From the sequence record NZ_CP027239.1: 64,000 bases of DNA. One strand, 5' to 3'. Under the pieces are notes generated by a model. It was given only the letters and a program-made list of their open reading frames with translations. It was not told the origin of the DNA and searched no databases. The translations under genes and the position numbers were made by a program. Of this stretch, positions 1 to 64,000 are shown piece after piece (position 1 is the first letter of the stretch; every line of letters starts with the position of its first letter). This stretch comes from a plasmid.

Positions 1-102
1 CGGCGGCTTGAGCCCCCGCGACGAGAGCCCCGCGTCATGGCTGGCGCGGGGCTCTCGTCGTATGCGGACTGTTGCTGTCCGGCAGTAGCAGTTCGGTCAG
101 CC

Positions 103-489
103 CTAATCGGCCTTATCGTTCGTGCGGCGCCGGTCTGCAGCGTCGACGAGGTATCCAGCCAGACGATTATTTTTGCCGTCACTGGCCGCGTAAGCGGTGA
201 GCGCCTCAGCGAGGTTCTGCTCGGAGTCCTGAGCGTCAGAGAGTGCCTGGTTCAGTTGCTGGAGGTCATCGGCGATGTTCTCCCAGAATCTCGTGAAGTG
301 CTCACGGCGAGCGTTCATCGCAAGCTCGTCGAGACCAATCTCCACTCGTTTGAAGGCGTCGAGGTCCGCAGTGGTCATGTCTCGCACTGCGCTCTCGCGG
401 GTGAGGCGGGATCCATCAGGTGTAGTCACGGTTGCTCCGATCATCGTCACGTGCCTCAGTAGCACCAGTGGCCGTTGCGAACGCCACAA
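103..489 (-). CDS. hypothetical protein
   Basis: Diverse amino-acid composition and lower-GC patch; preferred over overlapping + strand ORF 37..462, which is Cys/Ala/Val-rich and looks like an antisense artefact. Alternative start at Met16. Confidence 0.4.
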   Translation of the reverse strand: MWRSQRPLVLLRHVTMIGATVTTPDGSRLTRESAVRDMTTADLDAFKRVEIGLDELAMNARREHFTRFWENIADDLQQLNQALSDAQDSEQNLAEALTAYAASDGKNNRLAGYLVDAADRRRTNDKAD

Positions 490-611
490 GTATGTACGTC
501 AGGAGTGTCGAAGTGCCACAGTGCGGGCAGAGGCGGGTTTGGCCCCTGCTGCACTGTGCGCTCCGGGTGGGACAACTGGGGGGACCAGCCCCGAACGACA
601 GGAGACCAGCC

Positions 612-899
612 ATGACGAAACCGACCACTGCAGGGGCGCTCGACGTCTCTGACCAGCAGGAGCAGGACGCCCTCGACCAGACCGGCATCTTGCGCCGCCT
701 GGTCACCATCGAAGCCATCCGCGCAGAAGCCGGCGACAACCCGAACCTGACACCCGCGCAGCGCAAGATGCTCCTGACAGCATCCGATGTGGCGATCCTC
801 GAGGCAATCGACATCGAAGCCCTCGCCATTGAGGACCGCCTGTTCGCACTCCACGACGAGCTGCAGGCGCTCGTGGTCAACCAGATCGCGGCGGCATGA
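612..899 (+). CDS. hypothetical protein (95 aa)
   Basis: Internal ATG of ORF 432..899 preceded by GGAGA RBS; stop overlaps next start (ATGA), suggesting translational coupling. Confidence 0.5.
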   Translation: MTKPTTAGALDVSDQQEQDALDQTGILRRLVTIEAIRAEAGDNPNLTPAQRKMLLTASDVAILEAIDIEALAIEDRLFALHDELQALVVNQIAAA

Positions 900-1792
900 C
901 CATCTCGACACGGGAAGGCGAGCCCGTGACCATCACCCTGTCGGACCTGCAGATCACGCCCGCCGGCCCCTACGTCGACGCCGGCACCCCCGCCTCCCAC
1001 TGGGAGGCCAGCATGGACGACGACGCCTTCTACTGGGGCGCCCGCTACACCGAACCCCTGTTGTGGGCGGTCGGCGGGCACGAGGGCCCGTCGCTGGTCA
1101 ACGTCACCGGGGCGCCGGGGCTGGACCTGGTGCTCGACGTGACCGTGAACAACGACGGGTTCACCGGTGGGCCGATGCTGTGGCTCTCCCCGGTCCTGCG
1201 CCACGCCGGAACGCCGCTCCTGCGGCTCGGCTGCGAACCGGTGTTCATCGAGAACCTGCTCGGCGACTACCTCGACGAGCACGGCGACGTGATCGCCAGC
1301 CCCGACACCGTGCACGCCACCGAAGACGAGTTCCTGGCCGCGCTCGCGCCCCGCGTGTGCCAGCAGATCAACGCCCACCTGGCCACCCAGACCGCCGTGC
1401 AGATCACCGTGCCCGACGTGCCCGGCTGGCAGCGCGACCAGACCATCGTCACGATCACCGTGCCGTCGACGATGGGGGAGGACCACCGCCCTGCCGCGGC
1501 GGAGATCGCCGACCGCCTGGGCGAGCACTTCCAGCTGGACGTGGTGACGGGCCAGTCGACGGTGGTGGGGCAGGTCGAAGCGTTCGGGCTGGGACTGCGC
1601 GAGCTCGCCCCCGCCCTGGACTGGGACGGCATCCTGACGCGGCCCGACACCGACGGCGCGTTCCTCGACGCCACCGGCCCGGCCGACGCGCTCACCCCGG
1701 CGGCTCGCCGCTACCTGAGCGTGATGCGCCGCAGGGGCTGCGTCGGGGTTGAGACCACCGTCGACGGCGCCCACGTGTTGGGCCCCCGGTAG
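896..1792 (+). CDS. hypothetical protein, paralog family A copy 1
   Basis: 298 aa; shares motifs LSDLxxxPAG, LNVTGAPG, ITNDG/VNNDG, SPDxxH, LAPRVC and ALTPAAR with ORF 4630..5517. Confidence 0.6.
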   Translation: MTISTREGEPVTITLSDLQITPAGPYVDAGTPASHWEASMDDDAFYWGARYTEPLLWAVGGHEGPSLVNVTGAPGLDLVLDVTVNNDGFTGGPMLWLSPVLRHAGTPLLRLGCEPVFIENLLGDYLDEHGDVIASPDTVHATEDEFLAALAPRVCQQINAHLATQTAVQITVPDVPGWQRDQTIVTITVPSTMGEDHRPAAAEIADRLGEHFQLDVVTGQSTVVGQVEAFGLGLRELAPALDWDGILTRPDTDGAFLDATGPADALTPAARRYLSVMRRRGCVGVETTVDGAHVLGPR

Positions 1793-2030
1793 CCACACGA
1801 CCCGGTATCAGCGCCCCGCCCCACCGCCGTGGGCGGGGCGCTTGCCGCGGACCCGCGCCCCTGCAGCGGCTGTCCGCCACCCCGCAGCACCCCATCGCAC
1901 GCAGCGTCGGCTCGCCGGCGGCAGGGCCGGCCGCGCAGACTGCTGCACGCCCAGACACCGGCGGAAAGGTGAAGCCCATCGAGGAGCCACACCGCGCCCC
2001 TCACCCCGCCGGAACCACCAGGAGGACGCC

Positions 2031-2606
2031 ATGGGCCACACCACCACCGTCGAAGGACGCCTGACCATCCCCACCCGCGCCGTGAACGCGTGGGCCGCCA
2101 GCGCACACTCGGACGCGAGCACCGACGAGGCGCGGCGCGAGGAACTGCTCGCGGCCCTGGCCGAGCGGGTCAGCTGCGACGCGGCCGACCCCGTGCACAC
2201 GACCGTCAACGCCGACGGCGAGGTGACCGCGTACCTGGACGGAGACTGGTGCAGCTCCTACATCGAGGACACGCTCACGGTCCTGGCGGAGAACGGCGCC
2301 ACCGGCCGCGTCGTGTTCCCCGACGAGGGCTGGGGCTACGAGCTCGCCGCCAACAAGGTGCGTGAGATCGAGGCGGGCCAGATGTGGCCCGAAGACCAGA
2401 TGCTGGTCCTGCAGGTGAGCGCTCCCGGGCGGGACCGGCACCGCGCCGTCTACTCGACCGATCACGCCGTGTGCCGGGCGATCCACGCCCTGCACGCCGA
2501 GTGGTTCGGCCGGAACTCCACCCCGGCCGACCTCGACGCCGCTCTCGCGGCTCTCATCGCCGCTGGCGCCGAGGCCACCTGCGAAGCGCTCCCGTTCGCC
2601 GCCTGA
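2031..2606 (+). CDS. hypothetical protein, paralog family B copy 1
   Basis: Internal ATG with AGGAGGA RBS; aligns end to end with 7247..7825 (GxLTIPTxAxxAWA, GDW, FPxExWGY, MWPxE). Confidence 0.6.
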   Translation: MGHTTTVEGRLTIPTRAVNAWAASAHSDASTDEARREELLAALAERVSCDAADPVHTTVNADGEVTAYLDGDWCSSYIEDTLTVLAENGATGRVVFPDEGWGYELAANKVREIEAGQMWPEDQMLVLQVSAPGRDRHRAVYSTDHAVCRAIHALHAEWFGRNSTPADLDAALAALIAAGAEATCEALPFAA

Positions 2607-3048
2607 CCCTGCACCGCGTCGGCCCGCACCGTGGACAGGTGCGGGCCGACGCCCGTTGGGCCCCACGGCGCGACCCCTGCCAGCCCGCTGTCCGGCACTC
2701 GCCGTGGTCCCCTTCGGGACGACACCCGCCGCCGGGGCGCGGTCCACGCCCGGCGCCCACCACTGCCGATTCGGGCGTGCTGTACCCCAGTAGTCGCCGG
2801 GCAAGGTGGTCAGGTTCGCCCGACCGGTGGGCTACGGCGGCGAGCATGCCGACCGCACCACGTTCCGGGTGCAGACGATGAGCCGGTTTACTCTCCCCGA
2901 GGGGCCAACACGGTTCGTTGCCCCGAAGGGGTGGTGGATGCGGCCCTTCACCGTTATGGAGGACTGAAGGCGGGCCCCTGGATCGACGACGAGAGCCCCA
3001 CACAGGGATGGTGTGGGGCTCTCTTGCGGGACGGAAGGAGACGGCTGG

Positions 3049-4101
3049 TCACTCCCCGTGTCGGAGCGGACTCTCCGCCGCTTGAGTTGCCGCGGCCTGC
3101 CCATTGTTGGGAGCCGACGTCCGGCTGTCCGCGACCTCGATGGAGGACGACTGCAGGTTCAATAGCGCGAGCAGGTCGGCGGACTGAGTGTTGATCTCCG
3201 CCAGGTGCTCGACCGCCAGCTCATTGCCGGGAATGGTCGCGGCGATACGGTCCGCCAGTGCTGCCCTTTCGCCGGAGGGAGTGTCGAGCTGTCGCCCGAT
3301 CGCCTCCACGACCATCTGCAGCGCCACCTGCTGCTCTACCCGCTCACGCAGGGACGACAGGCCGGCTTGATAAACCGCGTAGTCGTCCCGCCACTTGGTC
3401 TGCGCCTCAGCATCGAGATGCACCGGGATGTCACCCAACGCTCGCCGCAGGTCCTGGAGAGCACCAGCCGCGCGAATGGTCTCAGAGGCCTCCGCTCGCA
3501 GGTCGACGCCCGATCTCCACTCGGCCATACTGGCGGACTTCCACATCCGGGACGTACTGCCAGCATGCAGGTCCCACAGCGCAGCAGCAGAGTGGCGGAC
3601 CAGACGCGATTCGTCGCCGCCTTCCAGATGGTCGCGGCGAGCGCGCGCATTGGGCCTGTCACCCGCCTGGGCGCGCGGCAGGACCCACACGTCCTCTCCA
3701 GGCTTCGGCCCGAAGGCTTCGGTGACGCCGATGGCGCAGCCCGCTACGAGAATCGTGATCGCGAGCGCAACCATGATCAGATTAAATTGCGTCTCCGCAA
3801 TCGCTCCCGTGTGCAGGAACATCTGCGCGGCGAGGCCTATGGGTATGGGGATGACGACAGCGAGCACCATGGACGCAATCGGCTTCTGCTTGATGGGTGG
3901 GCGCCCCAGCAGTGTTGAGCCAAACGGGCTCGCTGCCGGCCGCAACATCGCACCAGACCACTCGTCATACGACGAGTCCCTTGCGACGCGAGCAACCATG
4001 CTCCTGTCCGGCTCGCCCTCGAGCTTCTTCCTCGCCTGATTGATGAATGGCTCCAGCAACCTGCCCGAATCATCCGGCTTCGGGATCGACATTTCGCCCA
4101 T
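3049..4101 (-). CDS. membrane protein (two predicted TM helices) with soluble C-terminal domain
   Basis: Hydrophobic segments MVLAVVIPIPIGLAAQMFL and LIMVALAITILVAGCAIGV; no recognisable family. Confidence 0.5.
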   Translation of the reverse strand: MGEMSIPKPDDSGRLLEPFINQARKKLEGEPDRSMVARVARDSSYDEWSGAMLRPAASPFGSTLLGRPPIKQKPIASMVLAVVIPIPIGLAAQMFLHTGAIAETQFNLIMVALAITILVAGCAIGVTEAFGPKPGEDVWVLPRAQAGDRPNARARRDHLEGGDESRLVRHSAAALWDLHAGSTSRMWKSASMAEWRSGVDLRAEASETIRAAGALQDLRRALGDIPVHLDAEAQTKWRDDYAVYQAGLSSLRERVEQQVALQMVVEAIGRQLDTPSGERAALADRIAATIPGNELAVEHLAEINTQSADLLALLNLQSSSIEVADSRTSAPNNGQAAATQAAESPLRHGE

Positions 4102-4270
4102 GGCATCTCCTCACGTTGCGGTCGGCGTGCCAGAAAGTGTCCCACCGACTCATGCCGACGAACCCCGCGCTAAGCAGTCGCCCCGCATGGTCTTCATCGC
4201 CGTCTACTGCAGTCCGAGAACACGGGTGAAGGGTGTGGGCATCGGATCTCGCCACCCCACAGGAGGAGCC

Positions 4271-4633
4271 ATGATGGCCACCAAGCAGTACGCCGGATAC
4301 GTCGACGACGCCGATCTCGACTCCAACCCTGACTTCGCCCGCACGCAGCTCGACAGCTACTCCAAGGTGGTCGCCATGCTCCGCCACTTTCCCCGCGCCG
4401 AGACCTACAGCAACACCGCCACCGCTGCCGACTGCGAGCAGATGGCCACGATGGTTACCGACCGCATCGGCGCAGGATGGGGCCGCACTAGCGGAATGGT
4501 CGTTGCCCGGCACCCGAAAGGCACGCTCCACCTGTTCGCCGGCGACATCGTGGGCGTCACCCCACAGTCGGTGCAGTTCTCCAACGGCACGGTCATCCCG
4601 TGCAGCCGCATCATCGCGGTGGGACTGCAGTGA
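4271..4633 (+). CDS. small hypothetical protein, paralog family C copy 1
   Basis: ATG with AGGAGGAG RBS; C-terminus GDIVGVTPQSVQFSNGTVIPCSRIIAVGL matches C-termini of 46422..46763 and 46836..47195. Confidence 0.55.
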   Translation: MMATKQYAGYVDDADLDSNPDFARTQLDSYSKVVAMLRHFPRAETYSNTATAADCEQMATMVTDRIGAGWGRTSGMVVARHPKGTLHLFAGDIVGVTPQSVQFSNGTVIPCSRIIAVGLQ

Positions 4634-5517
4634 TCGCCTCCGGCACGACCACCACGGTGGTTCAGCTTTCGGACCTGCGCGTCTACCCCGCAGGCAACTA
4701 CGCCGCCACCAACCGGCCCGCGCCACTGTGGGAAGCCAACTACACGGACGACCCCGCGAGATTGGGGCAGCAGTTTGTCGACCCGATTATCGAGGCCGTA
4801 GGGCCGCATTGCGGGCCGTCACTGCTGAACGTGACCGGAGCGCCCGGCGTCTATCTGGGGCTGGATGCCGCGATCACCAACGACGGCTACTCCGATGGTC
4901 CGCTGGTGTGGCTGATGCCGTGCCTGATCGTCGCGGGCCGGGAGGTGCTCCGGCTCGCACCGGAGCCGCTGGCGTTCAGCGACCTTTACCCCGAGCACCT
5001 GGGAGGGGATGGCGAGGTGATCGCCAGTCCGGACGCCACCCACTCGAGTAACGCCGCGTTTCTGGCCGAGCTCGCGCCGCGTGTGTGCGAGCGCCTCAAC
5101 CTCTACTTCGCCTCCCGCCACGAGACCGCTCTGACAGTGCCGGAGGTGGACGGGTGGGCGCGGGACTGCGCCTGGGTGCGCATCGAGACTGGCCTCTCCT
5201 TTGATAAACGGGGGCGCCCAGCTATCGCCGACACCGCTCGAGCCGCAGGTGAGGCGTTCGGGCTCGCGTCGGTAGGCCCGCGATCCACGCTGTACGAGCA
5301 GCTCGAATCACTCGCGGCCGGCGTGGTGGAGCTCGCTCCCCGCATGGAGGCGGACTTTGTGGGCCACGACGGATCGGGTGGCCCGTTCGTCGACTTTCAC
5401 GGCCCGGTCGATGCGTTGACTCCCGCCGCGCGGTCCTTCCTGGCCGAGCTGTCAGCCGATCGCCGGATGACGATCGAGGCCGTGGTCGACGGGGCGGAAA
5501 TACTGAGAGGGAACTGA
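4630..5517 (+). CDS. hypothetical protein, paralog family A copy 2
   Basis: GTG start overlapping the upstream stop (GTGA). N-terminal spacing to the LSDL motif matches copy 1; the track ORF starts at 4600. Confidence 0.55.
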   Translation: MIASGTTTTVVQLSDLRVYPAGNYAATNRPAPLWEANYTDDPARLGQQFVDPIIEAVGPHCGPSLLNVTGAPGVYLGLDAAITNDGYSDGPLVWLMPCLIVAGREVLRLAPEPLAFSDLYPEHLGGDGEVIASPDATHSSNAAFLAELAPRVCERLNLYFASRHETALTVPEVDGWARDCAWVRIETGLSFDKRGRPAIADTARAAGEAFGLASVGPRSTLYEQLESLAAGVVELAPRMEADFVGHDGSGGPFVDFHGPVDALTPAARSFLAELSADRRMTIEAVVDGAEILRGN

Positions 5518-5546
5518 CCCGGATTGCACAGCGGACGGCGAGAGTC

Positions 5547-5576
5547 GTGACCTGCGCCGTTGTCGGCGCAGGTCAC
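5547..5576. terminator. GC-rich hairpin between convergent genes
   Basis: Perfect 12-bp inverted repeat GTGACCTGCGCC/GGCGCAGGTCAC with 6-nt loop; no U-tract, which is common in high-GC actinobacteria. Confidence 0.35.
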
Positions 5577-5593
5577 GAGGGGGACTGTACGGA

Positions 5594-5941
5594 TCAGGAG
5601 TAGCTGTCGAGGACTTCGCGGATCTGGGCGACGATTTCTCGGTCGGTGTTTTCGGCGTAGTCGATGAGTCGCTGATCTCCGCCTTCGGAGGGTTCGAGCA
5701 CGGCGGCAACGAGGTCGCCGATCGCGGTGCCACGCCGGTAGAGGCGGACCTCTTCGCTCGCCAGTAGTGGGAGGGGGGAGGGAAGGTGTCCGAGTCCGTA
5801 GCCGGCGAGTTCTTTGGAGATGTTGGTGACAACCGTTTCCCCGAGGCGGCTGACCCCGTAGGCGTCGCGCAGTTCGCGCATCTCGGTCACGTAGATGGTG
5901 TTGTCGTCGACGTGCTCGCCCAGGTAATCGAATCCGCTCAT
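5594..5941 (-). CDS. hypothetical protein (115 aa)
   Basis: Clean ORF with acidic composition; convergent with family A copy 2. Confidence 0.45.
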   Translation of the reverse strand: MSGFDYLGEHVDDNTIYVTEMRELRDAYGVSRLGETVVTNISKELAGYGLGHLPSPLPLLASEEVRLYRRGTAIGDLVAAVLEPSEGGDQRLIDYAENTDREIVAQIREVLDSYS

Positions 5942-6001
5942 GGCTGTCCTGTCTCTCGGGGGTCAACGCTGGACCCGTTAGTCGCAAGTTTACGGGAGCG
6001 G

Positions 6002-6231
6002 CTGTCACAAAACCACTGACAACGGTGGGGCTAACGTAGTGCGTCTGCGAGTTACGATGCATGTCGTAGGCTGGGTGGCAACACTGCAGGTTCGGCCCGG
6101 ACAAAAATAATGGGCGCCTCGCCCGGTTTTCGCTCGGTGACAGAAACGATGGATTGCGTCATCGCATTTCGAGTTTTTGCCGCCCCCCTCCGAACTGGCC
6201 GTTTCCGGGTGACAGAAACGGTGACAGAAAC
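6002..6231. repeat. res-like repeat cluster upstream of serine recombinase
   Basis: GGTGACAGAAACG occurs at 6135 and 6207, and a third shorter copy GTGACAGAAAC at 6221 abuts the second. An inverted CTGTCAC lies at 6002 and CGTTTC directly precedes the 6207 copy. The surrounding 250 bp is AT-rich. Confidence 0.45.
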
Positions 6232-6398
6232 AAATCTCAAATAACCTAGTTGTGTCATGCGTTTTGACCACACGTCGCTCTGTGGCGGACGAACAGGAAG
6301 GTAGGCATACCGTGGGTACCCAAAATCAGGCCAGAAGCGCCCAGAACCCCTCCGATTACGACCCCTTCGAGCTCGTTTTCGCGCCGCGCAGACCCCTG

Positions 6399-7106
6399 AT
6401 GAACCCCACCTTCGACCTGAACCAGGACTCGTGGACAGGCACGGTCTACGGCTACGCCCGGGTCTCGACCGCCGACCAGTCCCTCGATCATCAGATCGAC
6501 GCCCTCCGTCAGGCCGGCTGCGAGAAGATCTACACCGAGAAAATGAGCGGCACCCGCAACGATCGCGAGCAGCTCAAGAAGCTCTGCTACGAACTCGAGC
6601 CCGGCGATACCGTGATCGTCACCCGCCTGTCCAGAGTCAGCAGATCGAGTCGCGACACCATGAAGCTCATGGACGCCTTCGCGGAAGTGGGGGTCCGGTT
6701 CCGTGCCCTCTATGAGGCGATCGACACCGCCACCAGCACAGGCAAGCTGTTCCTGACGATCTTGTCGGGGCTCGCCGAAGCTGACCGAGAGACCATTGTG
6801 GCCTCGACCAACGCCGGGCTCGCCGCGGCCCGCGCGCGTGGAAAGAAGGGCGGTCGGCCGCCGGCCATCGACACCGAGAAAGCCAAGCGCATCCTCGACT
6901 ACATCGACCGGCTCAGCCTGGACATCGGGGAGACCGCCGACATCGTCAAGGTCAGCAAGCGCACCGTGCAGCGGTTCCTGGCGGAGAAGAAGGAATCCGA
7001 CGACGCCGGCAACGACGACTTCTACAACAAGTACGGACTGTCCAAGAAGGCGATGGCCAGCGACGTCCCCACCAGCCCCGACCCCATCGCCGAGCATGTT
7101 GCCTAA
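6399..7106 (+). CDS. small serine recombinase (resolvase/invertase family)
   Basis: YGYARVSTADQSLDHQ catalytic-Ser motif and C-terminal HTH (GGRPP); alternative GTG start at 6312. Confidence 0.85.
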   Translation: MNPTFDLNQDSWTGTVYGYARVSTADQSLDHQIDALRQAGCEKIYTEKMSGTRNDREQLKKLCYELEPGDTVIVTRLSRVSRSSRDTMKLMDAFAEVGVRFRALYEAIDTATSTGKLFLTILSGLAEADRETIVASTNAGLAAARARGKKGGRPPAIDTEKAKRILDYIDRLSLDIGETADIVKVSKRTVQRFLAEKKESDDAGNDDFYNKYGLSKKAMASDVPTSPDPIAEHVA

Positions 7107-7246
7107 CTTCGCAGGTCAACACCGGTGAAGGTGGCCCGCGGCGCCTCGGCCCGCGGGCTACTGCGGTGGTGCTGCACCCACGGCCGCCGGGGAGAGGGTG
7201 GGTTCACGCCCGGGCAGAGCGCCCGGCCACCACTTCGGGAGGACCC

Positions 7247-7825
7247 ATGGGAAACAGCACCACCATCAAGGGCGAACTGACCATCCCCACCACCGCGATC
7301 ACCGCCTGGGCAGATGCCAACGACCTCGACCCAGCCACCGTCGACGTCAAGGCCGAGCTCTACTCAGCCCTCTTCGTGCGCTGCTCCGAGAACGTCGACC
7401 CGGAGGACGCCATCCACGAGATCAAGGCCACCGACGATGAGGTGACCGTCAACCTGTACGGCGACTGGGCCAGCGGGGTGTTCGACGATCTCCTTCGCGA
7501 GCTCGCCGGCCACGGGGTACGTGGCCGCATCACGTTCCCCGAAGAGCACTGGGGGTACGACCTCGAAAACAACGCCGTGACCTGCATCGAAGCCGAACTG
7601 ATGTGGCCCGACGAGGAGGCCACGCTCATCACCGTCGACGCCCCCAGCCTGGGAACCCACCAGGCGATCTACACCCACGATCGGCCCGGCCGCCGAGGCA
7701 TGGCCACGCTGCTGGAGCGGTGGCTAGGACAGAAGTCGACTGCCTGCGACCTCGACGAAGTGCTCGCCGAACTCGTCGCCGCCGGCGCCACCGTCACCCG
7801 CACCACGGTGCCGTTCAACCCCTGA
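7247..7825 (+). CDS. hypothetical protein, paralog family B copy 2
   Basis: ATG with GGGAGGA RBS; paralog of 2031..2606. Confidence 0.6.
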   Translation: MGNSTTIKGELTIPTTAITAWADANDLDPATVDVKAELYSALFVRCSENVDPEDAIHEIKATDDEVTVNLYGDWASGVFDDLLRELAGHGVRGRITFPEEHWGYDLENNAVTCIEAELMWPDEEATLITVDAPSLGTHQAIYTHDRPGRRGMATLLERWLGQKSTACDLDEVLAELVAAGATVTRTTVPFNP

Positions 7826-7887
7826 CCCGACGGGCGGTGCAGGCCCCGCGCCCGCCAGCACGGACCGCAGCAGAAGGAACCACCACC

Positions 7888-8145
7888 ATGTCGAACAACA
7901 CCGGCCCCACCATCTCCAACTGGCCCGCTCAGGACCTGTGGCTCGGCCAGTTCATCTACCTGGACGGATCCAGCTGGGTGCACATCGCGCAGTCCCGCGC
8001 GGCCGCGTTCGAGGCGCTGGCAGCGAAAGAAGAGCTGGAGATCCCCGCGGGGCAGACCGCGCAGCAGGTTGTGGAGGAGATGCTCGGCGAGTCCGAGACA
8101 ACCTCCTACAACGTGACGCCGGTGGACTCCACGAGCTTTGCCTGA
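7888..8145 (+). CDS. hypothetical protein (85 aa)
   Basis: Internal ATG of ORF 7603..8145; the upstream part of that ORF is Arg/His-rich artefact. Confidence 0.4.
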   Translation: MSNNTGPTISNWPAQDLWLGQFIYLDGSSWVHIAQSRAAAFEALAAKEELEIPAGQTAQQVVEEMLGESETTSYNVTPVDSTSFA

Positions 8146-8160
8146 CCGTCATCGCTGCAG

Positions 8161-8187
8161 GTGCCCCCAGGCTTTCCCCTGGGGCAC
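8161..8187. terminator. hairpin between convergent genes
   Basis: GTGCCCCCAGG-CTTTCC-CCTGGGGCAC near-perfect inverted repeat. Confidence 0.3.
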
Positions 8188-8252
8188 TGGTACCTGCGTT
8201 GCTGACGGCTGCCGCCGACGGAGTGGACTGCAGAGGGCCGTTTTCGCGGCGG

Positions 8253-8906
8253 CTACTGGAAGAAGACCGGTTCGCCGAGCTCGTCGGCCCAGCCCTCGGG
8301 CAGCCTCCACTCGACGCGGTTCCCATTCACCGCGTAGCCGATGATGTCGGGACCGCCATTCTCGGTGCCGACAGGGACGCTCAAAGTGGTGGCTCCCTTC
8401 GCTTTCGAGTTGGGCGGCAGATTGAGGATCTGTTTCGACCCGTCGCATGAGAAGACCAGGTCGTCGTCGAGGCTATTTACCTCGATATTCTGGATCACTT
8501 CTCCCTCGTCGTTAGCGTAGTAGAAGTCCGAGGACCACAGCCACTCTGGATATTCGTATGTGCCCACCTCGACATCGGCCTCGAACTTGATTTGGCGAAT
8601 CTCGCCGGTGACCCCCTCCTCTGCGAAGTCGGGGATAGAGTCGTAGCTAACCGCTTTGCATCCGGTCGCGTCGAGACGCGAGTTGGAGATAGTAATCAGA
8701 GGGGTTCCAGTGTCGTCTGTGAGCGTGACCGGTTCACCGAGGGCGACCTCGACCGCACCGCGTTCGTTGGTTTCCTGCACCTGCTCAGCAGCGGTCTCAG
8801 CGGGGGATGCGGCAGGCTCAAAGCCACCGTCGTCGTCGTTGCTGCACCCCGCCAAGGTGAGCGCGGATATGGTGAACGCCACTGCGGGAAATAGGCTTCG
8901 TTTCAT
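8253..8906 (-). CDS. lipoprotein
   Basis: Signal peptide with lipobox LTLAGC; acidic mature protein; locally lower GC than flanks. Confidence 0.6.
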   Translation of the reverse strand: MKRSLFPAVAFTISALTLAGCSNDDDGGFEPAASPAETAAEQVQETNERGAVEVALGEPVTLTDDTGTPLITISNSRLDATGCKAVSYDSIPDFAEEGVTGEIRQIKFEADVEVGTYEYPEWLWSSDFYYANDEGEVIQNIEVNSLDDDLVFSCDGSKQILNLPPNSKAKGATTLSVPVGTENGGPDIIGYAVNGNRVEWRLPEGWADELGEPVFFQ

Positions 8907-9082
8907 GCCGCTCAGAGTACGGTAGCGCTCTCACTTAGGTGCACAGTAGCGGCATTTGTCTCGGCTGGATTCAGCTACGCTCGTGTCAACCGTAAAGTGC
9001 GACTACGATTGCATTCGACCGGCCACCGACATGGAGCGCGGTTGATCCATTCCGGCGACCAGAGTCAGCATTAGGAGCGCAT

Positions 9083-9433
9083 ATGGCTGTCCGTTACGAA
9101 ACCATTTACGTCGACGATCTCGATGGCGCCGAAATAGAAGGCGGCCGGGCTGAAACGATCGAGTTCGCCTTCGACGGCAAGACCTACACAATCGACCTCG
9201 ACGAACAGAACGCCGCCGCGTTCCGTGAGGCCATTCAGCCGTACCTCTCGGCGGCCCGCCCGGCGGACAACGGCAAGAAGCGGGCAGCCAAGACCGCCCG
9301 CCGCTCGAGCTCCTCGACCACCAAGAGCGAGACGGGGAAGATCCGCGCGTGGGCCCGAGCCAACGGCTACACCGTGTCTGACCGCGGCCGGATTCCGGCC
9401 GACATCATGGAAGCGTACCGCGCCGCCAACTAG
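9083..9433 (+). CDS. lsr2: Lsr2-family nucleoid-associated protein
   Basis: N-terminal dimerisation region (VxYExIYVDDLDG, FAFDGKTYTIDL) and C-terminal AT-hook-like DNA-binding domain (IRAWARANGYTVSDRGRIPADIMEAYRAA). Confidence 0.85.
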   Translation: MAVRYETIYVDDLDGAEIEGGRAETIEFAFDGKTYTIDLDEQNAAAFREAIQPYLSAARPADNGKKRAAKTARRSSSSTTKSETGKIRAWARANGYTVSDRGRIPADIMEAYRAAN

Positions 9434-9479
9434 GGCGTGTCTCCCATAGCTCGGCGGTGACTCGCGAGACCGTGGCCGT

Positions 9480-9899
9480 ATGGGACAGACGAAGTCACGG
9501 TTCCGCCAGTTCACCGACCAGCAGTGGGAGCGGATCGAGCCCCTGCTGCCCTCGAATGCAGGGCGGCAGGGGCATCCGTTTCGAGACAACCGCAAGATCG
9601 TCGAGGCGATCATCTACCGCTACCGAGCAGGGATCCCGTGGCGGGATCTGCCCCGCGACGAATACGGGGCGTGGCAGACGGTGTGGAAGCGCCACGCCCG
9701 CTACGCACGGGACGGGACCTGGGATCGTATCTTGCACGTGATCCTGGCCGATGCCGATGCGGCCGGAAAGATCGACTGGAACGTTTCGGTTGATGCGACG
9801 ATCTGCCGTGCTCATCAGCACGGCACGAACACCACCCGCCCTGATCAGGACACAGGGGGCCAGGTCGAATCACAAGAACCGATCCTTCCGGGACTGTGA
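9480..9899 (+). CDS. IS5/IS427-group transposase orfA
   Basis: RFRQFTDQQWERIEPLLP, IPWRDLP and YGAWQTVWKRHARYARDG are conserved transposase N-terminal motifs. Confidence 0.8.
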   Translation: MGQTKSRFRQFTDQQWERIEPLLPSNAGRQGHPFRDNRKIVEAIIYRYRAGIPWRDLPRDEYGAWQTVWKRHARYARDGTWDRILHVILADADAAGKIDWNVSVDATICRAHQHGTNTTRPDQDTGGQVESQEPILPGL

Positions 9900-10336
9900 A
9901 CCCGCAGGTCGCGAATGTGGTCACCGGCGGGCAGCGCAATGATGGTGCGATGCTCGCTGAAGTACTGGCCGACATCCATGTACCGCGCCTTGGCCGTGGC
10001 CGGCCTCGCACCCGCCCGGACGCGGTGATCGCAGACAAGGCGTACTCGTCCGGCACGATCCGCCGCCAGCTCCGCAGTCGCGGTATCGCCGCCGTGATCC
10101 CAGAGAAGAGTGACACCATTGACGCCCGCGCCCGGCGGGGAAGACGCGGCGGCCGGCCGCCGAAACTCGACGTTGACCTCTACAGAGGGCGAAACGTCGT
10201 TGAGCGCTCCTTCGCTCTGGCCAAGCAGTGGCGCGCCCTGGCCACCCGCTACGACAAACTCGCGATCACCTACCGCGCCGCCGTCACCCTCTGCGCCATC
10301 CTGACCTGGCTACGCCATTTAGGAGAGACGCCCTAG
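9896..10336 (+). CDS. IS5/IS427-group transposase orfB (DDE domain; expressed by -1 frameshift from orfA)
   Basis: DAVIADKAYSS and RNVVERSFALAKQWRALATRYDK conserved DDE-transposase C-terminal motifs; -1 frame relative to orfA. Confidence 0.8.
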   Translation: MNPQVANVVTGGQRNDGAMLAEVLADIHVPRLGRGRPRTRPDAVIADKAYSSGTIRRQLRSRGIAAVIPEKSDTIDARARRGRRGGRPPKLDVDLYRGRNVVERSFALAKQWRALATRYDKLAITYRAAVTLCAILTWLRHLGETP

Positions 10337-10938
10337 CTTCTCGCCAGGGCGCGGACCCACTGTGAGGTCTGTGACGGATGCGTCAGATGGACAACGTGTA
10401 GCCCGGGAAACCGGCCCTCCAACGTCGGTATCACTGGCTTGAGCTTCTTCCGCGTGTGCCAGCCCCATCGCAGAATGTGGTCCTCGTCGATGAGGGTTTT
10501 CCATAGCGGCGGCTCGTAGTTCCCGTTCCAAAGTTGCTCGCGCTGCAAGCGTCGGCGGACCGTCCGACGGATGAGGCGGGCCATCTGGATCCTTGTCGGG
10601 TAGTCCAGCCACAGGATGGTGTCAGCTCGGGAGACGATAAGGGGCCGCGCTTCGCGGTACTGCAATTCAACAACCCAGCAAGGTGTCGAGATCAAGTCCT
10701 CTACGTCTTCGAGAAAAGTCTCTCGCCGGGTCCAGTTTGGGCCGTGGTAGAGACTGTCCAACTCGACGCGCTCGCAACGCAGGACTTCTGCCAGCTCATC
10801 GCACAAGGTCGTCTTTCCCGAGCCAGAGACTCCAGCTACCGCGATGCGCTTAGGCCCCCAGGTGATCCTGTCATCAGCGTTGAGCACTGTCCTATTATCC
10901 GCACTTCGCATAGAAGCAGGACCCGGGCTCCCCCACAC
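10333..10938 (-). CDS. P-loop NTPase, adenylate-kinase/topology-modulation-like
   Basis: Walker A GVSGSGKTT; lower-GC gene located between the IS right end and a third copy of the IS terminal repeat. Confidence 0.55.
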   Translation of the reverse strand: MWGSPGPASMRSADNRTVLNADDRITWGPKRIAVAGVSGSGKTTLCDELAEVLRCERVELDSLYHGPNWTRRETFLEDVEDLISTPCWVVELQYREARPLIVSRADTILWLDYPTRIQMARLIRRTVRRRLQREQLWNGNYEPPLWKTLIDEDHILRWGWHTRKKLKPVIPTLEGRFPGLHVVHLTHPSQTSQWVRALARS

Positions 10939-10975
10939 CCACTTACTCGCCCCATCCAGTGGGTCACCGATTAGC

Positions 10976-10994
10976 TATAGGAGACACGCCCTAG
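10976..10994. repeat. solo copy of IS427-group terminal inverted repeat
   Basis: TAGGAGACACGCCCTAG, exact reverse complement of the left IR at 9434-9444, with no adjacent transposase. Confidence 0.6.
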
Positions 10995-11172
10995 CCGCCG
11001 AGGCACCGCCAGGGCCCGGCTCCGAAGAACGTTTTCGGGGCCGGGCCCTTTCGCGTCCACGGCGCACGAGCCGGGCGGGTGGCTGTCGGCAGCGAACTGC
11101 TGCACCTAGATGGGGCGGCAGCACAGTAAGGGCATGCCAGTCGCACCGCACACCAGCACGGAGGAGCACGCC

Positions 11173-11490
11173 ATGGACACCATCACCGACACCCGCACCT
11201 TCACCTTCGAGGGCACACCCATCAACCCCGAGCACCCCGACTTCGGTGGCGCCCCGGCGTTCACCTCCGCCACCGGCCTGGACGAGGTTCGCTCTCGCAT
11301 CGACACCGTCTTCGAGGGCAAGGCGCTGCCGTGGCGCCAGGTACTCTCCCTGGCTGGCACCTACGGAGTGGTGTACCTGCCCGACGACGTGCGCGGCACT
11401 CTCGCCGGGATCGCCGACCGTCTCGCTGTCGGTGCAGGCGTCGCGGTGCACGACGCTGACGAGGTCGTGACCATGACCCGTACCGCCTGA
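11173..11490 (+). CDS. hypothetical protein (105 aa)
   Basis: ATG with GGAGGAG RBS inside ORF 11110..11490. Confidence 0.45.
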   Translation: MDTITDTRTFTFEGTPINPEHPDFGGAPAFTSATGLDEVRSRIDTVFEGKALPWRQVLSLAGTYGVVYLPDDVRGTLAGIADRLAVGAGVAVHDADEVVTMTRTA

Positions 11491-11558
11491 ACTGCGCCTA
11501 TCCGCAGAGAGGCCCGCAGCGCAGAACGTGCCGCGGGCTTCGTCATCGCGGGATGGCC

Positions 11559-11879
11559 CTAGTCGTGGCGGGCCCCCATGAGGTGCAGGATCTGGTGCAC
11601 GGTGTCGTCGGCGAGGCTGTAGCGCTGGCCGCGACCGTCGTGGGGGTCTTTGTCCGCGCGTACCCACCCCTGGTCGCGGAGGACTCGTAGGGCCTGGGAG
11701 GCGGCGTTGCGGGTGATGCCGGCGGCGCTTGCGAGCTCGGTGACGGTGGCGACTCCCGGGCCCGCGTCGTGCATGTGCGCCAGCAGGGCCAGTCGGGTGG
11801 GGTGGCCGAGAAGATCGAACCGGTCCGCCCACTCAGGCAGGTCGAGCTCCTGGCGGGTGTGAACGTGGGCGTGAGTCAT
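11559..11879 (-). CDS. ArsR/SmtB-family transcriptional regulator
   Basis: HTH LGHPTRLALLAHM...ATVTELASAAGITRNAASQALRVLRDQGWV; divergent from ABC transporter operon. Confidence 0.75.
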   Translation of the reverse strand: MTHAHVHTRQELDLPEWADRFDLLGHPTRLALLAHMHDAGPGVATVTELASAAGITRNAASQALRVLRDQGWVRADKDPHDGRGQRYSLADDTVHQILHLMGARHD

Positions 11880-11972
11880 GGTGGGGCTCCTTCGCGGGTG
11901 CTGGCCCCAATGCTCACACGGGCCCGTATCGGTGCGGCGTCTGCCGACACGACCTACCGATACGCTCCCGGA

Positions 11973-11994
11973 TAGGTGTCGAAACGGACACCTA
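11973..11994. promoter_or_regulatory. palindromic operator candidate in ArsR/ABC divergent intergenic region
   Basis: TAGGTGTC-GAAACG-GACACCTA perfect 8-bp inverted repeat. Confidence 0.4.
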
Positions 11995-12030
11995 CATCGG
12001 AAACGAACGCCCATATAGGAGCACCCCGCG

Positions 12031-13641
12031 ATGCGGACACCCATCTCTATTGCCTGCGCAGCACTCGCCCTGCCGCTGGTCCTGTCCGGATGCACCGCCC
12101 CGGCCGGCACCGCGCCCGCTACCGACCAGCTCGTCCTGGCCACGGCCGACGACCTGGGGGAGTTCAACCCGGTTGCCGGCTACTCCTCCAACGGGGTGTC
12201 CCCGCTGTACGAGGGACTGTTGCGCCCGGCCGCGGCCGATGACACGAAGCTGCCTGCGCTGGAGCCGGCGCTCGCCGCCGAAGCGCCGCAGGTCAGCGAG
12301 GATGCCCGGACGTGGACGGCGCGGCTGCGCGAGGGGGTGCGGTTCCACGACGGCACTGACCTGGACGCCGGTGACGTGGCCGCCACCTATCGGGCGGTCC
12401 TGGACCCTGCCTCGGCATCGCCGATCGCAGACGACTACCGGCTCATCGCCCGCATCGACACCCCCGATGCGCTGACCGTGCGGTTCCACCTGGATGCCCC
12501 GAACCGCGAGTTCGCCTCTCGCCTCCTGCTGGGCATCGCGCCGAGCGAGCGCCTGGCTGGCGGCCCGGCCGCCGACTCGAGCTTGAACACTGATCCGGCC
12601 GGCACCGGCCCGTTCCAGCTCGAGCAGCTCTCGCCGACCGAGGCGGTCCTGGTCGCCAACCCTGGCTACCGGGACGGCGCCCCTGAGTTGGACCGGGTCG
12701 TGCTGCGCTCAGTTCCCGACGACAACGCCCGCGCCCAGCAGCTGCTGGCGGGGCAGGTCGACGGTGCCGCGCTGCCACCGCGCCTGGCCGACAGCGTCGA
12801 TGGCCGCGACGGGGTGACTGTGCAGTCGGTCAACTCCGCCGACTGGCGCGGGGTATCGCTGCCGGTCAATCACCCGTTTACCGGGGAGGCGGTGGCCCGG
12901 CGGGCCCTGAACATGGCCGTGGACCGAGAGGCACTGGTCGAGCAGGTGCTGTCCGGCCACGGCCAGGCGGCCACCACCCCGATCACCAGCGCCTACCCGG
13001 AGTACCACCAGGTCGCCTTCGGGCCCATGGATCCGGCCACCCGGGTCTTCGAGGCCTCCGCGCTCCTGCGGGGCGCCGGCTGGGAGCTCGACGACGAGTC
13101 CATGGTGCGGATCCGGGACGGGCAGCGCGCCGAGCTGACGGTCGCTTACCCGGTCAACGACAGCCTGCGCCGCGAGCTGGCGTCGGCGTTCGCTGACCAG
13201 GTCCGGGCCATCGGTGTCGACGTCACCCTGTGGGGCGCCTCCTGGGACGAGATCGAGGCCCGCGCCGACGAGGTCGCGATCATGCTCGGCGGGGGAGACA
13301 ACCCGTACACCGTCGACACCCAGGCCCGCCGCGCTCTGCACTCACGCACGCCCGCGTCGGGGCCGTTCGACAACCCGGGCGGATGGAGCAACCCCGGCAT
13401 CGACCAGGCTCTGGATGCCCTGACTGACCCGGCCAATACTCGCAGCCCCCGGGACCTGTACGCCCAGGTGCAGGACGAGTACCGCACCGACCCGGGCTAC
13501 GTCGTCCTGGCCACCCTGCGCCACACCTACGCCACCCGCGACACCGGCTACTCCGGGCCCGCTCCGATCCTCGAGCCGCACGCCCACGGCGTCACCTGGG
13601 GCCCGTGGTGGTCCCTGGGCCAGTGGACGGCGAACCGGTGA
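12031..13641 (+). CDS. ABC transporter substrate-binding lipoprotein (family 5, peptide/nickel type)
   Basis: Lipoprotein signal LVLSGC; length and motifs typical of DppA/NikA/OppA-type SBPs. Confidence 0.75.
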   Translation: MRTPISIACAALALPLVLSGCTAPAGTAPATDQLVLATADDLGEFNPVAGYSSNGVSPLYEGLLRPAAADDTKLPALEPALAAEAPQVSEDARTWTARLREGVRFHDGTDLDAGDVAATYRAVLDPASASPIADDYRLIARIDTPDALTVRFHLDAPNREFASRLLLGIAPSERLAGGPAADSSLNTDPAGTGPFQLEQLSPTEAVLVANPGYRDGAPELDRVVLRSVPDDNARAQQLLAGQVDGAALPPRLADSVDGRDGVTVQSVNSADWRGVSLPVNHPFTGEAVARRALNMAVDREALVEQVLSGHGQAATTPITSAYPEYHQVAFGPMDPATRVFEASALLRGAGWELDDESMVRIRDGQRAELTVAYPVNDSLRRELASAFADQVRAIGVDVTLWGASWDEIEARADEVAIMLGGGDNPYTVDTQARRALHSRTPASGPFDNPGGWSNPGIDQALDALTDPANTRSPRDLYAQVQDEYRTDPGYVVLATLRHTYATRDTGYSGPAPILEPHAHGVTWGPWWSLGQWTANR

Positions 13642-14633
13642 TCCGCCGGCTGGGGGAGCGGCGCCGCGATCTGCTGACGTTGACCGCGCGGCGGGCCGCG
13701 ATCGCGCCGCTGATCATGGGCATGGTGACCGCGGCGGCGTTCGCCCTGGCCGCGGTGTCGCCGCTGGACCCACTGGCCGCCTACCTGGGCGACAGCTACC
13801 AGTTCGCCGGAGCGGAGACCCGCGACGCGGCCGCGAAGGCGCTGGGCGCGGACGCCTCGTGGTGGCAGGCATGGTGGCACTGGCTTGTCGGGACGGCCAG
13901 CGGGGATGCAGGCTTCTCGCACACCTACCGGCAGCCGGTGGTCACGGTGCTGGCCGAGCGACTGCCGTGGACGCTGCTGCTGTCCGCGGCCGGGCTCGGG
14001 GCGGCGTTGCTGCTCGCGGTGGCCGGCGGGCTGGTCGCTGCGCTGCGGCCGGGTGGGGTCGTGGACCGGGCGGTGGCCAGGCTGGCGGTGTTGGCCTCGA
14101 CGGTGCCGACGTTCGTGATGGCGTTGGTGGTGGTGGCGGTGTTCGCGGTGACCTGGCAGGTGGTGCCGGTGTCGGGGGCGTGGGCGCCCGGTGCGGCGCC
14201 GACGGTGGTTTCGACCGCGACGCACCTGGTGCTGCCGGCGCTGGTTCTGGCCGTCTCGCAGCTGCCGTGGATGCTGCTGACCACCCGGCAAGCAGTGTTG
14301 AAGGCTGTGGAGTCCGCGCCGGTGTGCCACGCCCGCGCCCGCGGCTTGAGCCGATGGCGAGTGCTGGTCGGGCATATCGGCCCGGTGTCGTGGACCCCGT
14401 TGATCGCGCTGGTCGGCGCCCGACTGCCGGAGGTGATCGTGGGCGCCCTGGTCGTGGAGGAGGTATTCGCCTGGCCCGGCCTGGCAGAGGCCACCGTCGA
14501 CGCCGCCCTGGGCGCCGACCTGCCGCTACTCGCGGCGGTCACCGCCCTGTCCGCCGCGGCAATCATCGCAGGCACCTGGCTCGCCGACTGCGCCCTGATG
14601 CTGGCTGACCCGAGAGTGAGGGTCCATGCCTAA
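13638..14633 (+). CDS. ABC transporter permease (DppB/NikB-like)
   Basis: GTG start overlapping the SBP stop; multiple TM helices; ABC permease signature region. Confidence 0.7.
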   Translation: MIRRLGERRRDLLTLTARRAAIAPLIMGMVTAAAFALAAVSPLDPLAAYLGDSYQFAGAETRDAAAKALGADASWWQAWWHWLVGTASGDAGFSHTYRQPVVTVLAERLPWTLLLSAAGLGAALLLAVAGGLVAALRPGGVVDRAVARLAVLASTVPTFVMALVVVAVFAVTWQVVPVSGAWAPGAAPTVVSTATHLVLPALVLAVSQLPWMLLTTRQAVLKAVESAPVCHARARGLSRWRVLVGHIGPVSWTPLIALVGARLPEVIVGALVVEEVFAWPGLAEATVDAALGADLPLLAAVTALSAAAIIAGTWLADCALMLADPRVRVHA

Positions 14634-15018
14634 CCGCGACCTTCGGGCTGCTGCACCTCAGTCGGCCGGCGTGACCGTGGGACCACTGACCACCGCGGCG
14701 GGCACGCCACGTCAGGCCGCCCACCGAAAGGAACACTCGATGACGCTCACAGAGCAGCTGGACCAGATCGACGCGCAGATCGCAGGATTCACGGACTTCG
14801 GCGGCGACGCGACTCGCGCCCTGAACGCGGTAGGGGCGCCCCAGCTGGTGGCCGCGATCCGGGCCGTGGCGACCACCATCGGCCCCCACTATGACGCCGA
14901 GGTGCGGCGCAACGCCAAGTTCGGACGCACCGGCAGTGACTGCGTGTGCGAGACGTGCCGAGCGATACGCGGCATGGTCGACGCCCTCAGCTCCGGGGAG
15001 CACCATGCGCAGCTCTGA
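14626..15018 (+). CDS. hypothetical protein
   Basis: ORF between the permease genes; not a transporter component. Confidence 0.4.
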   Translation: MPNRDLRAAAPQSAGVTVGPLTTAAGTPRQAAHRKEHSMTLTEQLDQIDAQIAGFTDFGGDATRALNAVGAPQLVAAIRAVATTIGPHYDAEVRRNAKFGRTGSDCVCETCRAIRGMVDALSSGEHHAQL

Positions 15019-15052
15019 CGATCTTGACCCAGCGACGCAGGGAGAACCGACG

Positions 15053-15451
15053 ATGAACAGCGAAGAAGTCGACGTGGCCGCTGACGCCATGTGGGCAGCC
15101 ATCGACGACACGGGCATCCGCGGGCGCCTCTACCGAGAGGACTGCCTGTACCTCGCGCAGGTACTGGCAAAATCCGGGCTGCTGGCGCGCCACGTCGACG
15201 ACGACCAGGCCCCAGTTTCCGACGGCGAGTGGGTGCGCATCCCCGCAGATCAGGTGCACGAGGAGTGGATGGCGGCAGTCGGCTGGCGCAACGGGATCGG
15301 CCAGACCGAGCAGAACCAGGGCTACGGAGACACCCGGGAAGCGGCCCTGGCTGACGCCCGTAGCCAGCCGCGGCTGCTGGGACTCGGAGACGAGGACGAG
15401 GTCGCCCACAAGGCACTGCGCCGCCTTGCCAGCTCGTGGGAGGAGGCGTGA
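15053..15451 (+). CDS. hypothetical protein
   Basis: ATG after GGGAGAAC RBS; alternative start at 15005. Confidence 0.4.
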   Translation: MNSEEVDVAADAMWAAIDDTGIRGRLYREDCLYLAQVLAKSGLLARHVDDDQAPVSDGEWVRIPADQVHEEWMAAVGWRNGIGQTEQNQGYGDTREAALADARSQPRLLGLGDEDEVAHKALRRLASSWEEA

Positions 15452-16059
15452 GCAACGCCTTCTTCACCGCCGACCTGCACCTCGGGCACCGGCTCGTCTC
15501 CGACCTGCGGGGTTTCGACACTGTCGAAGACCACGACTGTGCCGTCATGGACAACCTCGCCGCCACACTTGGCACCAGCGACACCCTGTGGCTGCTCGGG
15601 GACATCTCCGCAGGGGGCGGCGGCGGTCAACGTCACGCCCTCGCGCTGATCGAGGAGGTGCTCGTCAGTCGCGGCCGTACCGTGCACCTGATCCCCGGCA
15701 ATCACGACGGTGTGCATCCGCTTCACCGCAACGCACTCAAGTGGGATGGCCCCTACCGGCAGGTATTCGCCTCGGTGCAGCCGTTCGCGCGGCGCCGCAT
15801 CGCCGGCCGCAACGTATGGCTGTCACATTTCCCGTGGCGGGGCGGAGGGGACCACACCGACATCGACCGCTACGAGACGGTGCGCCTGAACGACGACGGC
15901 ACGTCGTGGCTCCTTCACGGACACACCCACAGCCTCGAAGCCATCGACTACGAACGCCGCCAGATCCATGTCGGTCTCGACGCCTGGGACCTGCGCCCCG
16001 TACCGCTGGAGGAGATCGCGGCCCTGGTCAACGCCACCGAAGTGGCAGTGCCCAGGTGA
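15448..16059 (+). CDS. metallophosphoesterase (calcineurin-like)
   Basis: Motifs DLHLGH, GDISAGG, GNHD and HGHTH; GTG start with GGGAGGAGG RBS overlapping the upstream stop. Confidence 0.75.
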   Translation: MSNAFFTADLHLGHRLVSDLRGFDTVEDHDCAVMDNLAATLGTSDTLWLLGDISAGGGGGQRHALALIEEVLVSRGRTVHLIPGNHDGVHPLHRNALKWDGPYRQVFASVQPFARRRIAGRNVWLSHFPWRGGGDHTDIDRYETVRLNDDGTSWLLHGHTHSLEAIDYERRQIHVGLDAWDLRPVPLEEIAALVNATEVAVPR

Positions 16060-16175
16060 GCCCGCGACCGCGACCTGCCGGCCCGTCACCGCCGACGCGC
16101 GCCAATGCCTCCACCGCCGAGCCCGCACCCAACCCGAAGAAAGGATCGCCGGGCACCGCCCGACGGAACACCGCT

Positions 16176-16961
16176 ATGCAACGCACTCACCGCAAGATCC
16201 TCGCGTCGGCAACCATCGCCGCTGCCCTCACGCTGACCGCGTGCTCCTCGGAGGAATCGGGCGCCCCAGCCGACGGCCCAAACCACGGCGGCAGCCCTGC
16301 GCACGGCGGGGACACCGAACAGACACCGACGTTCGACTACTCCATGCCGCAGCTGGGCCCGGTCACCGTCCACGAGATGCGCTTCGAGATCCCGCAGGTC
16401 GCGCTCGACAACGAGCCCGACTACGAAGAGGGAAAAATGTTCAGCTCGATCTCGATCAAGCCGATGCAGATCGACGCCCCGGGTGTGTGCGGCATCGAGA
16501 TGAACCGAGAGCTGCACAACGATCCCGTGGAACGGCTGACGCAGCGGCTCTTGGCGGACAACCGCCGCTTGCCCACGCTGCGCACAGGCTGGGGCGATGA
16601 CGACAAGCTCCCCACTCCGGAGGAGGCCCGTGAGTTCGCCGTAGACGTCGTCGCCGGGCAGAAGCGCAAGCCGGAAAGCGCCCTGGACCTCGCCAACCCT
16701 GAGCCGGGCCGGTACGTGTCGGACGACTTCACCAGCATCAAGGCCGTTGGCTCTTGTGCCTCGTCGGTCGATTCCGATGACGCGCTGGTCACCGTGGCCT
16801 ACCGAATGGTCGGGCAGAGGCCAGCCGTCGATTCTGGCGATCCGTACGACACCTTCGCCGAGGCCGAGGTCGGGATCTTCACCAACGGCGACATCTTCGT
16901 CACCGGCGCCGAGATTGAGGGCTGGGAGCAGGACATCAACGGGGACTGGATCCCCGACTGA
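16176..16961 (+). CDS. lipoprotein
   Basis: ATG in frame within ORF 15426..16961; signal peptide plus lipobox LTLTAC. The upstream 250 codons are Arg/Pro-rich artefact. Confidence 0.55.
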   Translation: MQRTHRKILASATIAAALTLTACSSEESGAPADGPNHGGSPAHGGDTEQTPTFDYSMPQLGPVTVHEMRFEIPQVALDNEPDYEEGKMFSSISIKPMQIDAPGVCGIEMNRELHNDPVERLTQRLLADNRRLPTLRTGWGDDDKLPTPEEAREFAVDVVAGQKRKPESALDLANPEPGRYVSDDFTSIKAVGSCASSVDSDDALVTVAYRMVGQRPAVDSGDPYDTFAEAEVGIFTNGDIFVTGAEIEGWEQDINGDWIPD

Positions 16962-17006
16962 TCCAGCCGAGCCCGAGCATTTCGCCCACACGAGCAGGAG
17001 CCAGCC

Positions 17007-18581
17007 ATGACCCCACCGACCGTTCAGGTCCGCGTGGCCTTCGCCCTCACCGCACTGTCCGCGCTCGCGGGCTACGCCGTGCTGTGGCCTGCGCTGGCTC
17101 CTGCCGGCTGGGCCGGCTCGGACTACCTGCGGGCCCGCTCCGGGCCGTCGTGGCCGCACCTGATGGGCACTGACCACCTGGGTTACGACGTGTCGGTGCG
17201 GGTCGCTGAGGCCCTGCAGGTGTCGTTGGCGGTCGCGGTGGCCACCGCGGTGGGCGCCGCCGTGATCGGGCTGCTGGTGGGGGCCACAGCCGCCGCCTGC
17301 GGGGGGCGGGTCGACGCCGCCCTGATGCGGGCCACCGATGCTGTGGCCGCGGTGCCGCACCTGCTGGCGACCATCGTCGTCGTTGCCATGTTCCGCGGCT
17401 CGCTGACCGCCATCGTCATCGCGCTGACGCTGACCCACTGGACGACCCTGGCCCGCGTCGTCCGCGCGGAAACCCAGACGGTGATGGCCTCTGGCTACAT
17501 CGCCGCCTCCCGGACCGCCGGCGCTTCCCGCGCCCAGCTTGTGCGCCACCACATCGTCCCGGCCGTCGCCCCGCAGGCGGGGATCGCGATCGTGATGATG
17601 GTGCCGCACGCCATCTGGCACGAGTCCACGCTGTCGTTCCTGGGCATCGGGCTGGCCCCGGAGCAGGCCAGCCTGGGCACGCTCATCGACTCCGCCAGCG
17701 CCGGACTGCTCGAGGGCCAGTGGTGGGCGCTCGCCGCGCCCTCAGCGGTGCTAGTGGCCGCTACGGCGGCGTTGGCGGCGCTGCGCCCCGCCGGCACCCG
17801 CCTCGCCCGCCGTCGGCTCGGCGACCGGGCCCTGCCAGCCAGTCGCAGAGCAGGGGAGGGGCTGCAGGTGCGGGACCTGACCGTGGACATCCACACCGCG
17901 GCCGGGCCGGTGCGCGCCCTCGACGGGGCGACGCTGCGCGTCGCCTCGGGCAAGATCGTCGCCGTGACCGGTCCGTCCGGCGCCGGTAAGTCCACCCTGG
18001 CGCACGCCCTGGCCGGGCTCCTGCCGGCCGCCGCCACCCTGACCGGGCACATGGACTCCGGCCCGGTCGGATACATGCCGCAGAACCCCGCCTCGGCGTT
18101 CACCCCGACCCGGCATCTGCGCAGCCAACTCGCCGAGATCATCGACGCCCACAGCGCACCGACCACCGTCGACCAGCTCTGTCACCAGGCGGGTCTACCG
18201 CCGCACCTGATCGACCGGTTCCCGCATGAGCTGTCCGGAGGGCAACTGCAGCGGGCCGCGTTCGCCGCCGCCCTGGCCAGCGGGCCCCGCGTGCTGATCG
18301 TCGACGAACCCACCTCCGGCCTAAACCCCGAGCGGGCCGCCGACGTGATGCACCTTCTGCGGGCAGTGGCCGACAGCCAGGCGATGGCAGTCCTGCTGAT
18401 CACTCACGACCTGACCGCGCTGGCGGCAACCGGGGTGGCGGACCGCGTCGTTGAGCTCCACGACGGTCGACTCTCCGATGAGTCGGCCGCGGGGCCACGC
18501 GCGGCGTGCCCAGACGATGAAGGCTGCCCCGCCCCTGCCGCGGCCGTCGCCGAGCCGATGGCGGCGGTGGTGCGAGCGTGA
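17007..18581 (+). CDS. ABC transporter permease fused to ATP-binding domain (DppC/NikC-NikD-like)
   Basis: N-terminal TM permease region; C-terminal Walker A GPSGAGKST, signature LSGGQLQRAAFAAAL and Walker B LIVDEPTSGL. Confidence 0.75.
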   Translation: MTPPTVQVRVAFALTALSALAGYAVLWPALAPAGWAGSDYLRARSGPSWPHLMGTDHLGYDVSVRVAEALQVSLAVAVATAVGAAVIGLLVGATAAACGGRVDAALMRATDAVAAVPHLLATIVVVAMFRGSLTAIVIALTLTHWTTLARVVRAETQTVMASGYIAASRTAGASRAQLVRHHIVPAVAPQAGIAIVMMVPHAIWHESTLSFLGIGLAPEQASLGTLIDSASAGLLEGQWWALAAPSAVLVAATAALAALRPAGTRLARRRLGDRALPASRRAGEGLQVRDLTVDIHTAAGPVRALDGATLRVASGKIVAVTGPSGAGKSTLAHALAGLLPAAATLTGHMDSGPVGYMPQNPASAFTPTRHLRSQLAEIIDAHSAPTTVDQLCHQAGLPPHLIDRFPHELSGGQLQRAAFAAALASGPRVLIVDEPTSGLNPERAADVMHLLRAVADSQAMAVLLITHDLTALAATGVADRVVELHDGRLSDESAAGPRAACPDDEGCPAPAAAVAEPMAAVVRA

Positions 18582-19249
18582 GCCTGCGCTGCGAGAACGT
18601 CACCTACCGGCACCCCGGCGCCGACCAGCCCGTGCTGGCCGGGCTGAGCCTGGAGGTCCAGCCCGGGCGCATTGTGGCCGTGACCGGCCCGTCAGGGGTC
18701 GGCAAGACCACGTTGGGTCGCCTGATGGCCGGCCTGCTGACGCCGGATTCGGGAACGATCACCTGCGACGGCCGGCCGGTCGGTGCCCGGCGTGGCCGGC
18801 TGCCGCGGTGGACTGCGCTGCTGGCCCAGGATCCGCTGTCCGCCGCCGACCCCCGCCACAACCTCGGACGGATGATCTCCCTGCCGGCACGCCTAGCCGG
18901 GAAGAGCATCGACGTGAAGGCAGCCGCGGCGGAGGTGGGTTTAGGCCCCGAGCTGCTGGATCGGCTACCGGGACAGGTGTCAGGCGGGCAACTGCAGCGG
19001 GCGTGCCTGGCCCGGGCCCTGGCCCAGCGGCCCAACTATCTGATCGCCGACGAACCCACCGCGCATCTCGATACCGACAGCACGGCCACGATCGCTGCGG
19101 TGTTGCGCCGCCGCGCCGCCCGCGGGCTCGGCGTCCTTCTCATCACCCACGAGCTTGAGCTGGTCCGCGACATCGCGGACGTCACGACGCACCTGCTCCC
19201 GACGTCGACGGAGACGATGAACCCACTTTCGGACCGTCCCAGCCGATAA
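18578..19249 (+). CDS. ABC transporter ATP-binding protein (NikE/DppF-like)
   Basis: Walker A GPSGVGKTT, signature SGGQLQRACLARAL and Walker B LIADEPTAHLD. Confidence 0.8.
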   Translation: MSLRCENVTYRHPGADQPVLAGLSLEVQPGRIVAVTGPSGVGKTTLGRLMAGLLTPDSGTITCDGRPVGARRGRLPRWTALLAQDPLSAADPRHNLGRMISLPARLAGKSIDVKAAAAEVGLGPELLDRLPGQVSGGQLQRACLARALAQRPNYLIADEPTAHLDTDSTATIAAVLRRRAARGLGVLLITHELELVRDIADVTTHLLPTSTETMNPLSDRPSR

Positions 19250-19287
19250 CATCTGCGCAGGCAACAACCACCGGGCAGGAGAAGGCG

Positions 19288-19431
19288 ATGGCGGTGAACT
19301 GGAAAGCCTTGCAGGCAGAACTAGACGCGGACGCCTCGCAGATCCTCGCCGACTGCGCTGTCCGCGCCGACGCCCTCTGCGCCGAGGTGTACGGCGACCT
19401 CTACCACTCGCCCCAGGGGCAGGCCAGCTAA
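19288..19431 (+). CDS. small hypothetical protein (47 aa)
   Basis: Short ORF below the track cutoff, after the ABC operon; weak support. Confidence 0.2.
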   Translation: MAVNWKALQAELDADASQILADCAVRADALCAEVYGDLYHSPQGQAS

Positions 19432-19485
19432 CCAGCCCGTAGCCAGCGGGCGCTAGAGCAGGCGTTGCGAGCATCCAACCCCTGG

Positions 19486-22308
19486 TTAGTCCGCCGTCAA
19501 CTCCTGATACCGCTGGAACAGCACCTCAAGACGCTGCCGCTCCGTCGTGAGCTTGCGGGAAGCACCGAGCGCGACATCAACCTCGCGGTCCAGTCTGTCG
19601 TGCGCTTTCACGAGCTGCGGGTCCATCGCCAACGGGTTGTAGGCATCGGCCAAACTTCGCTCCGGGTGCAGCTCTCGGGCCGCCAGAACGCCCTTTCCGG
19701 CAGCGATGATCTTCGCTCTCTGTTTATCGCTGAGGGCTGGGACCGGGAAGGTGTTCCACGTCAAAGTGTTCGCGAATCGGACTCGCGATTCCAGGCGGCC
19801 ACCGATGGTTTTCTGCCAGGTGATGAACATCGACGAGGACAGCAGAGCAAACTGCAGGCCGTCGAGGTCTTCGACGGTGAAGGTCAGATCGCTGGCGATA
19901 GTCGCAGCGGGAATTGCCGCAGCGAGATAGTAGGGACGAGTCTCACTGGACACTTTGGGCAGGCACAGATGTGGAACGTCGCGGTGGGATCGTTGGCCGA
20001 ACAGATGAGGGGTTGCGGCCATCGCGCGGGTGGACGCGGCCTTGCTCTTCGCGCGGAAAGCCGCGACCGCTTCGAGCCTGCTCTTAAGGAACGGACTGCG
20101 TCCGATGTCTGCGGGGTCTAAGTCCACGAGCCACAGGCACCATCGGGGGAGGCCGTGAAGTAGCTCGCGCGAGCCGATGAACGGGCGAACGTACTGCGCG
20201 GCTACCGGGTCGGCCATCACCTGGTCGTAATCGTCGACCTCGACGATTAGGTTGCCGTCGTCGCGAGCCATGTTGCCGAACACCGCAGGCACGATCTCTG
20301 GAGAAAGTGGTTGGGAGCGCTTGGCGACGAGCACGTTGGGCGCGTCGACGAGATAGGCGTTGATTCCCACGGTGACAGGTAGGGGCTCCGCGGGACCGCT
20401 GGGGGATGAGTAGCCGAACAGGCGTGGCTTAGTGGCGTCGTCTCGGGTGAAACCGACGATCACGCAGTGCACGGCCGCCTTGCCGGGGGCCTGGGAATCC
20501 CAGGCAAAGGTGCGGTGTGCGAATCCGATGCGCCAGCCGGCGGCGAAGATCGGGCCGAACAGCCGGGGAACTTGGTCGCCTTGTGTGATGGAGTTGGTGG
20601 TGACGTAGGCAAACGCCCCGGGCCGGTCGGCGAGTAAGTTGAGCGATTTGGCGTGCCACGCGGTGACGTAGTCCAGGCGACTGATGTCGTTGGTGCCCCA
20701 TGCAGTTCGTAGCTGGTCGGCCTGCTCTGTCGTGCGGGTGGCGTGTCCGAGGAAGGGCGGATTGCCGAAGATGAAGGTCTGACCGGCCGGCTTGGGCAGG
20801 GCTGCGTTCCAGTCCAACTCGAGCGCGTCGCCGTGGACGATGTGAGCCGTGATTCGGATGGGCAGCCGGTCGGGGGCCTGTCCGATTGCTTCAGCGAGAC
20901 GGCGGTTGGCTTGGTGATCGACGAGGAACATCGCGGTTTCGGCGATCTTCGCTGGCCACCAGTTGATCTCGAAAGCGTAGAACCGGTCGATCGTCAGCTT
21001 CTGCTCGAGCGTGGCGTCTAGCGACATGCCGGTCTCGCCGAGCCGGCGTCGGCGCTCGACGATGAGATCGGTCTCGATGTCGCGCAGCTTGTCGTAGGCG
21101 AGCGAGATGAAGTTCCCGCTGCCAGCCGCGGGATCGACGTAGAGGTTGGCCGCGAGCTCGTCCTGCAGTGCGGCGAGCTGCGCCGGGGTGGTGGACTTGT
21201 TGGCGATCAACCGGTCCGCTCGTGACCGGTAGTCATCGAGAAACAGGGGGCCGATGGTCTTGAGGATGTTCTCTTCGCTCGTATAGTGCTCGCCGGCGGT
21301 GCGGCGGGCCTCTCTGGACTTCACGAGCTGGAACATGGCACCGAAGATGGCCGGCGAGATTCGGGTCCACCGGAATCGGCATGCAGCCAGCAGGGCGTCG
21401 CGCATCGCTGGGGTGAAGAAGCTGGCCGGCAGGGTTTCGGCGAACAGTGCACCGTTTACGTACGGGAACCGTGCCAGCAGGTCCGGCAGGTCTCGCCGCC
21501 CGCGGCCGGGTGGGGTGTTGAGGACCTGGAACAAGGTCACCAGCTGGCCGCCCAAAGTATCCGGCCCCGTGGTCTCCTCCACCCACCGGTAGAACAGATC
21601 GGCTTCCCACAGCCCGGCATCGTCCCCGTAGAGCAAGAACAGGATGCGCGTGAGGAAGATCGACGCCTGCTGAATCTCGGCGTCCTCTTCGTCCGGGTCG
21701 GTGGGCGCTTCGTTGGAGACGTCTTCGTCGGCGTCGTCGCCGACCATTGCTGTGTAGAGATCGGCCATCAATTGGGCCGCGTGAATGGAGGCGTGCTCCT
21801 CTTCGCGGCGGGTGATGGTTTCGTGGCCCGCCAGGAACAGCAGGGCGTCCAGGTGGGCCGCAATGTGTGCGACGTCTATCTCGACGCTGGTCCGCTCATC
21901 TCCCAAGCGGTCGACCCGGAGTCGGGCAAAGTCGGTGACCAGCACGTACTTGGGAAACTCGTGCTGACCGATGCTTCCGCCGGACAGGTAGTCGAGGGCT
22001 TGTCGGTGTGCTTTGTCCAGGTCAGCGCCCAGGCTCTTGGCCTCACCGATGAACACTCCAGACTGGAACACGTCGATGTACCCGCTGCGGCCAGTGCTAG
22101 CCCGCACCGCGTCTCGCTCAAACAGATCCAGGCGGGCCGCGTTGATGCCGAAGCAGCCGAGCAAGTCAGACCAGAAGGAGTGCGCGAACGATTTCTCCGT
22201 GTGCGGGGTGTTGTCCTCCCGCCACGTTCGGACGGTAGTGGCCCAGTGGTTGGCGAAGTCGACCAGTCGACGTTTGATCTCGCCCCGGTCCACACCCGTA
22301 GTTGCCAT
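19486..22308 (-). CDS. Type IIL (MmeI-like) single-chain restriction-modification enzyme
   Basis: N-terminal PD-(D/E)xK-like IDVFx9EAK. Central gamma-class N6-adenine MTase motifs DPAAGSGNF (motif I) and GNPPFLG (motif IV). About 940 aa with a C-terminal TRD-sized region, the length expected for MmeI-family enzymes. Confidence 0.6.
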   Translation of the reverse strand: MATTGVDRGEIKRRLVDFANHWATTVRTWREDNTPHTEKSFAHSFWSDLLGCFGINAARLDLFERDAVRASTGRSGYIDVFQSGVFIGEAKSLGADLDKAHRQALDYLSGGSIGQHEFPKYVLVTDFARLRVDRLGDERTSVEIDVAHIAAHLDALLFLAGHETITRREEEHASIHAAQLMADLYTAMVGDDADEDVSNEAPTDPDEEDAEIQQASIFLTRILFLLYGDDAGLWEADLFYRWVEETTGPDTLGGQLVTLFQVLNTPPGRGRRDLPDLLARFPYVNGALFAETLPASFFTPAMRDALLAACRFRWTRISPAIFGAMFQLVKSREARRTAGEHYTSEENILKTIGPLFLDDYRSRADRLIANKSTTPAQLAALQDELAANLYVDPAAGSGNFISLAYDKLRDIETDLIVERRRRLGETGMSLDATLEQKLTIDRFYAFEINWWPAKIAETAMFLVDHQANRRLAEAIGQAPDRLPIRITAHIVHGDALELDWNAALPKPAGQTFIFGNPPFLGHATRTTEQADQLRTAWGTNDISRLDYVTAWHAKSLNLLADRPGAFAYVTTNSITQGDQVPRLFGPIFAAGWRIGFAHRTFAWDSQAPGKAAVHCVIVGFTRDDATKPRLFGYSSPSGPAEPLPVTVGINAYLVDAPNVLVAKRSQPLSPEIVPAVFGNMARDDGNLIVEVDDYDQVMADPVAAQYVRPFIGSRELLHGLPRWCLWLVDLDPADIGRSPFLKSRLEAVAAFRAKSKAASTRAMAATPHLFGQRSHRDVPHLCLPKVSSETRPYYLAAAIPAATIASDLTFTVEDLDGLQFALLSSSMFITWQKTIGGRLESRVRFANTLTWNTFPVPALSDKQRAKIIAAGKGVLAARELHPERSLADAYNPLAMDPQLVKAHDRLDREVDVALGASRKLTTERQRLEVLFQRYQELTAD

Positions 22309-22503
22309 CGACGATCTCCTTGCCGGTCACCTGGTTCCCGCCGATCCTGCCAGTGGGTCGCGCTGTCCAAGCAGGCGGGAGGTCTCGTCTCATTGGGCCT
22401 CTGAGAACCAGGCGCCCGCATCGGGGCGGGTAGTGCTGCACCGGCACGGAGGGGCTGGACACTAGGGGCCATCAACCCGCCCCTCCAGTGAATGGAGCCC
22501 CCG

Positions 22504-23121
22504 ATGAGCCTCCCGCATCTCCCCGGTAACCGATACGTCCTCAATCTGCGCACTTTCCCCGAGGGGGATCTGCAGGTGAACTTCACCTGGCACGACGACG
22601 CGTGCCGGTTCCTGATGGACCAGGCCTTCCTGTACGCCGGGCGCGTGACCTCGTTCCACGCATGTCTGGCTGAGCACACCGATGCCGATTGGCGCCGCAT
22701 CCTGCACGAAGTGCACTGGAAGGCCGACGCCGACGAGCACGGATTGCAGGCGTTCGTGGACGACACGATCCGCGCAGACCTCGCCAGGCAACTGCTGAAC
22801 GGGCTCGACCACGGTCTGATCCGGGCCGGTGTGGCCTCGAAGGTGGTGTACGCCGAGTGGCAATGGGTGGCCACCTGCGACGGCTGCCACCTCGACGACC
22901 TGCCCGCGCTCGTCCGCCTGGCCGACGGTGGCAACCTCACTGACTTCTACGACCTGCTGGATTCCAGCCTCTACGACGTCGCTGATCGCTACTTCGTGCA
23001 GAACCTGTTCGGGCTCTCCACCGACCAGCCGTTGGCAGTTCGCCGTGAACGCAACGGGGCCATCACCACCAGCGCGGACCCCGACTTCGCTTGCGAGCCG
23101 ATACTCAAGGCCACCGCATGA
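22504..23121 (+). CDS. hypothetical protein
   Basis: ATG with GGAG RBS; first gene of a co-directional run of small ORFs. Confidence 0.45.
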   Translation: MSLPHLPGNRYVLNLRTFPEGDLQVNFTWHDDACRFLMDQAFLYAGRVTSFHACLAEHTDADWRRILHEVHWKADADEHGLQAFVDDTIRADLARQLLNGLDHGLIRAGVASKVVYAEWQWVATCDGCHLDDLPALVRLADGGNLTDFYDLLDSSLYDVADRYFVQNLFGLSTDQPLAVRRERNGAITTSADPDFACEPILKATA

Positions 23122-23387
23122 GCCGCCAGCCAGCCACCGTCTCGTCGCTGGTCGCCGACTACGCCCTCTACGGGGTGACCGCCGGGATGGTCCGCGCTCT
23201 CGCAGCGAACATCGCCGTCACCCACGCCGCCCACGTTGACGGTGACCATGACCCGCTCCCGGCTGCCGTCGCGGCGGAGCTGGTCGTCGAACTCAATGCC
23301 CTGGCCTCGGACTTCCAGGCGCAAATTCCTGCGCGGCAGGACGCCTACGCCGCGAACATCCGCCAGTACGGGCACCTGTTCACCTAA
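23118..23387 (+). CDS. hypothetical protein (89 aa)
   Basis: ATGA overlap with the upstream stop. Confidence 0.4.
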   Translation: MSRQPATVSSLVADYALYGVTAGMVRALAANIAVTHAAHVDGDHDPLPAAVAAELVVELNALASDFQAQIPARQDAYAANIRQYGHLFT

Positions 23388-23424
23388 CCGCCACGAGAAC
23401 CCCGCCAGGACGGAGAACCGCCCC

Positions 23425-23628
23425 GTGTTCGACACCCACATATGGCTGATGGACGCCGAGGATGACGTCCGCGCGGCGATCTCCGAAAAGTTCAAGATCA
23501 TCCCGGACGACGAGTACGACGTACCTGCGATCACCCGCGAGGTGTTCGACGACGTCGACGGCGTCCTGTCGCCGAACGCCCTCGCGGAGCACTTCTGGAT
23601 CGTCGCCCGCAAGCACCGCTACACCTGA
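23425..23628 (+). CDS. hypothetical protein (67 aa)
   Basis: GTG with GGAG RBS; acidic small protein; alternative ATG at 23449. Confidence 0.3.
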   Translation: MFDTHIWLMDAEDDVRAAISEKFKIIPDDEYDVPAITREVFDDVDGVLSPNALAEHFWIVARKHRYT

Positions 23629-23819
23629 CAAGGAGCCGTCCCGACCGGGTTGCGGCGCCGGGGAAGTCCGTCGGGTGGCTGTCCGGCCCACGCGGGCGGC
23701 AAGCCGCTGCCAGCGAAGAGTCCCGCCCGCCGCGCGGGCCCGGGGCGCTGCTGCACCGAGCAACCAGGCGGGCACGCTCGCACTCGTCCACCCCGCCTCC
23801 ACGAGCAAGGGAGCAACCG

Positions 23820-24224
23820 ATGAGCCGCACCGTTCGCCGCAGGTTCGCCTACACCGCGCGCGTTCGCACCAAAGTCGGGGGCGCTGGGCACGCGGCCTGG
23901 TCGGCGCGTGTGAGGTTCGAGCGCCGAGAGTGGGGCTCGAGCGTGCGGGAGGTGCAGCGCACCAAGTCGATCGTCGAGTCGTTCGACGAGCTGATCGACC
24001 CCAGCCACCCCGACATGCCCCCCGGCTTCGACCTGGAGACCCCCGAGATCCGCAGCTACATCGAACGGGCCCGCGCGGCCCGCGCCGTGGCCGATGCCGT
24101 CGCCGAGCAGCTGGCGCCCATCCAGGCGCAGTGGAAGGCGCAGACCGCCAGCACCAGCGATTATCCGCTCGACGGCTGGACCCCGGCAGCGTCCCCGCCG
24201 GCCACAACCGACCCCACCGCATGA
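23820..24224 (+). CDS. hypothetical protein
   Basis: Clean ORF in the same orientation as its neighbours. Confidence 0.4.
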   Translation: MSRTVRRRFAYTARVRTKVGGAGHAAWSARVRFERREWGSSVREVQRTKSIVESFDELIDPSHPDMPPGFDLETPEIRSYIERARAARAVADAVAEQLAPIQAQWKAQTASTSDYPLDGWTPAASPPATTDPTA

Positions 24225-24333
24225 CCGGAGGTGCCCGGCGATCGTGCCGCCCACTGCGCAGGCCTCCGTGCTGCACCCCGGACCGCCGCGAGAACACTGA
24301 TCACCACACCGCCACCAGACCGAGGAGCACCCG

Positions 24334-24765
24334 ATGAGCGCCACCCGAACCATCACCGCCGCCGAACTCCGCCCGGGCGACACGTTCGTCAAGGACGATC
24401 AGCGGTTGACCGTCACCGACCAGGTCGCCCCGTCTGACACCTGGGCCGGTTTCACCCGCGTCGGCCTCGACTACGGAGTGCTCTACATCCTCTCCGACGC
24501 GCAGGTCACCGTCGTCGCCAGCACCGACGACGCGTGGGCGGACGTGACAGTCGGCCCCAACGGTTCAGTCGCCGACGAGACCAACGCCCACCACTTCACC
24601 ACCGCCGCCGGGACCCCGATCGCCACCAAGCTGCAGCTGGCCGTTCCCGCCGACCTGACCGCCGAGGACGAGATCGCCGAGTGGGTCGGCCACATCAGCC
24701 AGCGCATCATCACCGCCGGCGGGCCCGGCACCACCTTGACCGTGCACGTCGGAGACGGGCAGTGA
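24334..24765 (+). CDS. hypothetical protein
   Basis: Clean ORF; Thr/Val-rich, beta-rich-looking. Confidence 0.4.
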   Translation: MSATRTITAAELRPGDTFVKDDQRLTVTDQVAPSDTWAGFTRVGLDYGVLYILSDAQVTVVASTDDAWADVTVGPNGSVADETNAHHFTTAAGTPIATKLQLAVPADLTAEDEIAEWVGHISQRIITAGGPGTTLTVHVGDGQ

Positions 24766-25151
24766 CCGCCGCAGACCGGCGCCGGGCGCCGTTCGCCGCG
24801 GTGCGGCCCTGCAAGCACTGCCCGTTTCGCAGCGACATCACCCCGTACCTGAGGCCGGAGCGAGCCCGCGAGATCGCCGATTCTCTCGACCGTGGTGAGG
24901 ACTTTCCCTGCCACCAGACGGTCACGTACGGCGAAGAAGACGGCCTCGAGACCGCTGATACGGGCAATGCCGCCCGCTGCGCCGGCGCCTTGATCATCTG
25001 CGAGAAGACCGACCGTCCCACGCAGGCCATGCGGATCGGTGAACGGCTGGGCCTGTACGACAGGAACGCCCTCGATATGGCCGCCCCGGTCTACGACACC
25101 CTCGCCGACTGGGTGACCGCCCACCAGGCCGCCCGCCACGGTCGGCACTGA
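24762..25151 (+). CDS. hypothetical Cys-containing protein
   Basis: GTG overlapping upstream stop; CKHCPF...C...C pattern suggests a metal-binding domain. Confidence 0.35.
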   Translation: MTAADRRRAPFAAVRPCKHCPFRSDITPYLRPERAREIADSLDRGEDFPCHQTVTYGEEDGLETADTGNAARCAGALIICEKTDRPTQAMRIGERLGLYDRNALDMAAPVYDTLADWVTAHQAARHGRH

Positions 25152-25361
25152 CTCGACCCGCGCTCGCGCCCCCACCAGCACGGGAAGATCCTGGCTGGGT
25201 GCACGGTGGCCTCGGCCCGACGGCGGCCTTGTCTTCCGGTCGGGCTGTCCGGCACGGCATTAGGCAGCCCCCGGGTCACAGCGCCGCACGCTGCTGCAGT
25301 CCCCAACAGGCGCGGGAAGGTGAGGGCATCAACCCACCCCGACCCGCTGAGGGAGCACACC

Positions 25362-25751
25362 ATGGCACTCGAGCCGCTGACCCCGACTGACCGAATCGTC
25401 AACGTCTACCTGAACGTCGCTCGCGACAGCCTGGGGCGACCCGCCGCACTGTTCGACGGGTACAAGGCCGGCGACCCCCTGCGCCACTGCTTCCGGCTCC
25501 CCCTCGTCGGCGCGGAGCTGCGCCTGTCGCCCACTGCGCTCGCGGAGAAGGTGTACCACCTGCTCAACGTCGGTGATGACCCCATGCTCGGTACGCCCGA
25601 CGAGCGGGCGGTGGCTTACCGACTCGCCAACTACCGATCCCTGAGCGTGGGCGACGTTCTCGAGATCGACGGCGAGCATCTGGCCGTGGCTTCCATGGGG
25701 TTCGTCTCCGTCGACGCCCCGGCGCGGGAGGCGATCTCGACGCCGTGGTGA
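25362..25751 (+). CDS. hypothetical protein
   Basis: ATG after GAGGGAG RBS inside ORF 25206..25751. Confidence 0.4.
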   Translation: MALEPLTPTDRIVNVYLNVARDSLGRPAALFDGYKAGDPLRHCFRLPLVGAELRLSPTALAEKVYHLLNVGDDPMLGTPDERAVAYRLANYRSLSVGDVLEIDGEHLAVASMGFVSVDAPAREAISTPW

Positions 25752-26101
25752 CCCAGGTGTGCGGGGCGATCATGGACTGGAAACCGGCCCTGACCCCAGT
25801 CCAGGCACGGCCCGGCAGATAGCAGGGCGCCCGCGAGCCAGGGACGGGCCACCCTGTGGCTGCGCTGTCCACGCTCCACCTCCGAGTCGCCGCCGCACGG
25901 TGGGGGAGGTTCGGGCCAGTTCGACGCGATCCCGTGGTTCGGCCCCGTCCGTTCCAAGGTCCGGCCCGGGTTGACGCCCGCGCGACACGCCGAGGAACCG
26001 CGCGGACCAGCGAAATTGGAAATGCGAAATACTAAATCCCCGGGTCGGGCTCTCCCGCTGCGTAGCGTCACTCTCGCACGCTGCCAGAGGAGGAGTGAGC
26101 G

Positions 26102-26404
26102 ATGGACACCCAGCACACCACCGGTGCTCGAGGAACCACCTCGAAGCGAAGGGTCGGCCGTCCGAGCAAGGGCGTCTACAAGCCGTACAGCATCAAGGCG
26201 CGGATCGACATCGCCAACGAGCTGGAGGCACTGGCCGGCAACGGGATCACTCGTACCGACCTCTTCGAGGCGGCAGCTGCGATGGCCCTCCGTGACAAGG
26301 AGGCGCTACTGGCTGAGGTCGAGGCGCAGCGCGAGATTGCGGCGCGGCACCGGCTGGAGATCGGCCTACCTCCGACGAAGGGGGACCGGAATGTAGCCGC
26401 CTGA
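26102..26404 (+). CDS. small basic DNA-binding protein (AT-hook-like GRPSKG)
   Basis: 100 aa with N-terminal basic/AT-hook-like motif and helical C-terminus; lies directly upstream of the replication gene. Confidence 0.45.
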   Translation: MDTQHTTGARGTTSKRRVGRPSKGVYKPYSIKARIDIANELEALAGNGITRTDLFEAAAAMALRDKEALLAEVEAQREIAARHRLEIGLPPTKGDRNVAA

Positions 26405-26479
26405 ACGCGCCTATTCGACGCCGGTCAGCGCACTGGCCCGACCACCAATCGGGCCGCTCCCAGCTGATCGAACCGAAGT

Positions 26480-26700
26480 CGAAGCACCGCGGCCACCGCG
26501 TTGTTCACCACACAACGTGCGACCCTGCAGGCGAGACGAAGGAAACGGCGACCACCTAGAACTTCCCACTGCAGGCCACCAACCTGCAGAAAAAGAAGAA
26601 CCCGCCCCTGACGGGGACGGGAACTTCAGAAACCAGAAGCGGAAGATTCTCTCGGTTACCAGCCGATCCCGGTTACCAGCCGGGTTCCTCCGAACGCCAT
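26480..26700. repeat. iteron-like repeat region (candidate origin of replication)
   Basis: Direct repeats CGGTTACCAGCCG x2, GAACTTC x2, palindrome CTGCAGGCCACCAACCTGCAG and an A-rich tract; low GC3 shows it is non-coding. Confidence 0.45.
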
Positions 26701-26738
26701 CCAGATCGCTCGTTGCCGACCAAAGCAATGAGGTCCTT

Positions 26739-28700
26739 TTGTCGTACGACGACGACTATACAGCGCTGCCCCCTACCCATCTACCGGACGACACGCCGAG
26801 CAATGCTGGGCTGACCTGGGAAATACTCCGCGATAGCTGGAGCCCTCGGACCCACATCCGGGTCGACCGCGACGGTGACAACGCCGTCTACGTCGACGTG
26901 CCCGCCGGCCGAACCCGCCCGGCGAAGCCGCACGCGCTGTACCTCGCCGACGAACAGCAGCGATTCCGCCTGCTCGGCTTCGACTTCGACGCCCACCGGG
27001 ACGGACTGTTTCCGCAGGTAGATGCCGCAGCCTTGCAGGCAGTCCTCACCGCCGCCCACATCCCGCACCTGGCGTGCGTCTCCGGGCCCGGCGGCGGCGT
27101 CCACGTGTGGGTGCGCCTGTCCGCCCCCACGCCTGCCTCCGCGGTCCGTCGCCTCGCCCGCCAGCTGGACGCCGTCTACCCGTCGTTCGACCCCACCCCG
27201 CTGCTCAACGCCGCCACCGGCTGTCTTCGAGCTCCTGGGTCTCCGCACCGCCGAGGCGGCCACTCCGCCCCACAGGGCAATCCCCGGATCCTGCCCGTGG
27301 CTTTCCCCGATGTCGTGCGAGCCCTGGCTGGTCTGCGCCCCGCTGCGGGCACCTCGGCCGGCAGCCCGCGGGCCGAGCGGCGCCAGCCGATCGACACCAC
27401 CGCCTGGGGCACCCCGCATCTTCGCGGGATCCGGCGGCCGTTGCCGGCGCAGTTCCGCGCTCTCGCCCGCAAACCCGTCGCCCTGGCCGCCGATGCCTCT
27501 GCCATCGGCTGGTCCCTGCTGTTGGCCTGCGCGCACGCCCGTTTCACCCAGGAGGACGTCCACCACGCCGCCTTCGTCGAGCAGTGGCCTGGCCTGGAGT
27601 ACCTGCGCACCGTCCGTCAGGCCGACCATCGCTCTCCCCGGCCCAGGAAGGAGCAGTTTCTCGAGCAGCAGTGGCATCGCGCCGTCGACAGCGCAGCTGC
27701 GATCCCTGCACCACCAGAGGATGCCGGCAGCGCCAAGTGGCAGGCCTCCGCTGAGCGTGTCGCCGCGTTCCAGCAGGAGTGCGACCGCACGCCCAACCGG
27801 TGGCACGGGTGCACCGGCGTCGTCGACAGGCTCCTGCTCGACGCCCTGTGCTGGCACATCGCTCGAGCGGCGACCACAACGGTGCACCTGTCCGAGAGGG
27901 CGTGGGCGCTGACCGCAGGCCTCGACAGATCCACCGTCAACCGTCGCATCAAGACCTTGCTCGCCGAGGGCTGGATCGTGCGCGTCAAGGACGCCGCCGG
28001 ACCGTGGGCGGCGCAGTGGGCGTTAAGAGAAGGGGGCGGGAAATCAGGTAGTGGCCCAAATTCGGTAGAGGTGATCGACTCTCTCGCCGAGAAACTGCGA
28101 TCCGCTCGTCACGACGTCTGGTGCGCCCCCGGCTGGGGCCAGACCGCGTGGGCGGTGTGGCGGGCCATCAGCGATGGCGTCCGCGGGCTCCGCCAGATCC
28201 GCGCCGCGACAGGACTGGGCGTGAGCACCATCGCCAGCAAACTCGCGGCCCTGCGCGGTGCCGGCCTCATCGACCGAACAGGGCGACGCGCCTATAGCGG
28301 CCGCAGTCGTCTGGCCACGGCCGCCGAGCACCTCGGAATCCGTGGCGCCCACGCGGACAAGGAACGCCTATACGCACTGCATAGCGCCACATTCGTGTGG
28401 TGGCTCACCGACCGTCTCCGCGACCAGCTGTCCGGCCCCAGCGACGCCCTGGCCGAGTGGGGCATGTTCCCCGACGACCACGTTGCCGCCAGTACCGACC
28501 CCCGGGACGTTGCGATGGTCTACGGGGCAGTCTCCGCGGGCACACCGCCGCAGGTCACCGCCTGGTCAGCCGCGATGGTTTTGCAGGAACTCCACCGCCA
28601 CCGAGACCCCCGCTACTGGCGCGAGCTCGTCGCCGACGCCCGCACCGCGCTGCCCGCGGCGGAGATGTACGGGCCGGCGGTCCTACATCTGGCTGCCTAG
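26739..28700 (+). CDS. replication protein with bifunctional primase/polymerase (Prim-Pol) domain
   Basis: LLGFDFDAH (DxD) and VSGPGGGVHVWVRL match the Prim-Pol N-terminal signature; C-terminal winged-helix-like region. The true start is uncertain: no ATG lies between 26517 and the catalytic domain, so a TTG at 26739 is proposed. Confidence 0.5.
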   Translation: MSYDDDYTALPPTHLPDDTPSNAGLTWEILRDSWSPRTHIRVDRDGDNAVYVDVPAGRTRPAKPHALYLADEQQRFRLLGFDFDAHRDGLFPQVDAAALQAVLTAAHIPHLACVSGPGGGVHVWVRLSAPTPASAVRRLARQLDAVYPSFDPTPLLNAATGCLRAPGSPHRRGGHSAPQGNPRILPVAFPDVVRALAGLRPAAGTSAGSPRAERRQPIDTTAWGTPHLRGIRRPLPAQFRALARKPVALAADASAIGWSLLLACAHARFTQEDVHHAAFVEQWPGLEYLRTVRQADHRSPRPRKEQFLEQQWHRAVDSAAAIPAPPEDAGSAKWQASAERVAAFQQECDRTPNRWHGCTGVVDRLLLDALCWHIARAATTTVHLSERAWALTAGLDRSTVNRRIKTLLAEGWIVRVKDAAGPWAAQWALREGGGKSGSGPNSVEVIDSLAEKLRSARHDVWCAPGWGQTAWAVWRAISDGVRGLRQIRAATGLGVSTIASKLAALRGAGLIDRTGRRAYSGRSRLATAAEHLGIRGAHADKERLYALHSATFVWWLTDRLRDQLSGPSDALAEWGMFPDDHVAASTDPRDVAMVYGAVSAGTPPQVTAWSAAMVLQELHRHRDPRYWRELVADARTALPAAEMYGPAVLHLAA

Positions 28701-28770
28701 CGGCCTCCTGCCCGCTCTCGCGCACGCGTTTGCACGTAGGTACAATGGACGTGCAAGCAAGGAGGTTCCG

Positions 28771-29610
28771 ATGTCTGAACCAGCGAAGGCTCCCAGTTCC
28801 GCACGCGTCGTAAGCAGGCCTCGCGGTAGACGCCGTGAGAACCCCGAGGGAGCGGCCATCTCGATCGACGATGCCGCCAAGCGGAACTTGAAGCTGCATC
28901 TCGTCGCCGCCTCGGGTGAGACGATCACGGCTTCGGGAAGCTCAGACCTGCTGACGGTGTCGGCCCGCACCTTCAAGCGAAAGGCCCCCACCACAGCACC
29001 CAAGGCCGGGCCACGCGACCAAGTGGCGCAGGCCGTTCTGGACCTCCTGGCCGACGTCGGGATCCCTGCCGAGGAGGGGCCCCGCCTGATTGATCACGTC
29101 CGAGACCTGCTCCGCTCGACCACTTCGTCGCAGTCCACCCCCGTCAGCCAGGCCGACGTGAACTACCTACGTCAGCACGCAGGTCTGGACGACCCGTCGG
29201 TCATCGACGACTGGAACCCCCAGTCCGAAGACCAGCTACGGGCAGAAGTCGCCGTGGCTAACGCCACGACGTTCATGATGGGCACCCTCAGCCGAGAGGA
29301 AGCCGCACAGCTGCTCAACAGGGACGAATCCGTGGTGTCGAGGCGAGTCAGCAACGGGCAACTCCTCGCGGTCTACAGAGATGGGCGCCCGCGCTTCCCG
29401 CGGTGGCAATTCCACAACGGGCAGGCCCTGCCCGGACTGCCCGCGGTGATCGACGCGCTGTCGACGCTGGGCATGGACACCGTGGCCGTAAGTAGCTTCA
29501 TGGTCCGCCCCAACGACGAGCTAGACGGACTACCGCCCGTCGACTACCTCGTCGGCGGAGGCGACCCAGAGGCTGTAGTGGCTCTTCTCGAGAGCATGGC
29601 GCGCAGTTGA
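28771..29610 (+). CDS. putative antitoxin: HTH plus DUF2384-like RES-toxin-binding C-terminal domain
   Basis: AAGGAGG RBS. The C-terminus has an HTH (LSREEAAQLLNRDESVVSRRVSNGQLL) followed by PPVDYLVGGGDPEAVVALLE. It is translationally coupled (ATGA) to the RES gene. Confidence 0.5.
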   Translation: MSEPAKAPSSARVVSRPRGRRRENPEGAAISIDDAAKRNLKLHLVAASGETITASGSSDLLTVSARTFKRKAPTTAPKAGPRDQVAQAVLDLLADVGIPAEEGPRLIDHVRDLLRSTTSSQSTPVSQADVNYLRQHAGLDDPSVIDDWNPQSEDQLRAEVAVANATTFMMGTLSREEAAQLLNRDESVVSRRVSNGQLLAVYRDGRPRFPRWQFHNGQALPGLPAVIDALSTLGMDTVAVSSFMVRPNDELDGLPPVDYLVGGGDPEAVVALLESMARS

Positions 29611-30251
29611 GCGGTCGGCCCAAGGCTCCGAGGACCCCACGAAGGCCCTTGGAGTGGGATGACACTGACATCGTCACGGTCAATCCCGGTACTGCGCTGT
29701 GGCGGATTCACAGGACTCGCGGTCCGTTCCCGAGCGCCTGGAGCGACTACCGCTTCTACGGGCCACTGCCGGGGATGCGGTGGGACCCCCACCCTGCGCC
29801 GACCGCAGCCCACACCGACTGCGCCGTCCTCTACACCGCCTACGACCTGCCCACCTGCATCGCGGAGGTCTCTCATCCCGCCGGCCTAGTCGACACCGTG
29901 ACGGCTAGCCCGTTCGCGACGTCCTGGTCCCCGACCAGGCCCCTGCGCCTACTCGATCTCACACGGCAGTGGCCGCTTCGGATGGACGCCACGCACGCCC
30001 TGATGTTCGCTCCCCGATCGACGTGCAGGAACTGGGCGCACGAGATCTGGAAGACCGCGCGCAGCGAGGGCAAGCAACTGGACGGACTCGAGGTGCAGTC
30101 GACGGTGACGGGCTCCAACATGGCCGTGCTGTTCTCTGACAGTCAAAACGCCCTTCCCGCCGCCCCGGCATTCACCTCCCCCCTCTCCGGGCCGATGGTC
30201 TTCACCATCGCGGCGAACCTCGCCGCCAGAGTGCAGTGGCCCATCATCTGA
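29607..30251 (+). CDS. RES-domain toxin (putative NAD+-targeting toxin of RES-Xre type)
   Basis: WRIHR...MRWDP...VLYTAYDLPTCIAEV matches the conserved Arg/Glu/Ser-containing RES core. Confidence 0.5.
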   Translation: MSGRPKAPRTPRRPLEWDDTDIVTVNPGTALWRIHRTRGPFPSAWSDYRFYGPLPGMRWDPHPAPTAAHTDCAVLYTAYDLPTCIAEVSHPAGLVDTVTASPFATSWSPTRPLRLLDLTRQWPLRMDATHALMFAPRSTCRNWAHEIWKTARSEGKQLDGLEVQSTVTGSNMAVLFSDSQNALPAAPAFTSPLSGPMVFTIAANLAARVQWPII

Positions 30252-30291
30252 GTCGCCGTCGTCGTCCTCGCGGGCCGGATGACCTCTCAGG

Positions 30292-30564
30292 ATGAGCCGC
30301 CGACGCTACAGACGAGACACCCCCGTCGCGCCGCCCCTTTTTCCGTGGGCCCGACTAACGTCGCGGGCCATGAGCGCCGTGGAAGACCGCCCCAACTACT
30401 GCCCGAACGGACATCCCTTCGGGCCGGACAAAGTCCTGGTCGGGTGGCGCCCTCCGCCGGTGGGCCAGGTCGGACGCGGTTCCCGCACCTACGAGTGCCT
30501 GCAGTGCGGGGCCATCATGGACTGGAAACCCACCCTGACGCCCGCCAGCGGCCCCCACAGGTAG
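30292..30564 (+). CDS. small Cys/His-containing protein (possible zinc ribbon)
   Basis: CPNGH...CLQC pattern; start uncertain, with an alternative ATG at 30370. Confidence 0.3.
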   Translation: MSRRRYRRDTPVAPPLFPWARLTSRAMSAVEDRPNYCPNGHPFGPDKVLVGWRPPPVGQVGRGSRTYECLQCGAIMDWKPTLTPASGPHR

Positions 30565-30750
30565 CGGTCGGGGGCGACTGCGACGCTGTCCGCACCACAT
30601 CCCGCCGAGCTCTCACCCGCCACCGGCCCGCATGCTGCTGCACCTTCCGGCCCTGCGCCGATAGTTGAGCCGTCCCACCGCCTCGGCCGGGAGCGGCTCC
30701 ACGAAGCCGCCCTGAGGACGAGCGGAACGCCCGACCGAAGGGAGCCCTCG

Positions 30751-31221
30751 ATGCTTCTGCGCGACATGCTCGACAAGTACGCCAACCTGCAGCGCCAACG
30801 CCAGCAGGAATCTGACGCCATCGAATCCGGCGAGCACGGCAGTTACGAGCTGTACGACGAGCTCGAAGACAACATCGCCGAGCTGTTCATCGACAACGCG
30901 CCCGCGCTGACTGCGCTGCTCGCCCGGCTCGACGCGCTGACCGCCGCGGTCACCGCCTACGACACGGCCACCGAGGCTGGAGACAACGACGACAGCCACG
31001 ACGAGGCGATCCGGGTGGCCGCCCGCGAGGTGATGGAGCAGGCGCGCGGCGCGGGCGGTGAGCACAGCGGGCCTGACTACGCCGATCTGCGCCAGGCGCA
31101 CACGGCAGCGTTGCGGGCCGTCGACGGCGACAGCAACGACGACGAGATCGCCGCCTGGCGTGAGACCGCGGAACTGGCGACGGCGTACCTGCCCGGCTAC
31201 CAGGACCCGACCATCGACTGA
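30751..31221 (+). CDS. hypothetical acidic protein
   Basis: Clean ORF of 156 aa. Confidence 0.4.
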   Translation: MLLRDMLDKYANLQRQRQQESDAIESGEHGSYELYDELEDNIAELFIDNAPALTALLARLDALTAAVTAYDTATEAGDNDDSHDEAIRVAAREVMEQARGAGGEHSGPDYADLRQAHTAALRAVDGDSNDDEIAAWRETAELATAYLPGYQDPTID

Positions 31222-31481
31222 CCACCACCACCTGACCCCGGTCCGAGCAACGGGCGGGGTCAGCTGGTCTCCGCTGAACGGCAGCGCCGCTGTCCGGCCC
31301 GGATCGCGCGCCTTCATCCGGCCGACGCCCGGCACCCACCCACGACGAACGGGTTCGACGGCGCGGTGCTGCACTCGCGGACCGCGGCGGAACCATCGAC
31401 AGCAACCGGGCCCGGAGCGACCTCCCTTGGCGCATCCGGCGTCACCGCAGCCAGGGCCCGGCGCAGGATGGAGGCTTAGAC

Positions 31482-32321
31482 ATGGGTCAGTACCACGTCA
31501 TCGCGAACCTCGATAAGCGCCTGGGGTACAGCCCCAGATCGACCGGCGACTTCCTCAAGCTCACCGAGTTCGGGCACGCAGGCGGAGCCATGTGCGCCCT
31601 GGTCGCCCTGCTCGATGGGGATTGGCACGGCGAGCGGGTGGCCATCGTCGGCGACTACGCAGAAACCGGCGACCTGACCGCCGAGGCGACACTGCGCGCC
31701 GGTCTCGATCCGGCGCATCTGTACGCGGCCATCAATCACCCCGCGTGGCTGCGTGAAACGCATGGCATCAGCAGCGACTGGCGCAACGTCGGCTGGCTGG
31801 CACGCAAAGTCGTCGCTGGCAGTGGGCTTGGCCGCTTCGACCGCCAGGAGTGGACGGTGCGCGACTACGACGGCACCGTCAGAACTAGCCACGGCTACCG
31901 GTGGGAGCTGACCCCGCAGCCTGACAGCAGGCAGCGCGTGGTGGTCAACCTCGACCGGGCCGAGAAGATCGACCCGGCCGCGTTCGGTGACGACCGCAGC
32001 CCCGGAGCGTTCGCCGTGGCCAACGAGGTCGGCGGCACCCTCGCGGCGCTCGCTGTGCTGCTGGCAGTCTCCTCGACTGGCGGAGGGCGCGGAGGCGGCG
32101 ACTTTCGTGGGTCCTCGCCGCTGGTCGGGTCGTGGGGAGGGCACCGCATTGGACTGCTCGACCCGGCCGACACCGCTGGCTACGTCGACATCAGCGAAGC
32201 CGTGAGAGGCGCACTCGCCGCAGCAGGGGAGGGCATCTACCGCGAGACCGGCGACGGCACTATCCAACGGGGCGACCCGTGGGCGGACCACCCCTGGGCG
32301 CACCTGGACCGGACCGCCTGA
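31482..32321 (+). CDS. hypothetical protein
   Basis: Clean ORF of 279 aa; no recognised motifs. Confidence 0.45.
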   Translation: MGQYHVIANLDKRLGYSPRSTGDFLKLTEFGHAGGAMCALVALLDGDWHGERVAIVGDYAETGDLTAEATLRAGLDPAHLYAAINHPAWLRETHGISSDWRNVGWLARKVVAGSGLGRFDRQEWTVRDYDGTVRTSHGYRWELTPQPDSRQRVVVNLDRAEKIDPAAFGDDRSPGAFAVANEVGGTLAALAVLLAVSSTGGGRGGGDFRGSSPLVGSWGGHRIGLLDPADTAGYVDISEAVRGALAAAGEGIYRETGDGTIQRGDPWADHPWAHLDRTA

Positions 32322-32494
32322 CCCGGCCGCGCGGACCTCGGAACTGCGGCCGAGGCCCGCGCGGGGTCGTCTGCCATGTCGCCGCTGTCCGCCCCTGAAC
32401 TGCGCCCTCCCATCTGCAAGATCCGCGCACTGCTGCACGCTCGAAGTGCCCGGGGACGGTGATGGCGTACCCACCGACACCAGGAGGAACCGCC

Positions 32495-32878
32495 ATGACC
32501 GGACACCACGCAGTTCTCGTCGACGTTGACGGCACCGTCACCGCTGAAACCTTCGACGCCATTGACCTCGACACCCTGACCTCCGCGCTCGACGTCAGGT
32601 ACGTCGACTGCGTGCAGGTGCGGCCCCTCAATCGCGACCGCGCCGTCACCCTGGACGCGTGGGTGGACGATGAGGGCCTGTTCAACAGCCCTCCCAACCC
32701 GGTCGCCTCCCAGTTGATCGCTGTGCTCTCCGAGCGGCCCTGCCAGCAGCTGTATGGCCGGGTCCTGCTCGCTGCCTGCGACCACGCCACTGGCGAGAGC
32801 ATTGGCCTGAGCGCTGAGAACCAGGAGGGCCTGGTGGCCATGGGCGGGCTCCTGGCGAGACTGCTCGCCCGCGTGTGA
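32495..32878 (+). CDS. hypothetical protein
   Basis: ATG after AGGAGGAA RBS. Confidence 0.45.
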   Translation: MTGHHAVLVDVDGTVTAETFDAIDLDTLTSALDVRYVDCVQVRPLNRDRAVTLDAWVDDEGLFNSPPNPVASQLIAVLSERPCQQLYGRVLLAACDHATGESIGLSAENQEGLVAMGGLLARLLARV

Positions 32879-33067
32879 AGCGCCCTGCCCGGGAGGCCCG
32901 CCAGCGCGGGCACCCCGGGCATTTCCGGCGGGCGGAGTCGGGCTGTCCGGCCCGCGGTGATGCCTGGCCGACGGTCGCCGGCCACCGCTCATCGGGGAGT
33001 GCTGCACCTTCTCGGGGCCGCGGGAAGGTCGATGCAGTCCAAACCCCCGAACGAAAGAAGGCCTCCA

Positions 33068-33694
33068 ATGTCGTGTTACGAGTGGGAGTCCGGCACCCTT
33101 GCCCTGCCGACCGCAGAGGTTCCGAAAATGCGGGCAGCGCTGAACGCGGCCCATTCCGCCCAGGTTGCGCGTGTGAAGGGCCTGCTCGATCAGCTGTGGC
33201 CCGAGCTCAAGAAGCTCCCGGCCGACAAGCGCCGCCGCGTCAACATGTACGACCCCAAGTTCAGGCAGCTGACCTCCACCGCCGATGTCGAGACAATGTC
33301 TGACCTCGATTCACTGCTCTACGCCAGCGACGGGCGCAAGCCCACGGCCGCGCACTGGAAGAAGGCGCTGGGCCACCCCGTCACAAACCGGACCTCGACC
33401 TGGCAGTGCGGCGAAGCCAGCATCGAACTCGAGGGCCGCCACCTGACCTGGAACGTGCCCGACAACAACCATGCCGTCGATCACGCCCGCGCATCTTGGC
33501 TCGGCCAGGCGCTGTTCGCCCAGCTGGCCCGCATCAACTGGACCCGCGGTTCCGGCGGCTACTTCGTCGGCAACAACGAGTACAACCAGGACACCTCTGA
33601 GCCGGGCGGCGGCGGAAACTACCTCACCGACACCTTCGGGCCCGCCGGAGACAAGGCCCGCAAGGCGCACAACGGGTTTGTCGCCTACTACTGA
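33068..33694 (+). CDS. hypothetical protein
   Basis: ATG after GAAAGAAGG RBS. Confidence 0.45.
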   Translation: MSCYEWESGTLALPTAEVPKMRAALNAAHSAQVARVKGLLDQLWPELKKLPADKRRRVNMYDPKFRQLTSTADVETMSDLDSLLYASDGRKPTAAHWKKALGHPVTNRTSTWQCGEASIELEGRHLTWNVPDNNHAVDHARASWLGQALFAQLARINWTRGSGGYFVGNNEYNQDTSEPGGGGNYLTDTFGPAGDKARKAHNGFVAYY

Positions 33695-33716
33695 CCGGCC
33701 GAAAGGAGCAACCGCC

Positions 33717-34136
33717 ATGAAGACCCTCGTGGAAGCCGACTACGTGCAGGCCGTGTGGCTGGGCACCGCAAGCCGCTACGGCCACAGTGACGAGCTCGTC
33801 GGTGGCCTCATCGCCGCAATCGACCGTCTCGACGACCGGGCCGTCAACACCGCGCTGGTCGACACCTGCCGCATGGACCTGGCCGTGGAGCGCCTGGGCA
33901 CCGCGCCCTGCTCCTGCGTCGACGAACTGCCCGAGAACGACCTCGCGCGGTGCCCGACGCTGGCCCCAGCGCTGGCAGAGGCGGGCCGGGCGATGATGCG
34001 GCAGGCCTGCGACTCGATCCGCCGCTGGAACGTGCTGGCCGTCAACGGCGGCTGGGTCGCCGCCGGGGTGGCCGACGACAACCACTACGACGGCACGATC
34101 CTCATCGGCCAGATCGACCCACTGGCCGGCACCTGA
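33717..34136 (+). CDS. hypothetical protein
   Basis: ATG after GAAAGGAG RBS. Confidence 0.45.
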   Translation: MKTLVEADYVQAVWLGTASRYGHSDELVGGLIAAIDRLDDRAVNTALVDTCRMDLAVERLGTAPCSCVDELPENDLARCPTLAPALAEAGRAMMRQACDSIRRWNVLAVNGGWVAAGVADDNHYDGTILIGQIDPLAGT

Positions 34137-34269
34137 CCCGCGGGGTTGGTGCGGTCACAGTCCGCACCAACCCCGCCTGAGTGCCGGCTGTGCCGCCTGT
34201 CCGGATGGGCACTGGGCGTTTGGCCCGCTCTGCACCCCGCTGCCGACGCGGTGATGCCATGCTGGGCGG

Positions 34270-34569
34270 ATGAGAAAAGCCATCGTGATCGCCGTCGAGC
34301 TGCGGCGGTACGTCGAGCCCGATGACCCTGCGGATGTGGACTGGTACGCCGAATGGGGCGTCCAGGGCGACAGCTCAGGCGTGGAGGACAGCCAAGAGTC
34401 GCTCCGCGAGCTCGTGGACGCCATCGTCGACGACGCTCGCAGATGGACCGACCGCTACGAAGTCACCATGGAGTGGAACATCGGCGGCGATGCGCCCGCC
34501 GGAAGCACCGTCGAAGACGAGATTCGCCGACTTGCTGTAGCCCTGCCCGCCCGCGTCGAGCCCTCCTGA
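34270..34569 (+). CDS. hypothetical acidic protein
   Basis: Clean ORF of 99 aa. Confidence 0.35.
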   Translation: MRKAIVIAVELRRYVEPDDPADVDWYAEWGVQGDSSGVEDSQESLRELVDAIVDDARRWTDRYEVTMEWNIGGDAPAGSTVEDEIRRLAVALPARVEPS

Positions 34570-34760
34570 CCTGGCAGGGGGGCGACGGGCGCGCCGCTCT
34601 GTCCGGCGGCGCTGCCCGGGCCGCGGCCCCGCCGGTGCACGTTGAGCGCCACCGTTGCCGGCCCGCATCTGAGGTCTGCTGCACTCCGTCGGGCCGCTGG
34701 TCGGATAGAGCCACAGCGGCCGGCACACGGTCGGCCCCGCTCGACTCCTTGGAGGCAGCC

Positions 34761-35060
34761 ATGAGCACCATCCCCACCGCGTCCGTCGCCGACAACCTCG
34801 CCACCGTCGAGGGCGTCAGCACCACCGTGTACCGCTCCCTGGTCGTCGCCCACATCGGCGACTACAAGACCGCGATGAAGATGGGCGCCCACAGCAACGC
34901 CCTGCGTGCCCTGGCGGAGGCCAGCCACCTGGGGCGGCAGTGGAAGAAGTCGGCGACCGAGCGCTGCCACGTGGCAGCGGCGACGGAGGCCGAGAAGCTG
35001 ATCGACTGGGCCACCGATCGGATGAACGAGCTGTGCGTGGCGGTGCTCGCCGCCGAGTAG
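34761..35060 (+). CDS. hypothetical protein
   Basis: ATG after GGAGG RBS. Confidence 0.4.
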   Translation: MSTIPTASVADNLATVEGVSTTVYRSLVVAHIGDYKTAMKMGAHSNALRALAEASHLGRQWKKSATERCHVAAATEAEKLIDWATDRMNELCVAVLAAE

Positions 35061-35200
35061 CGCCCCCTGGGCCTGCGGCCCCTCTCACCGGACAGTGGGA
35101 GGGGCCGTTCGCTGTGCGCTGCACGCGGGAGGTGAGTCGTAGGCGGCGGTCCGCGCTGCCACCTGCGGCGTCGTCGCGGCGAGCGCCTACTCGCGCTATG

Positions 35201-35250
35201 CTCGGGTAACGAGGGAACCGAAAAGTGTTACCCGTTACCGGTTACCGAGG
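35201..35250. promoter_or_regulatory. palindromic operator cluster upstream of kfrA-like gene
   Basis: CTCGGGTAACG...GTTACCCGTTACCGGTTACCGAG contains nested GGTAAC/GTTACC inverted and direct repeats. Confidence 0.4.
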
Positions 35251-35255
35251 GTGCA

Positions 35256-35825
35256 ATGTCCGCCGACAAGATTGCCCGGGCCTACGGAGCCCTCGCCGCA
35301 CGCGGCGAGAAGATCACCGTGCGAGCCGTTCAGCGAGAGGCGGGTGTGCGGATCGGGGAGGTGGCGACCTGGCTCCGCGAGCACACCCCCAGCGCCAGCG
35401 AGGACGTGCCGGAGGCCCCAGACCTGTCCGAGGCGATCGAGGCCATGTCCCAGGCGGTCTGGGCGGCGGCGTGGGTGAGGGCGGCCGAGCAGGCCGAACA
35501 GTCGGTGGCCGAGTCCCTCGCCGCGGCTCGGGAAGGTGAGGCTGCGGCGCTGGCCGCAGCAGAGCAGGCCAGCGCCGAACGGGACGATGCGGTCGCCGAG
35601 CGTAACCGGATCGCCGGCGAAGCAGATCGGCTGCGGCGCGACCTCGCTCAGGCGCAGCGCGAGCTCGAGGGTGCTCAGCGGGAGGCGCAGCAGGCTCTGA
35701 CGCGGGCTGAGGAGTCAGATCGGGCCCGGGTGCGCGCCGAGGCGACCTCGGACACCCTGCGAGAGGTTGTGGACGCGTTCCGGCGAGGCGAGACCGGCTC
35801 CGCGGCAGCGTCGGGCACCCCGTAG
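35256..35825 (+). CDS. KfrA-like DNA-binding coiled-coil protein
   Basis: N-terminus KIARAYGALAARGEKITVRAVQREAGVRIGEVATWLREH resembles the KfrA N-terminal DNA-binding domain; the rest is an Ala/Glu/Arg-rich coiled coil. Confidence 0.55.
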   Translation: MSADKIARAYGALAARGEKITVRAVQREAGVRIGEVATWLREHTPSASEDVPEAPDLSEAIEAMSQAVWAAAWVRAAEQAEQSVAESLAAAREGEAAALAAAEQASAERDDAVAERNRIAGEADRLRRDLAQAQRELEGAQREAQQALTRAEESDRARVRAEATSDTLREVVDAFRRGETGSAAASGTP

Positions 35826-35881
35826 CGCGGCGGCTGTCCGGACCCGTTGCCTGGGCCACGGCAGGCGCGGGCTCGTCGCGG

Positions 35882-36286
35882 CTACAGGAACTCGACGACG
35901 CAGTCTAGGTCCACCTCCGCCCATCGGCCCTGGTCGAGGATGATGGTGACGCTGTCGCGGTCCTGGGCCTGCAGGCCGGTCAGGATCCCGCTGTAGGAGC
36001 AGGACAGGCCACCGAAGTCTACGGCCCGCCCGAGGTGGTGGCCGGCCAGCTCGGAGGCGAAGACCCGCGCGGGCCGGTCGACGGCAGGAGAGAGCAGCAC
36101 GGGGCAGTCGGGGCGGACGTCGATGACGGCCCGGTCCCCGGCGGAGGTCTCCAGGGTCACCGTGACCCCATCTTCGGCGACGTCGAGGCCGACCAGCGTT
36201 CCCGTGGCAGGGGTGCCTGCGGTCTCGATGGTGGCTGTGCGGCCGAGGTGGGCCGGGGCCAGAGCCGCGGCGGTGATGCTGATCAT
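35882..36286 (-). CDS. hypothetical protein
   Basis: Clean ORF immediately downstream of the giant methyltransferase-helicase gene on the same strand. Confidence 0.4.
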   Translation of the reverse strand: MISITAAALAPAHLGRTATIETAGTPATGTLVGLDVAEDGVTVTLETSAGDRAVIDVRPDCPVLLSPAVDRPARVFASELAGHHLGRAVDFGGLSCSYSGILTGLQAQDRDSVTIILDQGRWAEVDLDCVVEFL

Positions 36287-36423
36287 GGTGTGGGGCTCCC
36301 GTCATCGGTGAGGTACTGCCCTTGATCCTCTCCGCGCGGTTTGCAGGTGCAGCACGCCGCGACAGCAGCCCCGCCGCCCGCCCTGCAGGGAGCAGAGCGG
36401 GCGGCGGGCGGGCGCGGTGGCGG

Positions 36424-39400
36424 CTATGCCGCAGCCTGCTCGTTGGCCTGGTCCTGCGCCAGGACGGCGATCCGTGCGGTGACGCGGTCGAGCTTGGCCT
36501 GCGCGTCGGTCAGCTCCTGCTCGCGGTCGAAGGTGAGCGAGTCGGCGACCGCGCGGAGCTGGTCGGCGTCGCGGCGCAACGCGTCGCGGCTGTCGTTGAG
36601 GCGGTTGATCTGCTCAGGCAGCCCCCTCGACCAGTCGTAGACGATCCGGTACAGCGCGTCAGCGAATCCGCTGGCAGAGCGGGGGACTGGACGGGGAAGG
36701 TCGAGGTGAGCCAGGACCGTTCCCCACCTGCACACCTGCACCGCGCGGCCCTTGCCGTACTCGGTGCGCTGCAGCGAGAGTTCGCCGAAGCGGTAGCGGC
36801 GGCTGTCGCGGCCCCGCAGGCTGCCGGCGGCCTCGTTGGCCTGCTCACGGGTCAGCGTGCGCTGGGTGTGCGTGAGGTTGGTGTGCACCCACTGCAGGGC
36901 CTGCGCGGCATCGTCTGCCCGGGCCGCAGAGTCCTCCCTGTGGCGGGCCTGGCTGAGCATGGCCTGCAGCTGCGCGCGGTGGGAGGCCCGGGCGATCTTG
37001 AGCTTCTGCACGGCCGCGGAGAGCGTGGCCTGCTCGATCAGTTCGGGGTGGCCGGTAGCTGCTGCGCTGACCTCGGCGAGGGAGACAGCGTCGCCGGAGA
37101 TGTCGAGGATTTCCCGATCCAACGGGGCGTTGGTGAACATCTGCTCGATCATCTGGTGCTTGCGGCGCACCGCGGCGGACACGAGCCCGTCGAAAGTGCC
37201 CTCGGTGACAACGGTGACGATGTCGACCGCCGGATTGAGGTTGCCCGGCCGCACCGCGCGACCTTCGCGCTGCCCCAAACTCGCCGCGGTCCAGGGCATA
37301 TCCACGTGATACAGCGCGCTGAGCCGGCGCTGCGCATTCACGCCGACGCCAGCCTTGGACGAACTGCCGAGCAGGACCGACACGCTGCCGACGCGGCACG
37401 CGGCGAACAGCTCCTCGCGCGCCTGAGTGGTGGCCGCCTCGTGAATGAACCGGATCCTCTCGGCCGGCAGCCCACGATCCACGAGCAGATCCCGCAGACG
37501 CCCATAGGTGCGGCCGTCGGGCCCGTGGGGCGATCCCAGGTCCAGGCACACCAGCTGGAACGTGCCGGTGGCGTCGCTGCCGGGGTAGCGGCGGTCGATG
37601 TTGGCCCAGTAGTGCTCGGCGATGCGATCGGCGGCCACGATCAGCTTCGGGGACGGCGCGTTGACGCCGACCAACTGGGGGTCCAGGGCCAGGGCGCGGC
37701 CGTCGTTGCACACCTTGAGAATGTTGTCGCCGCCGGGCTCGTTGCGGAACCCCTGCATCCGCAGCGCCTCGACCCGCTCCGACAGCGTGCGCATGTGCGC
37801 GATCTGGGCGGGGCTGGGCTTGGCGACCAGCAGGTGGCGGTTCACCTCGGGCCGCTCCAGGGGCAGTTCTGCGGAGGGCAGCATGTCGGTGAAGGCGCGC
37901 ATCATGGTTCGTGCTTCGGGGGCGTTGCGGATGCGGGCCGGGCGGGTGACAGCGCGAAGGTTCCCCCCGTCGGGCGAGGTTTCGATGACGGTCTCCCACT
38001 GGACGAAGGTGGCGGCCCAGGTGTCGAAGTTGCGACATTCCGCCTGGTCAAGCAGGGTGGGGGCGCAGATGCGCGCCCATACGAAAAGCTCCGAGAGGCT
38101 ATTTACAAACGGGGTGCCACTGCTGAGGGTCGCCACCGACCGGCCCGGGTACTTGGCGGCCAGGCTGGTGATCTTGATCAGCAGATCCAGGGCCCGCTGC
38201 GAGGTGCTGTTGCTCAGCCCGGACGTTCTCGTGGCGACGGGCAAGCCCTTGTAGAGGTGGGCCTCATCGACGCAAATATGGTCAACGGCCAGGTCGGCGA
38301 AGGTCAGAGCGTCGGGGTCATGGCGAGCCTCCCGCAGCGCGTCCATGCGGTTCTCCAGGGCGCGGCGGCGAGCGGCCAGCGCCTTGGCGCCACGAGTGCC
38401 GCCCTCGTCGCCGGACTGCAGCGCGGCCATCTCCTCGGCCAGGTAGGCCATCTCCACTTCGGGGTCCGCAGCCAGGGAGGTGAACAGCTCGTGGGAGACG
38501 ATCACCGCATCCCAATCACCGGCCGCGGCGCGGGCCACGAACTTGCGCTTGGCGCGGCCGGCGACCTGATCCTCAGTGGCGACAAGGAACTTCGCGGTAG
38601 GCCAGGTGGCGCGCGCTTCCCGGCTGAACTGAGCCAAAATAGGCTTCGGGACCGTGATAAGCGGCCGATTGGCCAGGCCGTATTCGCGCAGCTTAAGGCA
38701 CAATCCGACGAGCGTACGGGTCTTGCCGGCGCCGACTGAATGGGCCAAGTAGGCGGCCTGGTGTTCACACCGGAGTGCGTGGTCGATACCCCGCAGCTGG
38801 TTCTCCCACAGGGTCACCCCCGGCGCTATCGACGGGAACTGCAGATAGTCACCATTCGGACGCCTCGGGACCACCGAATTGTGCAGCCGGTTGTACCGCT
38901 CGCACGCCCGCTCGGCCCGCTGCGGATCCGACCACAGCCACACCGTGAACGCCTGCGTCAGCTCCACCAGGCGATCCGCCGCCAGCGCCGACTCCGAGGC
39001 GTTGCGTACCCGCCGCTCCCGCCGCGTCTCCGGGTCGGTGACCGTGTCGTACACGACCGGAGTCCCACCATTGAGGCCCGCGGTGACGATCTCGGCGACC
39101 GTCATCCGCGACGTCCCGTATCTGGTCTGAGCCTGCGCAGACGCCCCGCCGTAGCCGGTATCGACATCCCACGCCGCCACCGCCGGGGTGTACGACACCC
39201 GCGCATACCGGTAGCCCATCTCCTCCTCCAGGAACCGGGCGATGTCGCCGCCGGCCAGCCACGCCGCACCGAACGCGACACTGATCTCATCGGGCCCCAG
39301 CTGCGGCGGAAGTACCTCCTCCAACGCCTCGACGTTGCGCGCGAACGAGCCGTCGAACTGCGCCGCGGCCCGCGCCGTATCCAGCTTCGCCGCGATGTTG

Positions 39401-41124
39401 CCCGACAAGTACTCCTCGGCCGGCAGCAACGCCCCACCGTCGGGGTCGCGGAACGCCAGATCGCCCAACGCCTGGTCGACCTCGGTCTCGTCGATGGACA
39501 GCAGCGCGGCCACCGTCGACGGCACCAGCCGACCGTGACGGGCCAGCGACACCGTCACCGCCTCCCCGGCAGTGTCGACTCGGCGAATCGGCTCCGGCTC
39601 CCTGTTGGTGCGCTGCAGCAGGATCGGCGCCGGATGTGCGGTGTGGGTGGCCTCGTCGTACTGCTCGATACCGAATACGACCTCGGCCTGCGGGTCGGCC
39701 CGGAATCCGCCCATCCGCGGTCGCCGCGCGCGGCGAGTGGGCTCGCCCGTTGCCGGGTCGACCGGGCCGTCGACCACGCTCATCCTGTTCAACGGACCGT
39801 AGGAGGCCACGTACTGCCGGTACAGGTCCAGGGCGCGGGAGCGCAGCGGGTCCAGGACGGCGTCGGGGCTATGCCGCTTGGCTTCGGTCTCGATCAGCTC
39901 CAGCACGGCATCTCGCAGCTGCACCAGCGCCTGCAGCTCCGCGTTCTTCGCGCCGCGCGCGGGCACGAGAGCGCCGTCGACGACCTGATGGGCCAGCCCG
40001 TCGATCAGGTGAAACGAGCCCTCGGGGCGGCCTTCGGCGTCGACCAGGATCTCCGCATCGCGCCAAGACGGCTTGCCGTCGCTCTCGCCCCACGCCGGCA
40101 TGCGCTGCCCCAGCGCGGCGAACGCCCGGTCCAGCATCTCCGACGGCTTGCGGGTGACCACCGCCAGCGAATTGCGGAAGTGCCCGGTCGCCCGCATCTG
40201 GCCGGCCACCAACTCCGGGTTGTCGACGAAGAATCGCGATACCCGCACCGGCTGCACGCGGGCATCACCGGCCCGCACGGGCGTGTCGATCATCGCCGAC
40301 CCGAACGCCACCTGCTGCCGGTCACCGCCCTCGTCGAACGGCTGCCGGATCTGCAAAACCAGCAGGTCGGCGACAACATCCGTGCCCTCACCGGCAAACG
40401 CCTTCGACGGCAGCCGCACAGCGCCCACGAAGCGGGCCCGATCAGCGATCGCCGCCAGACCCTCCCGGCTGTCGAGGTGGAACCGGGAGGTGATGATCGC
40501 GACCAGGCCGCCCGGCCGCACCGCCTCAACCGCGCGCTGCAGGAAATAGCCGTGAAGGCTCGGGGCCGCGCCGTGCTTCGAGTGGATCCAGCCCGTGCCG
40601 AACGGCACGTTGCCCACCACCAGATCGAAACCCCCCGTCGGCAGGGTGACGTCCTGCAGCCGCTCACCCACGATGCGGGCCCGCGGATTGGCCAACTGGG
40701 CGATCTGCGCGGCCGTGGGGTCGATCTCCACCCCGTGGTAGTCGATGTCGAGCCCGTCGGGGCAGGCCAGAGCAAAGCGGCCGTGCCCGCACCCCAGGTC
40801 CAGCACCCGCCCGCCGGTGAACCCGGCATCGGACAGCAGGCTCCAGATCCGGCCAGCGACGTCCTCGCTGGTGTAGAAGGCGTTGTCGACCTGCTCGCTA
40901 CCGCGCGCCAACGCCTCCGCCCCCAGCAGTTCCTCCAACTGCTCGCCGATCCGCGCCCATGTCGCGGTCTGCTCCCGCTCAAAGATCGGGGCCAGCGGCC
41001 CCCAGCCGGGCCATGCCGCCAGCGCGGCGTGCTGCTCGGCCGTCAGCTCGTGACGGTTGGGCTTGGCGGCGAGCACCTGAGCGGCAGCGACAGCGGCGTG
41101 GCCGAACTTCGGCGAAGAGCTCAT
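36424..41124 (-). CDS. N6-adenine DNA methyltransferase fused to SNF2/DEAD-like helicase (1566 aa)
   Basis: N-terminal MTase motif I VLDLGCGHGRF and motif IV VGNVPFG. Helicase region has DEAH box (VDEAHLYKG), conserved helicase C-terminal motifs (QREGRAVRPGN) and a large C-terminal extension. Confidence 0.75.
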   Translation of the reverse strand: MSSSPKFGHAAVAAAQVLAAKPNRHELTAEQHAALAAWPGWGPLAPIFEREQTATWARIGEQLEELLGAEALARGSEQVDNAFYTSEDVAGRIWSLLSDAGFTGGRVLDLGCGHGRFALACPDGLDIDYHGVEIDPTAAQIAQLANPRARIVGERLQDVTLPTGGFDLVVGNVPFGTGWIHSKHGAAPSLHGYFLQRAVEAVRPGGLVAIITSRFHLDSREGLAAIADRARFVGAVRLPSKAFAGEGTDVVADLLVLQIRQPFDEGGDRQQVAFGSAMIDTPVRAGDARVQPVRVSRFFVDNPELVAGQMRATGHFRNSLAVVTRKPSEMLDRAFAALGQRMPAWGESDGKPSWRDAEILVDAEGRPEGSFHLIDGLAHQVVDGALVPARGAKNAELQALVQLRDAVLELIETEAKRHSPDAVLDPLRSRALDLYRQYVASYGPLNRMSVVDGPVDPATGEPTRRARRPRMGGFRADPQAEVVFGIEQYDEATHTAHPAPILLQRTNREPEPIRRVDTAGEAVTVSLARHGRLVPSTVAALLSIDETEVDQALGDLAFRDPDGGALLPAEEYLSGNIAAKLDTARAAAQFDGSFARNVEALEEVLPPQLGPDEISVAFGAAWLAGGDIARFLEEEMGYRYARVSYTPAVAAWDVDTGYGGASAQAQTRYGTSRMTVAEIVTAGLNGGTPVVYDTVTDPETRRERRVRNASESALAADRLVELTQAFTVWLWSDPQRAERACERYNRLHNSVVPRRPNGDYLQFPSIAPGVTLWENQLRGIDHALRCEHQAAYLAHSVGAGKTRTLVGLCLKLREYGLANRPLITVPKPILAQFSREARATWPTAKFLVATEDQVAGRAKRKFVARAAAGDWDAVIVSHELFTSLAADPEVEMAYLAEEMAALQSGDEGGTRGAKALAARRRALENRMDALREARHDPDALTFADLAVDHICVDEAHLYKGLPVATRTSGLSNSTSQRALDLLIKITSLAAKYPGRSVATLSSGTPFVNSLSELFVWARICAPTLLDQAECRNFDTWAATFVQWETVIETSPDGGNLRAVTRPARIRNAPEARTMMRAFTDMLPSAELPLERPEVNRHLLVAKPSPAQIAHMRTLSERVEALRMQGFRNEPGGDNILKVCNDGRALALDPQLVGVNAPSPKLIVAADRIAEHYWANIDRRYPGSDATGTFQLVCLDLGSPHGPDGRTYGRLRDLLVDRGLPAERIRFIHEAATTQAREELFAACRVGSVSVLLGSSSKAGVGVNAQRRLSALYHVDMPWTAASLGQREGRAVRPGNLNPAVDIVTVVTEGTFDGLVSAAVRRKHQMIEQMFTNAPLDREILDISGDAVSLAEVSAAATGHPELIEQATLSAAVQKLKIARASHRAQLQAMLSQARHREDSAARADDAAQALQWVHTNLTHTQRTLTREQANEAAGSLRGRDSRRYRFGELSLQRTEYGKGRAVQVCRWGTVLAHLDLPRPVPRSASGFADALYRIVYDWSRGLPEQINRLNDSRDALRRDADQLRAVADSLTFDREQELTDAQAKLDRVTARIAVLAQDQANEQAAA

Positions 41125-41414
41125 AGAGGGCGTCCTTCCATACAGGGGCCCGCAGTAGCTCCCGCGAATCGCGACGGCAGGAGCTGGCAGGCAGGGGTGG
41201 GTCTGTGGGACGGGACTCTATGGACCACATTTCGGACTGCAGCACTGCCGAAAAACGGCACGACACCGCAAGCCGTCAGCTCGTGCCGGAGCGCGAAAAC
41301 GCCTCGTCAGGGCGGGGAAGGCGCCTGTGCGGCAGGCTTGCGAGCGCTGTCCGCCCGACCGGAGCGCGGCTCTGACCTCTCGCCGACCGCACACCGGCAC
41401 GAGCCGCCCCTACC

Positions 41415-41975
41415 GTGACCGGCATGAGCGCACACATTGCAGACGAGGACGCCGTCACGATCACCGTCAACCTGCCCCTGCCGGTTGATGTCGCGGCGAC
41501 CCTGACCCGCGCGATCGGCGCCATCTGGCCGAACACCACCATGGACATGAGCAGCTACTCCAGCCGCATGACCTACCGGGTCACAGCTGCCGACCGCCTG
41601 GCTGACGACCTCGATCTCGAGCAGGTCCGCCAGGCGCGGATCGCGATGCGAGAAGAACTCGAAGGCATCATCACCCGAATCGGTGCTGGCGAGGTTGGCG
41701 GCATCCCCGCAGAGGAGTACCTCGTCTACGTGGCCGCGCTGGCCGAGGCTTTCCTCGACGAGCACGGCGCCGCGAACTACGTCGAGCAGATCCTGTCCAC
41801 CCCAGATGGCCGGCGGCTCACCGTCACCACCCATGGGGCACACGGGCAGACTCCAGTCGAGCACCGCAACGATGCGCGCGCGGAAGCCGCGCGGATGCAC
41901 CGCTTGGAGGCGCGACTGAGGGCCCGCATCGACGACCTGAAGCGCGAACTCGCGGTCGCGAACGGCAGCGCCTGA
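41415..41975 (+). CDS. hypothetical protein
   Basis: Clean ORF; C-terminal Arg/Ala helical region. Confidence 0.4.
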   Translation: MTGMSAHIADEDAVTITVNLPLPVDVAATLTRAIGAIWPNTTMDMSSYSSRMTYRVTAADRLADDLDLEQVRQARIAMREELEGIITRIGAGEVGGIPAEEYLVYVAALAEAFLDEHGAANYVEQILSTPDGRRLTVTTHGAHGQTPVEHRNDARAEAARMHRLEARLRARIDDLKRELAVANGSA

Positions 41976-42084
41976 ACCGGGCTAGCAGGCTCGTCACCGG
42001 CGGCGGTTCGACGCTGCTGCACCCCGCATCCGCACAGCGAGGATGGGGAACACCGCAAGACGAACCCAACCCCGGGAGGCTCCG

Positions 42085-42309
42085 ATGCCCTACACACACG
42101 ACGACGTCAGCACCGCCGCCAACGGCGCAGCGAGCATGCTCGACGGTCTCGGCTTGGACCCCGACACCGCGACGCTGATCGACTTCGTCGTCAACGCCAC
42201 CCTGACGCTGCTCGAGAACGGGGACGCGGGTATCGAGGACGTCCTCGAGGAAAACTGGGACGACAGCGAGGACCGCGACACCATTCGCACCATCGTCACC
42301 GGCAACTGA
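42085..42309 (+). CDS. hypothetical acidic protein (74 aa)
   Basis: ATG after GGGAGG RBS. Confidence 0.35.
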   Translation: MPYTHDDVSTAANGAASMLDGLGLDPDTATLIDFVVNATLTLLENGDAGIEDVLEENWDDSEDRDTIRTIVTGN

Positions 42310-42549
42310 GAGAGGCATCCTCAGGGGAGGGGCCACAGCCACTCCGCCGCGCCAACCCAAGGGGTACAGGCGCACAGCCTGGGGCTGATGTGGCTGCAAT
42401 TAACTTCTGAGGCTACGGCGGTAACACCCCCAGCGGGCCAAGCGATTCCGGCCTAGCGACTAGGAAAAAGTCAGCGCAACGCAACGGCATGACCGTGACT
42501 TACCCTGATCGCAGCACGACCCATCGGAATCACTGCAAGGAGCACCTTC

Positions 42550-42942
42550 ATGGACCCCATCACGCTTGCCATCATCGCGGGCCTGCTCAATGTAGGCCCA
42601 GCCGTGGGCGGCTCCGTGGCCGCCGCCGGACCGGCAGCCGCCGCCATCGCCCCCGCCGCCGCCTCCATCGCCCCCGCCGCCGCTGGCGCGGCTGCCACTG
42701 CGCCCATCTGGGTCCCAGCCGCCGGTACCGGTGCCGCTGTGGCCGCAGGCGCTGGCAGCCTGGGCGCGGGATCCGCAGTCGCCAGCAACCCGGTGGCCGC
42801 CCAGGGCGCCGAGGCATGGTTCAACGACATCAACAACCAGGCCGTCATCGGCTCGGTCGAGGCCAACAACTTCGTCGCCGACGGCCTCAACCCGCACCTG
42901 CCGCCGGAGCATCAGATTCCGAAGCGCACCATCGGGTACTGA
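42550..42942 (+). CDS. Ala/Gly-rich protein
   Basis: N-terminal hydrophobic segment followed by a low-complexity Ala/Gly/Pro region. Confidence 0.4.
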   Translation: MDPITLAIIAGLLNVGPAVGGSVAAAGPAAAAIAPAAASIAPAAAGAAATAPIWVPAAGTGAAVAAGAGSLGAGSAVASNPVAAQGAEAWFNDINNQAVIGSVEANNFVADGLNPHLPPEHQIPKRTIGY

Positions 42943-43150
42943 CCCCGGCACGAACACAGCAGTCGATGCGTAACGACCAGGGCTGGCCATCACACGGCCA
43001 GCCCTGGTCAGCATTTAACGACCCGCCAGCATCGCCATTGCTCCCGATGCAGCCCCGGCTCGACACGACGCGCCGGTAACATCCCCACCGCTGGACACAC
43101 TGGCTGTCCGCCACCCACGGCAGGCGAGCCCTCACGATCGGAGACAAACT

Positions 43151-43327
43151 ATGGGCGCACTCGGCGCAATACTCACCTCGGTAGCCGCAGCCATGGGCTC
43201 CGTTGCTGTCGGCGTCGGCGGCTGGAGCCTAGTCGCGACGGCAGTCAACAACGACGGCATCTGGCACGGCCTACCGATCGAACTCCAAACCGCGATCCGC
43301 GACGCGGGTCTGGCCCCGGGCCGCTAA
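43151..43327 (+). CDS. small hydrophobic peptide (58 aa)
   Basis: Below the track cutoff; ATG after GGAGA RBS; Gly/Ala-rich predicted TM segment. Confidence 0.3.
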   Translation: MGALGAILTSVAAAMGSVAVGVGGWSLVATAVNNDGIWHGLPIELQTAIRDAGLAPGR

Positions 43328-43444
43328 CCCCATGCGCAGCTCCGGCCGCCCCTGTCCACCCGACCAGGTGGACTGGGGCGGCCGGCCTCATTTCCGCCAG
43401 AGCCCCATCTCCGAACCGCGAACCGCCCACCCGGAGGTCCACGA

Positions 43445-43702
43445 ATGAAGCCGCTCGACGTGATCGCAGACATTGTCAGCGGCCCGTCCCTGCAAGGTGC
43501 TGCCTGTGTCGGCAAAGCCCCCCTGTTCGACGCTCGAGCCGACGGTGAACCCCGGGCCTCGTACCTGCGTCGCTACCGGCAAGCCGCCAGCATTTGCCGA
43601 ACCTGCCCTGTCCTTGAACGGTGCGATCAGGCGGCTAACGACGCCCCTGCCGGCCAATGCACCGGCATCTGGGCCGAACGCCGCTTCGGTCGCGGCGCGT
43701 AA
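43445..43702 (+). CDS. WhiB-like (Wbl) iron-sulfur transcription factor
   Basis: Four Cys (C-x27-C-x2-C-x5-C), the first in AACVG and the rest in CRTCPVLERC, plus a GIWAE turn motif. Confidence 0.7.
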   Translation: MKPLDVIADIVSGPSLQGAACVGKAPLFDARADGEPRASYLRRYRQAASICRTCPVLERCDQAANDAPAGQCTGIWAERRFGRGA

Positions 43703-43758
43703 CGGAAGTCGGGCTCGCGCCACCACGCCGACCAGGACGGGTGGCACGATCCTGTCGC

Positions 43759-46284
43759 ATGACCGCATTGATGATCGACGGTGCCGGCAGCCTCGACCGC
43801 GACGACGCGGTGACGGTGACGGAGCGCGGAGACGGCTGGGATGCAACCGTGTACGTGGCCGCCGTCGCCGATGTCGTCCCCCTCGGGTCGCCAGCAGATC
43901 GGTCAGCCTTGGCCCGGGTGCACACCCGCTACCGGCGCAGCGGAGTGAAACCCATGCTCGGACGAGAACTCGAGGACGCAGCCACACTGTCGTCCACCCA
44001 GCCGCGGCCCGTGGTGGCCATCGGCATGCGGTTCACCAACGACGGCAGCCTGACCGCGTCGTCCATCTCCCGCGACCTGCTGCCCGCCGGCGCCGCAATC
44101 GCCTACACGCACCAGCAGGTGGGGGCCGCCCTCTCCCCGAACTCAACCGATCCGCAGCGTGCCCAACTCAGTGCCGCGTACCGGCTGGCCAGGACGCTAA
44201 TAGCCGCCCGGCGGGCGGCCGGGGCATTCGCAGTCTTCGACGCAGCTCGCGGCATGGTCACCAGCGAAGAAGGCCAGCTGGTGGCCATGCAGTCCGGTCA
44301 GACTCCGGCCGCCTACCTGATCGTCCAAGAGCTGATGGTGGCCGCGAACGCGACGCTCGCACGGTGGGCCATCGAACTGGAACTGCCGATCCTGTTCCGC
44401 AATCACGTCCGATCGGCCGTCGCCCCGCCCGCGGACGCCCTGCTCGCCGACGTCGCCGCTGAACTGTCCGCCTCACCGGTGATGACGCCAGACGCCCTGC
44501 AGGCCCTCACCGCCCGGGTCAATCAGACGCTTCGCCCGGCGACGTACCAACCGGTGGCCATCGGTCACTTCGGCCTGCAGATTCCCGCCTACGCTCACGC
44601 CACATCCCCGCTGCGCCGCTACGCCGACCTCGTCACCCAGCGTCAGGTCCTGGCCCAGCTCGACGGTCTGGAGCCGCCGTACGCCCCGTCAGTGCTCGAC
44701 GACATCGCCGAGGCCATCAACAGCACCCTGCGCGACCGGGCCCAGCAGATTTCAGCGACGGCGTCGGCAACACGCCGCAAGCAAGCGGCCACCACCATCG
44801 CCTCCGGCGACTACACGCACACGCACGGCCGCGACTGGCTGCGCGTACTGAGGATCGCCGCCGACACAGCCCTGCCTCCCTCGCTCGCGACAGAGGTGCG
44901 CCGGCGGGCCGACGCCGGCGAACTGGACGGCGGGCAGCTGGCCGTGATGATGCGGGCGACCGGGCATGGGTGGCCGGGACTGCTCGAGCAGGTGATCGCC
45001 GCCGCGCGCCGGGTCACACCGCATGCCGCAGCCTCGACGATTTCCGCCTGGCACCAAGCCGAGGACGACGACCGGCCCGCGCCGCAGGCCGAGTACCGGC
45101 AGGACGGGCCGCCGCACGACCCAACCTTCACTGCACGGGTGACGTTCGCTGGGGTCGCCTCCTCGTGGACGTCCGCGGCGTCGAAGAAACTGGCAGAGAG
45201 GGAGGCCCTGTGGGAGATCGTTGAAGTGCTGGCCGGCGTGAGGGACGCCCCGACGCCGGCAGACCCGCCCCAGGTGGGCGACACCGGCCTCGCCCGGCAG
45301 CCGGCAGACCAGGCAACCCCAGAGGGGGCGCCGGTGGAGCTGGAGACACTGTCCGGCAAGGGCTGGCTTCGGGCCGCGCGGGCCTTGATCTCCGACCCGG
45401 CCGGCCGAGAAGACGAGCTGGCCCGCGAGCTGCGGCGCCGCGCCGACGACGGCACCCTGGAGCCCCCAGTGGTGGCAGCCCTGCTGGCAGACGACTCAGG
45501 CAGGTGGTGGCCGCTGCTGGGGGAGCTGGTGGCCACGATGCGCACCACGGCACCGCACGCCGCCAATTCGACCCTGTCGGCGTGGCAGCAACTACGCGGC
45601 GCCCCGGTTGGCTCCCCAGATCTGGAGGTGCGCCAGTTCGGCACGCCGCATGCCCCGTTGTTCGCCATCCGCGCCCGACTCCAGCAGTGGTTGACCTCGT
45701 GGCAGTGCGGCCACGCCAAGAAGGCGGCGGCGACTCAGCAGGCGCTATGGGACCTCGTGGACGTGATCGCAGGCAACGCCCCTCCCGGGGCCGTCGACGA
45801 CGCACCGACTGCCCCCGAGCTCGAGGCCGCCGCCGACAGGGAAAACGGCAAGACGATCGCCCTGGCCCACCTCAAGAGGGGGACCGGACGGGCAGCAGTT
45901 CCGCCTCACGCCGAAGGGCCGCTGATGTCATCGCCCGCCGAGGTCACAGCCAGCGCCCCGCCGCTGGCCCACACCGAGGTGCCCGCCCAGGTGCGCGAAC
46001 ACGCTGCCCTGGTAGCGGCCCTGGGAGGCACACCCACCGAAAGGGCCAAGAAGTACCGCAATGCCGTGAAATCGCCGACCGCCTGGATCAACAACCTGGC
46101 AGCAGTCCTGCACAGCGACGCCCCGGAGGTGGACACCACCAGCATCGAGGGCGGCTACACAGCCACGATCACGATCAACACCCCGGTAGGGGCAGTCGTC
46201 GGCAGTGGGGCCGGCACCAACCAGAAGACCGCCCGCGCAGTCGCTTCGCTGGGGATCGTGCTCCACCTGTTCTCCCTGACCTAA
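43759..46284 (+). CDS. RNB-domain (RNase II/R-like) exoribonuclease with C-terminal tandem dsRNA-binding domains
   Basis: RNB motif I IDGAGSLDRDDAV and HFGLQIPAYAHATSPLRRYADLVTQRQ. Two clear dsRBD signatures, GPPHDPTF...SKKLAEREALWEIVEVL and GTPHAPLF...GHAKKAAATQQALWDLVDVI, plus a weaker third. Start at ATG 43759, not the track start 43657, which overlaps the whiB-like gene. Confidence 0.7.
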   Translation: MTALMIDGAGSLDRDDAVTVTERGDGWDATVYVAAVADVVPLGSPADRSALARVHTRYRRSGVKPMLGRELEDAATLSSTQPRPVVAIGMRFTNDGSLTASSISRDLLPAGAAIAYTHQQVGAALSPNSTDPQRAQLSAAYRLARTLIAARRAAGAFAVFDAARGMVTSEEGQLVAMQSGQTPAAYLIVQELMVAANATLARWAIELELPILFRNHVRSAVAPPADALLADVAAELSASPVMTPDALQALTARVNQTLRPATYQPVAIGHFGLQIPAYAHATSPLRRYADLVTQRQVLAQLDGLEPPYAPSVLDDIAEAINSTLRDRAQQISATASATRRKQAATTIASGDYTHTHGRDWLRVLRIAADTALPPSLATEVRRRADAGELDGGQLAVMMRATGHGWPGLLEQVIAAARRVTPHAAASTISAWHQAEDDDRPAPQAEYRQDGPPHDPTFTARVTFAGVASSWTSAASKKLAEREALWEIVEVLAGVRDAPTPADPPQVGDTGLARQPADQATPEGAPVELETLSGKGWLRAARALISDPAGREDELARELRRRADDGTLEPPVVAALLADDSGRWWPLLGELVATMRTTAPHAANSTLSAWQQLRGAPVGSPDLEVRQFGTPHAPLFAIRARLQQWLTSWQCGHAKKAAATQQALWDLVDVIAGNAPPGAVDDAPTAPELEAAADRENGKTIALAHLKRGTGRAAVPPHAEGPLMSSPAEVTASAPPLAHTEVPAQVREHAALVAALGGTPTERAKKYRNAVKSPTAWINNLAAVLHSDAPEVDTTSIEGGYTATITINTPVGAVVGSGAGTNQKTARAVASLGIVLHLFSLT

Positions 46285-46421
46285 AAGCCAAGCCCGCAGC
46301 CGCGGCCGAGCTGTCCGGCGTCGGCCGCTCCACGGGCCACGGCATCACGGCCGCGAGACCACAATTCAAGAACGCAGGGAGATCCTGACGGCGCTACCCA
46401 CCCCGCCCTCAGGAGGTCACA

Positions 46422-46763
46422 GTGACCCTCACCGACCCCATCCGCCCGCCGGCGCCAGCCCGCGACGTCGAGCGCATCGTCTGCCCCACCTACGCCGACG
46501 TCGTGCATCTCATGCGCAGCTACCGGCACCATCAACTGGTCACTGCTGGCGCCCTCGCTGATCGAGACCAGGCCCAGCACCTCATCGGCAAGAGGCTCGC
46601 CAATGCCGGCCGCCCACTCGCCGGCACAGTCGTGGTCACCTCACACCAGCAGCGACTGCTGGCCTTCCACGGAGACATCAGCGCCGTCGACGGGCTGGCG
46701 ATTGAGTTCACCAACGGTGGCCAACTGCCCATGAATAGGCTGGTCGCGGTCGGTATCTGCTGA
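46422..46763 (+). CDS. small hypothetical protein, paralog family C copy 2
   Basis: C-terminus FHGDISAVDGLAIEFTNGGQLPMNRLVAVGI matches the family C motif. Confidence 0.5.
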   Translation: MTLTDPIRPPAPARDVERIVCPTYADVVHLMRSYRHHQLVTAGALADRDQAQHLIGKRLANAGRPLAGTVVVTSHQQRLLAFHGDISAVDGLAIEFTNGGQLPMNRLVAVGIC

Positions 46764-46835
46764 ACTGCTGCAGTCCCGCACGGCGGGTGGATCGTAGGGG
46801 CATCAGAAACAAGCCCACCCCCCAGGGAGCACGCC

Positions 46836-47195
46836 ATGGACACGATCGCCTTCGCCGCCCTCGCAGGAATCGTCGCTGACATCGACCCCACCGCGGTCGT
46901 GCAGACCTGCCCGCAGCGATCCGAGACCGCCGCCCACGACCTGGCCGACCAGATGCCGCACTCGATGCACATCGCACTCGACGCCCAGGACCGCCGGGCC
47001 ACGCTTCCCGCCAAGATCACCGACCGCATCGGCGCGAACTGGGGACGTGTGCCCGCCGTGGTCATCGCCCGAAGCCCGCGCGGCGACTTCTACGCCTTCA
47101 TCGGCGACATCGTCGGGGTCGACACCTTCACCCTGCAGTTCGCCAATGACCTCCGCGTCCCCCTCGGCCGCGTCGTCGCCGTCGGCCTGGACTGA
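46836..47195 (+). CDS. small hypothetical protein, paralog family C copy 3
   Basis: C-terminus FIGDIVGVDTFTLQFANDLRVPLGRVVAVGL. Confidence 0.5.
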   Translation: MDTIAFAALAGIVADIDPTAVVQTCPQRSETAAHDLADQMPHSMHIALDAQDRRATLPAKITDRIGANWGRVPAVVIARSPRGDFYAFIGDIVGVDTFTLQFANDLRVPLGRVVAVGLD

Positions 47196-47503
47196 TCGCA
47201 CCCCGAGCCAGCACCCGAAGGGGGCGGTGGCCCGCAGTTCCCCCGCCCCAGTCGGGTACCAACCTCCAGCGGGGCCCTGTGCCCAGTGGGGCAATGGGGC
47301 CGGTTGGGTACAAATGACCCAATGGGGCCAACCTGCCGACGCTAGAGACAAGTCGCTGATGTTCTGGAGCCGTAGACGGGGCATGCCGGGACTGTTGGCC
47401 CAACCCACTGGGCAGGAACTAGCCTGGAAAGCGCTTGACAGTACTGCTCTCCTACAGGTCAGTTAGGCACCTTTCGAGATCGAGCTGCCGCTCGATCTCG
47501 ACA

Positions 47504-47545
47504 ATCCCGGCCCTCCGGCAAGAGGGCCGGGATTGACTATTTTGC
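47504..47545. terminator. bidirectional rho-independent terminator
   Basis: Perfect 12-bp stem ATCCCGGCCCTC/GAGGGCCGGGAT with 7-nt loop followed by TGACTATTTTG; preceded by a second hairpin TCGAGATCGAGC/GCTCGATCTCGA at 47474-47501. Confidence 0.6.
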
Positions 47546-47600
47546 TGCTGCGCCTGCGGGGCGCGCAGAGGTGACGAGCTGCGCCAGAACCGCGTCTCGG

Positions 47601-48533
47601 TCAGGCCTTCGAGTCAGCGAGCTCGACCAGCATCCGATGCGCCACCACCGGATCCCGCGTCGACCTCCACAGAGACCAGCTACTCCCCGACGGAATCAAA
47701 GCCTCGTCCAGGAACACATCCGGAGCGTGGGCGTGGCTGTCCTGCCACTCCTGAATCCGGTCCCTCAGCAGCCGGTAACGACCCACTCGGCGCCCCACAG
47801 CGGCGCCCAGCATCAACAGCAGTCCAGTGGCGCCGGAAAGGATGGCGCACGCCAACGTCGCCAGCGAAATCTGAGGGGCGTGCGCGCTGTACCAAGGCCA
47901 TACATTGAAGTACTCGACCGTGAGGTTGACGACCTTGTGCGCCACATACGCAGACCCGAACAGGCCTGAGGCAGACACCGAGGCCACCGCAATGCGGGGG
48001 ACGCCCGGCCGGAACACCGCGGCAGCTCGCCCAGCGAGCCCCGCGACCGTCGCCGATGAGGACCCCAGGCACAACAGGTAGATCAGCCAGTAAATGGCGA
48101 ACCATCCGGTCATGTCGAAGTCCTGGCTCATGAACGCCGTCGGGGCGTGCGGCACGGGCGACAGGGCGAACGTCACGGCCATGCCCACCACAACGGCACC
48201 GATTGAGCCGACCAGCAGGAGCTTCCGAAATGGGCGTCCGAAGATTCCGGCCACGGCATGCACCAGGAAGATCGCCCCGACCGCGCCGAGCGTCATCCCG
48301 GAGTAGTCAGTCACGTTCCATACCCCTGACCAGGAGTGGAACCAGCCGTCGATCCACTCGTCGGACACCACCGGAGTGCGAGCCAGCTTCCCCAGGCCGA
48401 AACAGAGCAGCGAAGCCGACAGGTGGTGGGCGTACGGGCCCGCTGTCCGCATGGTCATCAACCGGTGCAGCGCCAGGAACACCGCGAGAAGGCAGATGAT
48501 GGTGACGACAGCCGTCCCGATCATGACTTCCAC
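47601..48533 (-). CDS. polytopic membrane protein
   Basis: About seven hydrophobic helices; stop overlaps the ImmA-like gene. Confidence 0.55.
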   Translation of the reverse strand: MEVMIGTAVVTIICLLAVFLALHRLMTMRTAGPYAHHLSASLLCFGLGKLARTPVVSDEWIDGWFHSWSGVWNVTDYSGMTLGAVGAIFLVHAVAGIFGRPFRKLLLVGSIGAVVVGMAVTFALSPVPHAPTAFMSQDFDMTGWFAIYWLIYLLCLGSSSATVAGLAGRAAAVFRPGVPRIAVASVSASGLFGSAYVAHKVVNLTVEYFNVWPWYSAHAPQISLATLACAILSGATGLLLMLGAAVGRRVGRYRLLRDRIQEWQDSHAHAPDVFLDEALIPSGSSWSLWRSTRDPVVAHRMLVELADSKA

Positions 48534-49087
48534 CCCAGAGCGGCCAAGAAGCGTTCAGCGATCGCGTACGAGCTTCGGTCGTGCCCATCGAGGTAGACCT
48601 GGCCACGCACGGCGTCGGCGCGAGTCTGAATGATCGTGGCCATCCATTCCGCTGTTTGCTCCAGCTCTGAGATGTAGGAAGCGCGAGCGAAACAGACGCG
48701 TGCCGGTCCGAGCTGGGACAGGAACCCCTCGGGCAGGTTCGGGGCCAGGCGCCGGAGCTGAGCGCGGTAGGTATCAGCATCGAGATCGTCAGCGCCCTCG
48801 TGGGCGAGGACTACGTGGGCGAGCTCGTGACACCGGACGTGCTCCTGATAGTTGGCGTTGCCGCGGGTGGTGATGTAGATCCGGTTGATGCTCGGCGAGG
48901 GCACCCACAGTCCACTGATCTCGTCCTCCAGTGAGGCCGGCAGCGGGGAAACAGTGATTGGTTTGCCGGTAATCAGCCCGATACTGGCGGTGAACTCGTC
49001 GATGTCCCACGGGCGTCGGATCGGCAGGGCTTCGACAAGTCGCTCAGCGGTGTGCTGAGGATCGCGTGCAGTCGGCTTTCTGAGCAT
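48521..49087 (-). CDS. ImmA/IrrE-family HEXXH metallopeptidase
   Basis: HVRCHELAHVVLAHE zinc-binding motif at the position typical of ImmA anti-repressor proteases. Confidence 0.6.
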   Translation of the reverse strand: MLRKPTARDPQHTAERLVEALPIRRPWDIDEFTASIGLITGKPITVSPLPASLEDEISGLWVPSPSINRIYITTRGNANYQEHVRCHELAHVVLAHEGADDLDADTYRAQLRRLAPNLPEGFLSQLGPARVCFARASYISELEQTAEWMATIIQTRADAVRGQVYLDGHDRSSYAIAERFLAALGWKS

Positions 49088-49094
49088 GCTCGTG

Positions 49095-49589
49095 TCAGTC
49101 CGGCTTCCGGGAGGGATCGAGCAAGTTGAGAAGGTTCTCGCGGGCCTCGGGGCTCAGCTCGGACCCTGCTCGGAGCTGCACTAGAGCCGGCGAGGTCCGG
49201 TTGAGCTCGGCGAGCGCTTGCAGGCTGTTCCATGCGGGCAGGACGATGGCTGGGTCGTCGCCGAGCAACACCTCTGGGCCGATCTGGATCGAGTCCATCA
49301 CCGCATCGACTACGGGCGCAGGGACGGAGTCCACGTCCCCGGCGCGGAGCGCGGCGATGTGTGCTGGTGTCACGTTGATCCCATGCGAGCTGCTGACGCG
49401 GCCGGCGACGGAGACGTCGAGGTCGCCTGCCTCGGGGTGCAGCAGCGACAGGGCAAGTGCGAACCGCTGTCCGACAGTAGGCATCTCGGACTCGGACCGG
49501 TGGTCCACTGGGGAATCAGTCACAAGTCCTCCTTCTGGTGGTTGGGGGGTGGGGGGCGGGCGCGGGCTAGGAGCGTGGGTCAGTAACAC
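49095..49589 (-). CDS. hypothetical protein; 5' end runs into the IS1182-family terminal repeat (possibly truncated)
   Basis: ORF start lies inside the IS left inverted repeat (49568-49587); internal ATG at 49484. Confidence 0.35.
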   Translation of the reverse strand: MLLTHAPSPRPPPTPQPPEGGLVTDSPVDHRSESEMPTVGQRFALALSLLHPEAGDLDVSVAGRVSSSHGINVTPAHIAALRAGDVDSVPAPVVDAVMDSIQIGPEVLLGDDPAIVLPAWNSLQALAELNRTSPALVQLRAGSELSPEARENLLNLLDPSRKPD

Positions 49590-51282
49590 GCCAGTTCAGG
49601 TCCGCTGATGGGGCGGGTTCGGCGGGATAATTGTCGTCATGGGCGAGGAAGGGTTGTTCGCCGCCGAGGAGTTCCGCGTCGAGCGGGCTGACCGGCAGGG
49701 CGAGGTCGAGCCGGTGGGCGCAGGCAAGACATTTCGGGCGTTCGACCCGGGCCAGGGGTTGTTGCTGCCGCCGTCGCTGGATGACTGGCTTCCGGCCGAT
49801 CATCTGGCACGGTTCGTGGCGGATCTGGTCGATGAGCACCTGGATTTATCGCGGATCTACGTCTCCTACCAGGAGGGGCGCGGGGCCCCGCCGTACGATC
49901 CGCGGTTGATGGTGCGGTTGCTGATCTTCGGCTACACCACGGGGGTGCGCTCCTCCCGCGGGATCGAGAAGGCCTGCACCGACATCGTCGCTTTCCGGTG
50001 GTTGGCGGCCGGGGCGGCCCCGGACTACCGCGCGATCGCCAGGTTTCGCAAGAGGCACCTGGCCGCGCTGGGCAACCTGTTCTTGCAGGCGTTGGCGTTG
50101 TGCCAGGCCGCCGGGATGGTCACGCTTGGACAGGTCGCGCTGGATGGGACGAAGCTGCGGGCGAACGCCTCCAAACGCAAGGCCATGTCGTACGCGCGGC
50201 TGACGGACAAGGAGAAGGTACTGGCCCAGGAGGTCTCCGATCTGCTGGCCGCCGCCGAGGCCATCGACAAGGCCGAGGACGCCAAGTTCGGCAAGAACCG
50301 GCGCGGGGACGAGCTGCCCGATGAGCTGGCCCGCCGAGAGTCTCGCCTGGTCAAGCTGCGCCAGGCCAAAGCTGCTCTGGAAGCCGACGCCGCCGCCGAT
50401 GCGGCGGAGAAGGCTGAGGCTAAGGCCCGCGGTAAGGGCGAAGACGAAGACACCGTCGCGCAGAAGGCCGCTGAGGCCGCCGAGCGCGCCACGCCCAGGC
50501 CGAAGGCCCAGCGCAACTTCACCGACCCGGAGTCGAAGATCATGCTCACCGGGGACGGGTCGTTCGCTCAGTGCTACAACGGCCAGGCCGTGGTCGATGC
50601 CGCCCATCAGATCATCGTGGCGGCCGAGGTCAACGACTGTGCCGCCGACGTCGGCAACCTCATCCCCATGACCGAGCAGGCCATCAGCAACACGGGGCAG
50701 GCCCCGAAGCAGATGCTCGCCGATGCCGGGTACTGCTCAGCCGCGAACCTCGCCGCCTCCGCCGAGGTCACCGGCGAGCAGGGCACCGAGTTCTTCATCG
50801 CCACCGGACGACAGCGCAGCGGGGAACCGGCGCCGATCGCCCCCCGGGGACCGATCCCGGCCAGCGCCACGGACAAGCAGCGCATGGCCCGCAAGCTCGC
50901 CACGAAGAAAGGCCGAGCGGTCTACGCCCGGCGCAAAGCGATCGTCGAACCGGTCTTCGGACAGATGAGCACCCTGCAGAACGGCAAGCAACTCCTGATT
51001 CGCGGTCTGGACGCCGCCCGCGGTGAATGGCTACTGCTCGCTGCCTGCCACAACCTGCGAAAGCTCCACGGTCATATCGGCGCCACCGGGCTCGGCGGCC
51101 TCCAGATCGCCTGAACTGGCAGGCCCGGGCGACCTACAGGCTGACCCGCGGACTGAACGCCATCACCGCGGCTTCGCAAACCGAATACCTGGCCGCCAGT
51201 GACGCCGGCCCGAGCGCAACGCTCTCACGCACTCCGCCGTACTCTCGGCGCGCTTCGAGCCATTACTGACCCATGCTCCTAG
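49568..51282 (+). mobile_element. IS1182-family insertion sequence
   Basis: 20-bp terminal inverted repeats CTAGGAGCGTGGGTCAGTAA (left) and TTACTGACCCATGCTCCTAG (right), with one mismatch; one 491-aa transposase inside. Confidence 0.8.
49639..51114 (+). CDS. IS1182-family DDE transposase
   Basis: Motifs FDPGQGLLLPPSLDDWLPADHLARFV, IYVSYQEGRGAPPYDPRLMVRLLIFGYTTGVRSSRGIEKAC and a C-terminal DDE region; Ala/Glu-rich linker. Confidence 0.8.
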   Translation: MGEEGLFAAEEFRVERADRQGEVEPVGAGKTFRAFDPGQGLLLPPSLDDWLPADHLARFVADLVDEHLDLSRIYVSYQEGRGAPPYDPRLMVRLLIFGYTTGVRSSRGIEKACTDIVAFRWLAAGAAPDYRAIARFRKRHLAALGNLFLQALALCQAAGMVTLGQVALDGTKLRANASKRKAMSYARLTDKEKVLAQEVSDLLAAAEAIDKAEDAKFGKNRRGDELPDELARRESRLVKLRQAKAALEADAAADAAEKAEAKARGKGEDEDTVAQKAAEAAERATPRPKAQRNFTDPESKIMLTGDGSFAQCYNGQAVVDAAHQIIVAAEVNDCAADVGNLIPMTEQAISNTGQAPKQMLADAGYCSAANLAASAEVTGEQGTEFFIATGRQRSGEPAPIAPRGPIPASATDKQRMARKLATKKGRAVYARRKAIVEPVFGQMSTLQNGKQLLIRGLDAARGEWLLLAACHNLRKLHGHIGATGLGGLQIA

Positions 51283-51950
51283 TGGCCCGGTCTTGCGGCC
51301 TCCAGCCGCTGTGAAAACGCCGCGCGTTGCTCCGGGCTGAGGGGGACGTCCCGACCAGCAAGCCAGCGGCGGTACAGCTGCTCTTCGGCGTCGGAACGGT
51401 CGTGGGTCATCTCGGCATCTAGGTACGGGCCCAGTGCAAGTTCCAGGATCGGCGGCAGCGAGTGATCTGCGTGGACGTTTCGCTCGAGCAAGCCAGTGAC
51501 CCAATGGCCCACGATTGTCGAGACCACGCCGGTGTGCCGAATGTAGGCGCCGTGCAGCTCGGGATCCGCCAGGACCGCGTTGTTGGCGGACTGAAACTGG
51601 CGATCCAACTCGCGAAGGCTGGCGACCATCTGGGCGATCTCGTTGTTGGAGACCAGGAACTTTCCCTCGTCGAGAGACATGCGTGGCACGTTCTCTTTCG
51701 TTGGGGATGCAGGCAGGGGGACGGGGTCTCCGCCATTGAGGACGGCTCGGGCTGAGCCGGGAGCCCAGCGCAGCGCCGTGTCGAGCTTGTCGAGGGTTGA
51801 CGAGCGCAGTGCCGGCCCAGTGCCGTTTTCAATCGCCCGAGTGCGGGTATCCGACGGTCCACCCTGCTGGTGAACCTGGGTGTATGAAAGGCCCAAAGCG
51901 AGACGGCGGGCGGCGACATGCTCGCCTAACCGGCGCTGTTCATCGGACAT
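51279..51950 (-). CDS. XRE-family HTH transcriptional regulator (ImmR-like repressor candidate)
   Basis: HTH RLGEHVAARRLALGLSYTQV...IENGTGP...TLDKLDTAL. The stop codon lies inside the IS terminal CTAG, so the C-terminus may be altered by the insertion. Confidence 0.65.
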   Translation of the reverse strand: MSDEQRRLGEHVAARRLALGLSYTQVHQQGGPSDTRTRAIENGTGPALRSSTLDKLDTALRWAPGSARAVLNGGDPVPLPASPTKENVPRMSLDEGKFLVSNNEIAQMVASLRELDRQFQSANNAVLADPELHGAYIRHTGVVSTIVGHWVTGLLERNVHADHSLPPILELALGPYLDAEMTHDRSDAEEQLYRRWLAGRDVPLSPEQRAAFSQRLEAARPGH

Positions 51951-52106
51951 ATGGACAGATTAGCGACCACTGTCGCGTTGACCTATCAACGACCAGGCAG
52001 GCCGGGCAGCCAGTCGCCAACTGCTGCACTCGGCACACCAGGTGGGAGCGTGTGGCCAGCGCGGCAACCGCAGCGCTCTACAGACGCAGGAAAGGAACCC
52101 ACTGTC

Positions 52107-52463
52107 ATGGCCATCACCGCTGCAATGCTGCTCGGCAAGGAGCACGCCCGGCATCTCGCAGCCGCCCTCCCGGGACGGTTCACCGGAAGACTGATCGACA
52201 TCGGCGAGGACCGCGGAGTACGCGTCTCCCACAAGGACGACGGAAAGACCACTGGCTTCTGGGAGGCAGTGGCGGTCACCTCTTCCACGACGTGGGTGTG
52301 GTGGATGCCCAACCAGGACGTTCGTCGCGAGCGAGGCTCTGGCACCCTGCTCGCATCAGTCGATGCGCCCCTGCACTACCCGACGGAGTGGGCGGCGCGG
52401 GTTGCTGCAGCGATCAGCGAAGCCGGCCATCAGCGGGACGCGCATTGGATGAGTCCCCTGTGA
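52107..52463 (+). CDS. hypothetical protein
   Basis: ATG after AGGAAAGGAA RBS within ORF 51951..52463. Confidence 0.4.
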   Translation: MAITAAMLLGKEHARHLAAALPGRFTGRLIDIGEDRGVRVSHKDDGKTTGFWEAVAVTSSTTWVWWMPNQDVRRERGSGTLLASVDAPLHYPTEWAARVAAAISEAGHQRDAHWMSPL

Positions 52464-53200
52464 GCTCGGCACGTGGTGGCGCGACACTGTTAGCCACACC
52501 GCCGACCCAGCTGTTTGGCGGATCCGTCGACCGCCGGCAGGAGGACGCAGTGAAGGATGCAGCCACCAGTGCGGGCCTTTTCATCCCCGGCGCTCCTGAC
52601 ATCGTGCACCCCCTCGGGTCGCTGGAGTTCGTCATGCTTCCCGCCACGGGCAGGTACGTGCCCAGCTCGCGGTGGCGGCCGACGGTGATGCTCGACGGCC
52701 AGGACTATCGGTGCGCGATCGTGGCTCCGGACGGGCGGATTGCGGCGACGGCCGTAGGTTCTGGGCACGACTTGCCGTGGGTGGAGCTCAAACCCGCCGG
52801 CGCGGAGTTCGCTGCGGAGTGCGCGCGCATGCCGGCGATCGGGTCGTGCGTGCCCGGAGCGGAGTTGGAGACGGTGGTACAGCATCTGGTGGCCGAAGAG
52901 CTGCTGTCGGACTGGTGCCTCCGTCGGTCGGTCGATGCGTTGGTGTGGGCCGGCGTGGAGGGGGCCGAGCGGGGCCAGTGGTATGCCGAGCCGGCGTTGT
53001 CTTCGTGGGTCGCCGGTGATGTCGCAGTGCTGTGCGATAGTCGCGCTGATGCGGCGTGGGTGTGGCGTGAGGGCACCCGCGTCCCGGCTTGGCAGGGGGA
53101 CGAGAGATTGAGCCATGCCGGCAGGGTCGATAGTCGAGCGTGGCCTTCCGTTTCGGGGAGTCCGATTGAAGGCGAGCTGTTCCCGGTTCGGGGGTCATGA
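52460..53200 (+). CDS. hypothetical protein
   Basis: GTG overlapping upstream stop (GTGA). The 5' half of track ORF 51797..53200 is Arg/His/Cys-rich artefact antisense to the XRE gene. Confidence 0.4.
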   Translation: MSSARGGATLLATPPTQLFGGSVDRRQEDAVKDAATSAGLFIPGAPDIVHPLGSLEFVMLPATGRYVPSSRWRPTVMLDGQDYRCAIVAPDGRIAATAVGSGHDLPWVELKPAGAEFAAECARMPAIGSCVPGAELETVVQHLVAEELLSDWCLRRSVDALVWAGVEGAERGQWYAEPALSSWVAGDVAVLCDSRADAAWVWREGTRVPAWQGDERLSHAGRVDSRAWPSVSGSPIEGELFPVRGS

Positions 53201-53270
53201 TGGACGCACCGAATCAATCTGGGGGCCGTACTGTGAGAATCGCGGGGGATGCAAAGGTGCGAGGTGACTG

Positions 53271-54056
53271 ATGGCGACGCAGAGGGAGACCCTCGGCGCA
53301 TTTCTGCGTGACCTTCGGGAGCGAACTGATCGAAGTCATCTGCCTCTACGGATGGCAACGAAGTCTCGCCGCAGGAAGGGCATGTCACGTGACGAGGTGG
53401 CGGCGTTGGCGCAGTGCTCGTCGTCGTACATCGAGAAGATCGAGCGCGACGTCGCCACCAATGTTTCCACGGAGATCGTGCTGGCCTTGGCTCATGCCGT
53501 TGGGGCGTCGGAGCATCACGTCTCTCATGCGTTGACCTTGGCGGGAGGAGAGCCGTGGGGTCTGGCTGGCGCGTTGGAGGACCCGGCCATCACTCCGGAG
53601 CAACGCACGTATGTCGACTCGCTGGCACCCCATCTGGCGGGTTATGTCGACCTCGCCTGGAATGTTCTTTATGCCAATAGTGAGTACCGCCGGGTGTTTC
53701 GGGGAATCAAAGAGTATGGGAATGTGCTTTTTTGGCTCCTGGAATGCCCTGATGCGAAAAACATCATGTTGGATTGGTATGAAGAGACCCATTTAACAGT
53801 CACGTGGGCGCGTTCTCTGTCGGCTTTGCAGTCCGTGCGCGAAGAATACGACCGTGTATTCGGGAGGCTCGATCACATTCCCGAGTTTCGGGAGATGTAT
53901 TACGGCGCCGATCCGACTTTGGGGCGAGAAGACCCGGCACAGCGGATCTGCGATCCTGATGACGGATCGAAGTTCCGGCTGGACGTGAACTTGTGGAGCC
54001 CCCCGGCCGCTACTGCGGGCTGGCAAATGTATCTCGGTGTGCGGGTGCCGAATTAG
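53271..54056 (+). CDS. XRE-family regulator with DUF5753-like C-terminal domain
   Basis: N-terminal HTH (LGAFLRDLRERTDRSHLPLRMATKSRRRKGMSRDEVAALAQCSSSYIEKIERD) and a long C-terminal domain typical of actinobacterial Scr1-like regulators; no adjacent DUF397 gene seen. Confidence 0.6.
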   Translation: MATQRETLGAFLRDLRERTDRSHLPLRMATKSRRRKGMSRDEVAALAQCSSSYIEKIERDVATNVSTEIVLALAHAVGASEHHVSHALTLAGGEPWGLAGALEDPAITPEQRTYVDSLAPHLAGYVDLAWNVLYANSEYRRVFRGIKEYGNVLFWLLECPDAKNIMLDWYEETHLTVTWARSLSALQSVREEYDRVFGRLDHIPEFREMYYGADPTLGREDPAQRICDPDDGSKFRLDVNLWSPPAATAGWQMYLGVRVPN

Positions 54057-54829
54057 CCGTTGCTGCAGGAGTCGAGAAACGCGGAGATCGCCGTGTTGAC
54101 GACGTGGGGGTGAGTCACGTGCGGAGTGTGAGCCGCGCCCGGCACCGTGACCGCGGCCGTCAGCGCCGGCAGCTGGTCGATCAGGGACTGGGCACGCTCA
54201 GCGCTGATGGCCTGATCGCCTGAGCCGCGAACCAGGAGCGCCGGGCAGGTGATCTCTCCCAGCCGCGACGTGATGTCGTCGCGATTGAGCAGGCAGTCGC
54301 CTGCCGGGGCGACCGGGATGCCGTGGCGTTGCTGCCACACGGCGGACCAGGACGCTGCGACCTGCGGGTCTCCGATGATCTGCTCGGCGAGTGGGCCGGT
54401 CAGCTCGGGCGTGGGCCCCTGGGAGTCCCATGTGGCGAACAGCTCGCGGTAGGACTGCTGCTCGAGCTCGGGGGAGGGTCCGGCCTCGCTGGCAATCAGG
54501 ATGAGCCCGGAGACTCGGTCGGGGTGGGCCAGCGCCATGCGCAGGCCGATGAACCCGCCCTGCGAGTGCCCGACGATGGTTGCTGCGTCGACCCCTTCGG
54601 CGTCCATCACGGCGATCACGTCGTCGGCCTGGTCCCAGAAGCTGTAGGGGGTCGCCCCGTGAGGGGTGTCGCCGTGGCCGCGGGAGTCGATCCGGATCAC
54701 GGTGTGGGTCTTGGAGAAGAGGGCGGCTTGGTTGTCGAATAGGGCGGTCGACATGAAGAAGCCGTGGAGCATTACTAGGGCCGGACCTTGCCCTTCAACG
54801 ACGTAATTCACATTGGTTGACGAATCCAT
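54053..54829 (-). CDS. alpha/beta-fold hydrolase
   Basis: Nucleophile elbow GHSQGG, LHGFF oxyanion region and C-terminal His. Confidence 0.75.
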   Translation of the reverse strand: MDSSTNVNYVVEGQGPALVMLHGFFMSTALFDNQAALFSKTHTVIRIDSRGHGDTPHGATPYSFWDQADDVIAVMDAEGVDAATIVGHSQGGFIGLRMALAHPDRVSGLILIASEAGPSPELEQQSYRELFATWDSQGPTPELTGPLAEQIIGDPQVAASWSAVWQQRHGIPVAPAGDCLLNRDDITSRLGEITCPALLVRGSGDQAISAERAQSLIDQLPALTAAVTVPGAAHTPHVTHPHVVNTAISAFLDSCSNG

Positions 54830-55603
54830 AAAAAGCCTTTCTCGAAAAGCGGATAGCAGGAGAAACTAAAACACACATTGCCAGTGCGTGCAATGAAAAT
54901 GTGTGTGGTGCGCATTTGAAGCTACAGATGTAATCTGATCGCGCGGTACTCGGACGTTTTCGCTGCGAAGATCGCTCCGGCTCACAATGACTTACGAGCC
55001 CATCGGATACTAACTGCATTGGGGAAGTTGGCCCTCACCTCCGCCCGGGTGAGGGCCAACCCTATTCCCCGGAACACCGAAGGCGATAGGCCTCGGCGCT
55101 GCGGAGCCCGGACCCCGCACCGAGGAACCCCACGACAGATCTCCGCTAGGCACACGCCCCCAACCGGGGCCGCATGTACGCGCGGTCGACCAGTACCGAC
55201 ACCCGGGTCCGATCCATCACCACCGTGATCGGTACGCGCCCAGACCTGCCCTCCCCGGCCCCGAGCCCACAGTCGGTGCGAACCCAGACTGCGGTCGCCT
55301 CTCCAGAGGCCCTCGCGCGACCTGCACCCCGCCAGCCGCCCACCACCGAGCCCCGATCGGCCAGACACCAAACTCGCGGAACAGCCCGACGGTGTCGGCG
55401 CCGGCAGCCACTGAAACCGGCCCGGGGCTCGTCTACACTCGGCCGCACGGCTCATCGAGCCTTCCCGCACGGGTTCCCAGGGGTGGGTTCCATGCGCGGG
55501 AGTAGAGCGCCCCACCGCACAGGCTGGGGCGCTCTACGTTTCGATCGGGGCGACACGAGGCACCCTTACCCTCATCGTCAGACACTCACGACGGAGGAAC
55601 CCC

Positions 55604-56284
55604 GTGGCCACGACCGCCCCACCTCGCAGAACTCTCGACGACGCCGTCGACCGGGGCCTTTTGTTCGCGCACGAGCACCAGCTGCACTTCGTATCGCTGG
55701 TCGGCGCCACACCCCGGTGGCGACTCATCCCCACGCTGGGGACCTCCCAGTTCGAGGGACGCCGCAGCTTGGACTGCGACACCCAGATCATCGGAGTGGT
55801 CAAAGCCGGCACCTGGGAATGGGCGTGGGCATCACCGAACGTCACTCGTGGCCGCCAGATCCAGGCCGAGGCCGCGTACCGCTTCGGCCAGGCCCGCAAC
55901 ATGCCGGTGTTCACCACCCCGCGATTGGAGCTCGAAGCCGGAGACGCCCGGCGGCTCGTCATCGGCGCATCGTCGATCCACCGGTGGTGGACGTCGTTCG
56001 CGTTCGGGGTGGACGGCATGGTCATGCACGGGGCGCTACGTCACCCCGCCCTCGAACTGCCCGACCCGACACCGGCGACCGTCCGACAGACCCTCGACCC
56101 GAGCCACTGGACCACTGCGCCTCACAACGCACGACGCGCAATCCGTTCGTACGCCACGTTGAGGAAACTGACCCGCCAGGAGCGCCGCGACCGCACGGCG
56201 ATGCGATTGAGCTGGGCCAATCAGTGGCAAGTCACCGCCCACTTCACCGCAGACGGCGCCCTGGAAGGTGTTACCGGCGACTAG
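55604..56284 (+). CDS. hypothetical protein
   Basis: Clean ORF of 226 aa. Confidence 0.4.
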   Translation: MATTAPPRRTLDDAVDRGLLFAHEHQLHFVSLVGATPRWRLIPTLGTSQFEGRRSLDCDTQIIGVVKAGTWEWAWASPNVTRGRQIQAEAAYRFGQARNMPVFTTPRLELEAGDARRLVIGASSIHRWWTSFAFGVDGMVMHGALRHPALELPDPTPATVRQTLDPSHWTTAPHNARRAIRSYATLRKLTRQERRDRTAMRLSWANQWQVTAHFTADGALEGVTGD

Positions 56285-56404
56285 TCGGAAAGCCGTCGAT
56301 GCTCTAGCCACACACGCGTCGAGCAGGCATGCTGGTGTGCAGACCGGCGCTCCCCAGCGAAGCCAAGCAGGGCGCGCATCCGGCCAGCGCCCCGGAGGGC
56401 CTCC

Positions 56405-56695
56405 ATGCCAATCCGTATCTCCCTCGCCGACAACTCCCTCGCCGGCGACAGTGACGACCACTTCATCGCCACCGGACACATCCGTACTGCACTGCGGCAC
56501 CCCGACGGCGCGGTGGTGGTGTTCCACGACGGCACCGTCACCGCTGGCTCCTGGTCCGCGGTGTGCCGCGCATACCCGCAGCCGATGCGCCGTGTCTTCG
56601 CACGTCGGGAGCTGGACATGCTCGTGGACGCGGTAGGCATTGTCGCAACCGCCAAGCTGGCCAACACCCAGATCGTTGACTGGGTGATCGCCTAA
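56405..56695 (+). CDS. hypothetical protein (96 aa)
   Basis: Clean ORF, convergent with 56692..57027. Confidence 0.35.
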   Translation: MPIRISLADNSLAGDSDDHFIATGHIRTALRHPDGAVVVFHDGTVTAGSWSAVCRAYPQPMRRVFARRELDMLVDAVGIVATAKLANTQIVDWVIA

Positions 56696-57027
56696 ATCGC
56701 CTGGACCGACGTCACCTCGGCGCCTGTCGTGTTCGCGCCCAGCAGGGCCGTGTCGCTGCCGGTGGCGTACATCTCGACGATGTCGGCACTGAACTTCTCG
56801 ATGAGCTCGCCGGAGAGCTCCTCGCAGAACGGCACCACCACATCCCGGCCGAAACGGCAGACCCGGCCGATGTCGGGCACGGGAGCCCCACACTGGCGGG
56901 CCCACACATACGCGGCCGTAGCCACGCGCCTGGACTCAGCGAACCCACCGGGCCCGGAAACCGTCACCAGCAGTGTCGTTGCCTCCCCGACCTGGGTCGG
57001 GCGCGCCCACCGGGGAAGCCCGGTCAC
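56692..57027 (-). CDS. hypothetical protein, translationally coupled downstream of MoxR-like ATPase
   Basis: Start overlaps the ATPase stop (ATGA on minus strand). Confidence 0.4.
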   Translation of the reverse strand: MTGLPRWARPTQVGEATTLLVTVSGPGGFAESRRVATAAYVWARQCGAPVPDIGRVCRFGRDVVVPFCEELSGELIEKFSADIVEMYATGSDTALLGANTTGAEVTSVQAI

Positions 57028-58304
57028 TGCAGCTCCTGCTGCACCAGTGGCCCGACGGGCGAGCCGAACACCTCGACCAGGACGTCGAGCACCTCAGGCT
57101 GGTGCTGCGGCTCCGGGCACGCAGCGAACAGCATCGACGCCGCGACTTGGACGCCCATCCCCATGTCGAGAGCCTTCTGCGACTTGAGCAGATGGTCAGT
57201 TTGGGGCGCCCACCCTGGCCGGCGCCCGGACTGGCCCGCCACCGCGGCCCGCGCAGCCAGCAGCCGGCCCACGCGGACCAGGCGGGCATCGACACCCAGT
57301 TCGGCCACGAGGCCGTAGTCAGTGGTGGCTTCGAGCTGCAGAGGAAAGCGGCGCAGAATTGCCGCATCGAGGGGCCGCACACCGACCCCGGTCTGGTTGT
57401 AGGTGACGACGATGTGGAATCCGTCGGCGGCGTGCAGCACCGGCTCGTCGGGCAGTGCGTCGATGACGAGCATCCGACGGTCGTCGGCGGGGCCCATGAG
57501 CACGTTGATCGTGTCGGATGGCGCTCGAGTCAGATCGTCGATCAGCAGCACCTTGCCCTGACGCATGGCCTCGGCCAGTGGGCCGTACGCGAACCGGTAC
57601 CCGGGACCGTCTTCGCGCGGGATCCACTTACCGACCAGGTCATCGACGGCCAGGTCGCCGTGCCCTTCGACGACAATCAGGTCTTCTCCGAACGCCGCCT
57701 CGGCGAGCATGGTCTTGCCGTTGCCCGACGCGCCCACGATGCGGGTGAACAGGGAGCCACGCGCCTGGCGCAGGATCTGCACATCGGTAGTGTCGCCGAC
57801 CGGCCGGGGACGGTAGACGCGCCCGTCGCGCAGTGGCACCGACTCCAGCGGGCCGGCGAAGCTGGCGGGTGTGGACGAGGGGGAGGGCTGGACCGGTTCG
57901 GGATCCGGTGTCGCCTCTAATTCCGGCACCGCGAGGGCCGCCTGAACACTGCCTTCCAGGTCACCGAGCATCGACGCGGCCGGGGGCGATCCCTCCAGCA
58001 GCTGCACCAACTGCTCGTGCGTGGGTCCTTCATCGTCGACCTGCAGGTAGGCCACATCGGCGAACGCCCGCGCGGGCGCCGCCTCGGTGAACGCCTCCCC
58101 GGCCTCTTTGCTCAGCAGGGACGCATCCGCCGAGAGCATCAGCCCCGACTGCCCTCGGTAAGCGGCCACCAGTTGCGGGCCGGCCTCCGGGTCACACCAC
58201 AGCAGCATCGCATCGGGCTGGCCTGCGCCGCGGGGCGCCTTGCCCCTACGTCTCCACCAGGCGACGGGCAGCGTGGTGGTCAGGGCAGTGGCAGTCGAGG
58301 TCAT
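57024..58304 (-). CDS. MoxR-like AAA+ ATPase
   Basis: Walker A VGASGNGKT, Walker B VLLIDDL and an AAA lid region. Start taken at Met278 of track ORF 57024..59135; the upstream part is Arg-rich artefact. Confidence 0.65.
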   Translation of the reverse strand: MTSTATALTTTLPVAWWRRRGKAPRGAGQPDAMLLWCDPEAGPQLVAAYRGQSGLMLSADASLLSKEAGEAFTEAAPARAFADVAYLQVDDEGPTHEQLVQLLEGSPPAASMLGDLEGSVQAALAVPELEATPDPEPVQPSPSSTPASFAGPLESVPLRDGRVYRPRPVGDTTDVQILRQARGSLFTRIVGASGNGKTMLAEAAFGEDLIVVEGHGDLAVDDLVGKWIPREDGPGYRFAYGPLAEAMRQGKVLLIDDLTRAPSDTINVLMGPADDRRMLVIDALPDEPVLHAADGFHIVVTYNQTGVGVRPLDAAILRRFPLQLEATTDYGLVAELGVDARLVRVGRLLAARAAVAGQSGRRPGWAPQTDHLLKSQKALDMGMGVQVAASMLFAACPEPQHQPEVLDVLVEVFGSPVGPLVQQELQ

Positions 58305-58453
58305 GGGCGGGGATCCTTCATCGTGTCGGAGTGCGCGGCTAGGGTGTGGCGCCCAGTATGCGGGGCCACTGTGGCGGTGTGGCACCACAGCGGCACGGGC
58401 GCAGGGCACCATCACTGGCACCGCAAACCGCCTACCCCTGGAGCTGTTTCCCC

Positions 58454-59251
58454 GTGATCTCCTCGCGCCCACTCGTGACCTACCCACTACGGGAGGCGTC
58501 TGTCGTCGAACAGGACTCCGCCACCGCGGTCGCGGAACGCTTGGACCGGGCCGCCGACCGCGGAATGGACGAAGCCACCGTCGCCTACCCAGTCCCGCCC
58601 GGGCGGGTCGACATGAGCCAGGCGATGCAGTCCGATGCGCAGGCCTACCTCGGGCTGCCGAGTTCGGCGACCCCGTTCCGTAGAAGACAGCGACGCATCC
58701 TGCGGCGCCCCGCCCAGCGGGTCGGCATCGCCATCGACCATTCGCCCTCGATGCACGACGTCCTGGACGCGGCCGTCGCTGCGGCGTGGGTAGTGGAGGT
58801 GGCCGCCTCGCGCGCCCGGCAGGCACGCAGCACCGTTGCACTGTCGACGTTCGACACCACGGCCCACCTGGTCGAGTCGGGCTCGACCACGCACGTACCG
58901 GTGCTTTCGACCGCCGCTCCCGGCGCCGGGAACCACTCCTCAGCGCTGCCGGAGTCGCTCGAGCTGCTGCGGGGGCAGCTGGAGCTGGACCACTTCCCTG
59001 ACGACTCCCGGCTGGTCGTGGTGATCTCTGACAGCGTGCTGGCAGAGCCGGAGCGGGTCGCCCACGCGATCGACGATCTGCACGCAAGTGGCGTGCGGGT
59101 GCTGTGGATCTCGATCGACGAAGACGTCCCCGCATACCTCCCGGCCGCGACGGCCACTCTCACCGCGACCAAGGAGACGCTGATGCGGGCCTTGCCCGAC
59201 GCGGTCACCCAGGCACTGAGCGACACCGAGAACCCGGAGGGATACCAATGA
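58454..59251 (+). CDS. von Willebrand factor A (VWA) domain protein
   Basis: MIDAS motif GIAIDHSPSM (DxSxS) plus downstream Thr/Asp positions; divergent from the MoxR gene. Start uncertain: GTG 58454 or ATG 58565. Confidence 0.55.
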   Translation: MISSRPLVTYPLREASVVEQDSATAVAERLDRAADRGMDEATVAYPVPPGRVDMSQAMQSDAQAYLGLPSSATPFRRRQRRILRRPAQRVGIAIDHSPSMHDVLDAAVAAAWVVEVAASRARQARSTVALSTFDTTAHLVESGSTTHVPVLSTAAPGAGNHSSALPESLELLRGQLELDHFPDDSRLVVVISDSVLAEPERVAHAIDDLHASGVRVLWISIDEDVPAYLPAATATLTATKETLMRALPDAVTQALSDTENPEGYQ

Positions 59252-60270
59252 CCGCCTGGCAGGACAGCCTTTCGCGTGGCGACAGCATGGTCGCCTGGTC
59301 TCCGGGCCGCGCAGCCCGGCAGGCCGTGGCCTGGCGGTACGCGTTCGCGCACTGGCTGACTTCTGATCAGGCCGCACTGATGCGGTACGTGCCAGAGCAG
59401 CAGCAGGCGCTGAGTTGGTGGGCAGCCACACGCGGTGATGAGCGCGCCGACATCTCCGAAGTGATGCCGGCCTGGCTGTCGACCTTCTACGGGGTGGACA
59501 CCACCGATCTGGAGGTCAGCGCGGACGATTCACTGTCGCTCACGGCCCGCCGCATCGGCAGACTGTGCGCACTGCGCTCGCAACAGATCCGCACCGCCGG
59601 CCCAGTCGTGGTGGACCCCACCTCCCAGGCCGCACTTCTGGCGATGGTCGACACCGACCGATACCGGGGGCCTGACGCCAAGGCCCTAGCCGCACTGCCT
59701 GACACGGGACTGCTGGTGTTCCCTCACCCCATCCTGCGAACCGGGAAGGTGGAAGGCCCGACCCTGCTGGCCGAACCCGCCACCCCATCGCCCCTACGAG
59801 CCATCTGCTGGTCGAGCGAGGCCACAACGCAGGGGCCCGCCATCAGGGTGCTGGACCTGGCCGACATGAGCGGGCAGTGGGGCCGCACCGGCGACGCGGC
59901 GTTCGATGCGCAGGTGCGGCAGCAACTGTCAGCGGCGCATCAGCAACTGCCGCCGCTGATGTTCCACGGGGAGGTGGCCGTAGTTGCCGGCGCGGTTGAC
60001 GGCGCGCAGCAGGCCCAGCGATCCCTGGTCAGTGCCGGCAAGGAGCGGCGGGGCCGGGCGGCCTCACCGTGGTCACCCCAGACTGTTCTGGTCGACGAGG
60101 ACGGGCTCCTGGCGTCGCGGGTGCTCAGTGTCTTCGCCCATGCGGTTACTGCGCCACTACTGGAAGGCAGTGAGAAGACTGTGCCCACGCCCGGTTCCGC
60201 GCGCGATTCGGGGGCGGGCAGCCTGACCGCAGTGAAGGTCTACAACCGGCCTGGGGGATCTGCGCCGTAG
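59248..60270 (+). CDS. hypothetical protein co-transcribed with VWA gene
   Basis: ATGA overlap with the VWA stop; 340 aa; no recognised motif. Confidence 0.45.
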   Translation: MTAWQDSLSRGDSMVAWSPGRAARQAVAWRYAFAHWLTSDQAALMRYVPEQQQALSWWAATRGDERADISEVMPAWLSTFYGVDTTDLEVSADDSLSLTARRIGRLCALRSQQIRTAGPVVVDPTSQAALLAMVDTDRYRGPDAKALAALPDTGLLVFPHPILRTGKVEGPTLLAEPATPSPLRAICWSSEATTQGPAIRVLDLADMSGQWGRTGDAAFDAQVRQQLSAAHQQLPPLMFHGEVAVVAGAVDGAQQAQRSLVSAGKERRGRAASPWSPQTVLVDEDGLLASRVLSVFAHAVTAPLLEGSEKTVPTPGSARDSGAGSLTAVKVYNRPGGSAP

Positions 60271-60287
60271 TCGCCCCGGCGGCCCGC

Positions 60288-61082
60288 TTACCGGATCTGC
60301 AGCCTCGGAACATTCGGCACCTGCACTGGGGCCAGCTGCACATCCGGTGCAGGAGCCGGTGCAGGAGCCGGTGCGGGCGCCGGGGCAGGCGCAGGGGCCG
60401 GTGCGGGCGCAGGGGCCGGTGCGGGCGCAGCCTGCCGGACCGGCGGCTGATACTGCTGCACTGGCGGCTGATACTGCTGAACAGGGGGCTGATACCGCGG
60501 AGCAGGGGCCGGTGCGGGGGCCGGTGCGGGGGCCGGGGCAGCCTGCCGCGCAGCCGCCGGCGGAGACGACGCGGCCCTTGCCGCAGCCTCCCGCTCCTCG
60601 GCCTTCTTCCGCTCCTCTTCCTTGCGCTTGTCCTCTTCCTTCTTCCGCGCCTCTTCCTTGCGCTTCTCCGCCTCGGCTTCACGCTCGGCAACGAACTCCG
60701 ACATCGCCTCCGAGTCGAAACCCGACTGGGGCCCCGCGACCGGCTTGCGGTCCACGATCGGCGCAGCAGCCGCCTCCGGGGCGGCATCTTCCTCCGCCGC
60801 CACCGATTGGACATTGCCGGCGTCGCCACTGGCGTTGCCCAACACCATCCAGCCGCCGGCGCCGATGACGGCCGCCAGGGCGACACCCGAAGCCAGCTTC
60901 AACGCCGGCGACTTGGAGGACCGCGCGACGGACGAGGACGCGGCAGGGCGGGGACTGGGCTCGGCGCGCTCACCCGTTCGCGAGTCGGCCTCGAGGACTG
61001 CCTGGTCCTCAACATCGGCCTTCTGCGCGCGCTCAGCCTGAGCGGCTCGAATCGCTTCCGCTCGCGACATCGACTGCGTCAT
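60288..61082 (-). CDS. membrane-anchored repeat protein (KE-rich region, PA repeats, YQPPVQQ x3)
   Basis: Single TM (ALKLASGVALAAVIGAGGWMVL), then a charged region (EAEKRKEEARKKEEDKRKEEERK), then (AP)n repeats and three YQPPVQQ repeats. Confidence 0.55.
   Translation of the reverse strand: MTQSMSRAEAIRAAQAERAQKADVEDQAVLEADSRTGERAEPSPRPAASSSVARSSKSPALKLASGVALAAVIGAGGWMVLGNASGDAGNVQSVAAEEDAAPEAAAAPIVDRKPVAGPQSGFDSEAMSEFVAEREAEAEKRKEEARKKEEDKRKEEERKKAEEREAAARAASSPPAAARQAAPAPAPAPAPAPAPRYQPPVQQYQPPVQQYQPPVRQAAPAPAPAPAPAPAPAPAPAPAPAPAPAPDVQLAPVQVPNVPRLQIR
60330..60550. repeat. tandem DNA repeats inside repeat-protein gene
   Basis: GGNGCNGGNGCN hexanucleotide-type repeats and 3x CTGATACTGCTG-like units encoding the PA and YQPPVQQ repeats. 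Confidence 0.6.
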
Positions 61083-61223
61083 ACCTGGCCCCTCCCCTGC
61101 ATGTCCCGATACCTCATCCTATGCCCGACACGTGCCGGCCCCAATGGCCTCACACAGCCGACAAACCCCGGCGATACGGTCTGTGCACAACCACCGTTCA
61201 CCATCGCCTACCCCGGAGTGACC

Positions 61224-61907
61224 ATGACCCAGCAGCACACGTTGGATCTGACTGGCCAGCGCGGCCACTGGGGATACACACGCACTCAGGGGCTATGGGC
61301 ACAGGTGCGCACCCCGCACGGGATGGTCAGCGTCGGCGACAGTGAGCCCCAGCTGCGCACCCTCGGGGCACTGGCGGCGGCACTGGATTGCGAGGACACC
61401 TGCAGCAGTGCTGGCATCACCCTCGCCGATGTCTTCGACGAACTGGACCGGACATGGAAAGCGGCCCCCGGCGAGCCGACGTGGACCACCGCGCGTATCG
61501 CCCGCCGCGACGCCGCCCGACACCTCGTGGCCCACCACGGCATGAGCGTCGCCGCCGCGGCCCATTACTGCGGCGCCTGGGCCGACGACCTCCCACCGCT
61601 GCCCGAGCGAGATCGCTTAGCCGACCCGACTGGCCGCTGGTGGATCACTGAGGACGGCACCCTGGCGCGCAGTTACGGTCACACCGAGCTGTCCGAACTC
61701 TGCGTGGTCGCGCATCGGTCAGTGCGGGCGACCTACTGCCTGTACGTGCTCCCCGGTTTGCCACACGTGGGCAAGGAGACGCGGATGCGGGAGATGCAGT
61801 GGTGGACCCCGATAGACGCCGCGACCGCCGAGGAAGTCGTGCAGCGGTGGGGAACCGCCCCAGGTCTCGTGGCGTATATCGACGACAACATCGACTGCGT
61901 CCGCTGA
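61224..61907 (+). CDS. hypothetical protein
   Basis: ATG in frame within ORF 60807..61907; the upstream region of that ORF is antisense artefact. Confidence 0.4.
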   Translation: MTQQHTLDLTGQRGHWGYTRTQGLWAQVRTPHGMVSVGDSEPQLRTLGALAAALDCEDTCSSAGITLADVFDELDRTWKAAPGEPTWTTARIARRDAARHLVAHHGMSVAAAAHYCGAWADDLPPLPERDRLADPTGRWWITEDGTLARSYGHTELSELCVVAHRSVRATYCLYVLPGLPHVGKETRMREMQWWTPIDAATAEEVVQRWGTAPGLVAYIDDNIDCVR

Positions 61908-62026
61908 CCCGCACCGCTCCCTTCGCAGGACACCACACCGGCAAGAGCGGCTGAGACGATCTACGCCGACAACCCACCCGGACCTGGTACGGATCGCTCA
62001 CCGAGCCGCCGAAGAGGAACCCCCAC

Positions 62027-62902
62027 ATGACTGCCCCGACCGTGCTCTGCAGCCACGACGACTGCGACCGACCCCCCGTTGCTCGTGGCCGATGCAAGCG
62101 CCACTACGTTGCGTACCGCAAGCGCATGAGCCTCTACGGCAAGTGGGAGATCGGCTACGTCGACGCCAACGCTGCTCGCGACCGCGTCCTCGCGCTCGTC
62201 GACGCAGGGATGCCCCTCGCGCAGATCGCCGCCCGCATCTATACCGACCCGTGCGTTTTGCAGCGCCTCAAGAACCATCCGGGCGGCGAGGGGCTCCAGG
62301 CATCTCGTCGGGTTGTGGACGCGATCCTGGCGCTGGACCCGAGCGTCGTCTACACCGCCTACCTCGACGCTGCCGATGAGGCGCACGTTGATGGGACCGG
62401 TAGCCGCCGGCGGCTGCGCAGCCTTGTCGCCGTCGGGTGGACGCAGCGTGAGCTCGCCGAACGCTGCGACTGGGTCTACGAGAACTTGAACTACTTCATC
62501 AACCACGAGGACCGCGGTTTAACCGCTGCCGCCGCACGGCGCGTTGCCGCCGTCTTCACCGAGCTGCAGCTTCACCCAGAGGGCGGGCCATCGACGAAGG
62601 CGCGTCGCCTGGCTCGCGCCAAGGGGTGGGTTCCGCCGCTGGCGTGGGACGAGGACACGATCGACGACCCCCACGCGCGCCCTGCTGAGCTCCCCGACGA
62701 CGACCGGGAACACATCGTGGACGAAATCCTGGTTGAGCGTTGCGTCGCGGCGTGGCGATCCAAGACCCCGACTCCGTACATCCCTCGCGAGGACCGGCCG
62801 GCAGTCGCCGCCGCTCTCCTGAGGGCCGGGGCAACCCGCACCTCCGCCAGCGAACTCGTCGGGTGGTCGCTACCGACGCTGGCCAAGCGGCTGAGCGCCT
62901 GA
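62027..62902 (+). CDS. hypothetical protein with N-terminal Cys cluster (possible zinc ribbon and HTH regions)
   Basis: CSHDDCDRPPVARGRCKRHY; several helix-rich segments (GWTQRELAERCD). Confidence 0.4.
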   Translation: MTAPTVLCSHDDCDRPPVARGRCKRHYVAYRKRMSLYGKWEIGYVDANAARDRVLALVDAGMPLAQIAARIYTDPCVLQRLKNHPGGEGLQASRRVVDAILALDPSVVYTAYLDAADEAHVDGTGSRRRLRSLVAVGWTQRELAERCDWVYENLNYFINHEDRGLTAAAARRVAAVFTELQLHPEGGPSTKARRLARAKGWVPPLAWDEDTIDDPHARPAELPDDDREHIVDEILVERCVAAWRSKTPTPYIPREDRPAVAAALLRAGATRTSASELVGWSLPTLAKRLSA

Positions 62903-62986
62903 GCACGAGCTCGTCATGTCGGATCGCGAAGGTACGTTCCTGACCATCGGGATCGAACTGCAGGATGAACAGCAAGGCAGGCAGTC

Positions 62987-64000
62987 ATGAGCGAGAAGTC
63001 GCCCTCCATCATCACGCCACGCACCGTTCGCCGGCCTGAGCCGGGCAAGCGCGGGGTACTGACCCGCGCCCCGTTCGTCGCTGTAGACGTCGAGACGACG
63101 GGGACCGCTGACGTATGCCGCGTGATCGAAATAGCGGCCGCCCGGTACAGCCCCGACGGGACCTTGATCGACACCTACTCGTCGTTGGCTAACCCCGGCA
63201 TGAACGTGCCCCTCAACCCTGCTGCGCAGAAGGTGCACGGCATCACCCCGGCCCAGGTGTGGGCGGCGCCGCCCATCGAGACGGTTCTCGCCGAGTTCCG
63301 CGAGTTCGTGGCGGGCCAAGGCCTCGTGGCCCACAACCTCAGTTTCGAGTCGAGGTTCCTGAGCAGCGAATACCACCGGCTGGAGCAGGCCCCGCCCCAG
63401 TGGCAGGGCGTGTGCACTCTGGCTGCCGCACGCCGCCACTTCAAGTCCCCGTCCAACAAGCTCGCGGCGCTGATTGAGCTGTTCAACTTGCCCGCGATCA
63501 ACTCGCACCGCGCGTTGGACGATGCGAAGGCGTGTGGCCTGCTGCTGTCAGCGATGATGGCGGCCCGAAATCTCACCGACCTCGATCCCCTTACCGCCCC
63601 GGTCGTCGACAACGATCCCGGGCCGCGGGAACACCTCACGGTCTCGGCCACCGCGCCCACGCCCTCTGCGGACCCGGCTCTGACCCGCGCAGCTTTCGGA
63701 GGGCACGCGCCCACCGATGAGCAGTCCGCCATCGTGGACAGCTTCCAGCAAGGGCAGCAGTTGACGGTCTCAGCATGTGCCGGGTCGGGCAAGACCTCTA
63801 CCGTGCTCGGCCTGGCCCGACTGGAGGCGGCCCGTAACCCCGGCCGACGGGGGCTGTACATCGCGTTCAACGCCTCCGTCGCCCGTGAAGCCAAGGGCCA
63901 GTTCCCGCAGCAGGTGCGAGCCTCGACAGCGCACTCGTTGGCGTTCAGCAGCCTCAAGGACGGGCCGCACGCGGATCTGCTGGGAAAGCTCAACGCGCCC
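62987..64000 (+). CDS. DnaQ-like 3'-5' exonuclease fused to UvrD-like helicase (3' partial)
   Basis: Exo I VAVDVETTG, Exo II HNLSFESRFL, Exo III HRALDDAKA; then Walker A VSACAGSGKTSTV. The ORF runs off the window. Confidence 0.65.
   Translation, partial: MSEKSPSIITPRTVRRPEPGKRGVLTRAPFVAVDVETTGTADVCRVIEIAAARYSPDGTLIDTYSSLANPGMNVPLNPAAQKVHGITPAQVWAAPPIETVLAEFREFVAGQGLVAHNLSFESRFLSSEYHRLEQAPPQWQGVCTLAAARRHFKSPSNKLAALIELFNLPAINSHRALDDAKACGLLLSAMMAARNLTDLDPLTAPVVDNDPGPREHLTVSATAPTPSADPALTRAAFGGHAPTDEQSAIVDSFQQGQQLTVSACAGSGKTSTVLGLARLEAARNPGRRGLYIAFNASVAREAKGQFPQQVRASTAHSLAFSSLKDGPHADLLGKLNAP

Follow-up and report, generated by a model that had tools for sequence, protein, structure and literature searches.

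In RNase II and RNase R, the domains CSD1, CSD2 and S1 form a single-strand clamp above the catalytic channel and decide which RNAs enter; RNase II, for which CSD and S1 are the anchor, stalls at duplexes. In RNase III, ADAR and the Dicer partners, dsRBDs are the targeting device. Structured RNA is a substrate of RNase R, whose RNB domain attacks duplexes by itself (PMC5714204). Here we describe a plasmid-encoded protein from a 64,000-nt window (the whole stretch of DNA analysed, from record NZ_CP027239.1) that joins an RNB domain to dsRBDs. The 841-aa product is 100% identical to P0001, the "RNB domain-containing ribonuclease" of Dietzia cinnamea. The start at 43759 is backed by the N-termini of homologues, the NCBI record and gene calls on six contigs; a longer start at 43657, where the full open frame begins (43657-46284, + strand), would overlap the 3' end of whiB and was dropped, since the N-termini of homologues and every gene call favour 43759. 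We propose, with a probability of roughly 55%, that the protein is an autonomous, Mg2+-dependent, hydrolytic 3'-5' RNB exoribonuclease that is recruited by its dsRBDs to duplex or strongly structured RNA.

Features of the nuclease locus (positions are those of the window; aa, residues of the protein)
Feature	Coordinates	Strand	Remarks
GC-rich hairpin, 18-bp	43342..43385	+	separates upstream 58-aa ORF from WhiB-like gene
WhiB-like gene (85 aa)	43445..43702	+	Pfam Whib (PF02467), E 2.9e-6, 28.1 bits vs cut-off 23.6
RNB-dsRBD exoribonuclease gene	43759..46284	+	841 aa plus stop; predicted product
RNB catalytic domain (aa 1-349)	43759..44805	+	Pfam RNB; long helix aa 310-349 at end
4-helix bundle 1 (aa 357-419)	44827..45015	+	
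dsRBD1 (aa 423-491)	45025..45231	+	Q433, GPPH, SKK motifs
4-helix bundle 2 (aa 533-597)	45355..45549	+	duplicate of bundle 1; AF2 helices 533-597
dsRBD2 (aa 601-670)	45559..45768	+	SAWQQ, GTPH, AKK motifs
dsRBD3 (aa 773-838), degenerate	46075..46272	+	GPxH loop missing; NQKTAR kept at helix 2 start
Two paralogous small ORFs	46422-46763 (113 aa), 46836-47195 (119 aa)	+	same co-directional block as RNB gene
Intrinsic-terminator-like hairpin, strong	47502..47535	+	14-bp stem, 10 GC pairs, then T-rich tail

An RNB domain followed by helix bundles and dsRBDs

Starting at residue 2, with no CSDs on its N-terminal side, the RNB domain matches Pfam RNB (PF00773) over profile positions 8-324 of 326 (E 1.8e-49; 169.2 bits, cut-off 29.3). 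Motif I, IDGAGSLDRDDA, contributes D7, D13, D15 and D16, and motif IV, TSPLRRYADL, contributes R286 and R287; each of these catalytic residues is either invariant or conserved in at least 90% of 52 homologues. D15 aligns with D280 of E. coli RNase R, which phmmer recovered from the PDB at E 2.3e-23, pairing IDGAGSLDRDDAV with IDGEDARDFDDAV, and the top Foldseek matches for the domain were RNase R structures (8cdv_C, 2.6e-17; 5xgu, 7e-17). Thus, the motif I aspartates and motif IV arginines are present and align to those of RNase R, as expected from an earlier note on this DNA, which had called the RNB motifs intact. Scores fell below equivalog level with the NCBIfam models of both RNase R (TIGR02063, 133.2 bits against a cut-off of 597.85; NF008648, 77.6 against 982) and RNase II (TIGR02062, 53.7 against 641.9; NF003455, 63.7 against 542). 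That note had also set the protein apart from canonical enzymes with S1 and CSD domains, and rightly so: Pfam searches of the 841-aa protein gave no match to S1, CSD2 or OB_RNB even at E <= 1, whereas the canonical RNase R and RNase II proteins retrieved in the homologue search do have them. Foldseek also matched yeast Ssd1 (7am1, E 2.5e-11), which raises the idea of a pseudonuclease, catalytically dead or purely RNA-binding; however, with the four motif I aspartates and the motif IV arginines present and conserved family-wide, we regard this as highly improbable.

Two good dsRBDs and one weaker one were found downstream of the RNB domain, as the note had claimed, but the tail that carries them is about 490 aa rather than the claimed 350 or so, because a 4-helix bundle precedes each of the first two dsRBDs. 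The second bundle+dsRBD module is a tandem duplicate of the first (39% identity over about 140 aa). Profile searches placed dsRBD1 above the Pfam dsrm (PF00035) cut-off (27.8 bits against 23, E 3.8e-6; 25.6 bits as an isolated segment), and it alone among the three passes this curated dsRBD threshold; dsRBD2 and dsRBD3, searched singly, had no Pfam match and are recognised instead by profile matches to the PDB. The dsRBD2 profile found only the dsRBDs of ADAR1 and ADAR2, and these weakly (E 0.16-1.5); with the dsRBD3 profile, the top nine matches were all dsRBD proteins, among them Staufen1 (E 0.0075), ILF3, RDE-4, MLE, XlrbpA and PACT. AF2 modelled dsRBD2 and dsRBD3 (the latter with a pLDDT of about 90) as alpha-beta-beta-beta-alpha, in agreement with the alpha1-beta1-beta2-beta3-alpha2 order of the dsRBD fold; the relative placement of domains in the model is unreliable, because its pTM is 0.65.

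The RNA-contact regions differ among the three domains. In dsRBD1 and dsRBD2 the glutamine, the GPxH loop (GPPH and GTPH, respectively) and the lysine pair (SKK and AKK) are all in place, whereas dsRBD3 lacks GPxH and has QKTAR only. Conservation among the type-A dsRBDs does not extend to the third Lys of KKxxK. Judged by inspection, the counterpart of dsRBD3 appears to be the canonical C-terminal dsRBD (NPVxWL...GPPHxPxFT...KxAAK) of 590-660-aa homologues; having no GPxH loop, dsRBD3 could be a protein-interaction (type B) domain.

An actinobacterial protein family, frequent on plasmids

The earlier note had suggested a search for the same fusion elsewhere, and this revealed a sizeable family of RNB+dsRBD proteins, whose named members encountered were all from Actinomycetota. 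When the 50%-identity clusters that match the cassette are ranked, 116 of the best 150 contain RNB, and members are frequent on plasmids of Rhodococcus, Gordonia and Mycolicibacterium. The Dietzia clade is set apart from the others by its duplicated bundle+dsRBD module. Chromosomal members also exist, for example in Natronosporangium amid ordinary-looking genes, and the family is therefore not strictly a mobile-element gene. As for the note's remark that the architecture was not recognised as described, our literature search found no paper describing an RNB-dsRBD fusion, but databases already annotate the family automatically, and the architecture is not a one-off.

The mobile-element setting assigned to the gene at first reading agrees both with these plasmid homologues and with the window itself, which encodes KfrA_N, a resolvase, an IS, an MmeI-type restriction-modification enzyme, a RES toxin and an AEP-primase-like gene, together with an AAA_5 ATPase and a 1566-aa methyltransferase-helicase (with weak DrmD/BrxH-like matches). 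A tRNA-Ala called by ARAGORN at 58784-58870 is probably spurious, as it falls within the 703-aa AAA_5 ORF. Megablast of the locus DNA against PLSDB gave no match. True family members were found on IMG/VR contigs in 5 of the 80 loci of the viral contig scan; judged by the Pfam content of their neighbours, these contigs may be phages or plasmids. A contig scan with a whole-family alignment keyed on generic RNB motifs (TSP[LI]RRY...) and yielded mostly ordinary RNase R/II loci; its sole family member was L010, from Streptomyces. The only tblastn matches among deposited phages were distant RNB proteins that lack a dsRBD tail, none of them in an actinophage, so an origin as a phage gene was dropped.

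All-against-all comparison of 21 loci revealed no neighbour family conserved across genera, the sole exception being a ligase shared by 3 loci. The neighbourhoods are heterogeneous and often include genes of DNA maintenance or metabolism (ParAB, ATP-dependent/LigD ligase, topoisomerase, dnaG primase); one relative's locus has type I restriction-modification genes, DUF932 and a YqaJ-RNase_T protein. PADLOC-DB 2.0 gave 0 families at E <= 0.01 for the nuclease and for the WhiB-like protein. With no conserved neighbour and no PADLOC match, defence, regulation and antisense copy-number control, all roles raised for this gene, remain conjecture. An effector of conflict systems, that is, a plasmid anti-phage (abortive-infection-like) or anti-defence nuclease aimed at duplex RNAs of invaders or of host defence (e.g. 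crRNA, antitoxin RNA or retron RNA), would fit the defence-type genes in the window, the restriction-modification genes beside the relative and the occurrence on five IMG/VR contigs. However, the PADLOC result, the lack of a conserved sensor or partner gene, the prevalence of DNA maintenance genes in otherwise varied neighbourhoods and the lack of a deposited actinophage with the gene all weigh against this explanation, which we consider unlikely. Doubtful, too, is a wider version in which RNB-dsRBD proteins would be a dedicated dsRNA/antisense-clearing system, borne by actinobacterial plasmids and large mobile elements as a weapon or shield in element-host-phage conflicts, the Dietzia triple array being tuned to long duplexes and the SNF2 proteins described below marking a wider A-form-sensing pathway in actinobacteria; such a system might, for example, destroy invader dsRNA or remove the duplex RNAs by which host immunity is triggered or guided.

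The complete cassette of 4-helix bundle, dsRBD-A and dsRBD-B also occurs at the N-terminus of SNF2/DUF3670 proteins of Streptomyces and Kitasatospora (e.g. WP_266328513.1), which its profile matches over all 142 positions with E values of 1e-23 to 1e-37. This fusion to SNF2 DNA translocases raises the possibility that the cassette binds an RNA:DNA hybrid or another A-form structure instead of pure dsRNA. The enzyme could then process hybrids (R-loops or primers) for replication or transfer of the element, with the cassette reading the A-form hybrid and RNB removing the RNA strand, and both the presence of the identical cassette on DNA-dependent ATPases and the DNA-metabolism genes often found beside family genes are consistent with such a role. 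Those neighbourhood links are not conserved, however, and the canonical contact motifs of dsRBDs recognise the 2'-OH groups of both strands and as a rule favour dsRNA, which makes hybrid processing quite improbable.

The WhiB-like gene and the transcription block

The WhiB-like gene does lie directly upstream of the nuclease gene, as claimed; the two are on the same strand, 56 bp apart. Its product has both the Whib profile match and the cysteine pattern (C21, C51, C54 and C60; C-x29-C-x2-C-x5-C). Wbl proteins have a G[VI]WGG beta-turn and a basic C-terminal tail; here, GIWAE stands where G[VI]WGG is usual, and the tail is short (RRFGRGA). The TGIWA variant is also found in the WhiB-like neighbours of Gordonia. 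Upstream, the hairpin at 43342..43385 is strongly predicted by RNA folding (dG -45.9 kcal/mol, z = -5.5; 0 of 200 shuffles equally stable) and may be a terminator or attenuator that makes whiB-RNB a separate transcription unit, or else a structured-RNA element. The hairpin at 47502..47535 ends the co-directional + strand block (41415-47195). The two small ORFs within this block resemble each other (40% identity over 53 aa, E 5e-10), and homologues lie 3' of the RNB gene in locus L099, their conservation downstream of RNB being limited to Dietzia. Pfam and PDB searches with them gave no match; with no such similarity and a Dietzia-only distribution, their candidacy as a trans-acting OB/S1 substitute or an immunity protein was set aside.

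The spacing, the shared strand and the strong upstream hairpin would suit a WhiB-coupled module in which a WhiB-like Fe-S protein works jointly with the nuclease, for instance in redox-controlled RNA turnover or antisense-RNA control of plasmid copy number. So would the two Dietzia loci that keep a WhiB-like gene near an RNB gene whose products are only 69% identical (in Dietzia sp. 179-F, a 55%-identical orthologue is 5' of the RNB gene), and three Gordonia plasmids on which a WhiB-like gene abuts or overlaps the RNB gene 3' end. Nevertheless, a functional link of the kind the note had envisaged was not supported across the family. A WhiB-like gene is adjacent or nearby in 5 of 16 loci (the window and L001 taken as a single locus), and only in Dietzia and Gordonia; the pairing is absent from the other 11 (in Rhodococcus, Mycolicibacterium, Natronosporangium, Sphaerisporangium and L100), as well as from the Streptomyces locus L010. 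The gene is upstream of RNB in Dietzia and downstream in Gordonia, and the proteins of the two genera have only a 27-aa Cys-motif core in common, so that the pairing may have arisen independently. In addition, WhiB-like genes are generally common on mobile elements of actinobacteria, and neither an antisense RNA nor a replication-control element came to light. Thus, the WhiB-like gene is a clade-local neighbour only, and we hold a WhiB-coupled module to be decidedly unlikely.

Proposed mode of action and comparison with known systems

The observations above concern domain composition, intact catalytic and RNA-contact motifs, family distribution and the lack of a conserved partner; that the RNB-dsRBD protein is catalytically active and prefers dsRNA, and whatever role it has in the cell, we infer as follows. 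The substrate-recruiting domains of the RNase II/R type have been exchanged for dsRBDs; the Dietzia clade has three of these, one of them degenerate and the other two complete in their canonical RNA-contact motifs. The dsRBDs would dock on A-form duplexes of roughly at least 16 bp, such as sense/antisense pairs and long stem-loops, and so raise the local concentration of RNB at the duplex 3' end, where the RNB domain, having no CSD/S1 cap, could thread and then degrade the strand. Because no partner gene is conserved, the nuclease gene probably acts alone. In Actinomycetota, Mycobacteriales among them, it is an accessory gene that plasmids and other mobile elements carry. Of the member groups, mycobacteria are documented to lack both RNase R and RNase II (PMC12767347). 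The accessory gene therefore probably enables the element or its host to clear duplex or highly structured RNA, and host RNA turnover could change when such a plasmid is acquired. Altered turnover would be relevant to the megaplasmid biology of Rhodococcus, Gordonia and Mycolicibacterium, and the enzyme might also serve as a dsRNA-directed exonuclease tool.

The closest known relative in both structure and sequence, and the best NCBIfam model for the Dietzia protein, is bacterial RNase R (E. coli Rnr, 5xgu; B. subtilis, 8cdu/8cdv; M. genitalium, 7did), with which it shares the RNB fold and motifs. RNase R, however, has an N-terminal HTH/CSD1/CSD2 and a C-terminal S1 and basic tail, in place of which the Dietzia protein has the helix-bundle+dsRBD cassette, and is a housekeeping enzyme, whereas the RNB-dsRBD gene is borne on plasmids and mobile elements. 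E. coli RNase II (2ix0/2ix1/2id0) and a short RNase II-family protein of Deinococcus radiodurans (2r7d) also have the RNB domain and catalytic residues in common with it, but the likeness to RNase II is weaker (54-64 bits with NCBIfam, Foldseek rank 32) and RNase II has no dsRBDs; 2r7d demonstrates that trimmed domain sets do occur in this family. The Dietzia protein may thus be viewed as a natural swap of the CSD/S1 clamp for dsRBDs, and as a test case for how targeting domains set the substrate choice of RNB enzymes.

An enzyme core combined with one or more dsRBDs, which bring it to A-form duplexes, is likewise found among RNase III, ADAR2, Staufen, TRBP/Loqs and MLE/DHX9, which share the dsRBD fold, GPxH and KK. 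Their cores differ, RNase III being an endonuclease, ADAR2 a deaminase and MLE/DHX9 a helicase, whereas that of the Dietzia protein is RNB, predicted to be of the processive exonuclease type. A further difference from RNase III and the eukaryotic tandem-dsRBD proteins is the family-specific 4-helix bundle ahead of each type-A dsRBD. The actinobacterial SNF2/DUF3670 helicases have the same cassette as the RNB-dsRBD family and are likewise uncharacterised, but their enzymatic part is a DNA-dependent ATPase, whereas that of the RNB-dsRBD family is an RNA exonuclease domain.

The catalytic core and the dsRBD tail

The ORF listing for this locus shows two genes in the same direction, one encoding 85 aa (43445-43702, +) and then a long ORF (43657-46284, +). 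The ATG at 43759 is the supported start of the second, giving an 841-aa protein: this product matches P0001, a Dietzia cinnamea "RNB domain-containing ribonuclease", from end to end at 100% identity; the same start was called on six independent contigs; and the N-termini of homologues align there. Profile, motifs and fold all place the protein in the RNB superfamily. The Pfam RNB match begins at residue 2 (E 1.8e-49) and thus, together with the domain matches, leaves no CSD before the catalytic domain and no S1 after it; canonical RNase R/II relatives from the same homologue search carry S1, CSD2 and OB_RNB. The protein retains all motif I aspartates (D7, D13, D15 and D16 in IDGAGSLDRDDA) as well as motif IV (TSPLRRYADL); across 52 homologues their conservation is complete or no lower than 90%, and they align one to one with the matching motifs in E. 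coli RNase R. Foldseek also ranked RNase R first (8cdv_C, 2.6e-17; 5xgu), followed by RNase II, Dis3L2 and Rrp44, and after these RNB enzymes the tandem-dsRBD proteins MLE, Loqs-PB and R2D2. The RNB core is intact and nearest to RNase R, and a pseudonuclease is highly improbable.

A confident AlphaFold model built from the family alignment (pLDDT 89.8, pTM 0.65) depicts the tail as dsRBDs strung together flexibly. The RNA-contact motifs appear complete in two of them. The three canonical contact regions (helix-1 Q, GP(P/T)H and KK) are retained in dsRBD1 and dsRBD2, and the GPxH loop is lost from dsRBD3. Pfam dsrm gave one match above threshold, to dsRBD1; as isolated segments, neither dsRBD2 nor dsRBD3 passes Pfam. 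Against the PDB, the dsRBD2 profile matched ADAR1/2 best, albeit weakly (E 0.16-1.5), and the dsRBD3 profile Staufen1, also weakly (0.0075), then ILF3, RDE-4, MLE, XlrbpA and PACT. Thus, the earlier note was accurate in describing intact RNB motifs without the canonical S1/CSD domains and two clear dsRBDs with a weaker third, and profile searches, with dsRBD1 above the Pfam threshold and weak best hits to dsRBD proteins for the other two, favor the fold it proposed. Its tail of roughly 350 aa was too short: a family-specific helical bundle accompanies each of the first two dsRBDs, so the non-catalytic part is about 490 aa.

Distribution of the family and of the cassette

A word-indexed protein search returned approximately 79 cluster representatives with RNB and dsrm, named members being from Dietzia, Gordonia, Rhodococcus, Phytomonospora, Sphaerisporangium, Natronosporangium, Actinomadura, Glycomyces, Stackebrandtia and Amycolatopsis. 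The usual member has 590-660 aa and comprises RNB, bundle, dsRBD-A and a canonical C-terminal dsRBD-B (NPVxWL...GPPHxPxFT...KxAAK); a few have an extra N-terminal dsRBD. The Dietzia protein elaborates on this plan in a lineage-specific way: its clade (P0001-P0012, 830-873 aa) has a duplicated bundle+dsRBD-A module.

The earlier note suggested looking for the fusion in other actinobacterial plasmids or phages. In PLSDB, 105 records gave tblastn matches (including Rhodococcus, 37; Streptomyces, 5; Gordonia, 4; Mycolicibacterium, 4; Mycobacterium, 2), with up to four places per record, counted as matches to the query with or without a dsRBD tail. Some of the Rhodococcus megaplasmids, a group that includes NC_008269.1 of R. 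jostii RHA1, have several places each, which suggests paralogue expansion. No near-identical plasmid DNA was found for the locus, and among deposited phages no actinophage carries a member. Five large IMG/VR contigs (93-437 kb) do, among mixed phage-like and plasmid-like neighbors. The family genes are thus frequently carried on mobile elements.

When the bundle+dsRBD-A profile was used for an exhaustive HMM search, 454 clusters at 50% identity were obtained (E <= 1e-10). Among the best 150 of these, 116 have RNB, 13 are proteins of 1200-1550 aa, and about 17 are short (206-433 aa), so that stand-alone proteins with the cassette apparently exist. All six long proteins scanned with Pfam are SNF2/DUF3670/Helicase_C ATPases with an N-terminal cassette of 4-helix bundle, dsRBD-A and dsRBD-B, and the four clusters looked up all come from Streptomyces or Kitasatospora. 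Judged from these architectures, the cassette is a mobile nucleic-acid-targeting module, with RNB its commonest partner, rather than an RNB-specific tail. The SNF2 fusions, along with DNA-metabolism genes as neighbors, would also fit an enzyme that processes RNA:DNA hybrids, although we consider this role improbable.

Mobile setting and neighboring genes

The window is a segment of a mobile element, as the earlier note had it, with a resolvase, an IS, an MmeI-type enzyme, a RES toxin and KfrA_N (Table). The 727-aa protein may be the replication initiator. The IS insertion is recent, since the site is empty in other D. cinnamea contigs with the identical locus. An 87-nt tRNA-Ala(GGC) called by ARAGORN (58784-58870, +) lies inside the AAA_5 ORF on the opposite strand and is probably a false positive. 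The 1566-aa protein resembles large methylase-helicases found on conjugative elements and has weak PADLOC matches to mad2, BrxHI/II and DrmD. The two small proteins 3' of the nuclease share 40% identity across their C-terminal 53 aa, have homologues downstream in Dietzia sp. 179-F, and have no similarity in Pfam or PDB; one has a weak AbiEi-like PADLOC match (E 4.8e-4). PADLOC has no model for the nuclease or the WhiB-like protein, and a conflict-system effector is an unlikely reading.

The 85-aa protein exceeds the Pfam WhiB threshold (28.1 versus 23.6 bits) and has four cysteines (C21/C51-x2-C54-x5-C60), but its turn reads GIWAE rather than the usual GVWGG. We surveyed WhiB-like genes near family members by motif scan and annotation. 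In D. cinnamea the gene lies 56 bp 5' of the RNB gene; the Dietzia sp. 179-F locus, whose RNB is 69% identical, has an orthologue (55% identity) upstream, separated by a 102-aa ORF. On three Gordonia plasmids, with phage-like genes nearby (Gp37/Gp68 family), the WhiB-like gene is longer and either adjoins or overlaps the RNB 3' end, and a MerR gene is upstream, with an additional 154-aa ORF between MerR and RNB in L090. Dietzia and Gordonia WhiB-likes have just a 27-aa core in common. No adjacent WhiB-like gene was found in five Rhodococcus, two Mycolicibacterium, or the Natronosporangium, Sphaerisporangium, Streptomyces and L100 loci, and all-against-all comparison of 21 loci revealed no neighbor family common across genera except an ATP-dependent ligase (three loci). 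Thus, the WhiB neighbor is confined to individual clades, and the nuclease behaves like a gene that stands alone, without an obligatory partner. The WhiB coupling proposed earlier is not borne out, and a WhiB-coupled regulator or copy-number control is a doubtful role, somewhat less likely than a conflict effector. The hairpin just 5' of the WhiB-like gene, between upstream small ORFs and whiB-RNB, may act as a terminator or attenuator; its length would also suit it as a ligand for a dsRBD, which makes autoregulation conceivable.

Table. Features of the window, the nuclease and related loci
Feature	Position	Strand	Remarks
Resolvase	6252-7106		
MmeI-family type IIL restriction-modification enzyme	19486-22308	-	Complete; all five MmeI domains matched; methyltransferase domain E 4.7e-74
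727-aa AEP-primase-like region + HTH	26517-28700	+	
RES-domain toxin	29607-30251	+	E 4.5e-13
KfrA_N	35256-35825		
1566-aa methyltransferase + WH_1/DUF8437/Helicase_dom	36424-41124	-	Divergent from nuclease block
Co-directional block holding nuclease	41415-47195	+	Divergent from methyltransferase-helicase gene
Near-perfect 18-bp GC-rich hairpin	43342-43385	+	dG -45.9 kcal/mol, z -5.5
Paralogous 113- and 119-aa proteins	46422-46763, 46836-47195	+	Directly 3' of nuclease
Strong putative terminator	47502-47535		Closes + strand block
IS transposase (DUF772 + DDE_Tnp_1)	49639-51114	+	
AAA_5 ATPase, 703-aa ORF	57024-59135		Opposite strand to tRNA call
RNB domain	aa 1-349		AlphaFold model
First 4-helix bundle	aa 357-419		AlphaFold model
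dsRBD1 (alpha-beta-beta-beta-alpha)	aa 423-491		AlphaFold model; disordered linker after
Second 4-helix bundle	aa 533-597		AlphaFold model
dsRBD2 (alpha-beta-beta-beta-alpha)	aa 601-670		AlphaFold model; second disordered linker after
Helices	aa 726-771		AlphaFold model
dsRBD3 (alpha-beta-beta-beta-alpha)	aa 773-838		AlphaFold model
Segment corresponding to the cassette of SNF2 fusions P0131, P0144, P0159, P0205, P0240, P0244	44812-45237		Window coordinates
Conserved MerR - RNB-dsRBD - WhiB-like trio	L007 7402-10381; L090 3899-7359; L095 5401-8333		Gordonia plasmids

Proposed activity and relation to known ribonucleases

We propose, with a probability of roughly 0.55, that the protein is an uncapped RNB exonuclease delivered to duplex RNA by its dsRBDs. 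These would dock onto A-form duplexes and bring the RNB domain up to the 3' end of the duplex, so that plasmids would supply in trans an exonuclease acting on sense/antisense duplexes or on long stem-loops. We are far less sure of any particular biological role. A literature search found no published description of the architecture, in agreement with the earlier note; however, some members are named "DRBM domain-containing protein" in UniRef, so automatic annotation already sees it. The family is real, sizeable and uncharacterized, yet visible in automatic annotation. Nothing in these findings yet indicates a new principle. For RNA-decay specialists, the domain swap and plasmid carriage in hosts such as mycobacteria, from which RNase R and RNase II are both missing (PMC12767347), would be noteworthy. 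The protein is itself neither RNase R nor RNase II, because its equivalog scores fall far short of the cut-offs and tests for the CSD and S1 domains that define those enzymes found neither. It shares the catalytic core of RNase R but not the CSD/S1 clamp, whereas with RNase III it has in common, in concept, the type of targeting domain, the dsRBD.
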